Positions 1 to 64,000 of a DNA stretch of 64,000 nt are shown here, piece after piece. The translations under genes and the position numbers were made by a program. Numbering within the stretch: position 1 is the first letter of the stretch; each line of letters opens with the position of its first letter. Origin of the DNA: Patescibacteria group bacterium (GTDB lineage Bacteria; Patescibacteriota; JAHJAL01); contig JBMORM010000025.1 of assembly GCA_049322675.1 (NCBI GenBank), positions 128,520-192,519 on the forward strand. Direction: 5' to 3'. The notes under the pieces were generated by a model. That model searched no databases. It was not told the origin of the DNA and was given only the letters and a program-made list of their open reading frames with translations.

Positions 1-25
1 AAGTTATTAATTTATAATCGTAAAC

Positions 26-871
26 ATGGATTCGAATAAAAAAATCTTGAGGTTTGGTACTGGTGGTGTGCCTTTGTCAGCTCAATCTCGTGATACTTTG
101 TCAGGTATCAAAAGAATACGAGAATTGGGTTTGGATCATATGGAAATTGAATTTGTTCATGGTGTACGCATGGGCCAGGATAAAGCTAAAGAGATTGGTG
201 ATTTGGCCAAAGAATTGGATATTTCTCTTACTATTCATGCTCCTTATTATATAAATCTCAATGCTTTGGACCCAAAAAAACGGGCGGCTTCGAGACAAAG
301 AATAATTGAAAGTTGTGAAATAGGGGAGATTTTGGGGGCAAAGTCTGTTTGTTTTCACGCGGCTTTTAATCTCGGCCAAAATAGTGAGCAGGTTTTTGAA
401 ATGGTTTTAAGCGAGATGATTTTGATTGAAGAGGAATTGAAAAAACTAAATTTGGAAAATATTTGGTTGGCGCCGGAGATTACTGGTAAACAGACTCAAT
501 TTGGTAGTTTGGAAGAATTGGTGGTGTTGGCAAATAATTTGGAAAGAACAAGACTTTGTGTTGATTTTGCTCATTATTTCGCTCGCGAAGCCGGACAAAA
601 AAATAATTATGACGATTTTCGCCGATTATTGCTTGTGATTAAAAATGAATTGGGTTTAGAAGTTGCAAAAAAGCTTCATATGCATTTTTCGGGGATTGAA
701 TATTCGGCCAAGGGCGAAAAAAATCATCTCAAATTGGAACATTCACATTTCAATTGGCAGGGGACGATGAAAGCTTTGAAAGATGAGAATATTGGCGGTT
801 ACATGGTTTGCGAGAGTCCGGTTTTGGAAGAGGATGCACTTATCGCAAAAGAGTATTATGACAGATTGTAG
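26..871 (+). CDS. nfo: Endonuclease IV (Nfo)-like AP endonuclease family 2, xylose-isomerase-like TIM barrel
   Basis: Aligns by eye with E. coli Nfo metal-ligand blocks: HAPYYINL (cf. HDSYLINL), FHAA, LAPEITGKQTQFGS, CVDFAHYFA, LHMHFSGIEYSAKGEKNH. Confidence 0.55.
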   Translation: MDSNKKILRFGTGGVPLSAQSRDTLSGIKRIRELGLDHMEIEFVHGVRMGQDKAKEIGDLAKELDISLTIHAPYYINLNALDPKKRAASRQRIIESCEIGEILGAKSVCFHAAFNLGQNSEQVFEMVLSEMILIEEELKKLNLENIWLAPEITGKQTQFGSLEELVVLANNLERTRLCVDFAHYFAREAGQKNNYDDFRRLLLVIKNELGLEVAKKLHMHFSGIEYSAKGEKNHLKLEHSHFNWQGTMKALKDENIGGYMVCESPVLEEDALIAKEYYDRL

Positions 872-881
872 GTGATTTCCT

Positions 882-1349
882 ATGATTAATTTCCAATTTC
901 TAAAAATTATTTCTTTGATTGTATTATTACCTCTGATTGTTGGGTGCAGTAATACAATAATTTATGAAGACAATAAAAAAATAACTTTAGTTGGCGATAA
1001 CCAAAGTTATTATTTCAATGTTGAAATTGCCGATGATCAGCATGAAAGATCAAACGGTTTGATGTTTCGAGAAAAATTATCAAAAGACGATGGGATGTTG
1101 TTTGTTTTTGAAACTGAAGATTATCAGTCATTTTGGATGAAAAATACTAAAATCCCTCTGGATTTGTTGTTTTTTGATCATCAGGGGAAGATGGTTGATT
1201 ACAAGGATGATTTTATGCCGTGTTTTGACGGAGAGGATTGTGATAATTACTTTTCAAAAGGAAGGGCTATATATGTGCTGGAGATTAATAGCGACGTTTT
1301 GGAAAAAGATGATTATTTTATGGACGTGCCAAAACTGATAAACACTTAA
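882..1349 (+). CDS. DUF192 (COG1430) family lipoprotein
   Basis: Signal peptide with lipobox LIVGC, followed by the DUF192-type core GLMFR...MLFVF...FWMKNTKIPLDLLFFD. Confidence 0.55.
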   Translation: MINFQFLKIISLIVLLPLIVGCSNTIIYEDNKKITLVGDNQSYYFNVEIADDQHERSNGLMFREKLSKDDGMLFVFETEDYQSFWMKNTKIPLDLLFFDHQGKMVDYKDDFMPCFDGEDCDNYFSKGRAIYVLEINSDVLEKDDYFMDVPKLINT

Positions 1350-1392
1350 AAACCCTTAGAAACTCTTGGAAACGCTTAAAAACGAAATTGGT

Positions 1393-2112
1393 TTATGGGT
1401 GTTTATGTTTTTTTGAAATTGTGATAATGTTGTGTCTTTCTGTATAGTTTTTTAATATTTTAAAGCCGGTAGAAGATAGCGTTTTGCCAATCTCTTCTTC
1501 GGTAAAACTGTGGTAATACCTTTGGGCTAATATTTCTTTGTTGCTGTTTTTCCAGGGGATTAGGCAGTCATTTTGGTCGAGGTCTGGTAAGATTTTTTTG
1601 CTAAAATTGCAGCATGATTGATATTTTGTTTGATCAAGTTGCCAGTTGGTGCAAATAAATAGTCCGCCTGGTTTGAGAAAGGAAAAAATGTTTTGAAGCA
1701 CTTTTTTTCTGAAAGATTCTGAAGGGATGTGATGGAGGCTGGCGATAGCAAAAATATAATCATATTTTTTTTCAGTTTTAAAATCCATTAGACTGTCGAC
1801 TTGAAATGATATTTTTTGCTTTGCTTTTCTGTGAGTTCTGGAATACTTTTTTGCTTCTTTGATGAGATATTTGGAAATATCCACTCCCGTATATTCGATT
1901 TGGTCGGGCAAAATTGATAATAAACGACCATTGCCGCATCCTAAATCAAGTATAGAACTATCGGATTTGACGTATTTGTCAGTAATTATTTTTATTTCCG
2001 TCCAGTTGTATTGTCTGGTTGATGAAAAATGCTCGCTTATCGAGTCGTAGGCTTTGGTTGTATCTGTTATAATTTGGGTAGCTATTTTTGGAAGCATGGG
2101 AAAAATTTCCAA
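1393..2112 (-). CDS. Class I SAM-dependent methyltransferase
   Basis: Motif I ILDLGCGNGRL and a post-I acidic residue (YTGVDIS); 239 aa. Confidence 0.7.
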   Translation of the reverse strand: MEIFPMLPKIATQIITDTTKAYDSISEHFSSTRQYNWTEIKIITDKYVKSDSSILDLGCGNGRLLSILPDQIEYTGVDISKYLIKEAKKYSRTHRKAKQKISFQVDSLMDFKTEKKYDYIFAIASLHHIPSESFRKKVLQNIFSFLKPGGLFICTNWQLDQTKYQSCCNFSKKILPDLDQNDCLIPWKNSNKEILAQRYYHSFTEEEIGKTLSSTGFKILKNYTERHNIITISKKHKHP

Positions 2113-2226
2113 TTTTCAATTCTCAATTTCCAATAAATTTCCAATGATCAATTTCCAAACGAATTAGTATATTGCTTTCAAAAAATATTTGGAAATTGGA
2201 AACTGGAAACTGGAAATTGTAAATTT
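2104..2226. repeat. Miniature inverted-repeat element, heptamer-repeat family (TTCCAAT / GGAAATTG units), in a divergent promoter region
   Basis: The left arm (2104-2160) is about 93% identical over 57 nt to 4757-4815. The right arm is GGAAATTGGAAACTGGAAACTGGAAATTG. Confidence 0.7.
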
Positions 2227-2234
2227 ATTTTATT

Positions 2235-3914
2235 ATGTCCTTATTTTCCCAAAAATTTGCGAATATTGCCAATGCGCGGCGGGAAGCTGTGTGGTTGATT
2301 ATTAATGAAAAAATTGATTCGGAAGAAAGGGTGATAAAAATTGTTCGTCAAATGTGTTCAAAATATCACGTTTCTTGTTTGGATTTGAAAAAATCCGGTT
2401 TGATAGAGGCATATCGAGAAATGTTGGCGAATACTGAAATTGAAGAAAATAAACAATTTGAACAATTGATGATAAAAAGAAAGGTGAGGACCCAGTCAGG
2501 AGTTAGCGTAATTTCAGTGATGACCAAGCCGCTGTCTTGTCCGGGAAAATGTATTTATTGCCCGACGCAGGACAATATGCCCAAGAGTTATTTGGATAAT
2601 CAACCGGCGGCGATGCGGGGGGTGATGTTTGATTTTGATCCATATGAACAAGTGCGAGCGAGATTGATGATGTTGGATCGAATGGGGCATGATATTTCCA
2701 AAAATGAAGTTATTATTTTGGGTGGGACTTTTTCGGCGCATCCGGCGAGATATCAGGAGCTTTTTATTAAGCGGATTTATGATGCGTTTAATAATTATTC
2801 TGGGGGAAAGGTTCTAGGTTCTAGGTTCAAGGTTTTAGAGGGGGAGAAAATTCAAAATTCAAAATATAAAACTCAAAATATTGCTGATGATCTTGAGGGC
2901 GCGAAGAGGATCAATGAGACGGCGGGGTGTCGGATGATTGGCTTGACGATTGAGACTAGGCCGGATTGGGTGACGCCAACCGAAGTCAAGAGATTGAGAT
3001 ATTTTGGAGTGACTAGGGTCGAATTGGGAGTGCAGAGTGTTTTTGATGATGTTTTGCAGGGTGTTAAGAGGGGACATGATGTCGCTGAGATCAAAAAAGC
3101 GACGAACCTTTTACGTCAGGCGGGTTTTAAAATCGTTTATCATATTATGCCTGGATTACCGGGAAGTAATGTTGCTCGGGATATAGAGATGTTCAAATTG
3201 TTATTTTCTGACCCGGGTTTTTTTCCGGATCATTTAAAAATTTATCCGACAGTAGTATTAAAAGATAGTCAGTTGTATAAAATTTGGCAAAAAGGTGGGT
3301 TTAAACCTTATAAAAATAAACAAGTGGTTGAAGTGTTGAAGACGGCCAAAAAAATCGTTCCCCCGTGGGTGCGGATAGTCAGGATTATGCGAGACATACC
3401 GCAAGAATCGATCGTGGATGGGGTAAAAGTGTCCAATTTGCGGCAACAGTTGGAAGAGGCAGGAGCGGTTTGCCAATGCATCAGGTGTCGTGAACCAAAG
3501 GGAAAATTTGTCAAAGAATTGAAAGTGGTTAAAAGAAGTTTCGAGGTTTTGGGAGGCCAGGAAGTTTTTTTGAGTTATGAATCTACTGACGAAAAGAATA
3601 TTTTGGCATTGGCACGTTTGTTTATTCCAGATAAGAAAACAAATTCGATAGTCAAAATCATTCGAGAGATAGAAGGTTGCGCTTTGATTCGAGAGTTGCA
3701 TACTTATGGAACGGTAATTGGTGTTGACCAAAAATCAGACAACAAGAGTCAGCATCGAGGTTTAGGCAAAAAATTAATGATCAGGGCGGAATCGGAAGCC
3801 AAAAAATATGGTTTCAAAAAAATGGCAGTGATTGCCGGAATTGGAGTCAGGGAGTATTATAATAAAATAGGTTATAAATTGGTAGGTGAATACATGGTTA
3901 AATATTTGGTATAA
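2235..3914 (+). CDS. elp3: Elp3-like radical SAM / GNAT acetyltransferase (tRNA U34 carboxymethyluridine synthase homolog)
   Basis: CPGKCIYCP radical-SAM cysteine triad in Elp3 spacing; C-terminal GNAT block HRGLGKKLM...KIGYKLVGEYMVK; 559 aa. Confidence 0.75.
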   Translation: MSLFSQKFANIANARREAVWLIINEKIDSEERVIKIVRQMCSKYHVSCLDLKKSGLIEAYREMLANTEIEENKQFEQLMIKRKVRTQSGVSVISVMTKPLSCPGKCIYCPTQDNMPKSYLDNQPAAMRGVMFDFDPYEQVRARLMMLDRMGHDISKNEVIILGGTFSAHPARYQELFIKRIYDAFNNYSGGKVLGSRFKVLEGEKIQNSKYKTQNIADDLEGAKRINETAGCRMIGLTIETRPDWVTPTEVKRLRYFGVTRVELGVQSVFDDVLQGVKRGHDVAEIKKATNLLRQAGFKIVYHIMPGLPGSNVARDIEMFKLLFSDPGFFPDHLKIYPTVVLKDSQLYKIWQKGGFKPYKNKQVVEVLKTAKKIVPPWVRIVRIMRDIPQESIVDGVKVSNLRQQLEEAGAVCQCIRCREPKGKFVKELKVVKRSFEVLGGQEVFLSYESTDEKNILALARLFIPDKKTNSIVKIIREIEGCALIRELHTYGTVIGVDQKSDNKSQHRGLGKKLMIRAESEAKKYGFKKMAVIAGIGVREYYNKIGYKLVGEYMVKYLV

Positions 3915-3921
3915 TATAGAG

Positions 3922-3993
3922 GAAATTTTCAATTTTCAATTTTTAATTTTCAAACGATATTGTTTAGAAATTAAAAATTAGAAATTAAAAATT
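3922..3993. repeat. Inverted-repeat element, same family (TTTTCAATTTT / AGAAATTAAAAATT units)
   Basis: Arms ggaaattttcaattttcaatttttaattttcaaac and gtttagaaattaaaaattagaaattaaaaatt. Confidence 0.65.
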
Positions 3994-4702
3994 GTTTATC
4001 ATGAATCAAAACAATGGCAATGATATTGAAATAAAAATTGGTGAGAATGATCAACATAAGGACGAGTTGGCCAATCGACTAAAACAGAGATTGGAAAAAG
4101 ACAAGAAGGATGAATTGGGAGATGTAGTATTTCATGCAACCGATCCTCGGTTAAAGTACAATGCCTGGTGGACAGTTTTGATGGTGACTTTGATCACGGT
4201 TGCTCTGGGTGTGATAGTTTTTTTGGTGGTCAAAGGAGCGCCGAATACTTCGGTTGTTAAGGAGCAAGAGAGGTTGGCTGGTTTCAATCAGGTAAAAGTA
4301 AAATATGATCAGGCCTTGGTGGCGGCTACCAATGAGTTGGTAAAGGCGGAAAATAGTTTTAATAACGGTAATTTTTCCGAGGCCAATGATACTTCCAAAA
4401 TAGCCGAAGACGATTTTAATCAGCTTATCGACTATGCTTATGAATTGGGTGGGGTTGATTTGGGAGATCAAAATCAAGCTTTCAAGAGTTATTTTGCCAA
4501 TTTGGAAGAAGCCGCCAAGTTAGGTGAAAAAATGTCTAAGTCTTTGGCGTACGCTTCGAGATCGGCTGATAGGGGACAAGAAGTCGAAGCAAAAAAATCT
4601 TTATCTGAATATGATGGATATGCGCAGGATTTGGAGTTGGTGATAAAAAAAGTACAGGCGTTTAAAAATAGCCAGGGAGAGTTTTTTAAGGCAAACACGT
4701 AA
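3992..4702 (+). CDS. Hypothetical single-pass membrane protein
   Basis: One TM helix (WWTVLMVTLITVALGVIVFLVV). The track start is TTG at 3992; ATG at 4001 is the likelier start. Confidence 0.4.
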   Translation: MFIMNQNNGNDIEIKIGENDQHKDELANRLKQRLEKDKKDELGDVVFHATDPRLKYNAWWTVLMVTLITVALGVIVFLVVKGAPNTSVVKEQERLAGFNQVKVKYDQALVAATNELVKAENSFNNGNFSEANDTSKIAEDDFNQLIDYAYELGGVDLGDQNQAFKSYFANLEEAAKLGEKMSKSLAYASRSADRGQEVEAKKSLSEYDGYAQDLELVIKKVQAFKNSQGEFFKANT

Positions 4703-4756
4703 TTTAATTTTTGAGTTTGTCTTTACATTTTTGTTTTATTTGATAGGCAAGAAAGG

Positions 4757-4900
4757 AATTTCCAATTCTCAATTCTCAATTTCCAATAAATTTCCAATGA
4801 ACAATTTTCAAACAAATATATTTTTTAGGCGATACTCATGTTTGTTTGGAAATTGGACATTGAGCCTTTTTTGGAAATTGAGAATTGAAAATTGGAAATT
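4757..4900. repeat. Miniature inverted-repeat element, heptamer-repeat family
   Basis: A 57-nt left arm nearly identical to 2104-2160; right arm GGAAATTGAGAATTGAAAATTGGAAATT. It contains the TTG that the track uses as the RNase H start. Confidence 0.7.
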
Positions 4901-4909
4901 ATAAATTCT

Positions 4910-5338
4910 ATGAATGAAATCGTAATTTTTTCCGATGGTGGTTCTCGTGGTAATCCTGGTCCGGGGGCGGGGGCGGCGATGGTTTTTTTTGACAGTCAAA
5001 AGCAATGTTTGGGCAAGTCAAGATATTATGGTCATTGCACCAACAATCAGGCTGAATATCAAGCCTTGCTTGATGGGATAAAAGTGGTTGAGTCAAAAAT
5101 AAAAGATGAAGATCTGCATGAAGTTGATTTGAAGATTTTTCTGGATAGTGAACTGATGGTCAAACAAATCAACGGGGAGTATAAGGTCAAAAGCGAAGGT
5201 TTGGCGCCTTTTTACGAGCAGATTCAACAAAAACTTTCCAAATTTGGCAAAGCGACTGTGACTCATGTCATGCGCTCCAACAACAAATTAGCCGACATGA
5301 TGCTCAATGCGGTTTTGGATAGATGGGAAGGGAAGTAA
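4910..5338 (+). CDS. rnhA: Ribonuclease HI
   Basis: IFSDGGSRGNPGPGAGAAM and the ...NNQAEYQALL... RNase H fold signature. The track ORF begins at a TTG (4892) inside a repeat element; the in-frame ATG at 4910 is preceded by that repeat. Confidence 0.7.
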   Translation: MNEIVIFSDGGSRGNPGPGAGAAMVFFDSQKQCLGKSRYYGHCTNNQAEYQALLDGIKVVESKIKDEDLHEVDLKIFLDSELMVKQINGEYKVKSEGLAPFYEQIQQKLSKFGKATVTHVMRSNNKLADMMLNAVLDRWEGK

Positions 5339-5340
5339 TA

Positions 5341-5480
5341 TGAGAAAAATTTTCAATTTTCAATTTTCAGTTTTTCCCTCACGGGATCGAACTGCTGCTG
5401 ACAAACATATTTTGTATGCGATATTTGAAAATTGGAAATTGAAAATTTATTGGAAATTGAAAATTGGAAATTGAAAATTT
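5341..5480. repeat. Inverted-repeat element, heptamer-repeat family, with a GC-rich core
   Basis: Arms ttttcaattttcaattttcag and (gaaaattggaaattgaaaatt)x2 flank the core ccctcacgggatcgaactgctgctgac. Confidence 0.65.
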
Positions 5481-8472
5481 TGTAAACGAATATAACAGAT
5501 TGAATCCTCGCCAAAAAGAGGCTGTTGATACTATTTATGGCCCCGTGATGGTAATTGCCGGTCCGGGGACGGGGAAGACGCAGACTTTGACGGTGAGGAT
5601 TGCCAATATTTTACAAAAGACGGATAGTATGCCGTCTAGTATTTTGTGCCTGACTTTTACCAATTCAGGTGTTAAGGCAATGCGGGAACGTTTGGTAAAA
5701 ATAATTGGTCCTGACGCCTATCGGATCGATATTCACACCTTCCATTCTTTTTGCAACGAGGTGATAACTTTTCATCCCGAGCGTTTTTTGTTTGCCAAAA
5801 AAATGCAGCAGATCACTGATTTGGAACAGATTCAATACGTGATGAAAATATTGAATGAAGGTGATTTTAAGTTATTGCGGCCACCCAAGGCGGCGGATTT
5901 TTATCTCAAAAGTATTATCAAGGCGATTGGTGATTTAAAGATGGAAGGTTTGACTCCTGAAGAGTATGAAAAAATTGTCCGGCAAAGACATCAAGAATAT
6001 GAAATATTTCTAGCGGAAAGAGAAAAGAAGCCGACGCAAAAAGATTTGTCGGAAAAAACTTCGATTGAAAGAAATCTGGAATTGTCAGATTTGTATCGCA
6101 AATATCAAGAGTTGATGCGGGAAAATGGTCGTTATGATTACAATGACATGATCTTGTTTGTTTTAAATGAGTTTAAAAAAGATATAAATTTTCTGGCGGG
6201 GTATCAGGAGAAATATTTATTTATTTTGGTGGACGAATATCAGGATACCAATGGGGCACAAAACGAGTTGATCAAATTGATGGGCGCCAAGGTGGATCAA
6301 CCGAATATTATGGTGGTGGGGGATGACGAGCAGTCGATTTACCGTTTCCAAGGCGCCAGTTTGGAAAACCTGTTATTTTTTACCGATTTGTTTCCCAAAA
6401 CAAAAAAAATTGTTTTGAATATAAATTATCGCAGTCCAAAAAATCTGGTGGCGGCTGCCAGATCGATGATTGTTCAAGCCGGGGTTAATGCTCAGCAAGT
6501 TTTGGCGATAGATAAAGAGATTGAGGCGGCAAACCAGAATGATGTGCCCGGGGCGTGGTTAGTAAAACTTGAGAGCGATGATTTGGAACAAAGTTGGATT
6601 ATGGAAAAAATAAAAAAATTATCGCAGAGCGGAGTAGATCTGTCGGATATTGCTTTGATTTTTCGAACCAATGACGAGATGGAAGATTATAAAAAGCTAT
6701 TTTTGGCAGCCGGCATTGACTGGCGATTTTTGACCGGAGCCAATATTTTGCAGGAGAAGATCATATCGCAGTTGGTTGATTTGATACGAGTGATTATCAA
6801 TCCTTTCAACGACGAGTTGTTGTTTAAGGTAATGTATTTTTCCTGGCTCAAAATAGATGAAGTGGATCATTATCGTTTATTAAGTTTTGGTCGCCGAAAA
6901 ATATTTGCTTGGCTAGTGGAAAACAAAGATGCTGATTTGACTGACAAGTTTAAAGATTGGCCTGGATTGGTAAAATTTGCCAATTTTGTTTTAATAATCA
7001 GAAAAGAAAATGCCAATCGGACTTTACCGGATGTTTTGGAAAAATTGATCAAACAAAGTGGTTTATTGAAATGGGTAGTGGAAGACAAAAAGAGAGTAGG
7101 GGATTTGCCAAAGTTAAAGAGCTTTTTCAAATTTGCCAAGTCGGCGGCCGCCAATCGGGTTGAATATGATTTAAGTGAGTTTATAAATACTTTGGCGGAC
7201 ATGAAAGATCATGATTTGCCGATTCGTTTCAACGAGATGGATTTTTCCAAGTCGGCAGTGGTTCTGACGACGGCTCATGGTAGCAAGGGCTTGGAGTTTG
7301 ATTATGTCTTTATTGTCAAAGCGGTGGACAAACATTGGAGCAACAAGACTGCGCGGGAATTAATAAAAATAGTGCCGGGAGTGATCAAAAAACAACCCGA
7401 AAAGACAGAAGCGGTGGATGAAGAAAGAAGACTATTTTACGTGGCTATGACGCGAGCCAAAAAAGAATTGTATATTACCTGGGCGAAAAAATATGGTCTG
7501 GGCAAAGATGAAAAAGAGACGATCGAATCAATGTTTGTGGCCGAAATAGATCAAAATTTTTCTCAGTCTGTCGATAGTGGATTGTCGGAGCAAAAAAATA
7601 AAGAATTGATTGCCGATTATTTTGACAAAAAGCCAGAGGCGGTTTTTTCAGTTGAATTGACTGATTATTTGCGACATTTGGTTGATGAATTTGTCCTCAG
7701 TCCTACTGCTTTGAATAAATATCTGGATTGTCCCAGAAAGTTTTTATACGAAAGTTTATTGCGGGTGCCGATGGCCAAGAAACTACCCTTGCAATACGGA
7801 TCGGCGATACATTACGCGTTGGAAATGTTTTACAGCGAGTATAAAAAGACTAAACAATTACCGGAAAAAGAGGTTTTGTTGCAATATTTTGAGGCGGGTT
7901 TAAATAAAGAAGTCTTAGCTGAGCATGACCTGAAACATCTTCGACAAAATGGCCGGGAAAATCTGGCAAAGTATTATGATTTTTATTGTGATAAATTCAA
8001 GATTCCGATTTACAATGAGTTCAATTTTGGCAGCAAAAAGATATTATTGGATCAGCAAATCCCGATCACGGGCAAGGTTGATCGGGTAGAGTTATTGGAG
8101 GATAGTGATGGTGAGACCGTGAGAGTGATTGATTATAAAACCGGACAACCCAAGAGTCGCAATGATATTTTGGGTAAAACCAAGACTTCGACTGGCGATT
8201 ATCACCGGCAGCTGATATTTTACAAGTTACTCGGGAGACTATCTTCCAGCTTTATTTACAAAATCAAAGAAGTGGAATTAGATTTTGTCGAACCCAAAAA
8301 AGGTTCGGGAAAATTTGTTCGAGAATCTTTTATGATCGAATTGGAACAGTTGAATCAATTAAAAAAAATGATTCGAGAAGTCTGGGTCAAAATTCAAGCT
8401 TTGCAATTTCCCTGCCTGCCTGAAAAAAATAAATGCAAAGATTGTGATTATCGCGATTTGTGTGATAAATAA
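5464..8472 (+). CDS. UvrD/PcrA-family helicase fused to a C-terminal PD-(D/E)xK (RecB/AddB/Cas4-like) nuclease with a 4-Cys cluster
   Basis: N-terminus LNPRQKEAV...VIAGPGTGKT (Walker A), DEYQDT (Walker B), helicase motif VI-like YVAMTRAKKELY. C-terminus YLDCPRKF ... CLPEKNKCKDCDYRDLC (four Cys, AddB/Cas4 type). The TTG start lies inside a repeat element. Confidence 0.7.
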   Translation: MEIENFVNEYNRLNPRQKEAVDTIYGPVMVIAGPGTGKTQTLTVRIANILQKTDSMPSSILCLTFTNSGVKAMRERLVKIIGPDAYRIDIHTFHSFCNEVITFHPERFLFAKKMQQITDLEQIQYVMKILNEGDFKLLRPPKAADFYLKSIIKAIGDLKMEGLTPEEYEKIVRQRHQEYEIFLAEREKKPTQKDLSEKTSIERNLELSDLYRKYQELMRENGRYDYNDMILFVLNEFKKDINFLAGYQEKYLFILVDEYQDTNGAQNELIKLMGAKVDQPNIMVVGDDEQSIYRFQGASLENLLFFTDLFPKTKKIVLNINYRSPKNLVAAARSMIVQAGVNAQQVLAIDKEIEAANQNDVPGAWLVKLESDDLEQSWIMEKIKKLSQSGVDLSDIALIFRTNDEMEDYKKLFLAAGIDWRFLTGANILQEKIISQLVDLIRVIINPFNDELLFKVMYFSWLKIDEVDHYRLLSFGRRKIFAWLVENKDADLTDKFKDWPGLVKFANFVLIIRKENANRTLPDVLEKLIKQSGLLKWVVEDKKRVGDLPKLKSFFKFAKSAAANRVEYDLSEFINTLADMKDHDLPIRFNEMDFSKSAVVLTTAHGSKGLEFDYVFIVKAVDKHWSNKTARELIKIVPGVIKKQPEKTEAVDEERRLFYVAMTRAKKELYITWAKKYGLGKDEKETIESMFVAEIDQNFSQSVDSGLSEQKNKELIADYFDKKPEAVFSVELTDYLRHLVDEFVLSPTALNKYLDCPRKFLYESLLRVPMAKKLPLQYGSAIHYALEMFYSEYKKTKQLPEKEVLLQYFEAGLNKEVLAEHDLKHLRQNGRENLAKYYDFYCDKFKIPIYNEFNFGSKKILLDQQIPITGKVDRVELLEDSDGETVRVIDYKTGQPKSRNDILGKTKTSTGDYHRQLIFYKLLGRLSSSFIYKIKEVELDFVEPKKGSGKFVRESFMIELEQLNQLKKMIREVWVKIQALQFPCLPEKNKCKDCDYRDLCDK

Positions 8473-8482
8473 TTGTCAATCG

Positions 8483-8543
8483 TAGGGGCGACCCTCGCGG
8501 TCGCCCGGTTTTCAATGTAGGGGCGAGGTTTCCCCGCCCCTAC
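8483..8543. repeat. Two adjacent GC-rich hairpin palindromes sharing a GTAGGGGCG arm
   Basis: GGGCGACC-ctcgc-GGTCGCCC, then GTAGGGGCG-aggtttccc-CGCCCCTAC. These are about 80% GC in a ~35% GC genome, immediately after the helicase-nuclease stop. Confidence 0.6.
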
Positions 8544-8612
8544 GGTGATGAATGGCAAAAAATTTTGGTCTATGATATATTTATTTCTTACGTGTTTAAC
8601 ACGAAAATACCC

Positions 8613-8641
8613 TTGACAATTATGTTTTTGCGTGATACGGT
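8613..8641 (+). promoter_or_regulatory. Sigma70-like promoter: TTGACA, 17-nt spacer, extended -10 TGATACGGT
   Basis: cTTGACAatt(N14)GTGATAcGGTG lies 34 nt upstream of the 8675 ATG. A near-identical ~44-bp motif recurs at 17935-17978. Confidence 0.5.
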
Positions 8642-8674
8642 GAGACCTGATTTTGAAACCATTAATTTTGTAAT

Positions 8675-11074
8675 ATGACAAATAGTTTAGAAAAAAATGG
8701 CTTGGACAAAAAGGTTATTGATTCGCCGGTGGATAAAATGTCGGCGGAACAGATAAAAAAATTGCTTTTTCAGTATTCCCAGTCTTTGGATCCTAAAGAT
8801 CGGATTACTAAAAATCCGGTCGATATTATGTCGCCAAAAATGACTCAACAGTTAAAAGAAAGGTATGTAAAAATTGATAAACCAGTAGAGGCGCGGTCTC
8901 CGCGCCTGGAAATGGCAGAAAAGGCCGAATCTGTTTCGGAAACATTAACAATGGAATCAATCGAAAAGGATTGGATGCCATCTGATTTTGTAGGGGCTGA
9001 CTTTACGCCTGCTCAACCTGAATCCGCAGGGGCGGACCCATGTGTCCGCCAGAATGCCGAACCAAAAACCTGGAAATCCTGGTTCAAATCCGCGGGTGAA
9101 AAATTGAAAAATGCCGGCGAAAAGATCAAAAATTTCTTTTTGGTACCGGAAGAGGAAAAATTAACCGCTATCAAAAGAGAAGACGATAAAATCACTATTG
9201 ATTCCGGGTTGCAAGCTGAATTGAAAGATCAAATCAGAAAAGAAGGCCAAAAAGAACAGGAAAAATACGAAAAAAATAGTTGGGTGGTGCGTTATCCCTG
9301 GCTTAAAAATACTTTGCAAAAAGTAGAAGACATGAAAGCTTCTGTTGAGGGATTTACTGTTGGCGTCTTGATACCGGCCGTTTCTAGAATTGTTTTGCAT
9401 GATCCAATCTTGACTTCATTGGCTGGCGGAACAACCGGGATGTTTTTGAAGTTTAAGTTGAGTCAAAAGTTTGAAAGAGCTTATTATTCAGTCGAACAAG
9501 TTAATGCGGTCGTGGAGGAAAAATTAAAGAATATCGATATTTTGTCGGTAGCGGCTTGCGCGGCTTTTTTGGATAAACTTGCCAGTAAGAATAAAATTTT
9601 AGCCGACAAGTCCGATATGCAATATTTTATTCAGTTAAGAAATGGGATAAATAACCGTTTGATCGATCTGCTGGCCAAAGCGGATAGCCGCGATGAATCC
9701 TGTGGTATCTGGGTTTTTCAAGATAAGCAGGGAAATAAAGTTATTCGTTCTCGGGTTGATATTAGCAGATTACTGGAAAAAGATGTTCAGGGGATGATGT
9801 TTGCCATGAATGCCGATGATCGTGCCAGATTTGAGAAAAGGTATTCTCAAGGCTTGTTGGCTGGTGTTTTGGGTAATCTGGCGACTGCGGTTTGGGGCTG
9901 TTCTCCTCACGACCAGGATCATCCTGGTAGCAAAAAAGATGATACCGACAATCATTTGCATCAAAGCAAACCGACCAAAATACCCAAGCCGGAAGATATG
10001 GAGCTAGACAAACATCGGATTATCAAACCAACTGCGGACTCAATTTTTGATCGTCACGATCATCCGTTTGATCTACAGGAAAAAATCAATACTGAATCTA
10101 CTCGTGTTGTGGCTCAAAATACGGTAAATGATTCTGTTGCTCCTGCACCGACTCCGACCGAGAATACCGGTTCGGGTAATCATGTTTATACGACTACCGA
10201 TGAAAATGGACATACCACTTATCATAGTGAAGGCGGATATTATAAATTGGAAGAAACTGACCCCAATGCCAACACGTATCGTTTGAAAGATAATGATCCG
10301 AATGCCAATCAGTATCATCTTGATTCAAAGCAGGACAGTGAGATTCAAGCTGGTTATCACCCCTTTGAAGCCACTCCAGATCATATAAAACATGATTCTT
10401 TCGGTGGCGGTGACAATAATCAACCGGGTATGGGCGGGGTCAATAAAGATCAAGATACTGTTTATGGTAATACAGAGTCAGATCAACCTACTTCCGATCA
10501 AAAACCGGTGTTACATCATAGCACTGAAGGCAAGAAGAATTTTGATGAATTTTTAAATGAGAAATCGGAATACAATGGATCAATAAAACCAGTTGTTAAT
10601 GAAAAACCGATCGATGCCAGCAAATTGTTTCATACTGAAAAGGGCTTGAAAAATTTTCAGGAAAATTGGGGCAGTCATTCTGAGCCCGTCAACAATCCTT
10701 CTTCGACTTCGACCACTCCGGCTCCGGAAAAGCTGGAAGATTATCAACCTTTGACTCCGGCGACACCGGTCAAGACTGAATCTTTAGATGGTTATCAAAA
10801 TTTGAACACTGATGTTCATTCCAATCCGGTAAAAGGAAGTGAAAATATCAATGAGTATCAATGGCTAAATGGTGAAAAACCATCTGGTACGGAAAAATTG
10901 GAAGATTATATTCCTTTAAACCAGAGTAATACTCAAAAGCTGGATGATTTGACTGGTTATACGCCTTTAAATCAGCCGGTCAATCAGGAAGATGTTAATT
11001 CATATGCTCCCTTGAATGGCAGTCCGGTGCCTCAGATCCAACCCGAGAGTTTGGACGGATATCAAAAGTTGTAA
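8675..11074 (+). CDS. Hypothetical 799-aa protein: ~430-aa globular N-terminal region plus a long low-complexity tail with 7 YxxLN-type motif repeats
   Basis: ATG at 8675. The tail carries repeats LEDYQPL, LDGYQNLN, INEYQWLN, LEDYIPLN, LTGYTPLN, VNSYAPLN, LDGYQKL. No recognisable catalytic motif. Confidence 0.45.
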   Translation: MTNSLEKNGLDKKVIDSPVDKMSAEQIKKLLFQYSQSLDPKDRITKNPVDIMSPKMTQQLKERYVKIDKPVEARSPRLEMAEKAESVSETLTMESIEKDWMPSDFVGADFTPAQPESAGADPCVRQNAEPKTWKSWFKSAGEKLKNAGEKIKNFFLVPEEEKLTAIKREDDKITIDSGLQAELKDQIRKEGQKEQEKYEKNSWVVRYPWLKNTLQKVEDMKASVEGFTVGVLIPAVSRIVLHDPILTSLAGGTTGMFLKFKLSQKFERAYYSVEQVNAVVEEKLKNIDILSVAACAAFLDKLASKNKILADKSDMQYFIQLRNGINNRLIDLLAKADSRDESCGIWVFQDKQGNKVIRSRVDISRLLEKDVQGMMFAMNADDRARFEKRYSQGLLAGVLGNLATAVWGCSPHDQDHPGSKKDDTDNHLHQSKPTKIPKPEDMELDKHRIIKPTADSIFDRHDHPFDLQEKINTESTRVVAQNTVNDSVAPAPTPTENTGSGNHVYTTTDENGHTTYHSEGGYYKLEETDPNANTYRLKDNDPNANQYHLDSKQDSEIQAGYHPFEATPDHIKHDSFGGGDNNQPGMGGVNKDQDTVYGNTESDQPTSDQKPVLHHSTEGKKNFDEFLNEKSEYNGSIKPVVNEKPIDASKLFHTEKGLKNFQENWGSHSEPVNNPSSTSTTPAPEKLEDYQPLTPATPVKTESLDGYQNLNTDVHSNPVKGSENINEYQWLNGEKPSGTEKLEDYIPLNQSNTQKLDDLTGYTPLNQPVNQEDVNSYAPLNGSPVPQIQPESLDGYQKL

Positions 11075-11376
11075 GAGATAAAAAGTATTGACTAAATATA
11101 TATTTTGTGGTAGTGTTTAGTTATTGGAAACGTGAAAATATTCTCTAGGGGCTGATTTTCAAAGGAGGGAGGCGGTAGTTAGGGATGGAGCAAATTGATG
11201 GTTCCATCTCCGTCTATCGCCTTTATTTTCAAAAGGGCGATTGTTCTTTACAAATTTGGTATTAAAAAACCTCTCGATCCTGTAAATTTAGGACTTAAGA
11301 AGGAGTGATGATTTTTTAAGTTAATGCAGGGGAGAGGGGGAAGAAATAAAATATAAAAAAGAAAGGATGATTTTCT

Positions 11377-12225
11377 GTGAGAAAAAAGATTGTTTTTCTG
11401 GTTGCTTTTTTTGTTCTGTTCACGTTTTCGGTTTCCATGGCTAATCCATTAGCATGGATTTCTTTGGTTTTTGGAGTATTTCAGTGTTTGCGACCTTCAG
11501 AGAAGGTGAATACGCAAAATGTGGCAATTTTTTCCGTGAGCTTTTACTCCAAAAAATTGGGTCAATCAAATATCATGAATGTTGCTGATAAGGAAATATC
11601 GGCATGGATAAATTCTGAGGCGTTAAAAGAATATCCTGACATGGAAATGATCGTTTCAGGAGATATGTCAATGATATTTGATGCTGATGCGCCTACTGAA
11701 CGTTTCCAAGTAGCAATAAATGGCTCAAGTGCAAATCCAATGTTGTGTAAAGATATTGATACTGAGTCTTTATCGGGTTGGACTGTAAAGTTTAACTTAC
11801 TGGATGTATTACGGACTGTATCTGCTGACCATCAAAGATCATGTGTGGTAAGGGTTATGATTATTTCAAAAGAAGACGCAGTTGCCCGCGGCTTCTTTTA
11901 CCTAAATTTTGAAGGCAATGACTTTATAGGGTCGCAAGGGTATGAAGCGCAGAAAAAAATATATGGCGATCCTGTTGCCATATACGGTGAACAAAAGTCG
12001 AATGTAGTTCAACTATTTTCGAATGAAAATTGTTATTTTCGTATAATCACCTCTAAGGGAGAAAAGTTGCTAGGAGAGTGTAACAAAATTTATGTTCTTG
12101 ATTATTCGAAAATCGGAACAACTTTTGTTATACAAAAGGTACAGGTTCAGAATGGTTTAGTACTTCCCATTGGAAGTGAAATAAAATTTGACGGAAGCCA
12201 GAAGGAGGTGAACTTGGATGAATAA
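11377..12225 (+). CDS. Secreted hypothetical protein (signal peptide)
   Basis: GTG start with upstream AAAGGA; N-terminus MRKKIVFLVAFFVLFTFSVSMA. Its end overlaps the next gene by 8 nt, which suggests an operon. Confidence 0.45.
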   Translation: MRKKIVFLVAFFVLFTFSVSMANPLAWISLVFGVFQCLRPSEKVNTQNVAIFSVSFYSKKLGQSNIMNVADKEISAWINSEALKEYPDMEMIVSGDMSMIFDADAPTERFQVAINGSSANPMLCKDIDTESLSGWTVKFNLLDVLRTVSADHQRSCVVRVMIISKEDAVARGFFYLNFEGNDFIGSQGYEAQKKIYGDPVAIYGEQKSNVVQLFSNENCYFRIITSKGEKLLGECNKIYVLDYSKIGTTFVIQKVQVQNGLVLPIGSEIKFDGSQKEVNLDE

Positions 12226-13192
12226 ATATTTTGTTTTCATCCTTGTTTTTTTATTAATTTTTAATTCAGTAAATTTTTCGGGGCAGGTTAAGGCACAGGC
12301 GGCTCAAAGCTGGAATCACATGGGAGGAAATCCCAACCAACTCTCTTTTTATGAGACGTTGGTTTTCATGGGATACTCCAAGTCCGAGGCCGGGCAACTG
12401 GCTGAGGATTTTAAAAGTGGAAAGTTCGAGGTGACTCTGAGAGAACATGGTATTATTTACAAAGTCATGACGTTTGGTTTCAAAGAAACAATGACCAACG
12501 TTATGACAAACTGGCAGGAGGGAAGTTCATATCCAGTGGCACACTGGAAAAATACCTCTAAAGGGCCGTTGGACTATTATGCTTGGTCGTGCAAAAATGT
12601 TGGTTGGCCAGAATTAACGGTTCCGACTCCGCCACCAACACCTCCGACAGTAGTCCCGACACCACCGCAGACACCTCCTCCAACACCTCCGACAGTAGTC
12701 CCGACACCACCGCAGACACCTCCTCCAACACCTCCGACAGTAGTCCCGACACCACCGCAGACACCTCCTCCAACACAGCCGCCCACGCCTCCTCCGACTC
12801 CGCCCCAGACACCCCCGCCAATTACTTTCAGTAAGGGGTCAATTCCGACTCCGGCAGCAGTTGTGATTGGGCGGCCGCCGTTTATTCCTCCGGTTGATAT
12901 ACCGGAACCGGAGGATAACGGGACGCCTTGTCCTACGGGGTCACCTACAGTGGTGCCGACGCAAAATTGTGATCCGGGGGGTACTCCAGCTCCCACCCCG
13001 CCGCTTCCAGCTCCTACCCATCTTCCCATTACTCCAGTCCCCGGGGCTCCTACGCCCCCACCTCTTCCTACTCTGATTCCGGTTGTGACTCCCGTGCCTA
13101 CTGGCGGCACGGTGGTCACAGTTCCGACTTATCAACCAGTATCTGGGGGAACCCCGGCCCCCACGCCTCCTTTACCCGGGGTAAAAAAATAA
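12218..13192 (+). CDS. Secreted Pro/Thr-rich repeat protein (extensin-like linker)
   Basis: Perfect SD GAAGGAGGTG before ATG 12218; signal peptide; (PPTVVPTPPQTPPPT)x3 encoded by a perfect 45-bp tandem repeat. Confidence 0.55.
   Translation: MNKYFVFILVFLLIFNSVNFSGQVKAQAAQSWNHMGGNPNQLSFYETLVFMGYSKSEAGQLAEDFKSGKFEVTLREHGIIYKVMTFGFKETMTNVMTNWQEGSSYPVAHWKNTSKGPLDYYAWSCKNVGWPELTVPTPPPTPPTVVPTPPQTPPPTPPTVVPTPPQTPPPTPPTVVPTPPQTPPPTQPPTPPPTPPQTPPPITFSKGSIPTPAAVVIGRPPFIPPVDIPEPEDNGTPCPTGSPTVVPTQNCDPGGTPAPTPPLPAPTHLPITPVPGAPTPPPLPTLIPVVTPVPTGGTVVTVPTYQPVSGGTPAPTPPLPGVKK
12641..12775 (+). repeat. Perfect 3 x 45-bp tandem repeat (cctccgacagtagtcccgacaccaccgcagacacctcctccaaca)
   Basis: Three identical copies with a partial fourth upstream, in frame inside the Pro-rich CDS. 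Confidence 0.85.
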
Positions 13193-13227
13193 ATATATAA
13201 ATATATAAATTTTTGGCCATTTGAGCG

Positions 13228-13290
13228 TTGTCTCTTTTTTAATTTCTTATATTAAAAAAGAGCAACGCTCTTTTTTTGCCCTTTTTTCGG
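13228..13290 (+). terminator. Rho-independent terminator (long hairpin plus T-run)
   Basis: GAGCGTTGTCTCTTTTTTAAT-ttcttat-ATTAAAAAAGAGCAACGCTC followed by TTTTTTTG. Confidence 0.7.
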
Positions 13291-13356
13291 TTGTTATAAA
13301 CTATTGATTTATTTTATATATTATGTTACAAACAGTATCAATAAATAGGAGGAATT

Positions 13357-13977
13357 ATGGAAATAAAAAATGAAAATAGGTTTGGTAAGTTAATTGCATT
13401 TGAAGGTATTGATAATGTTGGAAAAAGTAGTCATGTCGAAGAGTTGGCCAAGAAATTGAAGATGATGAACATACCTTGCGAAGTGGCCAAAGAAATGACA
13501 TCGCCTTTTGGGAAAATTATTAGGGAAAATTTAAAGAAATCCAATTTTTCATCCCATTTGAAAACCTTGTTGTTTGCGGCTGATCGAGTAGAGCTGGTGG
13601 AAAGAATGGTCAAGCCGTGTTTGGAAAAAAATGGGATTGTATTAGCTGATCGTTGGACGATGTCGGCAATTGTTTATCGAACCGTGGAAGGATTTGATGT
13701 TGATTATGTGGCGATGGTTAATTCGAAAACTATAAATCCGGATCATATTTTCTTGCTTGATTTGCCGGCGGAATTGTCAATAAAGAGAGGAGAATCGACG
13801 GGTAAATTTACGCCGTATAGTTTGGATTTTTTGCATAAGGCACGAGGTGAATATTTAAGATTGGCAAAACTTGATAATAATATTGAGATAATTGATGGTA
13901 GTGAGGATTTTAAAAAAATTAATTCTCATTTATTTGAACGAATTTTGGAAATTATTGGTTCAAGGAAACAAGGTTAA
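13357..13977 (+). CDS. tmk: Thymidylate kinase
   Basis: SD AGGAGG. P-loop IAFEGIDNVGKSS, FAADRVELV, DRWTMSAIVY and LID region LDLPAE all align with Tmk. Confidence 0.7.
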   Translation: MEIKNENRFGKLIAFEGIDNVGKSSHVEELAKKLKMMNIPCEVAKEMTSPFGKIIRENLKKSNFSSHLKTLLFAADRVELVERMVKPCLEKNGIVLADRWTMSAIVYRTVEGFDVDYVAMVNSKTINPDHIFLLDLPAELSIKRGESTGKFTPYSLDFLHKARGEYLRLAKLDNNIEIIDGSEDFKKINSHLFERILEIIGSRKQG

Positions 13978-14753
13978 TCAATCAATTTTATAATATCTTC
14001 TTTTGTTTTTGGTTTTCCTTCTGAACCGAGTAGCCACAAGGCTCGATCAAAACTAATCCAATCGACATTTGCGTTTCGACAGGCTCTTTGCCAAAGCTTT
14101 TTGATGGCGTTAATATTTGTTTCTGTTTGATCATTTTCGTTTATATTGGAGAAACCTAGGAGACGGGCGATACGGATATCATGAACATCGACTGGTTGCG
14201 GGATTTTGTCGAGATCGGGGAATTCTAGTTTGAAGTGCGAAGTCATTGCTCGGAAAAATAAGTTGCCAATTTTTGGCCCCATGCCGCGAAATTCGCGGAT
14301 TTTTTTGATAGTATTTGTGGCGGAATTTGTTTCAGAGAATATATTTAACGGATTATTTGCATATTTTTGTCGTAGTAGATGAGAATTTTTTTGGAATCTG
14401 ATAACAGCTTCGTTGGGATAGCGTGGTTTAAAATATGTAGTAATAATCTGAAACAATTGTTGATCATTTTGATTGAGGATATAGTCGGGAGTGAAAAATT
14501 GTGGCGTTTGTTGGTGGAGAATAATTGAGCCTTGGTATAAAATTTGTCCTTTCATGGCGTAATCGAGTTGCACAGTATAAAATGTCCAGTTGGCTTGTTC
14601 TATAGGAGTGATATTTTTTGGAATGTAGTCTTCGATGTTCTTGGTATTGGTAAATAAACCTTCACGTTTTAAAAATTTAGAAGTTAGTTTGTCAGCAAAT
14701 TCAGAGGGAGTGATTGACGGTTGAAATTTTTCAATAAAATTTAAATTTTTCAT
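13974..14753 (-). CDS. HhH-GPD-like base-excision DNA glycosylase family protein (putative)
   Basis: Helix-hairpin-helix block IREFRGMGPKIGNLFFRAM followed by PVDVHDIRIARLLG, resembling LPGVGxKTA...VDTHVxRVxxRLG. No Fe-S Cys cluster. Confidence 0.4.
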   Translation of the reverse strand: MKNLNFIEKFQPSITPSEFADKLTSKFLKREGLFTNTKNIEDYIPKNITPIEQANWTFYTVQLDYAMKGQILYQGSIILHQQTPQFFTPDYILNQNDQQLFQIITTYFKPRYPNEAVIRFQKNSHLLRQKYANNPLNIFSETNSATNTIKKIREFRGMGPKIGNLFFRAMTSHFKLEFPDLDKIPQPVDVHDIRIARLLGFSNINENDQTETNINAIKKLWQRACRNANVDWISFDRALWLLGSEGKPKTKEDIIKLID

Positions 14754-14876
14754 AAGTGTTTTATTATTTTTTGATTTACATTATTATTTTACCTTATTAT
14801 TTAAGGTTTGTTTTGTGATTTATAAATGATGGAGTGACATGACATTTTTCTTTACCTGGATTTAATGCGGGTTATA

Positions 14877-14905
14877 TTACATTAAAGATAATTTAGAGTT
14901 ATAAT
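14877..14905 (+). promoter_or_regulatory. Near-consensus sigma70 promoter TTACAT-17-TATAAT for hicBA
   Basis: Seen directly in the sequence, 12-33 nt upstream of the hicB start candidates. Confidence 0.5.
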
Positions 14906-14937
14906 AGAATTGTTGATTGGATATTAATATTTTTTTT

Positions 14938-15156
14938 ATGACTTATCGTTTTACAACTATTATTACCAAAGAAGGCAAATGGTATGTGGCGCGCTGTTTG
15001 GAGCTGGAAGTGGTTAGTCAGGGGAAGACGGTGGAAGAGTCGCAGAAGAATCTGAAGGAAGCGGTGGAGCTGTTTTTGGAGGATCAACCGAATCCCCGGA
15101 AATTTGCTACAAAATCTTATCCAATTGTGACTACGTTGGAATTGAATCATGCCTAA
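14938..15156 (+). CDS. hicB: HicB-family antitoxin (UPF0150)
   Basis: YVARCLELEVVSQGKTVEESQKNLKEAVELFLE is the typical HicB N-terminal RNase H-like fold signature. The track start is TTG at 14917; ATG is at 14938. It overlaps hicA by 8 nt. Confidence 0.7.
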   Translation: MTYRFTTIITKEGKWYVARCLELEVVSQGKTVEESQKNLKEAVELFLEDQPNPRKFATKSYPIVTTLELNHA

Positions 15157-15373
15157 AACTATTTCGGGAAAAAAATTGGTGCGGATTTTATGTCGTTATT
15201 GGGGTTTTGTTTCGGTTTCGCAAAGAGGCAGTCATATAAAATTGAAGTTTTGCGATAAAAACAAAGATATTGTTGTGATTGTGCCTTTGCATTCGGAATT
15301 GGCGCGGGGAACTTTGAAGGGGATTTTAAAGCAGGCTCGGATTGGTGAAAAAGAGATTAGGGGGTATTTTTGA
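15149..15373 (+). CDS. hicA: HicA-family mRNA interferase toxin
   Basis: GKKLVRILCRYWGF...QRGSHIKL...LKGILKQA matches the HicA/YcfA dsRBD-like consensus (SGKELIKLLEKNGW..RQKGSHH...GTLRSILKQAGL). Confidence 0.75.
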   Translation: MPKTISGKKLVRILCRYWGFVSVSQRGSHIKLKFCDKNKDIVVIVPLHSELARGTLKGILKQARIGEKEIRGYF

Positions 15374-15401
15374 TTAAATCTTTTTTTTGTGATTGTACTG
15401 A

Positions 15402-15432
15402 AACGATTTTTGGATAAAATCGTCTTTTTTTT
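15402..15432 (+). terminator. Rho-independent terminator after hicA
   Basis: ACGATTTT-tggata-AAATCGT followed by CTTTTTTTT. Confidence 0.6.
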
Positions 15433-15500
15433 GTGTTGGGCTACCGTAATGGTCGCCCTTACTGATGGGGTGGATGCATGGTCATGTGTTGTTTTGTATC

Positions 15501-15528
15501 GTAGGGGCGGTTCATGAACCGCCCCTAC
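15501..15528. repeat. Perfect 28-nt GC-rich palindrome GTAGGGGCGGTTCATGAACCGCCCCTAC
   Basis: It shares the GTAGGGGCG/CGCCCCTAC arms with the elements at 8483-8543. Confidence 0.7.
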
Positions 15529-15607
15529 AAAAAATGATCATATAATCTTGATATTTTCTTAATTTTATTTTATAATATTAGGATATTTTTATTTTTAGTG
15601 AGTACAT

Positions 15608-17326
15608 ATGGGAAATGGTAATACAGATGATAATATTAGACTAAATGCTTTGGAACAACCAGGTGTCAAACAGAGAATTGATGCTTTTTTTCGAGAAAAT
15701 CGCAATAGTATCAATCGCCTTTTGCCAAAAGAGTGGTATCGAGGGCCGGATATATATGCTGATTGTGATTTTGATAAAAAAACCAGAGAATTAATAGATA
15801 TTCAGGTTGTATTTGAGGTTGATTTGGACTTGCCAATTAGGCCTGAATATAGAGGAACCTATATCGAAGCAAAGTTATATGAATATTTTTTTAGAAATAT
15901 TGTTGAGTACAAACATAACAATGATTTTAATGATTATGTCCAGGAAAAACCTGAAGCCGGTTCAAACCCGAGAAAATTACTGAGTTGGGCGAGAAATGAA
16001 GCCGAGGGATTGTATAGATTGCATGGGAAAAATCTCGTTGCGGTGATGGTAAAAGCCGAAGAAGATGTCAAAGAATTGCAAGCCGAATGCGAAAAAAATA
16101 ATATTGCGGAAATGGATTTGTTGGATCAGGAGAAATGGATAAATAGAGTTTTTTTGGAGAAGTTTAAAGAAAACAAAAATATTAGTTCATATGCCGATTT
16201 GATGGTATTGAAAGAAAGATATCAGGAGGTGTTGGGTTGGTTAAAGTTGCTTGTCGGCTATCGTTGGCAAAATGCCAATCCGGGACTGGAGAGCGTTTTT
16301 TTGGAAAAAGACGTTTTTGAACGATCGGCCAGAAAAGTCAATCGTGCTTTCAATGCTGATGCTTTGCGATTGTCGAGAGCCGATTGGATCCAAAACATTG
16401 AAAATTATCGAGAGGTGATAGATGCGATTATCTCTGAGATACAAGTTGCCGAAAGGCAATTACCAGCCAATGATTTGTACAAGAGAGAAAAATATGTTTT
16501 GGGTGAGTTGATATATGGATTGTCATCGAAGTCAAGAGTAGGGGAAAAGATGCCTATTTTGACTGATAAATTGGTGGAGATGTGTATCAGGCTTGATGTT
16601 TTTAAAGATCAGATTGATTTTGAAAGGTTTGGTCAGGATATGCATGCTGTTGGGTTGGACATGAATCCGGGTAGAAATGAATATGAATTGGCAAAAGAAA
16701 AGGTTATAGAACAATTGTTTTCGGCGGGTTATTTTTATCAAAATGATTCACGAGATTACAGTAAGTTCAAATTTTTGGACAGAAATTATATCCCGACTGA
16801 ATACGAAGATGTTGATTTGTTTAGTTTGGAATTTTTACTGAGAAATACTTATGATAGTTTCCGTCACAAGTCATCAATGCATAAATATATTGGTGATTTG
16901 GTAACTTGTCGATCAATCAGGGATATTGAATATGAAAAAGTGGTGGTTGATTATTCCAGTAGCGAGTTACCTGGTTTTTTGGATATTCATGGATATAGGA
17001 AATATCTGAAATATTCTTTGAGTCTGAAATATTTGGAAAAAATACTGTCTTTGTTTGAACGACCGGATATTATTCAATTGGTTGAAAAATATGATAAAGT
17101 AGGTGATTTTGCTGATTTCTGCAAATTAAAAGATAGGATTTCCAGTGGTGATTGCCAACAAATTGACAATCTGGTTATGAGATTCGAAAGTATTGTGAAA
17201 GAGAGAAATTTTGATAGAAACAATGAGGTGGTGGTTGATTTAATGACGAGCGATTTGCGTGATTTGGTCAGAAGGATTAGGGATTTGTATCGTGATTACA
17301 ATCAGGTGGTAAAATTGTTGATTTAA
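15608..17326 (+). CDS. Hypothetical cytoplasmic protein, 572 aa, no recognisable domain
   Basis: A long ORF with ordinary codon usage. No TM segment, no signal peptide, and no motifs I can assign. Confidence 0.4.
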   Translation: MGNGNTDDNIRLNALEQPGVKQRIDAFFRENRNSINRLLPKEWYRGPDIYADCDFDKKTRELIDIQVVFEVDLDLPIRPEYRGTYIEAKLYEYFFRNIVEYKHNNDFNDYVQEKPEAGSNPRKLLSWARNEAEGLYRLHGKNLVAVMVKAEEDVKELQAECEKNNIAEMDLLDQEKWINRVFLEKFKENKNISSYADLMVLKERYQEVLGWLKLLVGYRWQNANPGLESVFLEKDVFERSARKVNRAFNADALRLSRADWIQNIENYREVIDAIISEIQVAERQLPANDLYKREKYVLGELIYGLSSKSRVGEKMPILTDKLVEMCIRLDVFKDQIDFERFGQDMHAVGLDMNPGRNEYELAKEKVIEQLFSAGYFYQNDSRDYSKFKFLDRNYIPTEYEDVDLFSLEFLLRNTYDSFRHKSSMHKYIGDLVTCRSIRDIEYEKVVVDYSSSELPGFLDIHGYRKYLKYSLSLKYLEKILSLFERPDIIQLVEKYDKVGDFADFCKLKDRISSGDCQQIDNLVMRFESIVKERNFDRNNEVVVDLMTSDLRDLVRRIRDLYRDYNQVVKLLI

Positions 17327-17391
17327 TCTCCTTTTGTCTTTACATATTGGTAAAAAAATGATATTTTGAAGGTAGGAAATATAATAAAAAA

Positions 17392-17844
17392 ATGGAAAGA
17401 GGTTTACAAAAATTTGAAGGCAATTCTTTTGGAGTAAATGTTTTTCCAAAGAAACCTGAGAAACCTGATTTTTCCAGGAACTATGCACTTCCTGGTCTTA
17501 GGCGAGCGCAGCCTGAAATAAATAATCCTTTAGTCAACGATACAATCAATTATCTACTAGAGAAAAAAGAAGACGTTTTTTCTCTTGAAAAAGGTATTTT
17601 TCCTTCTGAGATGGAAAAGTGTATAAAATCTGCTCAAGAAGAGTTGAAAAAACTCTCAAATGATCAAGAAAGGAAAAATCTGGTTTCGGCTTTGGTTTCC
17701 AATATTTCGACTTTGTTTCCTGAGAAAAGGTACAAGGGTTTAAATGATCGGATTGGTAAGAGTAGTACTTTTAAAGAAATATTGGATTGGATAAAAGAAA
17801 ATGTGCTTGTTTGGCAACGCATAGATAATTCAGATCGGAAATAA
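17392..17844 (+). CDS. Hypothetical protein, 150 aa
   Basis: ORF only. A weak hairpin plus T-run (17871-17896) follows it. Confidence 0.3.
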   Translation: MERGLQKFEGNSFGVNVFPKKPEKPDFSRNYALPGLRRAQPEINNPLVNDTINYLLEKKEDVFSLEKGIFPSEMEKCIKSAQEELKKLSNDQERKNLVSALVSNISTLFPEKRYKGLNDRIGKSSTFKEILDWIKENVLVWQRIDNSDRK

Positions 17845-17944
17845 ATTTTTTGTTTCTACTTTAATAAAAATAACCTTTGATGAGGTTGTTTTTTTTGTGT
17901 CCAAATGTTATGTTGGTTTCTGGCCTATTTTTCCGTAAATACTC

Positions 17945-17973
17945 TTGACAATTGGCTTTTCAAGTGATATGGT
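17945..17973 (+). promoter_or_regulatory. Sigma70-like promoter TTGACA-17-TATGGT embedded in a conserved ~44-bp motif
   Basis: cgtaaatactcTTGACAattggcttttcaaGTGATAtGGTGgga is about 80% identical to 8601-8644. Confidence 0.5.
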
Positions 17974-18017
17974 GGGATAAAACTTTATCATATATCTAAG
18001 GGAAATAAAATAATTTT

Positions 18018-21000
18018 ATGGTGAACAAAATGAAAAATTTATTTGCAAGTGTTCCTAAAAAGGTTAAATCCTTTTTGGTGGGAGTGGTGGCAATGGGTAT
18101 GTTATTGCCGACTATTTTACCTGGATTGGGAAATTCTGCAATGGCTGCGTCTCCTGTGTTTAATGATCAAGCCAATGATTATGCGACATTGAGAGTAGCC
18201 AATGCCAATAATCCCAGTGTTTTTAGTACCAGCGTGAATGCCAATCCTGGAGATCAGGTAATTTATAGTATTTATGTTCATAATACTGTTCTGGATACAA
18301 CCGCTATCAATACTGCTGTAAGAGCGGCTATTGATACTCAATATGCGACTGCGCATGGTGCAATGGCAACAGTTTGGGCAGAAAATGCCAGTCCGGTAGC
18401 TGGTAATGCCATTGTTTATACAGGTAATACCAGAACAAAAATGGAATATTTGCCCAATTCTGCTTATAGGTTTGTTACTGGTTCAAGCAATTGGGAGCCG
18501 ATGCCTGATGGGGTAATCGGGACTGGTTTGGTTTTGGGAAATGTTCAAGGTTGCTGGGAATATGTACAGCAGGTAATTTTTAGAGCAACTGTTGTTGCAG
18601 AACCTGTTCAACCTGCTGTAATTGGTATTAACAAACAAGTAGCTTTGGTTACCACAGGTGGTAATTCTTATGTTGAAAATGTTACTGCTAAAAATGGTGA
18701 CACTGTTTCTTTCAGTTTGAGTTTGGCAAATACCGGAGGTAGTGCTGCTACCAACGTAGTTGTTAAAGATGTATTGCCAAGTGGATTGGAATTTATCTCG
18801 GGATCTACCAAATTGAATGGTAATCCTGTGGCTGACACTTTGTTTACGACCGGTGTCAAAATTGATAGTTTAGCTGTTGGCGCAGTACCTTCTATTACTT
18901 TCCAAGCGAAAGTGACTGCAAGTACACCTGGTGTTTTGACAAATACGGGCACGGCGACGGCAGATAGTTTGGGACAGGTAAGTGATACTGCTACTGTGAC
19001 TATTCAACAAGTTTTGCAACCGGCTTTGGGTATTGCTAAAACTGTTTTAAATAATAGTTTAGTTGGCGGCACTTTTGCTGAAAATGCCAATGCTAAGACT
19101 GGTGAAACCGTGACTTTCAAGTTGATTGTAAGTAATACCGGTCAGTCTGAGGCCAAGAATGTGGTGGTGGCTGATCAGGTTCCGGCCGGATTGGCTTATG
19201 TCAGCGGTTCTACCAAGGTGGATGGAGTGGCGGACAATACCAATGCGATCACCGGGAATGGTTTAAATATTGCCAATATTGCCGCTGGAGCTTCCAAAAC
19301 GGTTACTTTTGAAGCGACTGTTTCGGCTACTTTGGCTCAGACTATTACCAATACTGGTACAGCCAGGGCGGAAAGTGTTAATCAGGTTGGTGATACGGCA
19401 ACTGTAACAGTTCAACAAGCTGGCCAACCCGTAATCACTATCGCCAAGACAGTGTCTTTGGGTGATGGATCCAGCAATTTTATTGAAAGTGTCAACGCGG
19501 TCAATAACGATATAGTACGTTTTCGTTTGATTGTAAGTAATAATAGCGGAGTTTCCGCTGACAATGTAAAAGTTTGGGATGGTTTGCCAAGTGGTTTAAC
19601 TTACATCGACAATTCAACTACTTTGGATGGAGCGGCACAATCTGGCAATGCGATTGTAAATAGTGGTATTACTTTGGGTACGATGACCAATGGTTCAACT
19701 CATACAGTTATTTTCAATGCTCGAGTCAATTCCAATAGTACTACTTTGACCAACTATGGCCGAGCCAATATCAATGGGACTAGCCAAGTGGAAGATCCAG
19801 CTACTGTAGTGGTGGGTGGAGCGAGTAATACTACCTTGTCTTTAGACAAGCAAGTTGCTCGAGGTGAAAATGGAACTTCTTATTATGAAAGTGTTTCGGC
19901 AGAAAATAGTGAATATGTTCGTTTCCGTATGGTGGTGCGAAATACCGGTAATGTTAGAGCCGACAATGTACAAATTGCCGATAATTTACCAAGTGGCTTG
20001 ACTTATGTGTCTAATTCTACTTACCTCGATGGGGTAAGACAAAATGATACTATAACTTCCAGTCGTTTGGATTTGAGTAATATGGATCCGGGTGTAAGTC
20101 GTACTGTTACTTTCAATGCTCGAGTCAATACTTCGTCCAATTCGACTATTACCAATGAAGCTACTGTTACATCGGATAATGCGACTTTGGTCAGGGATAC
20201 AGCGCAAGTTCAGGCCAACGGTTCTGATAGTGATCCATATTTGGAAATTACCAAAGAAGTTGATCAGGCAGTTGCAGATCCAGGTGACGAATTGAGATAT
20301 ACTATTCGAGTTCGAAACACCGGATCCGGTAATGCCACCAATGTTCGTATAGTTGATGATTTGCCGGAAAGAGTTCGCTATGTTTCGGGTTCATTGACTA
20401 TAACCGGAGATGGTGATGTCGAAGATGATGATTTGTTTGACGATGGTGTGATTATTGATAGACTGGAACCCGGAGATGATGTCTTGATTCGTTTTACGGC
20501 TCGTGTTGATAGTGATATTTCAGGAAATATGACTTTGGAAAATGTGGCTATTGCTCGTGATGATCAAGGTGATCGAGCCGAGGATGAGGTGGTGACAGAA
20601 ATTGAACAGGATGAGGCATATTTGGATATAGACAAGCAAGTTGACAAGTCAAGGGCCAATCCCGGTGATGAATTGCGCTATACAATAACAGTCCGCAATA
20701 CCGGATATGCCAATGCGACAAATGTCAGAGTATATGATGATTTGCCAAGTTATGTTGAAGTGGTGAGTGGCAGTTTGAGTGTTTCCGGTGATCATATTTC
20801 TTCCAGCGATTTGTTTGATAATTATGTTCGAGCCAGTTATCTGGAAAGAAATGATGAAATCAATATTACTTTTAGAGCCAAGATTAGAAGTGATATTACT
20901 ACTGATATGACTTTGGACAATGTGGCACGAGTGACTGCTGATGATGGATTGAGCGATAGGGATGTTGCTTCTACTTATATAGGCGCCAATGTTTTGCAAC

Positions 21001-21548
21001 CGAGTTTCAAGTTATCAAAGTTGGTTCGTAATGAGACCAAGGGTGAATCAACATTCAATCAATCAAATACTTCTGACCCTGGTAATGTTATGGAATACAA
21101 GATTACCTTGACCAATAATGGAAGTAGCCGTCTGACCGGCGTCAAGTTGAATGATATTTTGCCAAGTGGTTTGATGTATTTGGGTGGTACTGCTAAAGCC
21201 AGTATGAACAACTACGACATATCTGGTGATTGGAACAAGGTTGTTGAGCAGGGTGGTGTATTGTTGCCTGACATGAATGTCAATGATATTTTTACTTTGG
21301 TGTTCAAAGTGAAATCGAAAACTGATATTGCTGCCAATTCAACTTTAGTGAATACGGTCAATGTGGTGGCTGATCAAAATGTAAATGCTCAGGCGACGGC
21401 TAGTACATCATTTACACAAGTTGCTCAACCGCAGGAACTTCCCAAATCTGGTCCAGAAGTTGCTTTGGCTGGGTTTATCTTTTTGGCAGTTTCGTCAATA
21501 TTTTGGTTTGTCAGAGAAAAATGGCTTTTGACGACACAGATTATGTAA
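18018..21548 (+). CDS. Giant cell-surface protein with tandem DUF11-type repeat domains and a C-terminal LPxTG-like sortase signal (LPKSG + TM + REKW)
   Basis: N-terminal signal peptide. At least 8 repeats of ~110 aa with the DUF11 signature (TYTITVxNTG...ATNVxVxDxLPxGLxYVSGS). C-terminus ELPKSGPEVALAGFIFLAVSSIFWFVREKW. Confidence 0.65.
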   Translation: MVNKMKNLFASVPKKVKSFLVGVVAMGMLLPTILPGLGNSAMAASPVFNDQANDYATLRVANANNPSVFSTSVNANPGDQVIYSIYVHNTVLDTTAINTAVRAAIDTQYATAHGAMATVWAENASPVAGNAIVYTGNTRTKMEYLPNSAYRFVTGSSNWEPMPDGVIGTGLVLGNVQGCWEYVQQVIFRATVVAEPVQPAVIGINKQVALVTTGGNSYVENVTAKNGDTVSFSLSLANTGGSAATNVVVKDVLPSGLEFISGSTKLNGNPVADTLFTTGVKIDSLAVGAVPSITFQAKVTASTPGVLTNTGTATADSLGQVSDTATVTIQQVLQPALGIAKTVLNNSLVGGTFAENANAKTGETVTFKLIVSNTGQSEAKNVVVADQVPAGLAYVSGSTKVDGVADNTNAITGNGLNIANIAAGASKTVTFEATVSATLAQTITNTGTARAESVNQVGDTATVTVQQAGQPVITIAKTVSLGDGSSNFIESVNAVNNDIVRFRLIVSNNSGVSADNVKVWDGLPSGLTYIDNSTTLDGAAQSGNAIVNSGITLGTMTNGSTHTVIFNARVNSNSTTLTNYGRANINGTSQVEDPATVVVGGASNTTLSLDKQVARGENGTSYYESVSAENSEYVRFRMVVRNTGNVRADNVQIADNLPSGLTYVSNSTYLDGVRQNDTITSSRLDLSNMDPGVSRTVTFNARVNTSSNSTITNEATVTSDNATLVRDTAQVQANGSDSDPYLEITKEVDQAVADPGDELRYTIRVRNTGSGNATNVRIVDDLPERVRYVSGSLTITGDGDVEDDDLFDDGVIIDRLEPGDDVLIRFTARVDSDISGNMTLENVAIARDDQGDRAEDEVVTEIEQDEAYLDIDKQVDKSRANPGDELRYTITVRNTGYANATNVRVYDDLPSYVEVVSGSLSVSGDHISSSDLFDNYVRASYLERNDEINITFRAKIRSDITTDMTLDNVARVTADDGLSDRDVASTYIGANVLQPSFKLSKLVRNETKGESTFNQSNTSDPGNVMEYKITLTNNGSSRLTGVKLNDILPSGLMYLGGTAKASMNNYDISGDWNKVVEQGGVLLPDMNVNDIFTLVFKVKSKTDIAANSTLVNTVNVVADQNVNAQATASTSFTQVAQPQELPKSGPEVALAGFIFLAVSSIFWFVREKWLLTTQIM

Positions 21549-21584
21549 ATGAAATTTTTAAGATTACGATGCTATTTTGTAGCA

Positions 21585-21620
21585 AAAAGAGTTCTCATTT
21601 TTTGAGAGCTCTTTTTTATC
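21585..21620 (+). terminator. Rho-independent terminator after the surface-protein gene
   Basis: AAAGAGTTCTCA-ttttt-TGAGAGCTCTTT followed by TTTAT. Confidence 0.6.
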
Positions 21621-21670
21621 TGAATTAACAATGAATAATTAACAATTAACTGTTAATTATTCATTGTTAA
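21611..21670. repeat. AT-rich palindrome (aacaatgaataattaacaattaac / gttaattattcattgtt) of the AATGAATAAT family
   Basis: Seen directly in the sequence, downstream of the surface-protein terminator. Confidence 0.55.
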
Positions 21671-21736
21671 TTATTAATTCCAACCTTGGGTTTGTGTTAT
21701 ACTTTATAAAGTAATATAAGTTTTATATTGAGAAAA

Positions 21737-22832
21737 ATGATTCATGAATTGGAAAAGCAAGTTGAGATATTGAAATCAGAAGTAAACAAAAATAAGGAGT
21801 ATCTTTGAGGGCACTGGCATATTAAAAAATATTGCTGATTTGGAAAGTAGGACGATGGTTGAGGATTTTTGGCTTGATAGGGACAAAGCGGAGTCTGTGT
21901 TGTCTAGTTTGTCGGCGGCAAAAAAAAAGTGGCAGGTGTGGCTGGATTTAAGTCGGGAGGTTTCAGATTTAGCTGAGTTGATATATATAACCAATGAGGA
22001 AGCTCAGCAAGATGAGCTAGAACAGTTGGTTGCTGATTATAATTTATTGGAGCATAGATTCAAAAGGGCGGAGATCGAGTTGCTATTGACTGGTTCTTAT
22101 GACCATTGTGATGCATTTTTGTCGATTCACTCGGGTACAGGAGGGGTGGATGCACAGGATTGGGCAGAAATGTTGCTGAGAATGTATTTGAGATACTGTG
22201 AAATAAGTAATTACAAGGCTGAAATTGTTAATATTTCTTCTGGAGAAGAGGCGGGGATAAAGAGCGCAATGGTCAAGATTGTTGGCGAAGATGCCTATGG
22301 CTACTTAAAAACTGAGCATGGTGTTCATCGTTTGGTTAGGCAGTCTCCGTTTAATGCCAAAGCTTTGCGTCAGACTTCTTTTGCCTTGGTTGAAGTGATG
22401 CCGATTTTTGATAAGACCATCAATCTGGAAATAAAAAAAGATGATTTGAGAATAGATACTTTTCGAGCTTCTGGTCATGGGGGGCAAAAGGTTAATAAAA
22501 CCGATTCGGCAGTTAGGATTACGCATTTACCTTCTGGTTTAGTAGTAGCTTGTCAGAGCGAGCGTTCTCAGATGCAAAACAAGGAAACAGCGATGAATAT
22601 TCTCAAAAGTAAATTGATTTTATTGCGAGAACAAGAAAATCGAGAGAAAGAAAAAAAGATCAAAGGGGAGGTAAAGCAGGGAAGTTGGGGTAATCAGATT
22701 AGGTCATACGTCTTGCATCCTTATCAGATGGTAAAAGATCATAGGACTGATTTTGAGACGAGTGATACTCATGGTGTTTTAAATGGCGAGATAGAAGAGT
22801 TTATCGAGGCGGCTTTGAGAAAAAGTTTCTAG
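21737..22832 (+). CDS. prfB: Peptide chain release factor 2 with programmed +1 ribosomal frameshift (CTT TGA G at 21803-21809)
   Basis: Frame 0 reads MIHELEKQVEILKSEVNKNKEYL then TGA. Internal SD AAGGAG plus TAT CTT TGA G matches the E. coli AGGGGG TAT CTT TGA C site. The +1 frame continues EGTGILK... through the SPF tripeptide and GGQ (RASGHGGQKVNKT). Confidence 0.8.
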
Positions 22833-22890
22833 TTTTTAATTTCTAAACAATGTATGTTTAAAAATTAAAAATTAAAAATTAAAAATTGTT
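22831..22890. repeat. Inverted-repeat element (AATTAAAAATT units) between prfB and ftsE
   Basis: aatttctaaaca-atgtat-gtttaaaaattaaaaattaaaaatt. Confidence 0.55.
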
Positions 22891-22894
22891 TGCG

Positions 22895-23575
22895 ATGATT
22901 CGTCTCGACCATGTTTACAAAAAGTATGAAAATAATCTGGTGTTGGAAGACATCAATTTAAGTGTGTCTGAAGGAAATTTTGTTTCCCTGGTTGGGCCTT
23001 CTGGGGCGGGTAAATCAACTTTGATTAGATTATTGATAGCCGAAGAAAAACCCTCAAGAGGACAAATATATGTTCGTGGATTTGATATTGCCAAATTGTA
23101 TAAAGGCGATATTCCTTTTTACAGAAGAGGGTTGGGAGTGATATTTCAGGATTTTAAATTATTACCCCAGAAAACTGTTTTTGAAAATGTAGCTTTCGCT
23201 TTGGAAGTTTGCGATCGTACCAATGCAACCATAAAAAATCGGGTTCCGCAGATATTGGATATGGTTGGGTTGTCAACGAGATCCAATAATTTGTCTCATA
23301 AATTGTCGGCGGGAGAGATGCAAAGAGTGGCAATTGCGAGGGCGTTGGTCAATAAGCCAAAATTATTGATTGCCGATGAGCCGACCGGCAATTTGGATCC
23401 GGTTAATTCCTGGGAAATTATGCAGTTGTTATTGAAAATAAATAGTTTGGGTACGACAGTTTTTTTGGCAACGCATGATCGGGAAATAGTAAATTCATTG
23501 AAGAAACGGGTGGTGACGATTGAAAATGGAAAGATCATTCGAGACCAAAAGAAAGATGGAAAATATATACTTTAG
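22895..23575 (+). CDS. ftsE: Cell-division ABC ATPase FtsE
   Basis: MIRLDHVYKKY, Walker A GPSGAGKST, signature LSAGEMQRVAIARAL, Walker B LLIADEPTGNLD. ATG at 22895 (the track begins at an upstream TTG). Confidence 0.8.
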   Translation: MIRLDHVYKKYENNLVLEDINLSVSEGNFVSLVGPSGAGKSTLIRLLIAEEKPSRGQIYVRGFDIAKLYKGDIPFYRRGLGVIFQDFKLLPQKTVFENVAFALEVCDRTNATIKNRVPQILDMVGLSTRSNNLSHKLSAGEMQRVAIARALVNKPKLLIADEPTGNLDPVNSWEIMQLLLKINSLGTTVFLATHDREIVNSLKKRVVTIENGKIIRDQKKDGKYIL

Positions 23576-23590
23576 AAATGGGATCTAAAA

Positions 23591-24496
23591 ATGTTTTTGA
23601 TACGAACTATTAGATTAATAAAACTGGGTTGGATAAATTTTTGGCGTAATCTTTGGTTAAGTTTGATTGCGACTTTTGTCATGTCTTTGACTTTGATGAC
23701 GATTACTTTTTTAGCCTTGTCTGCCTTTGTTATCAATAGTGAAATTGAAAATGTTAAATCTCGTATTGATTACGAGATATTTTTGAATGATGATGTGGGA
23801 CAGCAGGGGATTGATTCTTTAAAAAAAGTAATTTCGGAAAAAGTTGAAGTAAAGGAGATTGAGTATATTGACAAACAAAAAGCAGTTGAGAGATATAAAG
23901 AGATTTTTGGTGATAAAGAAAGTCTGATAAATTATATCGAACAGGAAAATCCTTTAAAAGAAAGTTTGATTATTAGAGCCAATGATCCAGCTGATTTAGA
24001 AAAGTTGAATGATGTTTTAAAACAGGCGGAATTTGCATCAATGGTGCATAGTAGTAGTTATTCGAGAAATAGGGAAGTGATTGTGCGTTTATTGAATATT
24101 ATTGATTTTGTCGAGAAAGCCGGAGTAGTAATTGGTTTGGTTTTTATAGTTATATCGGTTACGGTTGTTTTTAGTATTGTTAGGGTGGCAATATATACCA
24201 GAAAGGATGAGATTGAAATTATGAAATTGGTTGGTGCAACTGATTGGTTTGTGCATGGGCCGTTTATGATCGAAAGTGCCTTATATGGTATTTTGGCAGC
24301 GATTTTCGGGTTTGCTTTTTTGGCAGCGATTTTTTATTATGTCTCAGCGGCGGCAACGGCATATTTGTCAATATCGACAGACTCGTTGATGGAATATTTT
24401 AATGAATACATGGTTTTTGTGATAATCTTCCAGTTTTTAATGGGGTTAATTATTAGTGTTTCTAGTGGTTTTTTCGCGATTAGGAAACATGTTTAG
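23591..24496 (+). CDS. ftsX: Cell-division permease FtsX
   Basis: Directly downstream of ftsE. Four-TM topology with a large periplasmic loop and FtsX-like N-terminus (RTIRLIKLGWINFWRN). Confidence 0.7.
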   Translation: MFLIRTIRLIKLGWINFWRNLWLSLIATFVMSLTLMTITFLALSAFVINSEIENVKSRIDYEIFLNDDVGQQGIDSLKKVISEKVEVKEIEYIDKQKAVERYKEIFGDKESLINYIEQENPLKESLIIRANDPADLEKLNDVLKQAEFASMVHSSSYSRNREVIVRLLNIIDFVEKAGVVIGLVFIVISVTVVFSIVRVAIYTRKDEIEIMKLVGATDWFVHGPFMIESALYGILAAIFGFAFLAAIFYYVSAAATAYLSISTDSLMEYFNEYMVFVIIFQFLMGLIISVSSGFFAIRKHV

Positions 24497-24590
24497 ATAA
24501 GTATTAAGTAACAAGTTTCAAGTGCCAAGTGACAAAAAATAAATAAATTATTTTTGGCTTGTAGCTTGTAACTTTTTTTGAAGGGTAATA

Positions 24591-25784
24591 ATGAAATTAT
24601 TGGGTTACATTTTAATTACATTCTTGTTGTGGGCTGATATAGGTGCTGTTAGAGCAGTAACTGTTAATGAATTGCGTGATCAACAAGAGGAGATAAAACA
24701 CAAGATTGATGATTTGAATAATTTGGTGGAGCAAAAGAAGAATGAGGCAGTTAATCTCGAGAATCAGTTGGCGATTTTTAATGCTAAAATTGAACAACTT
24801 GAGTTGCAAATTCAGGATACGCAATTAAAAATTGATTCGGTTGGAGCCGAGATTGATGATTTGACGAAGGAAATTGGTAGACAGCAAAGAATGCTTGATT
24901 ATCAAAAGGGAATATTGGACGAAAGTTTGCAGATCTTATACGAAAGAAGAGAACAAAATCTGTTGACAATGTTGCTTAGTTCGAAGAATTTTTCGGATTT
25001 TGTTGATCAGGTGACGTATATTGAGACTGTAAAAGAGCAGGTAAAGAAAACAATAGTTGAAATTAACACTTTAAAATCCAGTTTGGAGGAGAAGAGAGGT
25101 GATTTAAATAAGCGAAAGGGCGAATTGGAGGACTTGCAGTCGAGAAAAGTTGGAGAACAACAGGCTTTGGAATCACAAAAATATTCAAAACAAATTTTAT
25201 TGGATCAAACAAAAGGTGAAGAAGAAGAGTTCCAAAGGCGTTTACAAGAGGCGACCCAAGAAGAACAGGAAGTGGAGAGTGAAATTGATAGACTGATTGA
25301 AGAGGCCAAAAAAAAATTGGTGCAAAAATATCCTGGTCTGGTTGACAATGGTGAAGGTTTTGGGTATCCGCTGAGTGGGTCAAATAGAATCAGTGTGATC
25401 GGAGGTGATTTTATGGATCCATATTATGGTTTTGGTTTCCCTCATACCGGAGTTGATTTGGCGGCAGGACAGGGGACACCGGTTTATGCTGCCGGGGAGG
25501 GTGTTATTTTGGTGGCTCATGATTCAGGTGGTGTTGGTTTGAGCTATATTGTGATCCAACATCCCAGTGGTTTTATGACGAAGTATTTGCATATGAGTGA
25601 AATTTTTGTTTCTACTGGTCAATATATCGCTAGGGGTGAGGCAATTGGTCTATCTGGTGGTGCGCCCGGCACAAATGGGGCTGGTTTTTTTACAACCGGT
25701 CCGCATTTACATTTTGAAATAAATGATGCCAATGGAAATGCAGTCAATCCTCATGAATTTTTGGAAATTGAGTTACCTTATTAA
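24591..25784 (+). CDS. EnvC-like coiled-coil M23 peptidase (murein hydrolase activator)
   Basis: Signal peptide; ~230 aa of coiled coil; C-terminal M23/LytM domain (HTGVDLAAGQGTPVYAAGEGVI...HLHFEI). Forms the classic ftsEX-envC cluster. Confidence 0.7.
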   Translation: MKLLGYILITFLLWADIGAVRAVTVNELRDQQEEIKHKIDDLNNLVEQKKNEAVNLENQLAIFNAKIEQLELQIQDTQLKIDSVGAEIDDLTKEIGRQQRMLDYQKGILDESLQILYERREQNLLTMLLSSKNFSDFVDQVTYIETVKEQVKKTIVEINTLKSSLEEKRGDLNKRKGELEDLQSRKVGEQQALESQKYSKQILLDQTKGEEEEFQRRLQEATQEEQEVESEIDRLIEEAKKKLVQKYPGLVDNGEGFGYPLSGSNRISVIGGDFMDPYYGFGFPHTGVDLAAGQGTPVYAAGEGVILVAHDSGGVGLSYIVIQHPSGFMTKYLHMSEIFVSTGQYIARGEAIGLSGGAPGTNGAGFFTTGPHLHFEINDANGNAVNPHEFLEIELPY

Positions 25785-25810
25785 TTCAAATTAACAATTA
25801 ATAATGAAAA

Positions 25811-26038
25811 ATGAATAATAATGTTGAAGAAAAATTTTTTCTAGGCAAAAATGAATTGTCTGAATTTATGCTTGAGGATAAAGTAAAAGCTGCTTTGTAT
25901 GCAGCTTTGGGAGACTATAATGGCGAAGATAAGCAGCGCATATTTGAAAGATCATGGGAGGAAATAATACATTACAAAAAGTCGATAATTGAAACATGTT
26001 TGAAAATTAAAGAAATTATAAAAAATGGTAAAAAATAG
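25811..26038 (+). CDS. Small hypothetical protein (75 aa)
   Basis: ORF only; it overlaps the start of the next gene. Confidence 0.25.
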   Translation: MNNNVEEKFFLGKNELSEFMLEDKVKAALYAALGDYNGEDKQRIFERSWEEIIHYKKSIIETCLKIKEIIKNGKK

Positions 26039-27257
26039 GTATGACAAACCCGAATTATTAGCACCGGCTGGTGATCTTGAGAGATTAAAGATCGCTTTTT
26101 TGTATGGGGCGGATGCAGTTTATTGTGGAGTACCAGAATATGGTATGCGTGTAAAAGAGATAGAATTCGATTTGGAAAGTTTGGAAGAGGGAGTGAGGTT
26201 TGCACATGAATTGGGAAAGAGGGTCTATATTACGGTCAATATTTTTGCACATAACGAAAATTTTAATAATTTGCCTGATTTTTTACATAAATTGGAAAAA
26301 ATTGGGGTTGATGGTTTGATAGTTGCCGATCCGGGTATTTTACAAGTTGTATGGGAAGAAAAAATAAAAATACCAATTCATCTTAGTACCCAGGCCAATG
26401 TGACCAATTGGAAGTCGGTAGAATTTTGGATGAAAAATAATATTAATAGGGTGGTATTGGCACGAGAGTTGTCGCATCTGGAAATAAGTGAAATAAAAAA
26501 GAGACTTCCAAAGGCAAATTTGGAGATATTTGTTCATGGGGCTTTGTGTATGTCGGTTTCCGGCAGATGTCATATTAGTAATTATTTTAATAAGCGAGAT
26601 GCCAACCGGGGAAATTGTAGCCACTGTTGTCGTTGGGAATATAATGTCTATGTTGAAGAAAAGACAAGGCCTGGCGAGATGATGCTGGTTGAGGAAGACG
26701 AGCGTGGAAGTTATTTTTTTAATTCCAAAGATTTATGCTTGATCGATTGTATGGATGAAGTGTTAAAAACGGGGGCAATGAGTTTAAAGATAGAAGGTCG
26801 AAATAAGACAGAATTTTATGTGGCTACCGTAGTCAGGGCATACAGACAAGCTTTGGATATGATTTTTGACGATCTTAAGTCATATAAAAAAAATAAAAAG
26901 AAATTTGTTGGTGACTTGATGTCGATAAATACAAGGGGTTTTACGCATGGTTTTTTTATGGAAAATCAGGCGGATATTTCAAATTATAATGAGAGATCGG
27001 GTGGGGGAGATAGGCAATACGTTGGTAAAGTTATTGGGAGGGTTGGCGAATTGACAAAAATTTTGGCAAAAAACCAGATGAAATTGACTGACGAGTTTGA
27101 GTTGTTTTCTCCAAGTACGACACATAAACTTAAAATAAAAGAATTTCTCAATGATCAAGAAGAGAAAATTGGTGAAGTGGTCAATACAAATGATATTTTT
27201 TTTATTAAAAATGATTTTCCCTTGCCAGATTCGACGATGATAAGAAAGGTTTTGTAA
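26025..27257 (+). CDS. Peptidase U32 family protein (YhbU/TrhP-like)
   Basis: ELLAPAGDLERLKIAFLYGADAVY plus a Cys-rich region (CMSVSGRCHISNYF...CSHCCRW), typical of the U32 family. Confidence 0.75.
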   Translation: MVKNRYDKPELLAPAGDLERLKIAFLYGADAVYCGVPEYGMRVKEIEFDLESLEEGVRFAHELGKRVYITVNIFAHNENFNNLPDFLHKLEKIGVDGLIVADPGILQVVWEEKIKIPIHLSTQANVTNWKSVEFWMKNNINRVVLARELSHLEISEIKKRLPKANLEIFVHGALCMSVSGRCHISNYFNKRDANRGNCSHCCRWEYNVYVEEKTRPGEMMLVEEDERGSYFFNSKDLCLIDCMDEVLKTGAMSLKIEGRNKTEFYVATVVRAYRQALDMIFDDLKSYKKNKKKFVGDLMSINTRGFTHGFFMENQADISNYNERSGGGDRQYVGKVIGRVGELTKILAKNQMKLTDEFELFSPSTTHKLKIKEFLNDQEEKIGEVVNTNDIFFIKNDFPLPDSTMIRKVL

Positions 27258-27307
27258 AAGCTATTATGATAAAATATATGTGTTTATAAAATAATAGGGA
27301 GAAAAAA

Positions 27308-28105
27308 ATGGAATTGATTTTTGTTCTTCTCGGGTCGGCCTTTCCGATTTTAATTGTTCTTTTTTTTGTTTTATTGTCCACTGTAAAACAAATAAATCAA
27401 TATGAAGTGGGTGTGAGATTTACTTTTGGAAAATATTCCGGTTTGATGGCTCCTGGTTGGCGGATTTTGCTGCCAATAATTCAAGGATGGAAAAAAATAG
27501 ATATGAGGACTAGGGTAGTAGATGTGCCGGAACAGGAAACAATAACAAAGGATAATATTGCTGTTAAAATTAGCGCAGTAATTTATTATAAAGTAATTGC
27601 AGCTGATCGAGCTGTTTTGGCGGTTGAGGACTATAATTATGCAATTTATCAATTGGCACAGGTGACAATGCGAAATATTATTGGTGAAGTGGAAATGGAT
27701 GAATTGTTGTCGAAAAGAGATGAAATATCAGCGAAAATTAAGGATATAGTAGAGAAAACAACTGATGTTTGGGGAGTAGAAGTGGAAAATGTTGCCTTGA
27801 AAGATATTATTTTGCCTGAGAATATGGTAAGAACTATTGCCAAGCAAGCAGAGTCGGAACGAGAAAAGAGAGCGGTTATTATTAAAGCCGAAGGCGAAAA
27901 GATAGCGGCTGACAATTTGGCGGAGGCGGCACAAAAATTATCTTCTGTTCCAGGCGCTATGCATTTGCGAACTTTGAGCACTATCAATGATTTGAGTAGT
28001 GATGACTCCAATACGGTTATTTTTGCGGTGCCTCTAGAAATACTTCGGGCTTTTGAGAGTTATATTGATAAAAATAATTTTGAAATAAATGCTAAAAAGA
28101 AATAA
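27308..28105 (+). CDS. SPFH/band-7 (stomatin/prohibitin-like) membrane protein
   Basis: N-terminal TM segment followed by an SPFH domain (YEVGVRFTFGKYSG...DNIAVKISAVIYYKV). Confidence 0.7.
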   Translation: MELIFVLLGSAFPILIVLFFVLLSTVKQINQYEVGVRFTFGKYSGLMAPGWRILLPIIQGWKKIDMRTRVVDVPEQETITKDNIAVKISAVIYYKVIAADRAVLAVEDYNYAIYQLAQVTMRNIIGEVEMDELLSKRDEISAKIKDIVEKTTDVWGVEVENVALKDIILPENMVRTIAKQAESEREKRAVIIKAEGEKIAADNLAEAAQKLSSVPGAMHLRTLSTINDLSSDDSNTVIFAVPLEILRAFESYIDKNNFEINAKKK

Positions 28106-28129
28106 TTAATTAACAAAGGAGAAGATAAA

Positions 28130-29152
28130 ATGAAAGTAGCAATCAATGGATTTGGTAGGATCGGGCGACAGGTATTGCGAGCAGCTTATAAGAATGGTTG
28201 GCACAAGAATATTATTGCTTGCAATGATTTGACGGATGTGGAGACTTTAGCTCATCTGATGAGATATGATACTGTATATCGAAAATTTGAAGGAAAGGTG
28301 GAAACAAAGCCGGGCGACGATAAGTATGTTGGATATTTGGTTATCGATGGTCATCAAATTGGAGTTTTGGCACAGAAAGATCCGACAATGTTACCTTGGA
28401 AAGATTTGGAGATAGATGTTGTTGTCGAATCTACCGGGTTTTTTACTGACAGGTCGGGAGCGGAAAAACATTTGACAGCGGGTGCCAAAAGGGTTGTTAT
28501 TTCTGCGCCGGCAAAGTCGGACGATATCGAAACTTTCGTTATTGGTGTCAATGAAAAAGATTTAGATGATCAAACGATAATTTCCAATGCCTCTTGCACT
28601 TCAAACTGTATTGCGCCTGTGGCTAAGATAATTGAGGAAAATTATGGAATTGAAAAAGCTATGATGACTACGACTCATGCCTATACGGCTGACCAGGTTT
28701 TGGTGGATGGTCCTCATCGGGATCGTCGACGGGGGCGGGCGGCGGCAATGAATATTGTTCCAACCAGTACTGGAGCAGCAACCGCGGTGGCAAAAACCAT
28801 AACCACATTGAAGGGTAATTTCGACGGATTGGCGATACGGGTTCCGGTGATTTGTGGTTCGTTGGCAGATTTTACTTTTCTTTTGAGAAAAAATGTTACA
28901 AAAGAAGAAGTAAATAAATTGATTTCTGAATTGGCGGAGGGACAGTATAAAAATATTATTCAAGCTACAAATGAACCATTGGTTTCTACTGATATTATTG
29001 GCAATGAACATTCGGCAATAATAGATTTGGGATTAACTATGGTGGTTGGTGGCAATATGCTGAAAGTGATTGCTTGGTATGATAACGAATGGGGTTATAG
29101 CAATAGGTTGTTTGAATTGTTGAGATCGATGGAGGGAAAGTATGGCAATTAG
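28130..29152 (+). CDS. gap: Glyceraldehyde-3-phosphate dehydrogenase, type I
   Basis: INGFGRIGR NAD-binding motif and ASCTSNCIAP active-site Cys; SD AAGGAG. Confidence 0.9.
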   Translation: MKVAINGFGRIGRQVLRAAYKNGWHKNIIACNDLTDVETLAHLMRYDTVYRKFEGKVETKPGDDKYVGYLVIDGHQIGVLAQKDPTMLPWKDLEIDVVVESTGFFTDRSGAEKHLTAGAKRVVISAPAKSDDIETFVIGVNEKDLDDQTIISNASCTSNCIAPVAKIIEENYGIEKAMMTTTHAYTADQVLVDGPHRDRRRGRAAAMNIVPTSTGAATAVAKTITTLKGNFDGLAIRVPVICGSLADFTFLLRKNVTKEEVNKLISELAEGQYKNIIQATNEPLVSTDIIGNEHSAIIDLGLTMVVGGNMLKVIAWYDNEWGYSNRLFELLRSMEGKYGN

Positions 29153-30356
29153 GACGCTAGATAAAGCGGATTTAAAAGATAAGATAGTCCTTGTGCGTGC
29201 AGATTATAATGTTCCAATGGAAGGATTAAAAATTGTTGATAATACAAGAATCGTTGAAAATATGCCCACTATCAGAGATTTGTTGAATAGGGGGGTCAAA
29301 AAAGTTGTAATAATATCTCATTTGGGACGTCCATTGGGGTCAGTAGTGGAAGAATTGCGTTTGAAGCCTATTGTTGCTGAATTGGAGTCCTGTTTGGGGG
29401 AAGAAGTGGATTATTTTTCAGATGATATAAATTTGGTTACTAGAGAAAAAATCGAGAGTTCTACTTTTAGAGTGATTTGTTTGGAAAATATCAGATTCGA
29501 TCAAAGAGAGGAAAATGGTGGCGAGGATTTAGCGAAAAAAATCTCGGAGTTGGCTGATATTTTTGTTTTGGACGCATTTTCTGTTGCTCATAGAGCTCAT
29601 GCAAGTGTGGTAGGGGTTGCAAAATTTTTGCCCACTTATGCTGGCTTGGCTCTTATAAAGGAATATGAGAGTATTAATATTTTTTTAAAAAATGTTAGAA
29701 AGCCATTTTGGGGGTTTTTTGGCGGGATTAAACTTGATGATAAAATGCCAGTGATTAAGTCATTGGTTGATAAATTAAATGGCATAGCTATTGGATCTAG
29801 TATTGCAGTAGCATTTTTGAAAAGATATGGTTTTGGTGTGGGTGATTCGATTGTTTCAAAAGATAGCGAAGTAGTTGTTGATCAATTTTTGGAGTTTGTA
29901 CTGGAAAAAAATATCCAAGTTGTTTATCCGAGAGATTTGATCATTGGTGATTCATTGAGTTTTAGGCGAGTAAAAGTTTTTGATATTGATTTTAATAAGA
30001 TTATTAAGAAAGAAGTTTCTCCTATTGTTGTTTGTGAGGATGGAGAGGGAATATATGATGTGGGAGAAAAAAGTGTAATAGAATATCAAAAAGTCATTGG
30101 TGCCGCAGGTTCAGTTTTTTGGAACGGGCCGTTTGGTTGGGTGGAAAAAGATGAATTCTCGCAGGGAACAATAGAATTAGCAAGATTTATGGCTAAGTCA
30201 CCCGCACAAGTGTTGATTGGTGGAGGTGATACAGTAGGTTTTGTTGCCGCAAAGGGCATGGTTAATGAATATGATTTTGTTTCAACTAGTGGTGGGGCGA
30301 TGTTAGAGTATATTGCCAATGGTACTTTACCTGGTTTAGACATTGTAAAAGAATAA
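29142..30356 (+). CDS. pgk: Phosphoglycerate kinase
   Basis: VLVRADYNVP N-terminal signature and the C-terminal block GGGDTVGFV...STSGGAMLEY. Confidence 0.85.
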   Translation: MAIRTLDKADLKDKIVLVRADYNVPMEGLKIVDNTRIVENMPTIRDLLNRGVKKVVIISHLGRPLGSVVEELRLKPIVAELESCLGEEVDYFSDDINLVTREKIESSTFRVICLENIRFDQREENGGEDLAKKISELADIFVLDAFSVAHRAHASVVGVAKFLPTYAGLALIKEYESINIFLKNVRKPFWGFFGGIKLDDKMPVIKSLVDKLNGIAIGSSIAVAFLKRYGFGVGDSIVSKDSEVVVDQFLEFVLEKNIQVVYPRDLIIGDSLSFRRVKVFDIDFNKIIKKEVSPIVVCEDGEGIYDVGEKSVIEYQKVIGAAGSVFWNGPFGWVEKDEFSQGTIELARFMAKSPAQVLIGGGDTVGFVAAKGMVNEYDFVSTSGGAMLEYIANGTLPGLDIVKE

Positions 30357-30376
30357 TTTTTTTGTTTTTTTAAAAA

Positions 30377-30404
30377 AATAACGGATATTATTCCGTTATT
30401 TTTG
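30377..30404 (+). terminator. Rho-independent terminator after pgk
   Basis: AATAACGGA-tattat-TCCGTTATT followed by TTTG. Confidence 0.65.
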
Positions 30405-30471
30405 TGTTGTGTCTAGCGTTGACTATATAAAATAATAGTGTTATTGTTAAGGTAATTATTTTAATATTGGG

Positions 30472-31836
30472 ATGATAAAAATTATGGTTGAAATTAAAAA
30501 GATACCTGAAAGTAGGATAGTGATGGAAATATTTGTTACATCTGAAGAGGTTCAAAAATATAAAAATGAAGCATTGGGTATTTTGGGCCAACAAGTAAAA
30601 TTGGAAGGTTTTCGAAAAGGTAAGGTTCCATTGAATATTTTGAAAGAGAATATTGACAGGGATAAGTGGCTGATTGAGACCGTTGATGTGGCAATCAACA
30701 ATAAATATTATGAAATCGTTGTTGCAAATAAGGATAAATATTTGGTGATTGGTAGTCCAAAAATTGATTTTAAATCAAAGATTGATTTTGATTCTATTGA
30801 CGCTGGTATAAGTTTTACGGCAGAAGTTGATGTGTATCCTGAAGTATCTTTGCCTGATTTGAGCAAGATCAAAGTTGAACAAAAAAAAGCGGTTGTCTTG
30901 GATGAAGATTTTGAGAAAAGTAAAGATTTGTTATTAAAAAAAAGATCTACTTTGACCGAGACTCAGGAAGGATATAATACGATCAAGGGAGATTGGATTG
31001 ATATTGATTATGAAGTAGAAATTGATGGAAAAAAAATATCTGATGCTGGGACAAAAAGTTTTCCTTTGATTATTGGTAATAAAATAATGACTGATGGTTT
31101 TGAGGATTATTTGCTAGAACATAGGGTGGGGGATGAGTTTGATTTTGTGTTAAAGGTTGATAGTGATTATAGAGACAAGAGGTTGGCTGGAAAAAATGTA
31201 AAATTTTATGTAAAGGTTAACGATATCAAAAAATTGGTAGTTCCTGAGTTCAATGATGATTTTGTAATTAGTTTGGCGATTGATGGTATTAATACAACTG
31301 ATGCTTTCAAAAAATACATGATGGAAAATTTGCTTTTGGAAAAGGAGAGGGAAGTAGAAGAGAGCGTCAAAAATGAAATTTTGGGAAAAATTGAAGCCGG
31401 AGTACAGATCGAATTGCCGGTTAGTTTGGTTGAGCAAGAATTGGACATGATGTGGCATGAATTTGAGCATAATTTGAGAGATAAAGGCATTGCGACGGAT
31501 GATTATCTAAAAAGAGAGAATGTTGATATGGAAAAGATAAAGGAGGGATGGAGAGAGCAGGCTACTAAGAGAGTTAGATTTGGGTTGATAATACGTGAAT
31601 TAATTAAAAGTTTGGATATAAAAGTTGACGAAAAAAACGTTATTGATTATTTGGAAAAGAGAATGAGTGTTATTAAACAAGATTTATTAAAACATGCGCC
31701 TGACAGTTTTGAGAAGATGGAACAAGAATATCGAAAAAAACTTTTTTCTGAAGATTATAAAAAACGCGCTGAGCAAGAATTGATTATTGATAAAATGTTT
31801 GATGTTTTAAAATCGATGACAGTTGTAAAAAAATAA
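30472..31836 (+). CDS. tig: Trigger factor
   Basis: N-terminal ribosome-binding domain with GFRKGKVP, and the overall FKBP plus C-terminal arm architecture. The start may be ATG at 30484. Confidence 0.8.
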
Positions 31837-31855
31837 TTATTTAAATAAATATATT

Positions 31856-32449
31856 ATGAAATCAAGTACAATTATAAATCAGTTGGTGCCGATGGTAATT
31901 GAAAAGTCGGCATATGGTGAGAGAGCTTATGATATTTTTTCTAGGTTGTTGAAAGAAAGAATTATTTTTCTTGGTTCTCCAATTGATGATGGTATTGCTA
32001 ATTTGATTGTTGCTCAATTGCTTTTTTTGCAAAGCGAGGATGAAAAAAAAGAGATTAAGTTTTATATTAATTCACCAGGTGGGTCAGTGACTGCAGGGAT
32101 GGCTATTTATGATACTATGCAGCATATTAAATCTGATGTTGCTACAATATGTATAGGTCAAGCTGCTTCGATGGCAGCGGTATTGTTGTCGGCTGGTGAA
32201 AAAGGAAAACGTTTCGCCTTACCTAATTCCAGAATTATGATTCATCAAATTATGGGTGGGGTTGAAGGACAAGCTTCAGATGTAGAAATTCAGGCAAATG
32301 AGATGTTGAGGTTGAAAAAGAAATTAAACGAAATATTGGTTGTTCATACCAGACAAAGCTATGAAAAAATAGATAAAGATACAGATCGTGACTTTTTTAT
32401 GTCACCCGATGAGGCGAAAAAATATGGTTTAATAGACAAGGTTTTATAG
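31856..32449 (+). CDS. clpP: ATP-dependent Clp protease proteolytic subunit
   Basis: [12 protein letters not shown]...[19 protein letters not shown]...GQAASMAA...IMIHQ carries the Ser-His-Asp triad context. Confidence 0.9.
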
Positions 32450-32509
32450 TAATTTTTACTTGACATATATTTTTTATGGTGTTATTATTTTTTTGTTTAA
32501 GGGATTACA

Positions 32510-33643
32510 GTGAATAATATGAATAATCAAGTGAATAACTCTAATCAGCCTATTGGTCAGAGTGAGGGTAAGTTGTTGGACAGCATATATGCTTCTTGGC
32601 AGCAGGAGGAGTTGGATAATATTAATGTTACCAATATGATTGCCAAGGCTTTTGGTGGTTTGAAACGCAAACAGAGGCATGTTTTAAAGAGGAGATATGG
32701 AATTGGTGGTTTGGAAAAAAAGACTTTGCAAGAGATAGGTGATAGTTTTGGTGTTACTAGAGAAAGAATAAGACAGATAGAGAGATCAGCGTTAAAAAAA
32801 TTGAACAAAGAAGTAAATATTAAATATTTTCGTCCGGTTACGGCAGCAGTTGCTTTTGAATTGGAAAAATCTGGTGGAATTATATCAGAGCGAACATTAA
32901 TAAGACGCATTTTAGGTAATAATTATTCAGAGGAAAATAATAGTGGTATGAAATTGATTTTGGAGGTTTTTCCTGATTTTTATTATGCTAAAGAGTGTGA
33001 TCATAAAAATGAAGCCTGGCATCTAAGAGAATGTGATCTAGAAAGAGTCGTAAAGGTGATAAAAAGTTCGATTGAGTATTTGGAAAATAGAGGGGAAATA
33101 GTGTCTATTGATGAATTAAAAAGTGATATTGCTAGTAAACATGAATTGACTGAAGATCATTTGGTGTCGCTTATGGATTTGTCGAAGATGATTATGCAAA
33201 CATCTGATGGTGGTTTTGGTCTTAAATCTTGGAAGTTTATAAATCCAAAGAATATTAGGGACAAGATATTTTTTGTTTTTCATAGAACAAAGAAACCTAT
33301 GCATTTTATGGAAATTACCGATTTAATAGTGAAAGAGGATTTTTTGCATAAGAAAAAAATAACTCACCAGGCGGTTCACAATGAGTTGATTGCTGATGAT
33401 AGATATGTTTTGATAGGCAAAGGAATATACGCTTTGAAAGAGTGGGGTTATCAACCTGGTACAGTAGTGGATGTTATCAAACAGATAATAAAGGAGGCAA
33501 AAAGACCTCTTTCAAAGGCTGAAATTATCGAAGAGGTCTTAAAACGTAGAATAGTGAAAAAAAATACTATTGTCATTAATTTGCATAATAAAAAATATTT
33601 TGACAGAACTACTGATGATAACTTTGTTTTGAAAAATCAATAA
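32510..33643 (+). CDS. Sigma-70 region-4 HTH domain fused to a HARE-HTH (RNAP delta-like) domain; putative transcription/DNA-binding factor
   Basis: N-terminal block LKRRYGIGGLEKKTLQEIGDSFGVTRERIRQIERSALKKL (sigma region 4.2). C-terminal KPMHFMEITDLI...RYVLIGKGIYALKEW matches the HARE-HTH signature (GKGxYxLKEW). GTG start at 32510 or ATG at 32519. Confidence 0.5.
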   Translation: MNNMNNQVNNSNQPIGQSEGKLLDSIYASWQQEELDNINVTNMIAKAFGGLKRKQRHVLKRRYGIGGLEKKTLQEIGDSFGVTRERIRQIERSALKKLNKEVNIKYFRPVTAAVAFELEKSGGIISERTLIRRILGNNYSEENNSGMKLILEVFPDFYYAKECDHKNEAWHLRECDLERVVKVIKSSIEYLENRGEIVSIDELKSDIASKHELTEDHLVSLMDLSKMIMQTSDGGFGLKSWKFINPKNIRDKIFFVFHRTKKPMHFMEITDLIVKEDFLHKKKITHQAVHNELIADDRYVLIGKGIYALKEWGYQPGTVVDVIKQIIKEAKRPLSKAEIIEEVLKRRIVKKNTIVINLHNKKYFDRTTDDNFVLKNQ

Positions 33644-33676
33644 AAATAAATAAAAAATAAATATATACTGTATTTA

Positions 33677-36379
33677 ATGGGAAATTTTTATTACATAGGT
33701 TTGTTTTTGTTATTTTTGGTGGTATGGGTAGGAATAGTGTACCTTGCTTTTTTGGCGTGGCAATATCGCAGATATAGGACATGGTTAAAAAACCAAAAAT
33801 ACCAGTGTTTGTTAATAAAAGTTCCTAAAAAAAATGAAAAAAATGCGTTATCGGCGGAGCAAATGTATGCGAGTTTGCATGGAATAATGCGCAATCGCTG
33901 GGTAATGTTTTGGGAAGGAAGCATGCAGGAACATATAAGTTTTGAGATAGTTTCTTCAAATAAGTATATAAAATTTTATGGATTTGTTCCGGATTATTTG
34001 GTTGAATTTGTTGAAGGTCAGATTTATGCTCAGTATCCCACTGTTTTGATTGAGAAGGTAGATGATTATATTTCAGAGTATAAGTATCAAAATAAAGACT
34101 TTTCTTCATGTGAGTTGGTATTGGATAAAGATGAGGTTTATCCGTTGAGAACATTTGAAACATTTGATGTTGATCCTTTGGCAGGTATTACTGCAGTTTT
34201 AAGTAAATTGGGTGATACGAAAAATCAGATATGGTTGCAGTTTTTGATTCGACCGGTAAATAATCATTGGCAGCATAGAAGTCAGAAGATAATAAACAAA
34301 ATTAGAGGCGGTGTTGACACATTATCTTTTTTTGGTTTTGTTGGAAGCTTTTTAAGTTTGATTGTTAATCATATCTTAAATCCAGGGAGCACGAATGAGA
34401 AAGCTTCAGAAAACAAGAAGGTGTTATCTGGTCCTGAAGAGGAAGCAATTGCAGAAATAAATAAAAAATCAGTAAAATTAGGATTTGAGACAAAAATTAG
34501 AATTATTGCTTTTGGAGATAGCTCTATTGACGCTAAAAGTAAATTGCAGTCAATTATTGGGACGTTTAAACAATTTAGTCTTACCAATCTTAATAGTTTG
34601 AGTGCCAATCGTATTAGCGTGGGGAATTTTAGAGATTTGGAAGTGTATAAAAATAGAAGTTTTGCAGGAAAAGGTTTTGTGTTGAATACTGCCGAATTAG
34701 CGAGTTTATTTCATTTGCCAAGTATTTCTGTTGAGACGCCAACTATCGTTTGGTCAAATAATAAAGTAGCTGAGCCGCCAAGCAATTTGCCGACAGTAAA
34801 TAATTCAAATTTAGCTGATCTAACTGTATTTGCAAAAACTGATTTTAGAGAATTGGAGAATGTTTTTGGAATAAAAACTGAAGATAGGTCGAAACATGTT
34901 TATATCGTGGGAAAGACAGGTATGGGTAAAACTTCTTTGTTGCAAAACATGGTTATTGACGATATGAGAAAGGGCAGGGGAATAGCTGTGGTAGATCCGC
35001 ATGGTGACTTTGTTGATACGGTATTGAATTATGTTCCTTCAAACAGAATAAATGATGTTGTTTTATTTGATCCTGGAGATAGAGATAATCCGATTGCCTT
35101 TAATTTACTTGAGAATGTTGCTGATGATTATAAACCTATTATTGCTTCAGGTTTAATTGCGATTTTTAAAAAACTTTGGCATGATTCCTGGGGACCAAGA
35201 TTGGAACATATATTGCGCTATACTTTTTTGGCTTTATTAGATTATGAGGGAAGTACATTTTTGTGTGTTCCTCGGTTGCTTTCAGATGAAGTTTTTAGAA
35301 ATGAGGTTATTAATCATATTAAGGATCCGGTAGTAAAAGATTTTTGGGAAGTCGAGTTCAATGGTTATACTGATAAACTAAGGCAGGATGCGATATCTCC
35401 TATTCAAAATAAAATTGGTCAATTTTTGGCAAGCTCGACGATTAGAAATATTGTTGGGCAGCCAAAAACGGCTATCAATATCAGGGAGGTGATGGATAGC
35501 AAGAAGATCTTGTTGGTTAAAGTTGCAAAGGGTGTAGTTGGAGAGGACAATGCTGCATTGTTGGGTGCAATGATAATTACTAAAATCCAATTGGCTGCTA
35601 TGAGTAGGGCGGATATATCTGAAGAAAAGCGTATTCCTTTCAATCTGTATGTTGATGAATTTCAAAATTTTGCTACTGAAAGTTTTGCGTCTATTTTATC
35701 GGAAGCTAGAAAATATAAATTGAATTTGCATGTTGCGAATCAATATATTGAACAGATGGAAGATGTAGTTCGTGGGGCTGTATTTGGTAATGTTGGTACT
35801 TTGATTACTTTTAGAATCGGAGCTACAGATGCGGATTATTTATCTAAAGAGTTTGCACCTACTTTTTTGGCAGAAGATTTGACCAACTTGGAGAAATTTC
35901 ACATTTATCTGCGTATGACAATTGATGGGATTTCTAGTCCGGCTTTTTCCGCGGTTACTTTAAGTTTGCCAGTAGAAAAAACAAATAATGTTGATAAAGT
36001 ACTTTTTTCTTCTAGGGAAAAGTATGGCACTAAAAGAGATTTTGTTGAGACAAAAATTAAGGAGTGGTCTGAAGTATTGGATTCTAAAAAAAAGAAGGTG
36101 AACAACAATAAGTGCGGAAAAAAAGGAAATATGGTGATGAAGAAGACTGATGAGTCGGTTGTTGAAATGGATCAAGAAAAAAGAGAACAATTGTTAACGA
36201 AGTTGAAGGCATTTCAAGAAGAGAGAACCAGTAATAAAGATGACAATATTAAGATTGATTTGGACAAAGAAGCTGTTAAAAGAAAGTTGGTTGAGTTTAA
36301 TAATACAAGAATGAAAAAGTCAGATTTTAGCGAGAAAATAATTGAGGATAATGATGAGGAAATTATTATCGAACAATAG
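33677..36379 (+). CDS. Membrane-anchored P-loop ATPase of the FtsK/HerA/TraG-VirD4 (type IV coupling protein, TraG-D_C type) superfamily
   Basis: N-terminal TM segment. Walker A VGKTGMGKTS; Walker B LYVDEFQNF; then the EARKYKLNLHVANQY...Q arginine-finger block typical of TraG/TraD/HerA. Lys/Glu-rich C-terminal tail. Confidence 0.5.
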   Translation: MGNFYYIGLFLLFLVVWVGIVYLAFLAWQYRRYRTWLKNQKYQCLLIKVPKKNEKNALSAEQMYASLHGIMRNRWVMFWEGSMQEHISFEIVSSNKYIKFYGFVPDYLVEFVEGQIYAQYPTVLIEKVDDYISEYKYQNKDFSSCELVLDKDEVYPLRTFETFDVDPLAGITAVLSKLGDTKNQIWLQFLIRPVNNHWQHRSQKIINKIRGGVDTLSFFGFVGSFLSLIVNHILNPGSTNEKASENKKVLSGPEEEAIAEINKKSVKLGFETKIRIIAFGDSSIDAKSKLQSIIGTFKQFSLTNLNSLSANRISVGNFRDLEVYKNRSFAGKGFVLNTAELASLFHLPSISVETPTIVWSNNKVAEPPSNLPTVNNSNLADLTVFAKTDFRELENVFGIKTEDRSKHVYIVGKTGMGKTSLLQNMVIDDMRKGRGIAVVDPHGDFVDTVLNYVPSNRINDVVLFDPGDRDNPIAFNLLENVADDYKPIIASGLIAIFKKLWHDSWGPRLEHILRYTFLALLDYEGSTFLCVPRLLSDEVFRNEVINHIKDPVVKDFWEVEFNGYTDKLRQDAISPIQNKIGQFLASSTIRNIVGQPKTAINIREVMDSKKILLVKVAKGVVGEDNAALLGAMIITKIQLAAMSRADISEEKRIPFNLYVDEFQNFATESFASILSEARKYKLNLHVANQYIEQMEDVVRGAVFGNVGTLITFRIGATDADYLSKEFAPTFLAEDLTNLEKFHIYLRMTIDGISSPAFSAVTLSLPVEKTNNVDKVLFSSREKYGTKRDFVETKIKEWSEVLDSKKKKVNNNKCGKKGNMVMKKTDESVVEMDQEKREQLLTKLKAFQEERTSNKDDNIKIDLDKEAVKRKLVEFNNTRMKKSDFSEKIIEDNDEEIIIEQ

Positions 36380-36430
36380 ATTTTTTTGATTTTTAGTTTG
36401 GATTTTTCAAGAGTGGGGTCAAATGTTATA

Positions 36431-36462
36431 GTCGTACAATGTATCTTGTGCGACTTTTATTG
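36431..36462 (+). terminator. Hairpin plus T-run after the ATPase gene
   Basis: GTCGTACAA-tgtatc-TTGTGCGAC followed by TTTTATTG. Confidence 0.5.
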
Positions 36463-36695
36463 TTGGTTTGGTCGACTTTGATCATATTTAATTTGTGGCA
36501 ATAATGTTGTAATGGTATTGATTTTTTAGATATTTTTTAGATTTAATCTTTCGTAGGTGAATATTCATATTTGTAAAATTAGCTATTTGGTCGCACAATA
36601 CTAAATAATTTTGTTTGTTAATAGAGAATATTATTGTCACTTATAAATAGTGGGTTTTCGCTCTTTTTCGGTGATTATTGAAATTGGGTCCTTCC

Positions 36696-37781
36696 CTATT
36701 GTTCGTCAATGATCTCTTGGCGTATTTCTTTGACTAAATTTAGGTAAAAATTCAAATTATGAATTGTGTTGAGATACATACTTAGTGGTTCGTTGTTGAT
36801 GAAAATATGACGGAGGTAACTGGGTGTATAGTTTTTGCATGTACTACAAGAACAGTTTTTGTCTAAAATGCTAAAATCTTTTTTGTATTTTTTTTGTTTA
36901 ATTCTAATTGTGCCTTGTGACGAGAAAAGATAACCGTGGCGTGCATTTCTAGTGGGCATTACGCAATCAAACATATCGATACCGTTTTTTATTGCTTCTT
37001 TGATATTTTCGGGTGTTCCAACTCCCATTAGATATCTGGGTTTGTTCTCGGGTAGTAATGGGGTTGTATATTCTAAAACTTTGTACATTTCGTTTGACGT
37101 TTCGCCTACAGCCAATCCACCAATAGCGTATCCATCAAATCCAATTTTTAGCAGTTCATAAACTGATTTTTTGCGTAAGTCGGGAAATAATGCACCTTGG
37201 ACTATGCCAAATAAAGCTTGTTTTGAATTTTCGATTGTATTGTGTTGTTTTTTGCATCGTTTTGCCCATTTTAACGTAAGTATTAATGAGTTGTTGGCGT
37301 ATTCATATGAACAATTGCTTGGTGGACATTCGTCTAAGACCATCATGATATCTGAGCCAAGGTTTTGTTGAATTTTTATGGATTTTTCCGGACTAAGGAA
37401 ATGTTTTGATCCGTCGATGTGAGAAGAAAAATACGCTCCTTTTGGGGTAATTTTTCGAGTTTTGGCCAGACTGAATATTTGGTATCCTCCACTATCGGTG
37501 AGAATTGGTTTTGGCCAATTCATGTATTTATGTAAACTTCCAGACGCCTTGATTATATCGTCTCCTGGTCGGAGATGGAGGTGATAAGTATTGGCAAGTA
37601 AAATATTGGCTTGTAATTCGTTGTTGAGTGTTTTTGTATCTAAGCAACGAATGGCGCCGGCAGTGGCAACTGGCATAAAACAAGGAGTTTGAATTTTGCC
37701 ATGAGGTGTTGTAATTTCCCCTACTCTAGCATTTGTTTTTTTTGATTTTTTTATGACTTTGAATTTGAATAATGATGACAT
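36696..37781 (-). CDS. tgt: Queuine tRNA-ribosyltransferase
   Basis: LTDSGGYQ catalytic motif; Zn site CSCSTC...H; TPHG...TPCFMPV N-terminal block. Confidence 0.9.
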   Translation of the reverse strand: MSSLFKFKVIKKSKKTNARVGEITTPHGKIQTPCFMPVATAGAIRCLDTKTLNNELQANILLANTYHLHLRPGDDIIKASGSLHKYMNWPKPILTDSGGYQIFSLAKTRKITPKGAYFSSHIDGSKHFLSPEKSIKIQQNLGSDIMMVLDECPPSNCSYEYANNSLILTLKWAKRCKKQHNTIENSKQALFGIVQGALFPDLRKKSVYELLKIGFDGYAIGGLAVGETSNEMYKVLEYTTPLLPENKPRYLMGVGTPENIKEAIKNGIDMFDCVMPTRNARHGYLFSSQGTIRIKQKKYKKDFSILDKNCSCSTCKNYTPSYLRHIFINNEPLSMYLNTIHNLNFYLNLVKEIRQEIIDEQ

Positions 37782-37815
37782 AAATGGTAATAAGTTTTAT
37801 AATATAGAGTATTAA

Positions 37816-38895
37816 ATGAATTTTGATTATATGAAATTTAATTCTAGCCAGGATGATTTTGGCGCAAGTCTCGAGGTAGTAAAAAATAAGTTGGCGAAAT
37901 CTGAAATTGTAGCCTCAATTGATCAGTTGAGTTGTGTTGTTGTAGAAAAGTGGTGGAATAATTTGGATAAAATTGTGGTTCCAAAAAATGTAACCGAGTC
38001 GTCAGTTGTCCGAGCGATAGAAGCAGTAAATAAGATATTGATTCCAGCTGGTTTTGAAAAAGTTGGGGTATCTGTTCGGGGCGGTTTAATGACGGATATA
38101 GAAATGGCATCGAATTTGTTGGCAAAAAATCGAATATTATTTAGTAGTGGTGACTTGCCGATTCGAAATATTGTTGGAGGAAATAGTTTTAAATATTGGA
38201 TTGAGGATGTGACGGTTGATGAGAAAAAACCGGTTTCTTTAGCGCAATTGGTAGGTTACCGTTTGCATAATGTAATTAATACGAAACAGTTGGTAGAGAA
38301 ATATCAACAATTGCGTGCAAAAGTGACTAATATCTATGGGTTGAAAGTAATTCGTTGGGATATATATGGTATTTGTGATGATGCGGCAAAAATTATTCCC
38401 TTGTTGGATGAAAAGACAGCATTGGCGATAGAATATTATCCAAGGTTTGGCCGACCGGAGATTTTTTTTGAAAAAATTGATGAATTGAGAAAAAAATATC
38501 CTGGTAAACAGATTGGAATATCATTTGACCCTGTATATTATCAGATGGCGTCAAGTTTGTATAAAGGTTGTATGACTCCGGAAAACTATTTTAGGAAGAT
38601 AATTTCTGAGAGACCTGATCAATTGATGATGTTGGAGGTTAATCAGATTGCTTTGAATCAAAATAAGCCTCATTCGGCAATTACTGATGGAAAAGTAAAT
38701 CATTATGAGATGTTTAATCAGTTGGGGAAAGCATATCGTGGTGGCAGATTGTATTATTTACCTCATTTTGCTTATGAGCCTTCACCAAAATATTATGATC
38801 AAGTCATGGTTGAAGGAAAAGAGTATATGGTTAAATTGAATGAAAGTTTTATGGGAAATGACGAGTATATGTCTGGATCAAAGAGGGATTTGTAG
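37816..38895 (+). CDS. Hypothetical protein, 359 aa
   Basis: ORF only; no motifs recognised. Confidence 0.35.
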   Translation: MNFDYMKFNSSQDDFGASLEVVKNKLAKSEIVASIDQLSCVVVEKWWNNLDKIVVPKNVTESSVVRAIEAVNKILIPAGFEKVGVSVRGGLMTDIEMASNLLAKNRILFSSGDLPIRNIVGGNSFKYWIEDVTVDEKKPVSLAQLVGYRLHNVINTKQLVEKYQQLRAKVTNIYGLKVIRWDIYGICDDAAKIIPLLDEKTALAIEYYPRFGRPEIFFEKIDELRKKYPGKQIGISFDPVYYQMASSLYKGCMTPENYFRKIISERPDQLMMLEVNQIALNQNKPHSAITDGKVNHYEMFNQLGKAYRGGRLYYLPHFAYEPSPKYYDQVMVEGKEYMVKLNESFMGNDEYMSGSKRDL

Positions 38896-39600
38896 AGATA
38901 TTTTTTGTTTATTAACTGGATGATTAAATATTAGTTGACTAGCTAGGAGCATGATGTTTTTTTGAGGTAGGGGTTGGGTGGCATTGTATTTAATATCTCC
39001 TAAAATAGGATGTCCTATATTTGATAACTGAACTCTTATTTGATGCGAGAGTCCGGTTTTGAGATTAATTTTTAAGATAGAATAGTGTTTGGAATTTAGA
39101 TAAAAATCTGATGTTTTGAAGTATTTTTTGTAGATTTTAACATTATTGGTAGCCAAAACAGTGTATTGCAGAATAGCAATTTTGGAATTTTGCTGTGGTT
39201 GTTTGCAGATTGTTGTTTTGTTGTTTTTGTTGTTTTTTTTGAGATAATTTTGGAGATTTTTGTTTTCCCCTATTTTCATTGATCCTTCAACAACAGCTAT
39301 GTAATTTTTGGTAATGTTTCTGTCCCTGAATTGTTTTGACATTCTAGAGGCTGCCTTTGATGTTTTTGCAAATAATATTATGCCACAAACCGGCCGATCA
39401 AGTCGATGCAGAAGCCCCAAATATACATTTCCTGGTTTATTGTATTTTGATTTTATATATTGCTTGGAAATTTTTATTAAGCTATTGTCTTTTGATATGT
39501 CGGTTTGGGTTGGCATATTGAATGGTTTAACAACTGCGAGCAAATGGTTGTCTTCAAAAAGTATCTTCAGTTTTTGTTTTGTTTGAGGATTGTTTTTCAT
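38878..39600 (-). CDS. RluA-family pseudouridine synthase
   Basis: HRLDRPVCGIILFAKT catalytic Asp motif. Confidence 0.75.
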   Translation of the reverse strand: MKNNPQTKQKLKILFEDNHLLAVVKPFNMPTQTDISKDNSLIKISKQYIKSKYNKPGNVYLGLLHRLDRPVCGIILFAKTSKAASRMSKQFRDRNITKNYIAVVEGSMKIGENKNLQNYLKKNNKNNKTTICKQPQQNSKIAILQYTVLATNNVKIYKKYFKTSDFYLNSKHYSILKINLKTGLSHQIRVQLSNIGHPILGDIKYNATQPLPQKNIMLLASQLIFNHPVNKQKISLQIPL

Positions 39601-39674
39601 AGGTTAAAAAAAGTATCAAGTTTTTGATAGAGGAACTTGATACTTTTATTATAATATCGGATTAGTGATTTGGT

Positions 39675-40715
39675 TTAGTTCTTTTTATTTCCAAGATAGT
39701 GCCAGGTAACTAATAATGGTGAAGCATTGAAGATTGATGAATATGTTCCTGATATTAAGCCGATTATAAGCGTAAGAACAAAGATTTTAATTGATTCTCC
39801 ACCAAATAGGTATAAGGCCAATAAAGTTACTATTACAGTGAGAGAGACGTTGAGAGAACGAACAAGAGTCTCGTTGATTGAAATGTTGACAACTTCGGCA
39901 AAGTTTTCTTTGGTATATTTGCGTAGATTTTCGCGAATTCGATCAAATACAACTATTGAGTCGTGGACGGAAAAGCTCATAACAGTTAGAATTGCCGGTA
40001 AGAAAAGAATATCTAGTTCAATGTGATAATAAGCGCCTAAAATAGAAAATACTCCTAAGACAAATAAAACATCGTGAAGTAGAGCAGCAACAGCACATAT
40101 TCCAAAACGCCAGGAACTGGTAGGAGCAGGTACGCCTCGGAAAGACCAAGCAAGGTATAGAATTATGCATATTGAGGCGATCACAACGGAAAGAAAGGTG
40201 TTTTGGGTAAGTTGATTACTGATGGTTGGGCCAATGGCTTCAAATCGCAGTTCTTTGACGTTGCCATATTTTTTTTGCAAAGTAGAAATGATTTGATTGT
40301 ATTTTTCTGATCCGCCTAGAATTTGGCTGGTTTGACTTTGATCTAAAGTGTTGGTTAAATCATTGTTTTGGGCATAAGCAACAGAATTGATGAAGCCGAG
40401 AGTATTGGTTTGAGAGGAATCATTTTCGCTTTTTGTTTGATTTTCTTCAACGGCTAAGGTGTCAGTGCGAATTATTATTTTGTTGTTACCGGAGGATTGC
40501 ACGACAAGATTGCCTAGGTTTAGGGGAGCGAGTGTTTCTCTAATTTCTTCGGTGTTGATATTACTTTGTTCTGTAAGTTGTAATTCCATTAGAGTTCCAC
40601 CTCGAAAATCAAGACCTAGTTTGAGTCCATTGAACATGAGTGAAATCAGTCCGGGAACGATCATGACAGCTGAGATTATGTACCATAAATTGCGACGACT
40701 GATAATTTGAAGCAT
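39675..40715 (-). CDS. secF: Protein-export membrane protein SecF
   Basis: LGLDFRGGT motif and 6-TM topology; adjacent to secD. Confidence 0.85.
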   Translation of the reverse strand: MLQIISRRNLWYIISAVMIVPGLISLMFNGLKLGLDFRGGTLMELQLTEQSNINTEEIRETLAPLNLGNLVVQSSGNNKIIIRTDTLAVEENQTKSENDSSQTNTLGFINSVAYAQNNDLTNTLDQSQTSQILGGSEKYNQIISTLQKKYGNVKELRFEAIGPTISNQLTQNTFLSVVIASICIILYLAWSFRGVPAPTSSWRFGICAVAALLHDVLFVLGVFSILGAYYHIELDILFLPAILTVMSFSVHDSIVVFDRIRENLRKYTKENFAEVVNISINETLVRSLNVSLTVIVTLLALYLFGGESIKIFVLTLIIGLISGTYSSIFNASPLLVTWHYLGNKKN

Positions 40716-40761
40716 AGAAGGTTAATAATGAATGAATAATTTTTTATTGATTGAAAAAAGG

Positions 40762-42030
40762 TTATTTTTGGATAATACCAAAGACCTTTGGGTTATCTGA
40801 ATTACTTAGGAATAACCTTAGGAAGGTACGAGTGATAGTGATTGCTGAAAAAAGACTGACGAGTACTCCGATGGCCAAGGTCAGGGAGAAACCTTTGATA
40901 GTGCCGGTGCCAAAATACCATAGGATAAAACAGGTAATAAGAGTGGAAAAGTTGGCATCTCTGATGGATGGCCAGGCACGTTTGAAACCGGCTTCGATGG
41001 CGGCGAGAAGTGAACGTCCGTCTCGTAATTCTTCTTTGGTTCTTTCGAAGATAAGTATATTGGCGTCAACAGCCATGCCAATAGAGAGAACAAAAGCGGC
41101 AACTCCAGCCAAGGTAATTGTAACAGGTATTAATTTGAAGATACTGATGGAAATTAGTATATATATTCCCAATGCGATGGTAGCTAGTATTCCTGGAATT
41201 CGATAGTTGATCAAGAGGAAAATAATAATTAGTAATAAGCCTATTAGACCAGCAACTAGACTTTTTTTCATAGCTTCGTTTCCGAGAGTAGCGCCGATGT
41301 TGGATTGAGCGATTAATTTGACGGGGACAGGTAGAGCGCCGGAGTTTAATTGTATTTCCAGTTCTTTGGCTTCGTCAACTGAAAAGTCGCCTTCAATAAT
41401 CGCGTTGCCGTCGGTGATTTCGGCTTGAACAGTTGGGGCTGAGATAATAATGTCATCAAGAAATATGGCAATTCGTTTATTTAGATTTTCTTTTGTTAGT
41501 TTTGCAAATAGTTCTTTTCCTTCAGCTTTAAATTCAAGCGATACGACTGGCTTTTGTTGCTGAGGATCGATATCAACCTTGGCCTTGTTTAGATTGGCGC
41601 CGGTTAGTTCGGTGTCTATCCAATCTGTACCTTCGGCATTTTCGGTTTTGAATTTTAATTGAGCTGTTTTTCCAATCAAATTTATAGCTTGATTGATATC
41701 ATTGACACCGGGTAGTTCGACAATGATTTTGTTGCCGCCACTGGATTGAATTAGTGGTTCTGATACTCCAAGTTGATTGATACGAAAATCTATAATATTG
41801 ATTACGCCTTGTACGGCTTCAGATTGTTGATTGGCGGGTATATTGGAAACGTCAGCTTGGTACGTCAATTGAGTCCCGCCTTTTAAGTCGAGACCTTCAT
41901 GAATATTTAATTCTTTGTAGATATTGAGTTGGGGAATGTTGATATTTGGTCCTTTTGGCCAAACTGCTAAGCCAGATAATACAGTGATAATAATAATCAG
42001 AATTGTGAATAGAAAGGTGTTATTTTGCAC
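40762..42030 (-). CDS. secD: Protein-export membrane protein SecD
   Basis: LDLKGGTQL motif, large periplasmic domain, and a C-terminal TM bundle. Confidence 0.85.
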   Translation of the reverse strand: MQNNTFLFTILIIIITVLSGLAVWPKGPNINIPQLNIYKELNIHEGLDLKGGTQLTYQADVSNIPANQQSEAVQGVINIIDFRINQLGVSEPLIQSSGGNKIIVELPGVNDINQAINLIGKTAQLKFKTENAEGTDWIDTELTGANLNKAKVDIDPQQQKPVVSLEFKAEGKELFAKLTKENLNKRIAIFLDDIIISAPTVQAEITDGNAIIEGDFSVDEAKELEIQLNSGALPVPVKLIAQSNIGATLGNEAMKKSLVAGLIGLLLIIIFLLINYRIPGILATIALGIYILISISIFKLIPVTITLAGVAAFVLSIGMAVDANILIFERTKEELRDGRSLLAAIEAGFKRAWPSIRDANFSTLITCFILWYFGTGTIKGFSLTLAIGVLVSLFSAITITRTFLRLFLSNSDNPKVFGIIQK

Positions 42031-42119
42031 AGATAGTATGGTTAATAATAAAACAGGAGACTATATATAATATTAGAAACTTTGAGTTAAAAAAGCAATA
42101 TCAGATTGGAGACTGATTT

Positions 42120-43190
42120 TTAGAGATAGTGGTTTAATTTTTTTTCTTTGAGGAGTTCGATTATTTTTTTAATATCGGCGGATTTGTTTTTTGGACAAAT
42201 AAGAGTAATATCTTCGGTATCGACAATGATCATATTTTCTACTCCGAGCGTGACGATTGGTTTTTTGGAGCCATAGATTAGCGAACCTTTTGTATCTATC
42301 GTAATTAGATCCCCTTTGGTAATATTTTTGTCTTCGTCTTCGGAAAGCATGTCTTTTAGAGCTCCCCAGTTGCCGATATCGTTCCAATTTAGATCAGCTG
42401 GGATAACTAAAAGATCATCTGATTTTTCCAGAATGCCATAATCTATGGAGATTTTTTTCAATTGACTGTAAAGTTTTTTGACGATTTTGTCTTCGTTTTT
42501 ATGACCGAGATATTCGTTGATTTCCATTAAAATTTTGTAGTTTTTTGGCATGTATTGGGCAATTTTTTCCATCATGACGTTGGCGGGATATATAAACATG
42601 CCGGCATTCCAGAAGTATTTCCAGCTTTTAACGTATTTTTTGGCAGTGGCAATGTCTGGTTTTTCTACAAATTTTTTTACATTGAATACTTTGTATTTTT
42701 CTATACTTTTGGCTGATTTACTTATATTGATATAACCGAATTCAGTGGCTGGTCGGGTTGGTTTGATGCCTAAGATTACGATTTTTTTGTCTCTATTGGC
42801 CAATTCACCAGCTTTCTCTAATATTTCTCGAAATTTTTTTTCTTTGCCGATGTAATGATCAGCAGAGAGAATGGCAATAGTGGCATTGGGGTCAAGTTTT
42901 GAAATTCGTAATGTAGTTAAACCAATGCAGGCGGCGGTATCTTGTATCGATGGTTCGGAAAAAATATTTTCTGACGGAAAATTTGGTATCTGTTTTTTGA
43001 TTAATTCAACGTAGTTTTGGTTGGTAGCAATAAAAATATTTTTTAAAGGAAATTTGGGAGTGACTCTATCGATGGTGTCTTTAAGAAGGCTTTGGTTGGT
43101 AACCAAATTAAAAAGTTGTTTGGGACGATCGTGACGGCTCATGGGCCAAAGTCGTGTTCCCTGTCCCCCAGCCATAATTATAATATACAT
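42120..43190 (-). CDS. Mannose-1-phosphate guanylyltransferase (nucleotidyltransferase domain only)
   Basis: IIMAGGQGTRLWPMSR..PKQ N-terminal sugar-nucleotidyltransferase signature. Confidence 0.7.
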   Translation of the reverse strand: MYIIIMAGGQGTRLWPMSRHDRPKQLFNLVTNQSLLKDTIDRVTPKFPLKNIFIATNQNYVELIKKQIPNFPSENIFSEPSIQDTAACIGLTTLRISKLDPNATIAILSADHYIGKEKKFREILEKAGELANRDKKIVILGIKPTRPATEFGYINISKSAKSIEKYKVFNVKKFVEKPDIATAKKYVKSWKYFWNAGMFIYPANVMMEKIAQYMPKNYKILMEINEYLGHKNEDKIVKKLYSQLKKISIDYGILEKSDDLLVIPADLNWNDIGNWGALKDMLSEDEDKNITKGDLITIDTKGSLIYGSKKPIVTLGVENMIIVDTEDITLICPKNKSADIKKIIELLKEKKLNHYL

Positions 43191-43229
43191 TTTTTGGAAT
43201 TTAAAAAATAAAAAAGTACTGTTTTTTTA

Positions 43230-44192
43230 TTATACCTGTTTTTTGAGGTGCGATAAAATTTTTTCAAAATCCTTTGGCGGGTTGATTTTAAAAATGAGTT
43301 TTTTCTTGTCACGCGGATTTGAGATTTTAAGATAGTAGGCATGAAGCAATTGTCGGTTGATTTCTAGCATTTGAGATATTTGTTTTGATTCTTTTGTACA
43401 ATAGGTTTGGTCGCCGATGATTGGCATATTCTCTGATAGGAGATGCACTCTAATTTGATGGGTGCGTCCGGTTTTTAAATTGATATCAATTAAGCTAAGG
43501 TTGTTATTTTTGTAATTAAAATTTTTGATAATTTTGTATTCTGTTGTGGCGGTTTTGCCTTTGCCAAGATGGGTAGTGATAAATTTTTGGCGGTGATGAG
43601 GATCGCGGCAGATATTTTTTGTGATCACTCCCCTACTCTTTCGATTGTTATTGATAATTAGGGCGTAATATTTTTTGATCCAATGTCGATTTTTGATTTC
43701 ATCCTGAAAAAAATTGAGAGAATTTTGATTTTTGGCAATTAGAATCAAGCCGGATGTATCTTTGTCTAAACGATGAACTATCCCGGGACGAAATATATTG
43801 TTTATGGGTTTGAAATTGGCAAATTTGGGATAGTGATAAAGGATAATATTGATCAATGTGTCGTTTTGGTGACCATGACTGGTGTGAACCGGTAAGAAAG
43901 GTGGTTTATTGATTAGAAGAAAATCTGTATTTTCAAATATAATATCGAGATTCCCTTTTTGGGGTTCTATTTTTAGTATTTCGGTTTTGGGAATAATGAT
44001 TGTTATTTTTTCGTTTTGTTTTATTTTGTGACTATTTTTATTGATAATTTTATTGTTTATCGAAACTTGTTTGTTTTTGATTAAACTGCCAATAAAAGAT
44101 CTGGAGTATTCAGGCAGTTGGTTGGAAATTTCTTTGTCTAAACGATTATTTATTTGAGCAATGATTTTGATTATTTTTGGTTTCTTTGTCAT
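43230..44192 (-). CDS. RluD-like pseudouridine synthase (S4 domain + RluA catalytic domain)
   Basis: N-terminal S4-like region and HRLDKDTSGLILIAKN. Confidence 0.75.
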   Translation of the reverse strand: MTKKPKIIKIIAQINNRLDKEISNQLPEYSRSFIGSLIKNKQVSINNKIINKNSHKIKQNEKITIIIPKTEILKIEPQKGNLDIIFENTDFLLINKPPFLPVHTSHGHQNDTLINIILYHYPKFANFKPINNIFRPGIVHRLDKDTSGLILIAKNQNSLNFFQDEIKNRHWIKKYYALIINNNRKSRGVITKNICRDPHHRQKFITTHLGKGKTATTEYKIIKNFNYKNNNLSLIDINLKTGRTHQIRVHLLSENMPIIGDQTYCTKESKQISQMLEINRQLLHAYYLKISNPRDKKKLIFKINPPKDFEKILSHLKKQV

Positions 44193-45169
44193 ATATTTTG
44201 CAAAATTGATCTAAGTTCCGATGTGTTGTTGCATAGGTATAGTTTTTGTCGAATTTCAGTAGCATTGGGAATATTTTTGATGTACCAGCCGAAATGTTTT
44301 CTCATCTGAATAATTGCTTGTTCGTCGGCAGATTTACGGTGATCTTTTCTTAATGATAATTCTTTGATTAATAAATTGGTGTGTGTCAGAATTATTTTTT
44401 TTATTTTTTTGATATTGGTTTTGGGTCTGATTTTTTTTCCCAGTAGTAGTTTTTTTATTTGTTCAAAAATCCAGGGTTGACCAAGAGCGCCGCGGCCAAT
44501 CATGATGCCGCTGGGAGTGTATTTTTTGATATATTTTATTGCTTGTTGCGGATCGATTATGTCCCCATTGCCGATGACTGGTATATTTAGTTTGTCAGCA
44601 ATTGTTTTAATGTAATCCCAGTCGCTAGAACCGGCGTATTGTTGTTTAACGGTACGTCCGTGAAGGGTGAGACAGTCAATATCTGTTTTTTTTATTATGT
44701 TTTGATAGAAAGATGGTGGAAGTTTTTTGTCGTATCCAATTCTGGTTTTTAGTGATACTGGGATATTGACTGATTTTTTGAGGGCAGATAATATTTCTAT
44801 CAGTTTGTCGGGGTCTTGCAGTAGTTTGCCGCCATTACCTGAAGCCAGCATACTGCGGGCTGGGCAGCCGCAATTGAAATCGAGACCGTCGGCGCCGTTT
44901 TTTTCTAATTCTTGTGCGATAGTAATTGTTTCTGGAATAGTATGTCCGAATACTTGGACAATGATTGGTTTTTCGTATTTGGTAAAGTATGTTTTATTGA
45001 TTGTTTTTTTGTTTTGGTATTTTAAACCCATTGAAGAAACCATTTCGGTAAAAACAACATCGGCGCCAAATTTCTTTAGAATTCGGCGTTGTGAACTATT
45101 GGTTATGCCATGGAGAGGGGCGGCACATAGTATAGGATGGTTTTGGTCCCATGTAAATTTTGTTTTCAT
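44189..45169 (-). CDS. dus: tRNA-dihydrouridine synthase
   Basis: LAPLHGITN...FGADVVFTEM, the catalytic Cys context NCGCP, and LKTRIG. Confidence 0.8.
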   Translation of the reverse strand: MKTKFTWDQNHPILCAAPLHGITNSSQRRILKKFGADVVFTEMVSSMGLKYQNKKTINKTYFTKYEKPIIVQVFGHTIPETITIAQELEKNGADGLDFNCGCPARSMLASGNGGKLLQDPDKLIEILSALKKSVNIPVSLKTRIGYDKKLPPSFYQNIIKKTDIDCLTLHGRTVKQQYAGSSDWDYIKTIADKLNIPVIGNGDIIDPQQAIKYIKKYTPSGIMIGRGALGQPWIFEQIKKLLLGKKIRPKTNIKKIKKIILTHTNLLIKELSLRKDHRKSADEQAIIQMRKHFGWYIKNIPNATEIRQKLYLCNNTSELRSILQNI

Positions 45170-45185
45170 GCTTATATTATATTAC

Positions 45186-45217
45186 ACATAAAAACACCAC
45201 TCTATAGATGTGGTGTT
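45186..45217 (-). terminator. Hairpin plus T-run on the minus strand, 20 nt upstream of the dus start
   Basis: The minus strand reads AAACACCAC-atctataga-GTGGTGTTT followed by TTATGTG. Confidence 0.45.
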
Positions 45218-45402
45218 TGGAAGGGTATCAACGTACGACACTCCGCTTGGTTAACTGTTTGTCAAAACAGCCAATTGGACACTTCGCCTTGTTAAACTTT
45301 ATCCATTCAACCCGAACATTGAGATTACTCTCGAATAGTTGGCCGATGAAAATCAGCGCTATTACAATCCAACCTTGTAAAGGATAGGTATGTTTAGGTT
45401 TA

Positions 45403-46821
45403 TTATAAACTATTTTTTAGTAATTGATAACCGGAAGAGGTATCTTCGATAGAATAACCGGCTTTTTCTATGGCTTGTCTGAATTCATCAGCTTTTTCAA
45501 AATCTTTTTTTTGTCTGGCTTGTTCGCGTTTTTCGGCTAGGTCTTTTATTTTTTTTGGGATAACAATTTTTTTAGGCAAAGCAACAAATAAAACACCGAG
45601 AACTTGATCGTATTTTTCCAGTAGTTCTAAGGTTTTTTCGGCAATACGCTGACCGATTTTATTGTCGTCTATTAGAATATTTATTTTTTTGATTAGATTG
45701 TGCATGACGGCTAGGGCTTTAGGGGTGTTCAAATCGTCTTCGATAGCGTCAAAAAATTGGTCCTCGGATGAAACGAAAAGACTTTCATAGCTGTTGGCAG
45801 GAATATTGGGAATATCATTTTTGACGTTTCGTAAGCGAATAATAAAGTTATCGATGTTTTTTAGTACATTATGGGCGGCTTGTAGGCTATCCCAGGTAAA
45901 ATTCATTTTGGAACGGTAGTGACATCCGAGATATAGATATCTTAAATCTCGACCAGAATATTTTTTTTCCTTGATATCTCTAAGATTGTAAAAATTGTTG
46001 AGACTTTTGCCCATTCTTTGGCCGTTGATGAGAACGTGTTCGTTGTGGAGCCAATATTTAACAAACTGATGTCCAGAATAACATTCTGATTGAGCAATTT
46101 CGTTTTCGTGATGTGGAAAAACCAAATCAATACCGCCGGTATGAATATCGATAGTTTCGCCGAGATTTTTCATGCTCATAGCTGAGCATTCTATGCTCCA
46201 TCCTGGTCGGCCGTCGCCGAATGGAGATGGCCAAAAATTTTCTCCGTCTTCGGGAGTTTTGCTTTTCCAGAGAACAAAATCGGCGGCGTTATCTTTGTCG
46301 TATTCCTGGTGATCAACCCTAAATCCGATTTTTAGGCCGCTTTTGTCGAGGTGTGCCAATTTGCCATAGTCAGGGAATTTGAGAATGGAAAAATAAACAG
46401 ATCCATCTTGCCCGACATAAGCGAATTTTTTATCAATCAATTTTTGAATTATTGTTATTATTTCGTCGATGTATTCTGTGGCAGGGGTAAAAGTCGGAGG
46501 TATTGTGTTTAGTTCTTGCAAATCTTGTTTGAAAGCGTCGATATATGTTTTTGTAAAATCTTTTAAAGAGATTTTTTGGGTTTGGCTGGCTTTGACTGTT
46601 TTGTCGTCGATGTCGGTTAGATTCATTACTTGTTTGACTGAATATTTTTTGTATTCAAGATAACGGCGTAATACGTCGGGGAAAATATAGGCGAAGAGAT
46701 TGGCTATGGTAACGTAATTGTAGACTGTTGGTCCACAGATATACATCTTCACTTCGTTTTCTGTGATGGGAATAAATTCTTCTTTTTGGCGAGTGAGGGT
46801 GTTGTATAGTTTGAGAGTCAT
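45403..46821 (-). CDS. cysS: Cysteinyl-tRNA synthetase homolog with a degenerate HIGH motif (TIAN)
   Basis: Aligns with E. coli CysS throughout (NTLTRQKEEF, CGPTVY, HIECS to SIECS, FPHHENE, KMSKS to RMGKS). The HIGH tetrapeptide position reads TIAN, verified on the DNA at ~46699-46710. Confidence 0.75.
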   Translation of the reverse strand: MTLKLYNTLTRQKEEFIPITENEVKMYICGPTVYNYVTIANLFAYIFPDVLRRYLEYKKYSVKQVMNLTDIDDKTVKASQTQKISLKDFTKTYIDAFKQDLQELNTIPPTFTPATEYIDEIITIIQKLIDKKFAYVGQDGSVYFSILKFPDYGKLAHLDKSGLKIGFRVDHQEYDKDNAADFVLWKSKTPEDGENFWPSPFGDGRPGWSIECSAMSMKNLGETIDIHTGGIDLVFPHHENEIAQSECYSGHQFVKYWLHNEHVLINGQRMGKSLNNFYNLRDIKEKKYSGRDLRYLYLGCHYRSKMNFTWDSLQAAHNVLKNIDNFIIRLRNVKNDIPNIPANSYESLFVSSEDQFFDAIEDDLNTPKALAVMHNLIKKINILIDDNKIGQRIAEKTLELLEKYDQVLGVLFVALPKKIVIPKKIKDLAEKREQARQKKDFEKADEFRQAIEKAGYSIEDTSSGYQLLKNSL

Positions 46822-46837
46822 GATAGTATTTTAATTT

Positions 46838-47428
46838 TTAATTTCTATTGTCCATAGCTTTGGTAAGAGTTATTTCGTCTGTGTATTCCAAGTCTACGCC
46901 CATGGGGATTCCAAAAGCCAGACGGCTGATTTTTATTGGGTATTGTTCGAGGATTTTGAAAATGTATGTAGCCGTGGCTTCTCCTTCCAAGGTGGGATTG
47001 GTGGCAATGATTACTTCTTTGATAATATCGTTTCCGGCTCTATTTTTTAATTTTTCCAAGGTTAGGTGTTCTGGTCCGATGCCGTCGATTGGCGATAGAG
47101 CTCCATGCAAAACGTGATATAAACCATTGTAATGTGTTTTTTCGATGGCAAGAATATCTAGTGGTTGTTCGATAACGCAAATGATTGATTGGTCACGTTT
47201 GTCGTTTTGACAAATATGGCAGGGATTTGTTTCGGAATAATTGAAACACAATTGGCAGAGTTGAAGATTTTTTTTAAGGTTTGTTAGCGCATTTCCAAAA
47301 TCGATAGTTTCTTGTTCTGGTTTGTGAAGAAGATAATAAGTTAGGCGGCTGGCGGTTTTTTGTCCAATTCCAGGCAATTTGGCAAAGTGATTGATAAGGT
47401 TGTTGATTGATTGAGGAATGTGGGACAT
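46838..47428 (-). CDS. recR: Recombination protein RecR
   Basis: HhH KLPGIGQKTASRL, C4 zinc finger CQLC...CHIC, and a Toprim domain. The true ATG is at ~47428; the track start is a TTG inside the repeat element. Confidence 0.85.
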   Translation of the reverse strand: MSHIPQSINNLINHFAKLPGIGQKTASRLTYYLLHKPEQETIDFGNALTNLKKNLQLCQLCFNYSETNPCHICQNDKRDQSIICVIEQPLDILAIEKTHYNGLYHVLHGALSPIDGIGPEHLTLEKLKNRAGNDIIKEVIIATNPTLEGEATATYIFKILEQYPIKISRLAFGIPMGVDLEYTDEITLTKAMDNRN

Positions 47429-47429
47429 A

Positions 47430-47500
47430 TTTTCAATTTCCAATTTTCAATTTCCAATTTTCAATTTCCAATTTTCAAATATATTTTGAAAAATAATTTG
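47430..47500. repeat. Heptamer tandem repeat (TTTTCAATTTCCAA x3.5) plus hairpin TTTTCAAATATATTTTGAAAA at the recR start
   Basis: Seen directly in the sequence; it supplies the spurious MEIEN N-terminus in the track. Confidence 0.65.
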
Positions 47501-47514
47501 GATATTGAACAATA

Positions 47515-48777
47515 TTATTTGACGTTAATATTTAAAAATACACCTTGATCTTCCATCCAAGTGGCGCCTTCGGCTACCAGTTGAAAATATTCGGTAAAAA
47601 CTCCGGTTTGATTGGGTGCTAGGATTTCAAATTCAAAAGTTCCGGTTTCGCCAGGAGCGACTGATGTTTCTTTGAGATTTGTTAATCTATTGTTGGCTAA
47701 CCATGAATTTGGATTGTAAAATATACTGCTGCGATCTTTTTGGTGACTGGTGGCTAAACGGATTGGATTGACCCCTGAATTGTACCAAGTGCGGCTGCCA
47801 GTATTTCGATATTTAATTTCCAGTTTTGTGGTTTGATTTTTGTTGACTACTGGATAATCTGATTGACTAACCCATTGACTACTGTATTCTGGTTGCCAGA
47901 CTTTTATATACCAGACAATATCAATATCATTGAACCAGGAGTGATTTTCAGCTACTAGTCTAAAATGTTCTTCATAATCTTTCTGTTGATTGGGGGCAGT
48001 GATGGAGAAATTGAAAGTAGTTTCTTGATTATTGGCAATACCGTTTGTACTTAATTTGGTTGGACGATTGGATCCTATCCAAGTGTTGTTGCTGAACGAA
48101 GAAAGACGATCACGCGGACTGTCTGTGCCCAGATGGATTGGATATAGGCCTTCCTTGTACCACCAATTTTTTCCTGTGTTTTTGACTTTTACCCAAACGT
48201 TGACAGTTTCTCCTGGTTTCAAGGTGAGATATTGCGGGGATTGATCTATGATGGTTGCATCATAGTCAGGTGGATTGAAAACTGCTTGTACACCGGAGGT
48301 ATCATGGATAATAACTGGTGTTCCGTTTGGAGCCCAATCATATAGCCAGGCGGCGTTGGTGAGAGACAAACGAACGCAACCGTGACTTACTCTAATGCCC
48401 AAATGGTTTTCTCCTTCATAAACATTTCCCCAGGAGTATTTCCAATATGGTAAGCCATGTATGCCGTAGCCACCATCGGGGGTAATGGCCATCCAGTTGG
48501 GCATGTATAGGTCATAGAGAGTGGAATAGGCATCTGAAATGTGGTTGTATATTTTATGAGTGCCAATAGGTGTAGGCATATTCCAGGTGCCGGTGGAAAC
48601 GGGAAATTTGTTGATGATTTGGTAATTTTCAATGACGGTCATTTGTTGGTCCGGGATTGATATGTCGATTACTTTGCCCCCGCCTGCTTTGACTTTTTCT
48701 ATCTCAAAAACATTTGGAATAGAAAAAGTAAAGGCAAGTGCGATAATAAGCAGGACCAGGCTCGATTTTTTTTCCAT
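47515..48777 (-). CDS. Secreted L,D-transpeptidase (YkuD domain) with two C-terminal ~100-aa repeat domains
   Basis: Signal peptide; YkuD catalytic block HG...SHGCVRLS. The C-terminal duplicated domain (NTGKNWWYKEGLYPIHLGT / NTGSRTWYNSGVNPIRLATS) is also seen in the 62993+ ORF. Confidence 0.7.
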   Translation of the reverse strand: MEKKSSLVLLIIALAFTFSIPNVFEIEKVKAGGGKVIDISIPDQQMTVIENYQIINKFPVSTGTWNMPTPIGTHKIYNHISDAYSTLYDLYMPNWMAITPDGGYGIHGLPYWKYSWGNVYEGENHLGIRVSHGCVRLSLTNAAWLYDWAPNGTPVIIHDTSGVQAVFNPPDYDATIIDQSPQYLTLKPGETVNVWVKVKNTGKNWWYKEGLYPIHLGTDSPRDRLSSFSNNTWIGSNRPTKLSTNGIANNQETTFNFSITAPNQQKDYEEHFRLVAENHSWFNDIDIVWYIKVWQPEYSSQWVSQSDYPVVNKNQTTKLEIKYRNTGSRTWYNSGVNPIRLATSHQKDRSSIFYNPNSWLANNRLTNLKETSVAPGETGTFEFEILAPNQTGVFTEYFQLVAEGATWMEDQGVFLNINVK

Positions 48778-48940
48778 TGTAGTTTTCTCTTTTTTATAGA
48801 TATAATTTGTAGTTTAATTTTATTCTATACTGTCACACAACTTAATAGCAAATAATTCTTTGTATGCCAAAATTACCCCTGGTTGGAATTGGGGTAATTT
48901 TGGCAAGGGTAATTGCTGCAAAAAATACTATGGAATTGTT

Positions 48941-49198
48941 TTATTGGCTGGCAGATTGTAGATTATTGCTTAATAATAATTGTCGTTGAAGAGTTTGGAG
49001 TGATTCGTCGATAGATTGTATTTGTCTAAAAATGTTAGTGGTGGAAGTTTGCCCAAGTTGATTGAGTTGTATTTTGATCTGGTTTAATTTTTGATAGATT
49101 TCTTTGGTGGTGATGTGGTTATCGATTAGGTATTGTTCGATAAAGGCAATCCAAAGTTTATAGTCGATAACTAGATTCCAAATTTGTTTTTTACTCAT
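48941..49198 (-). CDS. Small hypothetical protein (85 aa) downstream of the LytTR regulator
   Basis: ORF only. Confidence 0.3.
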   Translation of the reverse strand: MSKKQIWNLVIDYKLWIAFIEQYLIDNHITTKEIYQKLNQIKIQLNQLGQTSTTNIFRQIQSIDESLQTLQRQLLLSNNLQSASQ

Positions 49199-49306
49199 AA
49201 AAACCTCCTTGATGAAATTAACTTACAACCAGATTATAATCATAAAAAAACTCGTTTCGAACCATAATCGAACGAGCGGTTAATAAAATGGAATAAGCGG
49301 GAAAAA

Positions 49307-50065
49307 TTACCAATTTAACTTGTCTTTGACGAAGTGACTGTAGCGACGGGAAACTGGTATGGTAATTTGATTAGTTAGCTCAAGTTGGTAGTTTGATTTT
49401 TGCCAGAGATACATGCGTGAAATATAGTCCAGATTGACTATAAATGATTTGTGGGTACGTAAAAAATTATCTGGTAGGTTTTTTTCTAAATCTTGGAGAT
49501 TGTAGTTGACTCTTTTACTGTCTTTTTGATGGTTATTGGCGAACACTAGTGGTCCTTCGGCGGCAAAATGAGTTAGATCTTTGAGTTGGAATATGTACCG
49601 ATCATTTGGGTTGGTACCGAAGGCAGTTATTTTTCCGCCAATAAATAAGTTGGTCGAATCGATTTTGGCTGGTAGTAAAAGTTGGGTTTTCTTTTTTTCG
49701 ATTTGATTTTTGATTTTGTTGATAGTAACTTGAAGGCGTTTGGGATCTGTGGGTTTTAATAGGTAGTCTATTGCGTTTAACTCGAAAGCTTTGACGGCAT
49801 ATTCGTCGTAGGCTGTAACGAAGACGATAATTATTGTGGGGAAATCTCGAATAATTTTTTGTGCAAGATCAATGCCGGAAATAAAGGGCATGTTGATGTC
49901 CAAAAAGACTAGAGAGATACTTTTTTCTTTAATTAGATTTAAGGCCTTTTCCGGATTATTCATGGTAAAGATTTTTTGCGTTGGGAAATATTCACTTAGT
50001 TGATATTTTAATTCATTGGTGGCTGGTTGTTCGTCATCAATGATTAATGTATTGATGTTTAACAT
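49307..50065 (-). CDS. LytTR-family response regulator
   Basis: REC domain (LIIDDE...VFLDINMP) plus a C-terminal LytTR DNA-binding domain. Confidence 0.75.
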   Translation of the reverse strand: MLNINTLIIDDEQPATNELKYQLSEYFPTQKIFTMNNPEKALNLIKEKSISLVFLDINMPFISGIDLAQKIIRDFPTIIIVFVTAYDEYAVKAFELNAIDYLLKPTDPKRLQVTINKIKNQIEKKKTQLLLPAKIDSTNLFIGGKITAFGTNPNDRYIFQLKDLTHFAAEGPLVFANNHQKDSKRVNYNLQDLEKNLPDNFLRTHKSFIVNLDYISRMYLWQKSNYQLELTNQITIPVSRRYSHFVKDKLNW

Positions 50066-50076
50066 GTTTGTATGTT

Positions 50077-51288
50077 TTAAAGTGGAATTTTGATAGTTAC
50101 GATTGACCCTTGTTTGGATGAGTTTATCTCCAGGAGGTTATTTTGTTGGTAAAAGTAGTAAAGTCTTCTGATGGTTCCGGCTAGACCCAGATGTTTTGAT
50201 TGACTAATTTTATTCAAAGTTTCTTTGTCTATGCCTTGACCATTGTCTTGAGTGATTAGGTATAAGAAATTTTGGTCTTTTTTGACAGATAGTTTTATTT
50301 GAACTGATTGCTGTCGTTTAATGTTGTGAGAAATAGCATTTTCGACAATTGGTTCCCATATGAGATTTGGTACGGTATGTCGATTATAGATGTCGGGTAT
50401 GTTTTTTATGATTTGCAGACGTTCACCAAATCTGGCGGTGGCAATAGCCAAATAGCTATCAATATTTTTTAATTCGTCAACAAGTGGCACTAACTCGCCT
50501 TGACGACGCAAACTACTGCGTAACAATGAAGATAATTCGATAATCAGGGTATGGGCTTTTTCCGGTTCGGTACGGGTGAGTGAGCCAATGGTATTGAGGG
50601 AATTGAAAAGAAAATGAGGATTGATTTGTGATTCCAGATTTTTGAGGCGAGTTTGGTTTTGCAAGTATAGAGTTTGCTCTCTTTTTTGGTAATCAATGAT
50701 GGAAAAGATGATATAAAGAAAGATTAAAACGCTGGCAACTTGTATTAAGATGACGATCAAGACGGAAGCGAAGTCTTCCCAAAATGTTTGATAGAGAAAA
50801 CCTTCAAGTAAAAAATAGATTATTCCGATTTGAAAACATGAGAAGACAAATTGCAGGCCGGCGGCGACGATCATTTTGTCTCGATGGTTTTGACGGACGT
50901 GGCTGAGTATGCCACTGATTATACCGGCACAAACGGTGAGTATGGCATATGGCCATGATAACGGGAAAAGGACATTGAGCATAATAGCCGCCACTCCTGA
51001 TACAACTAGGCTGACTCTTAGACCAGATAGGATGCCGGAAACGATGATTATCGGCAGGGCCAAGTCGAAAATCAGAAGTCTTTTTTCTCCATAATTGAAA
51101 AGTAGAGTTGCGATGTAAATCAAAAAATATGTAAGAGTAAGTAAGATTTTTTCAAATGGTTTGGGCTGAATGATGTTGAAGTTATTTTTGATGATTAAGT
51201 GACTGATTATAAAAGCAATAATAAGGACAATGGCTGTTCGGCCAGTAATATCCATAATCTGATTCCAGAAATATATATTGGTAGTCAT
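50077..51288 (-). CDS. LytS/YehU-type sensor histidine kinase
   Basis: Multi-TM N-terminus; His_kinase block NPHFLFNSLNTIGSL; HATPase_c (DNGQGI). Confidence 0.75.
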   Translation of the reverse strand: MTTNIYFWNQIMDITGRTAIVLIIAFIISHLIIKNNFNIIQPKPFEKILLTLTYFLIYIATLLFNYGEKRLLIFDLALPIIIVSGILSGLRVSLVVSGVAAIMLNVLFPLSWPYAILTVCAGIISGILSHVRQNHRDKMIVAAGLQFVFSCFQIGIIYFLLEGFLYQTFWEDFASVLIVILIQVASVLIFLYIIFSIIDYQKREQTLYLQNQTRLKNLESQINPHFLFNSLNTIGSLTRTEPEKAHTLIIELSSLLRSSLRRQGELVPLVDELKNIDSYLAIATARFGERLQIIKNIPDIYNRHTVPNLIWEPIVENAISHNIKRQQSVQIKLSVKKDQNFLYLITQDNGQGIDKETLNKISQSKHLGLAGTIRRLYYFYQQNNLLEINSSKQGSIVTIKIPL

Positions 51289-51704
51289 GAGATTGAATAG
51301 AACTCAAAAAGATAATATTAGAACTATTATAATTATATAATTCTTTTTGATTTTAAGAGAGATTAAAAAAATAATGATTGACCAATTATTAACATGTATG
51401 CTAATTTGTAAATGGTCTATAAAATTAACACTTATGCTAAATAATAATACAAATGTAATCGAAGAGAAAGTTGGAGTGGTAATTTCTTTTGTTGAAAAAA
51501 TGACTCCCCTACTCTTGATTTGGCGTCGAAGAAGAATTGCGATTAAGAAATTAAATCTTCTTGTAAAAAAGAAAATTGGTAAAAATGTTTCGTATTATTT
51601 TTTTGTGAGTGATGCGGACAACAATGGTTATAAATTATGTTTTAATCTTTCAAAAATGGAATGGATTTTGGATGAGATTACTTTTTAAAGAACAGGAGAA
51701 AAAA

Positions 51705-52955
51705 ATGAAGGCTATCAAAAATGATTTATTTTCTTTGCCAAAAAAGAACGTTATCGTGATGCATGTTGATATGAATAGTTATTTTGCCAGTTGCGAACAA
51801 CAGGCTAATCCGGCTTGGCGGGGCAAGCCGTTGGGAGTTTGTTCCTATCTTCATCCTAAAGGGACGTTGATTGCAGCTTCGATTGAAGCTAAAAAGATGG
51901 GGATAAAAGCCGGAATAAAGGTGTGGGAAGCTAGATTAAAATGTCCTTCAATTGTTTTGGTGAGGGATGAACCGGCAAAATATCGGGTTGTTACCCGAAG
52001 GTTTAGGAGGATATTCGAAAGTTACAGCAATAGTGTTTCCAATTATAGTATTGATGAATCTTTTTTGAAGTTTTCTGATTTTGATATAGATTTTTCTGAG
52101 AACAAAAGAGATATTATAAAAAAAGCTCAGGAAATAAAAACAAGAATTGGAGGAGAGGTTGGAGAATGGTTAAAGTGTTCGATTGGCATATCCTCGACTA
52201 TGTTTTTTGCTAAAATTGCTTCTGATTATCAAAAACCTGATGGTTTGACTGTAATTGATAAAAACAATGTTGATTTGATTTTGAGTAATTTAGAATTGTT
52301 GGACATATGGGGTATTTCTTGGGGGTTAAAAAGACGGTTAAATAGTTTGGGAATTTTCAGTCCGTTGGATATAAAATACGCAAAACCGTCTTTTTTGTTT
52401 AAAAAGATGGGCAAGATTGGTTATTTTTTGTGGTCAAGATTAAATGGTTTGGAAATAGACAATTTGACAACGAGAGAGAAAAAAGGAGAAAAATCTATAG
52501 GTCATTCTTATACTTTAATAAAAAAAACCGAAGATAAAAAAACCTTATCTTTACTTTTATTAAAATTATGCGAGAAAGTCGGTAGAAGATTAAGAAAAAG
52601 TCAAAAGGTGGCCAAAGTTTGTTGGTTGGCTTGGACTTATGTTTATGGTGGTGGTTTTGGGCGTCAGGAAAAGATGATAAAAGCGACGGATGATAGTTGG
52701 GAAATTTTTCAAGTTATATATAAGAACGTTAAAAATAAGTTGTTGGCGGGAAAAATTAGTAAGATTTTTATTAGTGTTTCTGGTTTGGAAGACAAAAAAA
52801 TACAATTATCATTGCTTTCTGATGAATTAAAAAAGGGTCGACTGGTAAGGTCGATGGATATAATAAATGATAGGTATGGTGATTTTACCTTGGTTAGAGG
52901 AGGTTTGGGGAAATGGAGCGAGGAGATTTCGGATAGAGTGGCATTTGGTAAGTAG
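51705..52955 (+). CDS. dinB: Y-family DNA polymerase IV
   Basis: HVDMNSYFASCEQ (catalytic Asp/Glu context), and SIGIS...AKIASD thumb/little-finger blocks. SD AGGAGA before ATG 51705. Confidence 0.8.
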   Translation: MKAIKNDLFSLPKKNVIVMHVDMNSYFASCEQQANPAWRGKPLGVCSYLHPKGTLIAASIEAKKMGIKAGIKVWEARLKCPSIVLVRDEPAKYRVVTRRFRRIFESYSNSVSNYSIDESFLKFSDFDIDFSENKRDIIKKAQEIKTRIGGEVGEWLKCSIGISSTMFFAKIASDYQKPDGLTVIDKNNVDLILSNLELLDIWGISWGLKRRLNSLGIFSPLDIKYAKPSFLFKKMGKIGYFLWSRLNGLEIDNLTTREKKGEKSIGHSYTLIKKTEDKKTLSLLLLKLCEKVGRRLRKSQKVAKVCWLAWTYVYGGGFGRQEKMIKATDDSWEIFQVIYKNVKNKLLAGKISKIFISVSGLEDKKIQLSLLSDELKKGRLVRSMDIINDRYGDFTLVRGGLGKWSEEISDRVAFGK

Positions 52956-53081
52956 ACGAGTTACTTTGTTTTAAATGGTTGTTATATGATTGTAAATAGG
53001 GATGATACTGTTGAAAGAATCATGATCATTGTGATAGCGATGATGACGATCTTTTGAATTTTTTTGTTCATGTTTTTTGTT

Positions 53082-53564
53082 TTAGTTTAACCAATTTAAT
53101 TTGTCTTGGATGGTGAACTTATATTGAGAAGAAAATTCGGAAATTTTGTGGAATATATTTTTTAATTGTTCCGGGGTGATTCCATATCGATTATTAATGA
53201 CAATTGTTTCATTATTAGATTTTATGTATATAGTGTAGATCCAATATTTTCCCCACTCATAGCCAGGTTCTTCAAATTTAAAATTACCAATCTTTTTGAC
53301 TTGATTCCATAAAATCAATTTTTCTTTATTTGTTTGATATTTAATATAATAATGATTTATTTTGATGCATTTTCTTTGAATTAGTGGATATATGCTTCTA
53401 ATGATAATAAATTCGGAAATAAGAAAATATGGTAGGAGAATTACTGGTCCAGCTTTATAAATGCAGGCGCATACAAGAATGTTGATTATTGTACCTATTA
53501 ATAAACCGTTAATTCCTAATTTTAATGACCTTGCTTCAAAGGAATAATTTTGCTTGGAATTCAT
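53082..53564 (-). CDS. Hypothetical membrane protein (160 aa)
   Basis: Two TM helices; no motifs recognised. Confidence 0.35.
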   Translation of the reverse strand: MNSKQNYSFEARSLKLGINGLLIGTIINILVCACIYKAGPVILLPYFLISEFIIIRSIYPLIQRKCIKINHYYIKYQTNKEKLILWNQVKKIGNFKFEEPGYEWGKYWIYTIYIKSNNETIVINNRYGITPEQLKNIFHKISEFSSQYKFTIQDKLNWLN

Positions 53565-54166
53565 TTTTTAGTATTTTGTATTTTTTCTTTATCAATTAAT
53601 TTGATTACTTTTTTTACTAATGTGGCAGGATTGGTGTCGTAGGCTATTTTGCCGGGACCGCGATAGCCTCTTTCTATGATGCCTCTAAATTCGTCAATCA
53701 AACCGCCGGTTCCTTCCATGATGCCGATTGGCTTTTTATCCTCAAAGGCAATGGAGAATTCATTGAGAGTACCGATGCGACCACAAACATTGATGATTGC
53801 ATCCGCCATGCGTGTTAAAAGTAAATTGCGTCCCGAGTAGCCAAAACCGGTGTACATGATAAGGTCGTAGTATCTGGTAGGTAAATGATAGCGGCGGACG
53901 TGATCTTTTTCGGAGGAGGCAGGCGAAATACCAATACTGATGCCTCCGGCTTTTTTGCAGCCTTCGGCGGCATAATTGGGCATGCCGGTGGTGGCGCCAG
54001 TAATTAGGAAGGCATTGTTTAATGCTATTTGACGGCCAAGCTCTCGTACTTTTTCTTTGGCGTCGATAGCACAGATTTCGGCAAGAGCGGAACCGGAAAC
54101 GCATATCGAGTATTTGAGATGGGTTTTGTCGTATGGATTGGAACAGTTGATAGACTTTTTTTTCAT
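53561..54166 (-). CDS. LOG/TIGR00730-family Rossmann-fold protein
   Basis: GATTGMPNYAAEGCKKAGGISIGISP and CGRIGTLNEFSIAFE match the LOG-family signature blocks (GGxxGxM...GGxxIGI; GGxGTxEE). The start is set at the ATG (~54166) that avoids overlap with pfkB. Confidence 0.55.
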   Translation of the reverse strand: MKKKSINCSNPYDKTHLKYSICVSGSALAEICAIDAKEKVRELGRQIALNNAFLITGATTGMPNYAAEGCKKAGGISIGISPASSEKDHVRRYHLPTRYYDLIMYTGFGYSGRNLLLTRMADAIINVCGRIGTLNEFSIAFEDKKPIGIMEGTGGLIDEFRGIIERGYRGPGKIAYDTNPATLVKKVIKLIDKEKIQNTKK

Positions 54167-54204
54167 TTTTTTATTTTTAGCTTTGATAAATTTTGATATG
54201 AATT

Positions 54205-55179
54205 TTAAATTTTGTTGATTTTTGGAGAATATTTGGAGATTTTTTTGATCATTTCTTTTTTTGTCAGAAGTCCGATTTGCGGACCTATGTGTTGAATTAC
54301 GGAATCGGAATTGATAGTCCCCCATTTGAGAGCGTTGTGGCAGTCGAAACCATTTAGAACGGCTGATATATAACCGGTAGAAAAAGCATCGCCGGCGCCG
54401 GTGCGTTCGACAACTTTCGAGCCAAGAGTGTTGATATGCAAAAATTCTCGGCCGTCATAAGAATAGGCACCATATTCACCATTGGTAATAACAATATTAT
54501 TGCTTCCAAGTTTGAAAAATGATTTTAGATAGTATTTTATATCTTTACTTTCAGTGTTGTTTAATATCATTCTAGCTTCGTCTTTGTTGATAATCATGAC
54601 ATTTGATTGTTTGATAACATTTTTAATTTTTGTTAGACCGTCTCTTACTTGAAGAGTGCCTGGATTGAAACCAAGTTTAACATTATTTTTTTTGCAGTAA
54701 TCAACAGTTTTTTTGTAGAGGGTTTCATAATTTTTGCCGACTGATGTTAGGTAAATCCATTTCGGTTTTTGTTTAATTGTTGGAAACGAATACTGGCGAA
54801 TTTCGTGGTGAGAAAAGATAGTTCTTTCTCCCTTGTAATTAATTATTGCAGAATAATTGGTCGGAGATTTCTTATCGTGAGTCAAATAACGGAGATCAAC
54901 TTTTTCTTTTTTGAAATTTGCAATTATGGCATGATGAGATCCTTCATTGCCAACTATTGTATTTATGGTGCTTTTGAGGCCAAGACGGGCGGCGCCGATG
55001 GCTAGATTGGCAGCATTGCCGGTGCCGGCGATTTGGATTACTTCTTTGACAGGGATCTTGTCTCCATAATTGAAACAGATTTCACAGATTTGTTTTTTTA
55101 GGTTACATTGAATATTTCCTTCCTCAACATTGAGAAAGACGTCTATCGTGCAGTCGCCAATTGATAAGATATCCAACAT
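54205..55179 (-). CDS. PfkB-family carbohydrate/nucleoside kinase
   Basis: N-terminal LSIGDCTIDVF and C-terminal GAGDAF PfkB signatures. Confidence 0.75.
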   Translation of the reverse strand: MLDILSIGDCTIDVFLNVEEGNIQCNLKKQICEICFNYGDKIPVKEVIQIAGTGNAANLAIGAARLGLKSTINTIVGNEGSHHAIIANFKKEKVDLRYLTHDKKSPTNYSAIINYKGERTIFSHHEIRQYSFPTIKQKPKWIYLTSVGKNYETLYKKTVDYCKKNNVKLGFNPGTLQVRDGLTKIKNVIKQSNVMIINKDEARMILNNTESKDIKYYLKSFFKLGSNNIVITNGEYGAYSYDGREFLHINTLGSKVVERTGAGDAFSTGYISAVLNGFDCHNALKWGTINSDSVIQHIGPQIGLLTKKEMIKKISKYSPKINKI

Positions 55180-55224
55180 ATTGTAATTAATAATTAATAA
55201 TGAAAAATGAATAATATAAAAGAA

Positions 55225-56202
55225 TCAGTTTTGTTTTAGGAAGGAAGTAATTGCAGAGGTAATTGTTTTTACGTCGAGACCATATTTACTAATAAGCTCG
55301 TTGGGTTGACCGGATTCACCAAAGGTATCTGGCATTCCGATTCTTATGATAGGAACGGGATATTTTTCTGATAATAATTCGCAAACTGCCCCGCCTAAGC
55401 CACCGGTGATTTGGTGTTCTTCCAAGGTGATGACTTTTTTGGTTTTTTGTACAGATTTTAAAATAGTTTTTTTGTCCAAAGGTTTGATAGTGTGCGAATT
55501 TATAACCTCAACGGAAATGCCTTGTTTTTCCAATTCATATGCTGCCAGGAGGCCATTGATTAGAATAGGGCCACAACCAATAAGAGAGATGTCTTTGCCT
55601 GTTTTTAAAATATTGGCTTTGCCAATTTGAAAAATTGATTTTTGAGTGGTAATAATGGGGGTTTTTTCGCGAGCAAAACGGAAATAGACGGGGCCGGAAT
55701 ATTTAGCGGCGGCAATGGTGGCTTTGTAAGTTTCGTGATAGTCAAGTGGAGCGATAACAACCAGATTTGGTAGGACGCGAGTAATAGCGATGTCTTCAAG
55801 AGCTTGGTGAGTAGCGCCATCTGGACCGACAGAAACGCCGGTGTGGGCACCTACAATTTTAACATTGGTGTTGTTGTAACAGACGTTGGTACGCAACTGG
55901 TCCCAGTTGCGTCCGGGATTAAAAACGGCGTAACTAGATACAAATGGAATAAACCCTTCATGGGCCAGTCCGGCAGCGACACTCATCATGTTTTGTTCAG
56001 CCACACCGCATTGGATAAAACGATCAGGAAATAATTTGGCAAATTTATCAACTCGAGTTGATTCGGTTAAATCAGCAGTTAATACAACTACTTTGGGGTT
56101 GGTTTTGCCCAATTCAACCAAAGCGTCGCCATAGCCGTTGCGAGTGGGAAGTATTTCAGATGATTTTACTGTAAGTATATTTTTTAGTTTTTTTTCTAGC
56201 AT
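55225..56202 (-). CDS. Transketolase, C-terminal (pyrimidine-binding) subunit
   Basis: Pyr and C-terminal domains (NGYGDALVELG...; GVAEQNM; GPDGATHQALEDIA). Confidence 0.85.
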   Translation of the reverse strand: MLEKKLKNILTVKSSEILPTRNGYGDALVELGKTNPKVVVLTADLTESTRVDKFAKLFPDRFIQCGVAEQNMMSVAAGLAHEGFIPFVSSYAVFNPGRNWDQLRTNVCYNNTNVKIVGAHTGVSVGPDGATHQALEDIAITRVLPNLVVIAPLDYHETYKATIAAAKYSGPVYFRFAREKTPIITTQKSIFQIGKANILKTGKDISLIGCGPILINGLLAAYELEKQGISVEVINSHTIKPLDKKTILKSVQKTKKVITLEEHQITGGLGGAVCELLSEKYPVPIIRIGMPDTFGESGQPNELISKYGLDVKTITSAITSFLKQN

Positions 56203-56223
56203 TTTCTTGAAAATTTAGTGAAA

Positions 56224-56289
56224 AATGAATAATGAATAGTGAAGAATGAATAATATTTTTGATTATTATTCACTATTCATTATTCATTT
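56224..56289. repeat. ~66-bp AT-rich palindrome of the AATGAATAAT family between the two transketolase subunit genes
   Basis: aatgaataatgaatagtgaagaatgaataata-ttttt-gattattattcactattcattattcatt; it overlaps the stop of the N-terminal subunit gene. Confidence 0.7.
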
Positions 56290-57094
56290 TTAATTGTTCC
56301 AAGGCTTTTTTTGCTTCTTCTTGACTTGGTGGTATGCCGTGCCATTTGGGATCATTTTTCATGAAATCAACTCCTTTGCCGGGTATTGTATGGGTTAAAA
56401 TTAAAGTAGGTTTTTCGAAAATGGCTTTGGCTTCGTTGCAGGCATCTATGATTTCTTCGATATTGTGTCCGTTGATTTCGATAACGTGCCAGTTGAAAGC
56501 CTCGTATTTTTCTCGTAAAGGTTCAAGAGGCATGACATCTTCGGTATGACCGTCGATTTGGATGTTGTTGCGGTCAATGATTTGCGTCAAGTTATTTAAT
56601 TTGTATTTGCCGGCAAACATGATGGCTTCCCAGGTTTGACCTTCATTGTGTTCACCATCGGAAGTAAGGCAATAAATACGATGTTTTTGATTATTTAGTC
56701 TGGCCGCCAAAGCCATACCGCAAGCTTGGGAGAGTCCTTGACCCAATGGACCGCTGGTGGTCTCCAAGCCCGGTAAAGACTTACGGTGAGGGTGTCCTTG
56801 CAGTCTGGTGCCCAATTGCCGAAGAGTTTGCAATTCAGATATTGGGAAATAGCCGGCATGAGCCATGGTGGCATAAAGAACGGGGCAAATATGGCCATTG
56901 GATAATACTAGTCGATCTCTTTGTTCCCAGTTTGGTTTTTTGGGGTTGTGTTTTAAGATATTAAAATATAAAGTTGCAAAGATGTCAGCCATACCAAGTG
57001 AGCCGGCAGTGTGTCCTGATCCGGCTTTGACAAGAATTTTAATAATATCTTGTCTGATATTATTGGCCCTCTTTGCAATGTCTTTTTTTTCCAT
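56273..57094 (-). CDS. Transketolase, N-terminal (TPP-binding) subunit
   Basis: GSGHTAGSLGMADI; GHPHR...; SDGEHNEG TPP-binding blocks. Confidence 0.85.
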   Translation of the reverse strand: MEKKDIAKRANNIRQDIIKILVKAGSGHTAGSLGMADIFATLYFNILKHNPKKPNWEQRDRLVLSNGHICPVLYATMAHAGYFPISELQTLRQLGTRLQGHPHRKSLPGLETTSGPLGQGLSQACGMALAARLNNQKHRIYCLTSDGEHNEGQTWEAIMFAGKYKLNNLTQIIDRNNIQIDGHTEDVMPLEPLREKYEAFNWHVIEINGHNIEEIIDACNEAKAIFEKPTLILTHTIPGKGVDFMKNDPKWHGIPPSQEEAKKALEQLKMNNE

Positions 57095-57101
57095 TTAAAG
57101 T

Positions 57102-57767
57102 TTATTTTTGGTCGAAATGATTTATGAAATCTTCCAGTTCTTCTATTTTTTTGATTGGATTGTTTGATACAAATATTTCGCTGCCGCAGACGATTTCGTT
57201 GGCTCCGGCTAAAAGTGCTTGTTCGATGGTGTTTTTTGGTTTGAGATGCATACCGCCGTCGATTTGAATATTTAGATTGGGATAGCGGTTGCGTAAAGTT
57301 TTAATTTTTGAAAGGACTTTTGATTGAAATTTTTGATGTCCGCGCCCAGGATCAACACTCATGATAGTTACCCCGTCAATATTACCCATTTTTTCATCAA
57401 GTTTGTTTAATGGAGTATCCGGATTGATGGCTAAATATAGTTTAATAAAATTTTCTTGGTAGATTTGAAGAATTTTTTGCCAGTCCATTTTGGCTTCAAC
57501 GTGTAAAATTATTTTTTCGGCGCCAGCCATTATCCAATCGTTAATGGTTTTTTCTGGGTTTTCAATCATAAGATGGGCTTCGACTGATGGTTGGGGGTTT
57601 AGCTTGTAAAGGTCTTGAGAAGTAAATTGGGTTTTGGGACGAGCAAATTTTCCATCGGTAAAATCGATTTGAATTGATTCGACAAAATCTTCGATTTGGT
57701 CGATTTTGGCAATCAATTGTTTCTTATTGTTTGCCAAGATAGCAGGTATTAGGCTTTTTTTAAGCAT
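57102..57767 (-). CDS. rpe: Ribulose-phosphate 3-epimerase
   Basis: Aligns by block with Rpe: IPAIL, IDFTDGKFARP, AHLMI, IMSVDPGRGHQ, IQIDGGM, AGANEIVCGSEIF. Confidence 0.65.
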   Translation of the reverse strand: MLKKSLIPAILANNKKQLIAKIDQIEDFVESIQIDFTDGKFARPKTQFTSQDLYKLNPQPSVEAHLMIENPEKTINDWIMAGAEKIILHVEAKMDWQKILQIYQENFIKLYLAINPDTPLNKLDEKMGNIDGVTIMSVDPGRGHQKFQSKVLSKIKTLRNRYPNLNIQIDGGMHLKPKNTIEQALLAGANEIVCGSEIFVSNNPIKKIEELEDFINHFDQK

Positions 57768-58225
57768 TTTTCAATTTTCTCGATTTGTTTTAAGCGACGA
57801 CTATTTTTAATTTTTCCGGAGAATGGAGTAGTTAAAAATTTATTCAAGATAAGCTTGGCTTCTTTTTTGGTGACAAAATCGGCCGGGATAACAAGAATAT
57901 GTGGATTGTCATCGTTTTTTACTTCTTTGGCGATTTCTTTGTTCCAACATACGGCGGCACGAAGACATTTGATTTTATTGGCTACGATATTCATACCAGC
58001 CCCGGAGCCACAAATCAAGACTCCAACATTGTTTTGACGATTTTTTTTAACCGCTAAACATACTTTTTGACCGAATATTGGGTAATTATCTTTGGCCTCG
58101 TAATGGTTGTTTCCATGGTCAATGATATTATAACCCTTTTTTTGCAGGTATTTTTTTAGTTCAAATTTCAAACAATAACCTCGATGATCGGCGCCGATAT
58201 GGATGGTGGGCTTTTTAATTGGCAT
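57749..58225 (-). CDS. rpiB: Ribose-5-phosphate isomerase B
   Basis: IGADHRG...; GVLICGSGAGMNIVANK; catalytic Cys context. Confidence 0.8.
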   Translation of the reverse strand: MPIKKPTIHIGADHRGYCLKFELKKYLQKKGYNIIDHGNNHYEAKDNYPIFGQKVCLAVKKNRQNNVGVLICGSGAGMNIVANKIKCLRAAVCWNKEIAKEVKNDDNPHILVIPADFVTKKEAKLILNKFLTTPFSGKIKNSRRLKQIEKIEKCLKKA

Positions 58226-58853
58226 TGTTGATGATATTATTTTTAGAAAATGAATACTTATTTTTTTCCTGATAAAGAGAATTATAGGCTACGAGTAGTT
58301 GAGAAAATTCTTTTATATACTCTTGATATTTTTTTTGATCTTTTTTTCTTTCTTCTTCATTATCGGCAATATTGAAATTGATTATTTGTTTAATAAAGAT
58401 TATTTCGGAATATTTGTGTGAGAGTAAATGAGAAAAGGTTTTTTTGTCGAATGCCAAATCAAATAATCTTTCTTTATAGATTGGGTCTTTGAGAAAGTTT
58501 TCTGGTATATCTACTTGAGAAATGTTATTAGTTTTATTTTGATTTTCCGAGTGTAATACTTGGAAAAGATATGATTTTGCTTTTAAAATATCTTCGTCTG
58601 TCGTTATTTTTTTTATTTCCGAGGCGATATTGTTTTCATTGTTATATGGATCGATAGCTGGATCGTTGGATTGAAGTATAGTGTTAATATTTTTTAATAT
58701 GTGAGATATCGTTCCGAATGTTGATTTTTGAAAATCTTCAAAATAATTTGATTTGAGAAAATCCAATGATACTTGTTTTATATTTGATTTTTTTTCGATC
58801 TCTTCGATCTCATTTTCTTTTAAAGAAAATGATGAGAATGTTTCTTTAAACAT
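58215..58853 (-). CDS. Hypothetical protein, 212 aa
   Basis: ORF only; it overlaps the rpiB start by 11 nt. Confidence 0.35.
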   Translation of the reverse strand: MFKETFSSFSLKENEIEEIEKKSNIKQVSLDFLKSNYFEDFQKSTFGTISHILKNINTILQSNDPAIDPYNNENNIASEIKKITTDEDILKAKSYLFQVLHSENQNKTNNISQVDIPENFLKDPIYKERLFDLAFDKKTFSHLLSHKYSEIIFIKQIINFNIADNEEERKKDQKKYQEYIKEFSQLLVAYNSLYQEKNKYSFSKNNIINNAN

Positions 58854-59241
58854 TTTTTATTTTTTTATTTATTTTATTTATTTATCTTAGTATTATATCA
58901 TTTATTTTATAAAATATCAATAAGTAAAACTTAAGTTATTTTTCTAGGTTCTCTTTTAGTTTATTTATTCTTGCTTCAAGAGATATTTTAACTCCGGTCT
59001 CTTTTTCGATTTGTTTTTGGATATTTTCGAAGAGTATTTTTTTTAACTCAAAAATAATTTTTTTTTCACTAGGCGGCCAAGTTGGTTTTTCTGGATTCAT
59101 AGTAGAAATATAATGATTATGAAATCGACCAGATTGTATCAGGGTTTATTTTTATAATCAATAATTTTTGCACAAGAATATAATCATATTGTTAATTATA
59201 ATATGATTATATTATTGACTAAAATAGTGTAATATTATTTA

Positions 59242-60024
59242 CTATCGATTTTGGTTCTTCTCGTCTTCATCAAAAAACATTTTTATGATTATTATAGTGC
59301 ATGAGAAATTTTTGATAAAGTCGTTATATATTTCTGTATCTTTTTGATATAAGCCAAATTCATATCCTGAAAAGAATGTAGCTTTGTGACCAATAAGATT
59401 TGTTAAATTATGCAAAACAATATTGGTAACTTTTACAGTTTTGATTTTATCTTCAGAAATCTTGATTTGGACTTCGGCACCAGGTATTTTGGCATAATTT
59501 GGATTCGTATTTTCGATGTAGTTTAATGGTTTTGGTTGATTATCTTCTGTCCCGTCTTTTGTATTTATGTATTCGTTTTTTTTATTAATGAAATATTCAA
59601 CAAAAAAATTATATACTATCGCGGGATTGATGTCTTCAATTTTTTTTCTCAAATTTTCAACAAACGAGTGATATTTGTCTGATTCATTAGTTTGTGCGTT
59701 TTTCGGGAGATTTGATAAGCAGTATACAATGCCTGGACATCGATGGATGTTTTGAAAATATTTAATAATATTTTTAAAGGTATCTGTGTTTGTTTCGAGA
59801 AATTTCTCTTTTTTGGATTCGAAGTGATTAAGAAAATCTGGGTTGATTATTGTTTGTTTTACTTCATTTTCATCATTGATTGTTGGGATGGGGTTAATAT
59901 TGTTTTGGAGCTTAAAGAATAATGGATGGTGAGGAACAAAATATTCTTCAGTTTGTTTTCTTTCAAGATTTGACAATATGTTTTGATCAAACGAGGCGAA
60001 TTTTTTTGGTTGATCCAAAGACAT
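59242..60024 (-). CDS. Hypothetical protein, 260 aa
   Basis: ORF only. Confidence 0.35.
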   Translation of the reverse strand: MSLDQPKKFASFDQNILSNLERKQTEEYFVPHHPLFFKLQNNINPIPTINDENEVKQTIINPDFLNHFESKKEKFLETNTDTFKNIIKYFQNIHRCPGIVYCLSNLPKNAQTNESDKYHSFVENLRKKIEDINPAIVYNFFVEYFINKKNEYINTKDGTEDNQPKPLNYIENTNPNYAKIPGAEVQIKISEDKIKTVKVTNIVLHNLTNLIGHKATFFSGYEFGLYQKDTEIYNDFIKNFSCTIIIIKMFFDEDEKNQNR

Positions 60025-60093
60025 AAAAAATTACCAGGATTAAATATAAATCATCCTGGTAGTGTAACATTTTATTGATTGTTAATCAAGATT

Positions 60094-60549
60094 TTAAGCT
60101 GCTTTTTCCAATATATGACTGTTTGGTTTTAGTGTTGCGAATGAGATATTGTTTGGTAATTCTTGATTCGGATAATGCAACTTATGAATAAATGTTTTAT
60201 AATCTTCCAGTGTTTTTTCAAGATGAAGAATTAAGAATATTTTATCGGAATTTTGAATATGTTTTGGTAGATTAAAAATCGCAGTATTGTCTAGTATTTG
60301 AAATGAAGAAGGGTTGAGAAGATTTTTAGGTTTGGGAAATTTGCTCCAAGCTTGATATAATCTTTCTTTATCAATGGATGGATGGTAGAAAACTTGGGAA
60401 GTTAGTTTTATTTTTTCTATATTGCTTGCCTGTTTTTTAGATTCCGGAATATAGATATATAATTCCTCATTATTTGGAAGAATATCCAGAGGGAGACTTA
60501 TGTCTTCCTGGTCAGAAAAGTTTTTTTCAAACTTTGATAAGGGTGTCAT
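60094..60549 (-). CDS. Hypothetical protein, 151 aa
   Basis: ORF only. Confidence 0.3.
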   Translation of the reverse strand: MTPLSKFEKNFSDQEDISLPLDILPNNEELYIYIPESKKQASNIEKIKLTSQVFYHPSIDKERLYQAWSKFPKPKNLLNPSSFQILDNTAIFNLPKHIQNSDKIFLILHLEKTLEDYKTFIHKLHYPNQELPNNISFATLKPNSHILEKAA

Positions 60550-60625
60550 AAAAATAGATTATTTCTTTCTTAACTTTATATTAACTTGCAAACATTAAAA
60601 AAAGATTAAGATTTTATTGAGAATA

Positions 60626-61747
60626 CTATTCAATTATTGGTTTGTCAATCAATAAGGGCTCAATAGTGCTTTCTTTGTCTGTTAGACGAGAGATATCTTT
60701 GTCTATTTTTTTGAATTCTTTGTAGCCGTCGTTGTATTTGTTGACGGTGGCTTGAAGATTTTTGCCGATTCCTTGCATGTAACTATCATATTCATGTAGG
60801 TGGCGACTAAGATTTTGGACGTTTTTGATAATTTCTTTGACCGATTCTTCGACTTGAAGTGATTTTAAAGCTTGTAAGACAGTTTGCAGGTAGGCAAAAA
60901 ATGATGTTGGCGAGACGATAATTACTTTCTTGGAAAAGGCGTATTCGATCAAATCTTTCGAATTGACATTGGTGGTGCCGACTTTATAAATGAGCAAATT
61001 GTAATAAATGCCTTCGGCAGGAATAAACATAAAGGCGAAGTCGGTAGTATTTTCTGATGGGCGGATATATTTGGCGGTTTCATCAATACGATTTTTGATA
61101 TCCATTTTGAATTGTTTTTCCAGATTATCTCGTTTGGATTCTTCTTTTTCTTCCATAATAAGGTTGTATTTTTCCAGGGAGAATTTGGCATCGATTGGGA
61201 TGATTTTGTTTTTGACAAAAATAGCGGCGTCAACTATCTCGCCATTGGGGAATTTGTATTGCATTTGATAGTGACTGGGAGGCAAAATATTTCCTAGTAA
61301 TGTTTCCAGGAAATACTCTCCCAAAATACCTCGTTGTTTGGGATTTTTTAGAATATTTTCCAAACTTTGCATCTGAGTAGCAAAGTTGACAACTTGTTTG
61401 TTGGTCTCATCAAGTTTGGTTAATTTTTCGGTGACTTCTTGGATGGTTTTTGATGAGTCGGCACTGATTTTACTGATAGTTTGGTTGCTGATAGCAAATT
61501 GTTTTTGCAGGGTTTCATTTGATTTTTCCAGTTGTTGATTGATGTTTTGATTGGAATTGATAAGTTGTTGATTGGTTTCTTTTAATCGATCGTCGATTTG
61601 TCTGGTTAATTCGTTTATTTGGTTCTGTAGTAAAAGCAGAGTTTGATCTTGGGAAGAATCAACTTTGGTTTTTTCCAGCTTGAAATAGAGATAGACAAAG
61701 ATAATTATTAGTAAAATGCAGATGATGACGTAAAAGATGTATTGCAT
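60626..61747 (-). CDS. rmuC: DNA recombination protein RmuC
   Basis: N-terminal TM segment, long coiled coil, and a C-terminal RmuC nuclease-like domain (LGEYFLE...FPNGEIVDAAIF...IDAKF). Confidence 0.7.
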   Translation of the reverse strand: MQYIFYVIICILLIIIFVYLYFKLEKTKVDSSQDQTLLLLQNQINELTRQIDDRLKETNQQLINSNQNINQQLEKSNETLQKQFAISNQTISKISADSSKTIQEVTEKLTKLDETNKQVVNFATQMQSLENILKNPKQRGILGEYFLETLLGNILPPSHYQMQYKFPNGEIVDAAIFVKNKIIPIDAKFSLEKYNLIMEEKEESKRDNLEKQFKMDIKNRIDETAKYIRPSENTTDFAFMFIPAEGIYYNLLIYKVGTTNVNSKDLIEYAFSKKVIIVSPTSFFAYLQTVLQALKSLQVEESVKEIIKNVQNLSRHLHEYDSYMQGIGKNLQATVNKYNDGYKEFKKIDKDISRLTDKESTIEPLLIDKPIIE

Positions 61748-61751
61748 GGGA

Positions 61752-61825
61752 TAATTTTTAATTTTTAATTTCTAATTTTTAAACATATTTTGTTTAAAAA
61801 TTAGAAATTAAAAATTAGAAATTTT
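61752..61825. repeat. Inverted-repeat element (TTTTTAATTTCTAA / TTAGAAATTAAAAA units) between rmuC and truB
   Basis: taatttttaatttttaatttctaatttttaaac-atattttg-tttaaaaattagaaattaaaaattagaaatttt. Confidence 0.65.
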
Positions 61826-62540
61826 GTGTTTGCTGATTTTTATGGTGTTGAAGACGAATTATGAGGTCTGATGGTAAATGGTGAGAATTTTTGTGTTCCC
61901 ACTCCCCTACTCTTGTGCGAATTAAGTTGGTACAGTAACCGCCTGTTTTAAGGATTTGGCCTAGATCATGAGCGATAGAGCGAATATAGGTGCCGGAGCC
62001 GCAAGTGATTTTCAGGATTAAATTAGGATATTTATATTTTTTTATCTCTATGTTATATATTATAACTTTTTTGGGTGACAATTTAACAGTTTTGTTATTT
62101 CTGGCCAACTGATAAGCCCTTTGGCCATTTATTTTTTTGGCGGAGAAGATTGGAGGCATTTGCGATATTTCGCCGATAAATTTTTCAGATATGATTTTTG
62201 CAATTTGTTGTTTGGTTGGGAGTGGTTGAAAATTTTCAACCACTACAATATCGCCTTCCGGGTCGTAGGTGCTTGAAGTAAAACCAAATTTGATAGTTGC
62301 TAAATATTCTTTGGGTTGGGATTGGATCTCGATAATTTTTTTGGTGTCGGTATCGGTGCAAATCACTAATACTCCTTCGGCAAAAGGATCGAGGGTACCG
62401 GCATGACCGATTTTTTTTGTAAAAATATCAGATGAAATGATATTTTCTAACCAGGGAATATTGTCTTTTTTTATTTTTTTAATAATTCGAATGCAATCGT
62501 AAGATGTAATATTGGTTGGTTTGTGAATATTGAGAATCAT
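61815..62540 (-). CDS. truB: tRNA pseudouridine(55) synthase
   Basis: GHAGTLDPFAEGVL catalytic Asp motif; TruB-size protein. Confidence 0.8.
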   Translation of the reverse strand: MILNIHKPTNITSYDCIRIIKKIKKDNIPWLENIISSDIFTKKIGHAGTLDPFAEGVLVICTDTDTKKIIEIQSQPKEYLATIKFGFTSSTYDPEGDIVVVENFQPLPTKQQIAKIISEKFIGEISQMPPIFSAKKINGQRAYQLARNNKTVKLSPKKVIIYNIEIKKYKYPNLILKITCGSGTYIRSIAHDLGQILKTGGYCTNLIRTRVGEWEHKNSHHLPSDLIIRLQHHKNQQTQNF

Positions 62541-62595
62541 TTTTTATTTATTTGTAAATTAAAAAAGAGAAAAACATTTTTCTCTTTTTTGCTAA

Positions 62596-62677
62596 TGGGC
62601 GAGAGAGGAATCGAACCTCCATGGATTGCTCCACATGCTCCTAAGGCATGCGCGTCTGCCAGTTTCGCCACTCGCCC
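62596..62677 (-). tRNA. tRNA-Leu (anticodon UAG), type II with long variable arm
   Basis: Folded by hand. Acceptor GGGCGAG/CTCGCCC; 3-bp D stem; anticodon stem CATGC/GCATG with loop CTTAGGA (U33, UAG, G37); variable hairpin TGGA-gcaa-TCCA; T arm GGAGG-TTCGATT-CCTCT; discriminator A. No encoded CCA. Confidence 0.85.
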
Positions 62678-62992
62678 GCGTCGGAACCGATCCTATCGTT
62701 ACATGAAAGCCAAAAACTTTTCGGACGGGCAGGTCGCGACCTGCACCTACGGTTAGGATCGGTTCTTCCTCTACAAAAAAATTTCTGCGACAATTTTTTT
62801 GTTATCAACTACATTAAATATACGATTCTGCCGTTGTTTGTATGCCAAAAAATATTGGAAGATGGGATCTTGTATTTTTAAGCTGGTTGGGGTATAATGG
62901 TTTGATTTGAAATATTTTGGGGTAGTTATGGAAAAAATATCCCAAGCAAGAGATATTTATATATTACCAGAAATAAATAAAAAAATAAAAAT

Positions 62993-64000
62993 ATGAAGAA
63001 GATTCTTTTGGCTTTATTTGTATTACCGATTTTATTGATCGGTAGTTCCAACATGGTAAAAGCAGATGCAACTACAGGTTATGATTACGAGGTAGTTGGA
63101 AAATCAGATAATGCGGAGATATATCAAGGTAGTCGAGTTATTTTATGGGTAAAGATAAAAAATACTGGGACAAAACCATGGTATAACTCAGAGATTCCTG
63201 ACGGCAAGGATGGAGGGTGGATTGAAATGATGTGTAAGCCAAATTCGACAGTAGTATCGCCAGGTGATTGTCCATTTTATACTGAAGGAAATTGGCAGAA
63301 ACCTGGAATTTTACGTCGAATGGACGAATCAATAGTTTTGCCGGGACAAACAGGTAGTTTCGGTTTTTATGCTACTCCAGGGGAAACGTTGGTTCCTGGT
63401 GAATATAGATTAAATATTGTCCCAACTATAGGTTTATTGGATTCTGAAGGAATTGGATATGAAGCAACATTGTTGCCAGATAAAGGAATTTCGTGGACGA
63501 TCAGAGTATTGCCAAAAATTCAGACCACTGAAATATATGCGGCTGAGGTGGTAGGTCCAAAAGAAATTATTTTGGGAATGAAAGATTTGGATCAGTTGTG
63601 TTCCGATGAAGAAAATCAACAGGCAACAACTTTGCTGACTCTGGGAGAAAATAAAAATATTAATGTTGATTGTGGCAAATATTTACAAACGAGAGAGGTA
63701 CAAGTAAGATTTGATGTTAAAAATATTGGGAATGTACTTTGGAGACGAAATGAGGGTTTTCCGATTCATATTGCGACTTTTGTCCCTAGAGATCGATATA
63801 GCTTGATTTATCATAATAGTTGGTTGGGTTTTAATCGTCCGGCCGCTATTGACGGTGATAATATCGCAAATGGAGGAAATACGAGTATTTCTTTTAAGAT
63901 TAAAGTGCCAAATACTTTGTCTTCTGGACAGAATGAGTTGATTGAATCATTTTGGCTTGTGGCTGAGGGCAAACAATGGTTTACCAATACTGGGTTGATG
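62993..64000 (+). CDS. Secreted protein with repeated beta-sandwich-like domains (3' partial; continues past window end)
   Basis: ATG at ~62993. Signal peptide MKKILLALFVLPILLIGSSNMVKA. Repeat domains (KIKNTGTKPWYNS; DVKNIGNVLWRRNEGFPIHIATF) are paralogous to the C-terminal repeats of the L,D-transpeptidase at 47515-48777. It is not in the supplied track because no stop codon lies inside the window. Confidence 0.55.
   Translation, partial: MKKILLALFVLPILLIGSSNMVKADATTGYDYEVVGKSDNAEIYQGSRVILWVKIKNTGTKPWYNSEIPDGKDGGWIEMMCKPNSTVVSPGDCPFYTEGNWQKPGILRRMDESIVLPGQTGSFGFYATPGETLVPGEYRLNIVPTIGLLDSEGIGYEATLLPDKGISWTIRVLPKIQTTEIYAAEVVGPKEIILGMKDLDQLCSDEENQQATTLLTLGENKNINVDCGKYLQTREVQVRFDVKNIGNVLWRRNEGFPIHIATFVPRDRYSLIYHNSWLGFNRPAAIDGDNIANGGNTSISFKIKVPNTLSSGQNELIESFWLVAEGKQWFTNTGLM

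What the first reader, a model, noticed from the sequence alone, without database searches (positions are those of the whole stretch)
32510..36379. Sigma region-4 + HARE-HTH fusion protein adjacent to a membrane-anchored TraG/VirD4/HerA-like ATPase: a possible DNA-translocation or novel regulatory module
Downstream of tig-clpP, where clpX normally sits, lies a 377-aa protein that combines a sigma-70 region 4.2 HTH (no regions 2 or 3) with a C-terminal HARE-HTH (GKGIYALKEW, as in the RNAP delta subunit). It is followed by a 900-aa single-TM P-loop ATPase with TraG-D_C-type motifs (GKTGMGKTS; VDEFQNF; RKYKLNLHVANQ) and a K/E-rich tail. The domain combination of the first protein is one I do not recognise as a described family. 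The pair could form a DNA uptake or export module, or an RNAP-associated factor with an ATPase partner.
Basis: partly seen in the sequence, partly recalled or inferred. Interest (0 to 1): 0.6.

Follow-up and report, generated by a model that had tools for sequence, protein, structure and literature searches.

The report
Conserved sigma-fragment protein plus membrane ATPase
Across the ultra-small Patescibacteria, a two-gene unit pairs a DNA-binding protein built from the promoter-reading end of a sigma factor (its counterpart is essential in one cultured species) with a membrane-anchored motor of the kind that feeds DNA into conjugation machines, and I found no published account of what the pair does.

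Summary
Gene A (32510-33643, 377 aa) is not a sigma factor. It has an intact primary-sigma-type region 4 followed by four winged helices, the last two HARE-HTH-like, and no regions 2 or 3. The residues that read the -35 element in sigma70 are unchanged in 110-111 of 111 family members. Gene B (33677-36379, 900 aa) has one TM helix, a ~300-aa cytoplasmic N-domain (PF26449), and a VirD4/VirB4-class ATPase with invariant Walker motifs. The two genes form their own promoter-to-terminator unit in a housekeeping neighbourhood.

Both families are spread across Patescibacteria. In 57 of 76 related loci, gene B or its N-domain as a separate gene starts within 500 bp downstream, although the flanking genes differ. 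Published Tn-seq supplementary data for Southlakia epibionticum score the gene A counterpart as essential and the adjacent gene B counterpart as dispensable. Neither gene is discussed in that paper. Gene B homologues in Bacillus plasmids and phages sit beside replication-relaxation proteins, in the coupling-protein position.

Best reading: gene A is a DNA-recognition adaptor for a domesticated coupling-protein motor and also has an ATPase-independent essential role. The mechanism is inferred, not shown. I rate it a new variant of a known kind, interest about 0.6.

The parts
32460..32488 (+). Sigma-70-type promoter-like site, TTGACA-17 nt-TATTAT with a TG extension, in the 60-bp clpP-gene A spacer
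   Evidence: 11 of 12 matches, the best site in 30300-36800. Sequence read. This is a consensus match only.
32510..33643 (+). Gene A: sigma4 plus four winged helices (377 aa; alternative ATG start at 32519)
32627..32803 (+). Sigma region 4 (residues 40-98). The recognition helix VTRERIRQIE is at residues 82-91.
   Evidence: Pfam PF04545 E 5e-16. Foldseek to SigA region 4, rmsd 1.2-2.1 A, 33-53% identity. Profile against PDB sequences gives group-1 sigma region 4 at 1e-19 to 1e-20. R62, T72, L73, G77, R84, E85, R86, R88 and Q89 are kept in 110-111 of 111 sequences.
32810..33223 (+). Winged helices 1 and 2 (residues 101-171 and 177-238); acidic and poorly conserved, likely a spacer or scaffold
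   Evidence: AF2 secondary structure. Tandem winged-helix hits to SelB, UFL1/DDRGK1 and Dcc1. Charge and conservation.
33254..33436 (+). Winged helix 3 = HARE-HTH (residues 249-309); basic and the most conserved domain
   Evidence: NCBIfam RNAP-delta model at 253-312, E 2.5e-10. Pfam HARE-HTH. H290, N291, E292, L293, I294, G303, G305, Y307, L309 and W312 are invariant.
33464..33631 (+). Winged helix 4, a second HARE-HTH-like domain (residues 319-374); basic
   Evidence: Pfam HARE-HTH best stretch at 317-351. AF2. Net charge +5.
33677..36379 (+). Gene B: membrane-anchored VirD4/VirB4-class ATPase (900 aa)
33686..33760 (+). Single N-terminal transmembrane helix (hydrophobic residues 4-28) followed by basic residues. 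This predicts that the rest of the protein is cytoplasmic.
   Evidence: AF2 helix 2-39. Sequence. Topology is inferred from the positive-inside rule.
33800..34711 (+). N-domain (residues 42-345; PF26449 in the precomputed annotations of homologues). In many lineages it is a separate gene next to gene A.
   Evidence: Foldseek aligns the full length to TrwK/VirB4.
34814..36016 (+). P-loop ATPase domain (residues 380-780) with an all-alpha insertion (about 483-600). Walker A is at 34910-34933 and Walker B at 35642-35659.
   Evidence: Pfam TrwB_AAD_bind, DUF87 and TraG-D_C. TrwB TM-score 0.63-0.65. G412, G415, G417, K418, D660 and E661 are invariant in 89 sequences.
36035..36376 (+). K/E-rich helical tail (residues 787-900); low model confidence, and homologues vary widely in overall length
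36430..36465 (+). Terminator-like hairpin (10-bp stem) plus T-run, 50 bp after the gene B stop codon

Best explanation
This is a two-gene chromosomal unit found across Patescibacteria.

Gene A is a DNA-binding protein, not a sigma factor. It carries a complete primary-sigma-type region 4 whose -35-reading residues are kept nearly unchanged. This is joined through two variable acidic winged helices to a conserved, basic pair of HARE-HTH winged helices. Gene B is a catalytically intact hexameric-type motor of the VirD4/VirB4 (conjugative coupling-protein) class. One N-terminal TM helix holds it on the inner face of the membrane, and it carries a large cytoplasmic N-domain.

Proposed mechanism. 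Gene A binds DNA at TTGACA-like sites through sigma4, with the basic winged helices adding affinity. It docks on the N-domain of gene B, or possibly on its tail. It would thus be the DNA-recognition or loading subunit of a membrane-tethered DNA motor. That is the role played in monoderm conjugative elements by the relaxase and accessory proteins encoded next to the coupling protein. The module looks like a domesticated, relaxase-less descendant of such a coupling-protein unit. Gene A must also have a second role that does not need the motor, because its counterpart is essential while the motor's is not. The simplest such role is general occupation of -35 elements or promoters, or of the RNAP beta-flap.

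Shown: domain anatomy, conservation, operon structure, synteny, the essentiality data, and the homology of gene B to plasmid and phage coupling-protein-position genes.

Inferred: DNA sequence preference, physical contact between the two proteins, DNA as the motor's substrate, and the nature of the essential role.
For: Anatomy:
- Region 4 followed by four winged helices, with no sigma2 or sigma3.
- The recognition helix is identical to that of RpoD/SigA region 4 in solved structures.
- The positions aligned to sigma70 R562, T572, L573, R584, E585, R586, R588 and Q589 are kept in 110-111 of 111 members, which are otherwise 35-40% identical.
- Sigma4, WH3 and WH4 are basic and conserved. WH1 and WH2 are acidic and variable.
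- Gene B has invariant Walker A and B motifs, a TrwB-like ATPase fold and a VirB4-like two-domain layout.

Operon: a 33-bp gap between the genes, a near-consensus promoter before gene A, and a hairpin terminator after gene B.

Synteny:
- 57 of 76 loci have the N-domain gene within 500 bp downstream on the same strand, and 4 more have it further downstream.
- The flanks differ between lineages: tig-clpP here, secDF/pgk in others, topA in Saccharimonadia.
- Where gene B is split, the N-domain gene stays next to gene A.

Literature:
- SEML1_0294 is scored essential and SEML1_0293 non-essential. Both belong to core, Patescibacteria-enriched families.
- 5,713 VirD4-like homologues were found in 2,918 Patescibacteria genomes, and only 148 lie near virB4. 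The authors allow that they were 'exapted for other functions'.

Homologues of gene B:
- In a B. subtilis plasmid, the homologue heads a Tcp-like conjugation cluster beside a replication-relaxation protein.
- The same pairing occurs in phages CP-51 and G.
Against: - No direct evidence that the two proteins touch. I could not run a complex prediction.
- The opposite essentiality of the two genes shows that gene A's main role does not depend on gene B.
- About 20% of loci lack the adjacency. At least 12 of the 15 exceptions share a topA...ftsQ/murG context typical of Saccharimonadia.
- There is no relaxase or nickase, so it is unclear what DNA substrate a coupling-protein-type motor would handle.
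- One TM helix per subunit is not an obvious channel.
- Sigma region 4 also binds the RNAP beta-flap tip, so the conserved surface may serve RNAP binding rather than, or as well as, free DNA binding.
- The loci were chosen by similarity to gene A and are phylogenetically related, so the counts are not independent events.
Confidence: 0.42

Rival explanations
1. The two proteins do separate jobs and are only co-expressed. Gene A is an essential general transcription factor or RNAP-associated subunit specific to Patescibacteria. Its sigma4 binds the beta-flap tip and/or -35 DNA, and its HARE-HTH part acts like RNAP delta. Gene B is simply the coupling protein of the distant type IV secretion system.
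For: - Opposite essentiality of the two genes.
- Region 4 is of primary-sigma type along its whole length.
- WH3 matches the RNAP-delta model.
- Coupling proteins are often encoded far from virB4, and pilus-related T4SS functions do not need them (the second point is from my own knowledge).
- About 20% of loci lack the adjacency.
Against: - Adjacency is kept across classes of the phylum while the flanking genes change, which usually signals a functional link.
- When gene B is split, it is the non-catalytic N-domain gene that stays next to gene A.
- In B. subtilis, delta's N-domain binds the beta' shelf and jaw, far from the flap, and works through an acidic tail. This protein lacks such a tail.
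- The HARE pair here is basic, not acidic.
Confidence: 0.27
2. The pair is a regulatory couple like a sigma and its anti-sigma. The membrane-anchored N-domain of gene B sequesters the sigma4-bearing protein at the membrane, and the ATPase domain controls capture or release.
For: - The gene order (sigma-like gene, then a single-pass membrane protein gene in the same operon) resembles sigma/anti-sigma operons.
- The N-domain gene alone suffices as the neighbour in some lineages.
- Loss of a negative regulator would be tolerated, which fits the non-essential call with a slow decline in read counts: 5817, then 2940, then 1372.
Against: - The N-domain is a ~300-aa alpha/beta domain that aligns with the VirB4 N-terminal region, not with a known anti-sigma domain.
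- Homologues of gene B in plasmids and phages have no sigma-like partner and sit in DNA-processing clusters.
- No sigma2 is present to be sequestered.
Confidence: 0.12
3. Gene A is an ordinary gene-specific regulator, for example an autoregulator of the gene A-gene B operon. Its adjacency to gene B is the usual pairing of a regulator with its target.
For: - It is an HTH protein at the head of the operon, and a consensus TTGACA sits in its own promoter.
Against: - It is essential although its presumed target is dispensable.
- The -35-reading residues are frozen across the whole phylum, which points to a general rather than a local DNA target.
- It persists in loci where gene B is absent.
Confidence: 0.07
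4. The pair is part of a mobile element, prophage or anti-phage defence system.
For: - Gene B matches phrog_5156 at 9e-87 and has homologues in Bacillus phages and plasmids.
- Sigma4 matches the MzaA defence-associated sigma model.
Against: - The 64-kb window holds only housekeeping genes. Among the scanned ORFs there is no integrase, relaxase or T4SS gene.
- A pattern scan for gene A's HARE region found one confirmed relative in 2.9 million IMG/VR contigs.
- The PADLOC hits cover only region 4 or the P-loop.
- Both are core families of the phylum.
Confidence: 0.02

Closest known systems
Type IV coupling proteins with their DNA-processing partners in monoderm conjugative elements (e.g. the DUF87/T4CP-like gene next to a replication-relaxation gene in Bacillus plasmids; from my own knowledge also TraD-TraM, TrwB-TrwA and PcfC-PcfF)
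   Same: - Gene B is homologous over about 700 residues (about 25% identity, E 1e-45) to the gene that heads a Tcp-like conjugation cluster in a 24.7-kb B. subtilis plasmid.
- It has the TrwB-like ATPase fold with an all-alpha insertion, a membrane anchor and a TraG-D_C match.
- A DNA-binding protein is encoded right beside it.
   Different: - No relaxase or T4SS genes lie nearby (the window).
- The partner is a sigma4-winged-helix protein unrelated to Replic_Relax (hhalign probability 0.4%).
- The location is chromosomal, the genes are core and present phylum-wide, and there is one TM helix instead of the usual two.
- NCBIfam TraD models score far below their cut-offs (47 against 366 bits).
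Orphan VirD4-like T4CP homologues of Patescibacteria (Quinonero-Coronel et al. 2025, PMC12102498)
   Same: Gene B fits this description: a chromosomal VirD4-like homologue that is not near virB4, and whose counterpart is non-essential in S. epibionticum.
   Different: That paper reports no partner gene. The words 'sigma' and 'HTH' do not occur in it. The link to gene A and the separable N-domain are additions from this analysis.
Sigma-70 family region 4 (sigma4) of primary sigma factors
   Same: - Same fold (rmsd 1.2-2.1 A), 33-53% identity, and an identical recognition helix VTRERIRQIE.
- The -35-contact positions are kept.
   Different: - Regions 1.2, 2 and 3 are absent, so it cannot melt promoters or bind core RNAP the way a sigma factor does.
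- A complete RpoD exists separately, at least in S. epibionticum.
RNA polymerase delta subunit (RpoE) of Firmicutes
   Same: WH3 is a HARE-HTH that matches the delta model at E 2.5e-10.
   Different: - The score is just under the family cut-off (40.4 against 42 bits).
- There is no acidic disordered C-terminal region, which is what displaces nucleic acids in delta.
- The HARE domains here are basic.
- The protein is twice as long and begins with sigma4.
Tandem winged-helix arrays (SelB C-terminal domain, UFL1/DDRGK1, Dcc1)
   Same: The chain of four winged helices superposes locally on these arrays (Foldseek E 1e-4 to 2e-2).
   Different: Only 8-14% identity, different functions, and no evidence of common descent. 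This is a resemblance in fold only.

Membership tests
Sigma-70 family sigma factor | Region 2 (sigma2: core binding, -10 recognition, melting) | tested here: not met
   No Sigma70_r2 hit at E<=1. The AF2 model has no helical sigma2 domain. Foldseek hits to sigma factors cover region 4 only.
Sigma-70 family sigma factor | Region 4 (sigma4: -35 recognition, beta-flap binding) | tested here: met
   PF04545 E 5e-16. Structural and profile matches to SigA/RpoD region 4.
Sigma-70 family sigma factor | Score above the NCBIfam family cut-offs | tested here: not met
   The best sigma models score 57-66 bits against cut-offs of 354-800. The sigma70-ECF superfamily model scores 42.4 against 42.9.
RNAP delta subunit (RpoE) | N-terminal HARE-HTH domain | tested here: inconclusive
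   TIGR04567 matches residues 253-312 at 40.4 bits, under its 42-bit cut-off. The domain is internal, not N-terminal.
RNAP delta subunit (RpoE) | Long acidic disordered C-terminal region | tested here: not met
   The protein ends three residues after WH4, whose net charge is +5. The feature is as described in PMC7749165.
Type IV coupling protein (VirD4/TraD/TrwB) | P-loop NTPase of the FtsK-HerA superfamily with intact Walker A and B motifs | tested here: met
   G412, G415, G417, K418 and D660, E661 are invariant in 89 sequences. TrwB TM-score 0.63-0.65.
Type IV coupling protein (VirD4/TraD/TrwB) | All-alpha domain inserted in the NTPase domain | tested here: met
   PF10412 TrwB_AAD_bind at 402-697, 30.7 bits against a cut-off of 20.5. 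Helical block at about 483-600 in the model.
Type IV coupling protein (VirD4/TraD/TrwB) | N-terminal membrane anchor | tested here: met
   One hydrophobic helix at residues 4-28. Typical coupling proteins have two (my own knowledge).
Type IV coupling protein (VirD4/TraD/TrwB) | Genomic or functional coupling to a relaxase and a mating-pair-formation system | tested here: not met
   No relaxase or T4SS gene among the scanned ORFs of the 64-kb window. Only 148 of 5,713 Patescibacteria homologues lie near virB4.
Type IV coupling protein (VirD4/TraD/TrwB) | Score above the curated TraD/T4CP model cut-offs | tested here: not met
   TIGR03743 scores 47 bits against 366. TIGR03754 scores 35 against 648.
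FtsK/SpoIIIE DNA translocase | FtsK_SpoIIIE motor domain, gamma (KOPS-reading) domain and a 4-TM N-terminus | tested here: not met
   PF01580 E 0.1, 12.5 bits against a cut-off of 24. A canonical FtsK with a gamma domain exists separately in S. epibionticum (SEML1_0096).
Anti-phage defence systems (PADLOC set, incl. MZA) | Full-length match to a defence protein model, with partner genes present | tested here: not met
   The MzaA match covers region 4 only (37-100 against 594-657 of 683). The mad8 and HerA matches cover the P-loop domain only.

The most novel reading that the evidence does not exclude
Gene A is an essential, Patescibacteria-specific general transcription component: a sigma4-bearing protein that occupies -35 elements or the RNAP beta-flap. 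It would physically tether promoter DNA or RNA polymerase to a membrane-anchored coupling-protein motor. Transcription or promoter DNA would then be directly coupled to nucleic-acid translocation at the membrane, possibly towards the essential type IV secretion system and the host cell.
Probability: 0.12. Interest if true: 0.85.

Novelty: new variant of a known kind. Interest (0 to 1): 0.6.

Why it matters
Patescibacteria are a large share of bacterial diversity, and most of their phylum-specific core genes have no known function. This work connects two such core families.

- One is essential in the only genome-wide fitness screen available, where it was auto-annotated as 'RpoS' and not discussed.
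- The other is the 'orphan' coupling-protein homologue, whose role the 2025 T4SS survey explicitly left open.

The synteny gives a concrete, testable lead in organisms that can now be manipulated genetically (Southlakia, Nanosynbacter).

- If the pair is a DNA-recognition subunit plus motor, it would be a relaxase-independent use of conjugation hardware in a housekeeping role.
- If gene A is an RNAP or promoter factor, it would be a new kind of essential bacterial transcription component built from a sigma fragment.

Tried and rejected
1. FtsK substitute with gene A as a KOPS-reader analogue: rejected. S. epibionticum has a canonical FtsK with a gamma domain, and the Pfam FtsK match is insignificant.
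2. Gene A as a diverged replication-relaxation protein: rejected. hhalign probability 0.4%.
3. Defence system: rejected.
4. Phage or mobile element: rejected. Gene A has one confirmed relative in IMG/VR, its phage hits are ordinary sigma region 4 only, and the window is all housekeeping genes.
5. Strand bias of TTGACA in the window as a hint of an orienting motif: 29 against 15 occurrences. This is uninformative given the extreme G/C asymmetry.
6. A conserved replacement partner in loci that lack gene B: none found. The immediately downstream genes do not cluster.
7. The first GTDB scan was swamped by ordinary sigma factors, because one search pattern was the region 4 helix. Only 15 of the 80 loci were true relatives. 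I repeated it on metagenomes with a HARE-only alignment.
9. The HARE-HTH founding paper (Aravind and Iyer 2012) is not held. I recall that it mentions bacterial proteins combining HARE-HTH with sigma-like features, but this is unverified.
10. I used both structure-prediction jobs on the single proteins, so I could not predict the complex.

Full report
OBSERVATION. Gene A (32510-33643, +, 377 aa from a GTG; NCBI's identical protein starts at the ATG at 32519) has Pfam Sigma70_r4 at residues 47-98 (E 5e-16) and HARE-HTH (E 3e-7). It has no region 2 or 3 match at E<=1. NCBIfam's RNAP-delta model matches residues 253-312 at E 2.5e-10. Gene B (33677-36379, +, 900 aa) matches DUF87/HerA, TrwB_AAD_bind and TraG-D_C above their cut-offs. 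It matches TraD-type coupling-protein models only weakly. tig and clpP lie directly upstream. None of the window's ORFs of 180 aa or more that I scanned is ClpX, and none is an integrase, relaxase or T4SS gene. The neighbourhood is glycolysis, SecDF, tRNA modification, cell wall and DNA repair.

GENE A ANATOMY. An AlphaFold2 model built on 111 homologues is confident (pLDDT 93.5, pTM 0.81). It shows:
- a helix at residues 17-36;
- sigma region 4 at 40-98;
- four winged-helix domains at 101-171, 177-238, 249-309 (the HARE-HTH) and 319-374 (a second HARE-like domain).

Foldseek against the PDB matches the N-terminal part to SigA/RpoD region 4 (rmsd 1.2-2.1 A, 33-53% identity). It matches the rest to tandem winged-helix arrays (SelB C-terminus, UFL1/DDRGK1, Dcc1). 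Nothing resembles sigma2 or sigma3. A family profile finds group-1 sigma region 4 as its best solved relatives (E 1e-19 to 1e-20), and the recognition helix VTRERIRQIE is identical.

Window residue n aligns with E. coli sigma70 residue 500+n. R62, T72, L73, G77, R84, E85, R86, R88 and Q89 are kept in 110-111 of 111 members, which are otherwise 35-40% identical. From established work on sigma70 and Thermus aquaticus SigA region 4 bound to -35 DNA (1KU7; my own knowledge), R584, E585, R586, R588 and Q589 are the -35-contacting residues. Sigma4, WH3 and WH4 are basic (family mean net charge +5, +3.4 and +5) and are the conserved parts. WH1 and WH2 are acidic and variable. So gene A is not a sigma factor with hidden regions. 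It is a sigma4-led, multi-winged-helix protein whose conserved surfaces look like nucleic-acid-binding surfaces.

GENE B ANATOMY. The AF2 model (pLDDT 87) shows:
- one long N-terminal helix with hydrophobic residues 4-28, followed by basic residues, so the rest should be cytoplasmic;
- an alpha/beta N-domain at 42-345;
- a conserved extended linker;
- a P-loop domain at about 380-780 with a helical insertion at about 483-600;
- a low-confidence K/E-rich helical tail.

Walker A (G412 to K418) and Walker B (D660, E661) are invariant in 89 homologues, and the N-domain also holds dozens of invariant positions. Foldseek aligns the full length to TrwK/VirB4 (E about 4e-15, about 900 columns) and the ATPase domain to TrwB (TM-score 0.63-0.65), HerA and DotL. 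By sequence, DotL and TrwB are the only solved relatives. Precomputed annotations of homologues call the N-domain PF26449, a model missing from the local Pfam copy.

OPERON. The 60-bp clpP-gene A spacer holds the best sigma-70-type promoter match in the region: TTGACA-17 nt-TATTAT with a TG extension, 11 of 12 matches. The genes are 33 bp apart. A 10-bp-stem hairpin with a T-run follows gene B.

DISTRIBUTION AND SYNTENY.
- The 120 best gene A homologues share the same length class. Nearly all carry both PF04545 and PF05066, and every source name that identifies a taxon points to Patescibacteria (Komeili-, Kerfeld-, Berkel-, Buchanan-, Parcubacteria).
- The winged-helix part alone finds 1,267 cluster representatives at E<=0.001 (473 at E<=1e-30). 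The 150 best are almost all 320-400 aa.
- Gene B has more than 5,000 homologues at about 50% identity across the phylum.
- I fetched 15 GTDB species loci (Saccharimonadia including Nanosynbacter TM7-087, Doudna-, Kaiser-, Peregrini- and Parcubacteria) and 80 metagenome loci with a HARE-only query. I scored them with HMMs of the N-domain and ATPase domain.
- Of 76 loci with at least 1 kb downstream, 57 have the N-domain gene starting within 500 bp on the same strand, 4 have it further downstream, and 15 have none.
- The ATPase domain follows within 3 kb in 40 of 51 loci with enough sequence.
- The flanks differ between lineages: tig-clpP and tgt here, secD-secF upstream and pgk downstream in many, topA upstream in Saccharimonadia.
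- In many lineages gene B is split into a TM+N-domain gene and an ATPase gene. In three GTDB loci only the N-domain gene follows. The tightest link is therefore between gene A and the N-domain.
- At least 12 of the 15 exceptions share a topA...ftsQ/murG context. They look like loss or relocation of gene B from a topA-gene A-gene B-murG arrangement that is still seen in L126.
- A pattern scan for gene A's HARE region found one confirmed relative in 2.9 million IMG/VR contigs.
- Caveat: the loci were chosen by similarity to gene A and are related, so the counts are not independent events.

EXPERIMENTAL DATA IN THE LITERATURE. The data come from Wang et al. 2023 (Cell; PMC10633639), Tables S1 and S2.
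- SEML1_0294 was annotated 'RpoS' by PROKKA. It is 349 aa, with PF04545 at 27-72 and PF05066 at 225-283, and its structure-based domain parse reads 'tri-helical, winged, winged, winged'.
- Both are flagged as core and Patescibacteria-enriched families.
- SEML1_0294 is called essential at all three time points: 24 insertions in the input DNA, then 1, 1 and 2 recovered.
- SEML1_0293 is called non-essential: 82 insertions in the input, then 87, 120 and 110 recovered. Its normalised reads fall from 5817 to 2940 to 1372, while its neighbours hold steady.
- A polar effect cannot explain the essentiality of 0294, because the downstream gene is dispensable.
- The same genome has a complete RpoD (regions 1.2, 2, 3 and 4), a canonical FtsK with a gamma domain, and a second gene B paralogue.
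- Neither gene is mentioned in the main text.
- I equate SEML1_0294/0293 with the window pair from annotation, architecture and synteny, not from an alignment. The Nanosynbacter locus L007, from the same class, shows the same arrangement at 35% and 46% identity.

Quinonero-Coronel et al. [quoted passage not shown] They say exaptation 'cannot be ruled out'. They do not mention a sigma-like or HTH partner. I found no paper on the gene A family.

RELATIVES OF GENE B ELSEWHERE. Gene B matches phrog_5156 over its full length (9e-87). It matches Bacillus phage G gp156 at 25% identity over 744 residues including the N-domain. It also matches proteins of SPO1-like phages and of plasmids of Bacillus, Streptomyces, haloarchaea and Sulfolobus.
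- In a 24.7-kb B. subtilis plasmid the homologue is followed by a replication-relaxation family protein, a conjugal transfer protein, TcpE and a large ATP-binding protein. This is the coupling-protein position of a Tcp-like conjugation cluster.
- In phage CP-51 it sits beside a Replic_Relax protein and an actin-like partition protein. In phage G it sits beside a TraG/VirB4-like P-loop protein, with a Replic_Relax protein close by.
- This ties the family to DNA processing and transfer.
- Gene A is not related to Replic_Relax.

MECHANISM. Shown: the anatomy, the frozen -35-reading residues, the operon, the synteny, the essentiality pattern, and the coupling-protein ancestry of gene B.

Inferred, in order of decreasing confidence:
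(a) Gene A binds DNA through sigma4 in the sigma manner and so prefers TTGACA-like hexamers, with WH3 and WH4 adding contacts.
(b) Gene A and gene B act together, most likely by gene A docking on the N-domain.
(c) Gene B is a membrane-tethered nucleic-acid motor and gene A is its recognition or loading subunit, taking the place that relaxase and accessory proteins hold beside coupling proteins.
(d) Gene A also has an essential, motor-independent role, most simply as a general promoter or RNAP-flap factor.

The main rival keeps (a) and (d) and drops (b) and (c). In that view gene A is an essential transcription component and gene B is just the distant T4SS's coupling protein. Coupling proteins are not needed for pilus biogenesis (my own knowledge), so a dispensable coupling protein beside an essential T4SS is not a contradiction. 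A sigma/anti-sigma-like sequestration pair is a further possibility. A delta-like mode is unlikely. In B. subtilis, delta binds the beta' shelf and jaw and acts through an acidic tail (PMC7749165). This protein lacks such a tail, and its HARE domains are basic.

NOVELTY AND SCORE. All the parts are known domain types, and both families are already in databases. One is recorded as essential in a supplementary table. The other is discussed as an orphan coupling-protein homologue. As far as I could find, these points are new:
- the correct architecture of gene A (sigma4 plus four winged helices, with sigma-grade conservation of the -35-reading residues);
- its operon link to the coupling-protein homologue across classes of the phylum, and specifically to that protein's separable N-domain;
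- the contrast in essentiality within the pair.

I class it as a new variant of a known kind (a coupling-protein motor with a DNA-binding partner) and give it interest 0.6. A specialist would find an essential sigma-fragment protein surprising, and the finding makes the open question of the orphan coupling protein testable in a tractable organism. The function, however, remains inferred.

Noticed in passing
window 1-64000: Extreme strand composition: C 13.4% against G 22.7%. GC skew is +0.03 to +0.49 in every 2-kb bin (at or above +0.13 in all but one), although gene orientation flips from + to - near 36.5 kb. AT skew, by contrast, follows gene orientation.
   Followed up: no
L162 5905-8382 (Bacillus phage G gp156); L163 5782-8517 (phage CP-51 gp91); L164 5842-8502 (B. 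subtilis plasmid): Full-length homologues of gene B (N-domain plus ATPase, about 25% identity) occur in large Bacillus phages and small Bacillus plasmids. They lie next to, or in phage G close to, a Replic_Relax (PF13814) protein. In the phages they are annotated 'hypothetical' or 'MsbA-like'. In CP-51 an actin-like partition protein is also nearby.
   Followed up: partly
L002, L009, L011, L014 and about 25 metagenome loci; L012, L013, L015: Gene B is split into a TM+N-domain gene and a separate ATPase gene in many Patescibacteria lineages. In three GTDB loci only the N-domain gene follows gene A.
   Followed up: partly
L001, L010, L101, L102, L104, L109, L111, L118, L122, L147, L148, L152: A Saccharimonadales-like group has gene A in a dprA-topA-gene A-[variable small genes]-ftsQ/murG arrangement and lacks gene B next to gene A. 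The small genes that replace it are not related to each other.
   Followed up: partly
window 8675-11074, 15608-17326, 37816-38895, 11377-13192: Long ORFs (799, 572, 359, 282 and 324 aa) with no Pfam hit. The first three also have no NCBIfam hit. The 359-aa ORF lies just past tgt, which follows gene B on the opposite strand.
   Followed up: no
window 58001-60024: A low-GC stretch (27% against about 36% elsewhere) holds two ORFs (212 and 260 aa) with no family match.
   Followed up: no
window 18018-21548: A 1176-aa protein with seven DUF11 repeats plus alpha-2-macroglobulin-like and Ig-like domain matches. It is probably a large surface protein.
   Followed up: no
window 49307-51288: A LytTR-type response regulator and a 5TM-LytS-type histidine kinase form a complete two-component system in this small genome.
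   Followed up: no

Follow-up and report, generated by a model that had tools for sequence, protein, structure and literature searches.

The cysS gene in the 64-kb stretch of DNA analysed here (the window) encodes a cysteinyl-tRNA synthetase (CysRS) that reads T-I-A-N at the HIGH position and RMGKS in the KMSKS loop. We consider it very likely to be the functional housekeeping CysRS of a lineage of Patescibacteria (CPR), carrying a compensated pair of non-canonical signatures. We infer that the window enzyme has activity and that its genome holds no other CysRS; the host would most likely be a small-genome Patescibacteria bacterium with an ordinary working CysRS. Textbooks define the class I aminoacyl-tRNA synthetases by HIGH and KMSKS, in which no positions are better conserved than the first His and the Gly; during the transition state the ATP phosphates are stabilised by the residues of HIGH and by the lysines of KMSKS. 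An earlier note on this DNA had weighed an inactive or regulatory paralog against a lineage with a non-canonical CysS, and it is the latter that our results support.

By every criterion tested except the canonical HIGH signature (H-x-G-H/N, where it has T-I-A-N), the window gene is a CysRS. Its product matches the TIGR00435 equivalog with 480.1 bits (cut-off 340) over residues 3-469 of 472. Pfam finds the PF01406 catalytic domain (1.9e-106) and DALR_2 (7.5e-13; 49.3 bits vs 22), while CysS_C, at 21.6 bits, falls just below its 23-bit cut-off. The protein is the same sequence (100%) as MFZ5392587.1 (our P0389), which NCBI labels 'cysteine--tRNA ligase [Patescibacteria group bacterium]' and which lies on a 192,646-bp contig; it also occurs unchanged in an independent Logan assembly. 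The nearest solved structures by sequence are CysRS 8qhp (5.1e-114), then 3tqo and the E. coli enzyme (1li5/1u0b). An AF2 model of the protein (pLDDT 92.9, pTM 0.89) is confident in the three altered segments too. Foldseek with this model ranks 8qhp_A first (E = 7.6e-43), then 1u0b, 3tqo, 1li5 and 9ys2, and the TM score against tRNA-bound 1u0b_B is 0.82. Coordinates of the gene, its neighbours and its signature residues are given in Table 1.

Table 1. The cysS gene of the window, its flanking genes and its signature residues (positions in the window)
Feature	Position	Strand	Remarks
dus (tRNA dihydrouridine synthase)	44189..45169	-	Conserved downstream neighbour of cysS
cysS	45403..46821	-	472 aa + stop; full-length cysteine--tRNA ligase; basis: ORF, TIGR00435, PF01406, DALR_2, AF2
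R269-M-G-K-S273	46003..46017	-	KMSKS-loop signature, K to R and S to G
H237-H-E-N-E241	46099..46113	-	Zinc ligands H237 and E241 kept; E. coli H234, E238
C212	46186..46188	-	Zinc ligand kept; E. coli C209
W208-S209	46195..46200	-	W208 corresponds to E. coli W205; Ser replaces a near-invariant His (E. coli H206)
TIAN, codons 38-41	46699..46710	-	HIGH signature position; ancestral subfamily state H-I-G-N
C29	46735..46737	-	Zinc ligand kept; E. coli C28
recR	46838..47443	-	Conserved upstream neighbour; marker of the ancestral cysS locus

The forward strand of the window at 46699-46710 is attggctatggt, the reverse complement of which, ACC ATA GCC AAT, specifies residues 38-41 as T-I-A-N, so the reading of these codons in the earlier note is confirmed. 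In the alignment the four residues lie opposite H37-I-G-H40 of E. coli CysRS and HLGH of 8qhp. Two further segments are altered: GWHIEC has become GWSIEC, and the KMSKS loop has become RMGKS, with its M, second K and S kept. The zinc ligands named earlier, the SIEC context, HHENE and RMGKS are all present (C29, C212, H237-E241, R269-S273). C29, C212, H237, E241 and W208 are invariant across the alignments, W208 being aligned to E. coli W205, which we take to be the Trp of the cysteine pocket.

The earlier note went further, holding that HIGH is universal in class I and that both ATP-contacting histidines had been lost. The first of these statements fails on bacterial TrpRS, which has TIGN (PMC10201369). 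The second stands for the first His (H38T) and falls for position 4, where the ancestor already had Asn: N occupies that position in 121 of 122 aligned sequences, with H in E. coli only, and HIGN is the signature of 103 of 150 diverse cluster representatives. With HIGN as the subfamily ancestor, TIAN amounts to the loss of one motif His (H38T) plus the Gly (G40A). These two positions are H and G in all 116 of the nearest non-clade sequences. The His at the E. coli H206 position is found in 115 of 116 other close sequences and in 150 of 150 diverse representatives, and Ser at this position is confined to the query clade, save for one HIGN sequence (P0075). A full-text literature search found nothing on the role of E. 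coli H206, and the equivalent residue goes unmentioned in a paper on MshC (PMC9736012).

The 120 closest proteins served as the comparison set, in which we define the query clade as the query with P0001-P0005 (69-96% identity) and take the next-closest HIGN group, P0006-P0013 (63-69% identity), as a sister control. Five substitutions, H38T, G40A, H209S, K269R and S271G, are fixed in the six-member clade and absent from the sister group. A screen of the 66 alignment columns that are at least 99% conserved among the 116 other CysRS found 62 kept by all six clade members and exactly three changed in all six, namely H38T, G40A and H209S; in the HIGN sister control no change of this kind is fixed, whether the conservation threshold is set at 95% or at 99%. 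The change is a focused rewrite of the ATP-site signatures within an otherwise fully conserved enzyme. The window cysS is under strong purifying selection, with dN/dS of 0.066 against its 96%-identical relative (Nei-Gojobori; dS 0.315, dN 0.021). Monophyly of the six-member clade was recovered in only 59 of 200 bootstraps, and a scan of metagenome contigs for further members yielded none beyond the already known JAEAMF010000261.1.

The gene order YkuD-recR-cysS-dus-rluD-NTP transferase-secD-secF-rluA-x-tgt is common to the window and the contig of P0003 (GCA_016294905.1), both with TIAN, and the 4.4-kb contig of P0005, also TIAN (GCA_018814055.1; corA-cysS-dus-rluD), agrees as far as it reaches. 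Gene order in the HIGN sisters P0006 and P0010 matches that of the TIAN loci; the segment YkuD-recR-(corA)-cysS-dus-rluD-NTP transferase-secD-secF is alike in TIAN (window, L002, L007) and HIGN (L003, L005) loci. Since this order is shared with the HIGN sisters, TIAN and canonical cysS are orthologs by position. Relatives thus carry the same substitution in their apparent housekeeping cysS at recR-cysS-dus, an outcome that the earlier note had named as counting against an inactive paralog, and which now largely does so. The sole difference between the loci is corA between recR and cysS, present for P0005, P0006 and P0010 and absent from the window and P0003. A link between the loss of corA and TIAN was rejected, because P0005 has both corA and TIAN.

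No second CysRS-like sequence was found by tblastn within the 64-kb window or the related loci. Scanning genome contigs with peptide patterns of the query, which are specific to close relatives, returned the species representative of the clade, L008 (96%), and distant CysRS of other organisms. Scanned with Rfam and for tRNAs, the window yielded a single tRNA-Leu, and neither a T-box nor a tRNA-Cys near cysS.

Thr at the first HIGH position recurs in more distant CysRS. In 90 loci from diverse genomes and metagenomes all other CysRS have HIGN, HLGN or HLGH, together with WH. These loci show more variation in the KMSKS loop (KMAKS, KISKS, RMGKS and others), and RMGKS, RMAKS and KMAKS are also seen in CysRS that keep HIGN. 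An exhaustive HMMER search was made of 1.84 billion cluster representatives; the best 150, which we examined, include one further TIAN (P0129), one TIGN (P0148) and one HIVN (P0247). When P0129 was used as the query, about 30 of its 120 best relatives had T-[ILV]-[GA]-N, with RMGKS in all of them. Combined, the alignment holds 162 CysRS, of which 37 show T-[ILV]-[GA]-N, RMGKS being present in 36 of the 37. The pairs at positions 38 and 269 are (T,R) in 36, (T,K) in 1, (H,R) in 15 and (H,K) in 110, so that Arg in the KMSKS loop accompanies 15 of the 125 H-first enzymes. Thr38 is also linked to Pro or Val in column 37, to Ile in column 265 and to Gly in column 271. Neither the coupling to the change of KMSKS to RMGKS nor the recurrence in other lineages figured in the earlier note.

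With the motif columns removed, each of 200 bootstraps (200/200) groups the query clade with its HIGN/KMSKS sisters to the exclusion of all other sequences, which means that the query clade gained T and RMGKS from HIGN/KMSKS ancestors, independently of the large group with P-T-x-G/A-N. P0148, which has TIGN with KMSKS, is a third case of a T-first enzyme. Fitch counts on neighbour-joining trees give 7-12 origins, a range probably inflated by weak topology. As judged from these alignments and trees, the T-first signature has at least three origins in CysRS. The T-first cysS of the other group lies at a recR-X-cysS-dus locus, on contigs of up to 848 kb; P0319 is encoded on the 848-kb, near-complete Ga0209724_1000002.

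For the window enzyme we propose that cysteine activation with ATP is most likely retained at the zinc site (C29, C212, H237, E241, W208) and that transfer to tRNA-Cys would proceed via the intact DALR and C-terminal domains. The ATP/transition-state site appears to have been remodelled as a set, HIGN to TIAN, KMSKS to RMGKS, and Ser in place of the His that follows the pocket Trp. Arg269, on a loop made more flexible by Gly271, may together with the Thr38 hydroxyl and Asn41 take over the phosphate contacts of His38 and Lys269. In MshC, a CysRS homolog, the first KMSKS Lys and a HIGH histidine bind the same phosphate-mimicking group (PMC9736012). In several class I enzymes, mutants in the first HIGH His activate their substrate about 1000-fold more slowly, and the position-3 Gly owes its conservation to the space that adenine needs (PMC10485003), so G40A could hinder ATP binding; S209 may give space for the extra methyl of Ala40. 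RMGKS is found with HIGN, whereas T is almost never found without R, which suggests that RMGKS was a permissive first step, after which came H to T, G to A and H209S, in that order. The TIGN of TrpRS and the G/AXHH of IleRS2, both active, show that such HIGH variants can be fully active.

One refinement of this reading, which we hold possible though unlikely, is adaptive and stands against neutral compensated drift. It keeps the enzyme as a housekeeping CysRS and supposes that the pair, here with S209, was selected for changed properties of the ATP site, for example resistance to a natural CysRS inhibitor that is aminoacyl-adenylate-like or acts at the ATP site, or an altered ATP affinity in energy-poor episymbionts. 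In its fuller form, to which we give the same low weight, T-first with RMGKS (and S209) would be a selected alternative catalytic solution to class I adenylate formation, repeatedly evolved in CPR CysRS, in which the loop Arg replaces the HIGH His in its transition-state role; the phenotype might be resistance to a CysRS ATP-site inhibitor or an altered dependence on ATP or metal. The same pair did arise repeatedly and has been kept across diverged clades, and IleRS2 offers a precedent in which a natural HIGH variant is tied to mupirocin resistance (PMC10485003). The recurrence is, however, equally explicable by an easy compensated path once RMGKS is present, and no resistance or biosynthetic gene lies beside cysS at the loci examined. 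We know of no natural CysRS inhibitor, and none was found in the literature searched.

Very improbable, in our estimate, is a CysRS-like paralog that has lost all or most of its catalytic power and serves a regulatory or moonlighting function, Cys-tRNA being supplied by another CysRS or pathway. In its favour, the first HIGH His, the conserved Gly and a near-invariant active-site His are lost, and single mutations of the first His do severe harm to other enzymes of class I (PMC10485003). The gene nonetheless stands at the ancestral cysS locus, where sister lineages hold the canonical gene, and besides its low dN/dS it shows no rate acceleration, since root-to-tip distances on the neighbour-joining tree are 0.19-0.25 in TIAN and HIGN lineages alike. 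The locus, these distances and dN/dS led us to reject an accelerated or neofunctionalised paralog as well. Every other catalytic or tRNA-binding feature is kept, namely the zinc ligands, the pocket Trp, the second Lys and the Ser of KMSKS, DALR_2 and the C-terminal domain, and TrpRS works with TIGN (PMC10201369). The 64 kb and the related loci hold no second copy, and, as a weaker point, none of the other CysRS listed has a longest contig equal in size to those of the T-first enzymes (192-848 kb). The cysteine content of predicted proteins is 0.88-0.99% for TIAN contigs, against 0.70-1.02% for those of the HIGN sisters; this normal usage implies an unchanged demand for Cys-tRNA, and the suggestion in the earlier note of another route to Cys-tRNA finds no support.

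MshC is a CysRS homolog that was recruited to another acceptor and joins cysteine to GlcN-Ins. We regard a CysRS-derived ligase of this kind, with a non-tRNA acceptor, as the most far-fetched of the biological readings of the window gene. The MshC model (TIGR03447) does align over residues 2-398, but with 220.7 bits against a cut-off of 485.1, while the CysRS equivalog passes its own; the DALR_2 domain, which binds the tRNA anticodon, and the C-terminal domain are present, and positional orthology is with canonical cysS. A sequencing or assembly error at the motif, also raised earlier, is rejected: the Logan and NCBI copies are identical, H to T, H to S and S to G require two nucleotide changes each, and five diverged relatives from other assemblies (69-96% identity) share the five derived residues, with synonymous codon differences in the four whose DNA was compared (ACC/ACT, GCC/GCT, AGC/AGT, AGA/CGT and GGC/GGA/GGT at the five sites), so that the motif is not an artefact.

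The housekeeping reading leaves the picture of how Cys-tRNA is made unchanged, and the biology of the organism is ordinary; the repeated T-R coupling should be of moderate interest to synthetase specialists. It amounts to a natural experiment, in which CysRS swaps the first His for Thr almost only where the KMSKS loop is RMGKS, a pattern that points to a specific compensatory pair open to mutagenesis. For genome annotation, motif checks alone are poor ground for calling a CPR genome CysRS-deficient or a synthetase dead. In the literature searched we found no description of a Thr-first CysRS, and the sole paper containing both 'TIGN' and 'CysRS' was a general review.

Among known systems, canonical HIGN CysRS (TIGR00435; 8qhp, 1li5/1u0b) are like the window enzyme in architecture, zinc ligands, pocket Trp, DALR_2 and C-terminal domains, predicted fold and locus, and differ from it in having HIGN, GWHIEC and KMSKS where it has TIAN, GWSIEC and RMGKS. 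MshC shares the CysRS-like catalytic domain and the zinc-cysteine chemistry, but keeps HLGH and KMSKS and is without the full CysRS tRNA-binding C-terminus. A closer parallel is IleRS2 with G/AXHH, a natural and widespread housekeeping enzyme that stays active, with catalysis only mildly affected, in spite of changes at HIGH positions 1 and 3, and that arose more than once (Brkic et al. 2023, PMC10485003). That variant proved to explain antibiotic hyper-resistance, the Ki for mupirocin being up to about 1000-fold higher at near-normal catalysis (PMC10485003). In IleRS2, however, the His has moved to position 3 and the imidazole is preserved, whereas the window motif is without His and is coupled to a change in the KMSKS loop; and the link to mupirocin resistance is proven for IleRS2, while none is known for the window CysRS.

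E. coli and other bacterial TrpRS natively have TIGN, described as 'equal to HIGH' (PMC10201369). TrpRS is of class I and, like the window enzyme, opens the four-residue motif with Thr and closes it with Asn; since it is fully active, the Thr/Asn combination can support adenylate formation. It is dimeric, belongs to another family and keeps the position-3 Gly and KMSKS, where the window CysRS has Ala and RMGKS; the resemblance is convergent and not homology of the variant. The other Patescibacteria CysRS with a Thr-first signature (for example P0319, P0279, P0129 and P0299) retain the usual His at the H206 site and, in most cases, have a Pro ahead of the Thr and a Gly as third motif residue, but share with the window enzyme both the Thr-first motif with RMGKS and the recR-X-cysS-dus locus.

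The interval between recR and cysS is occupied by corA, which encodes a Mg/Co transporter, in the sister lineages whose CysRS has the canonical HIGN signature and also in P0005, a member of the clade whose CysRS carries TIAN at that position; in these loci corA overlaps the start of cysS by 10 nt. The gene is absent from the interval in the window, where just 16 bp separate recR from cysS, and in the contig of P0003, also of the TIAN clade, where the two genes lie about 80 bp apart. Loss of corA does not track TIAN. Upstream of YkuD-recR-cysS, a LytTR-type pair is kept in TIAN and HIGN relatives alike.

Features of the window and of related loci
Locus	Feature	Positions	Strand	Remark
Window	1176-aa protein	18018-21548	+	seven DUF11 repeats and other Ig-like or adhesin-type domains
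Window	900-aa protein	33677-36379	+	HerA/DUF87, TrwB/TraG-type coupling-protein ATPase domains; adjoins tgt
Window	recR-cysS gap	46822-46837		16 bp, without corA
Window	LytTR-type two-component pair	49307-51288	-	5TM-LYT histidine kinase and LytTR response regulator
L003 (HIGN)	corA	7090-8010		between recR and cysS
L005 (HIGN)	corA	7102-8010		between recR and cysS
L007 (P0005 contig)	corA	1-904		between recR and cysS
L087 (Ga0075113_1000029)	distant CysRS gene	6001-7416		in-frame TGA codons

Elsewhere in the window, the HerA/DUF87 protein is retained at the same site in the related loci L001 and L002 (about 900-904 aa), and the DUF11-repeat protein is probably a large surface protein. Four fairly large ORFs in a row at 8675-17326 on the forward strand (799, 282, 324 and 572 aa) had no Pfam match at E <= 0.001.

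Several other CysRS homologs are unusual. Three of them (P0121, P0128 and P0144; 768-858 aa) look like fusion proteins, with the CysRS part at the C-terminus and an N-terminal extension of some 300-400 residues. The distant gene at L087, a locus with a GC content of 25.5%, contains six in-frame TGA codons, several of them at sites where Trp is invariant (PG-W-H, FT-W-D, K-x-W). Genetic code 4, with TGA decoded as Trp, is apparently in use in this organism.

In P0147, P0221 and P0232, three diverse CysRS representatives, Asp aligns with the second zinc ligand, C209 of E. coli; the resulting 'CDHE' pattern was read from pairwise BLAST alignments only and could be either real or a local misalignment. 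In P0247 the HIGH signature is H-I-V-N, Val replacing the conserved Gly at its third position, and KMSKS, the other ATP-site signature, is kept; this CysRS representative is a further natural exception at the 'adenine-clearance' position.
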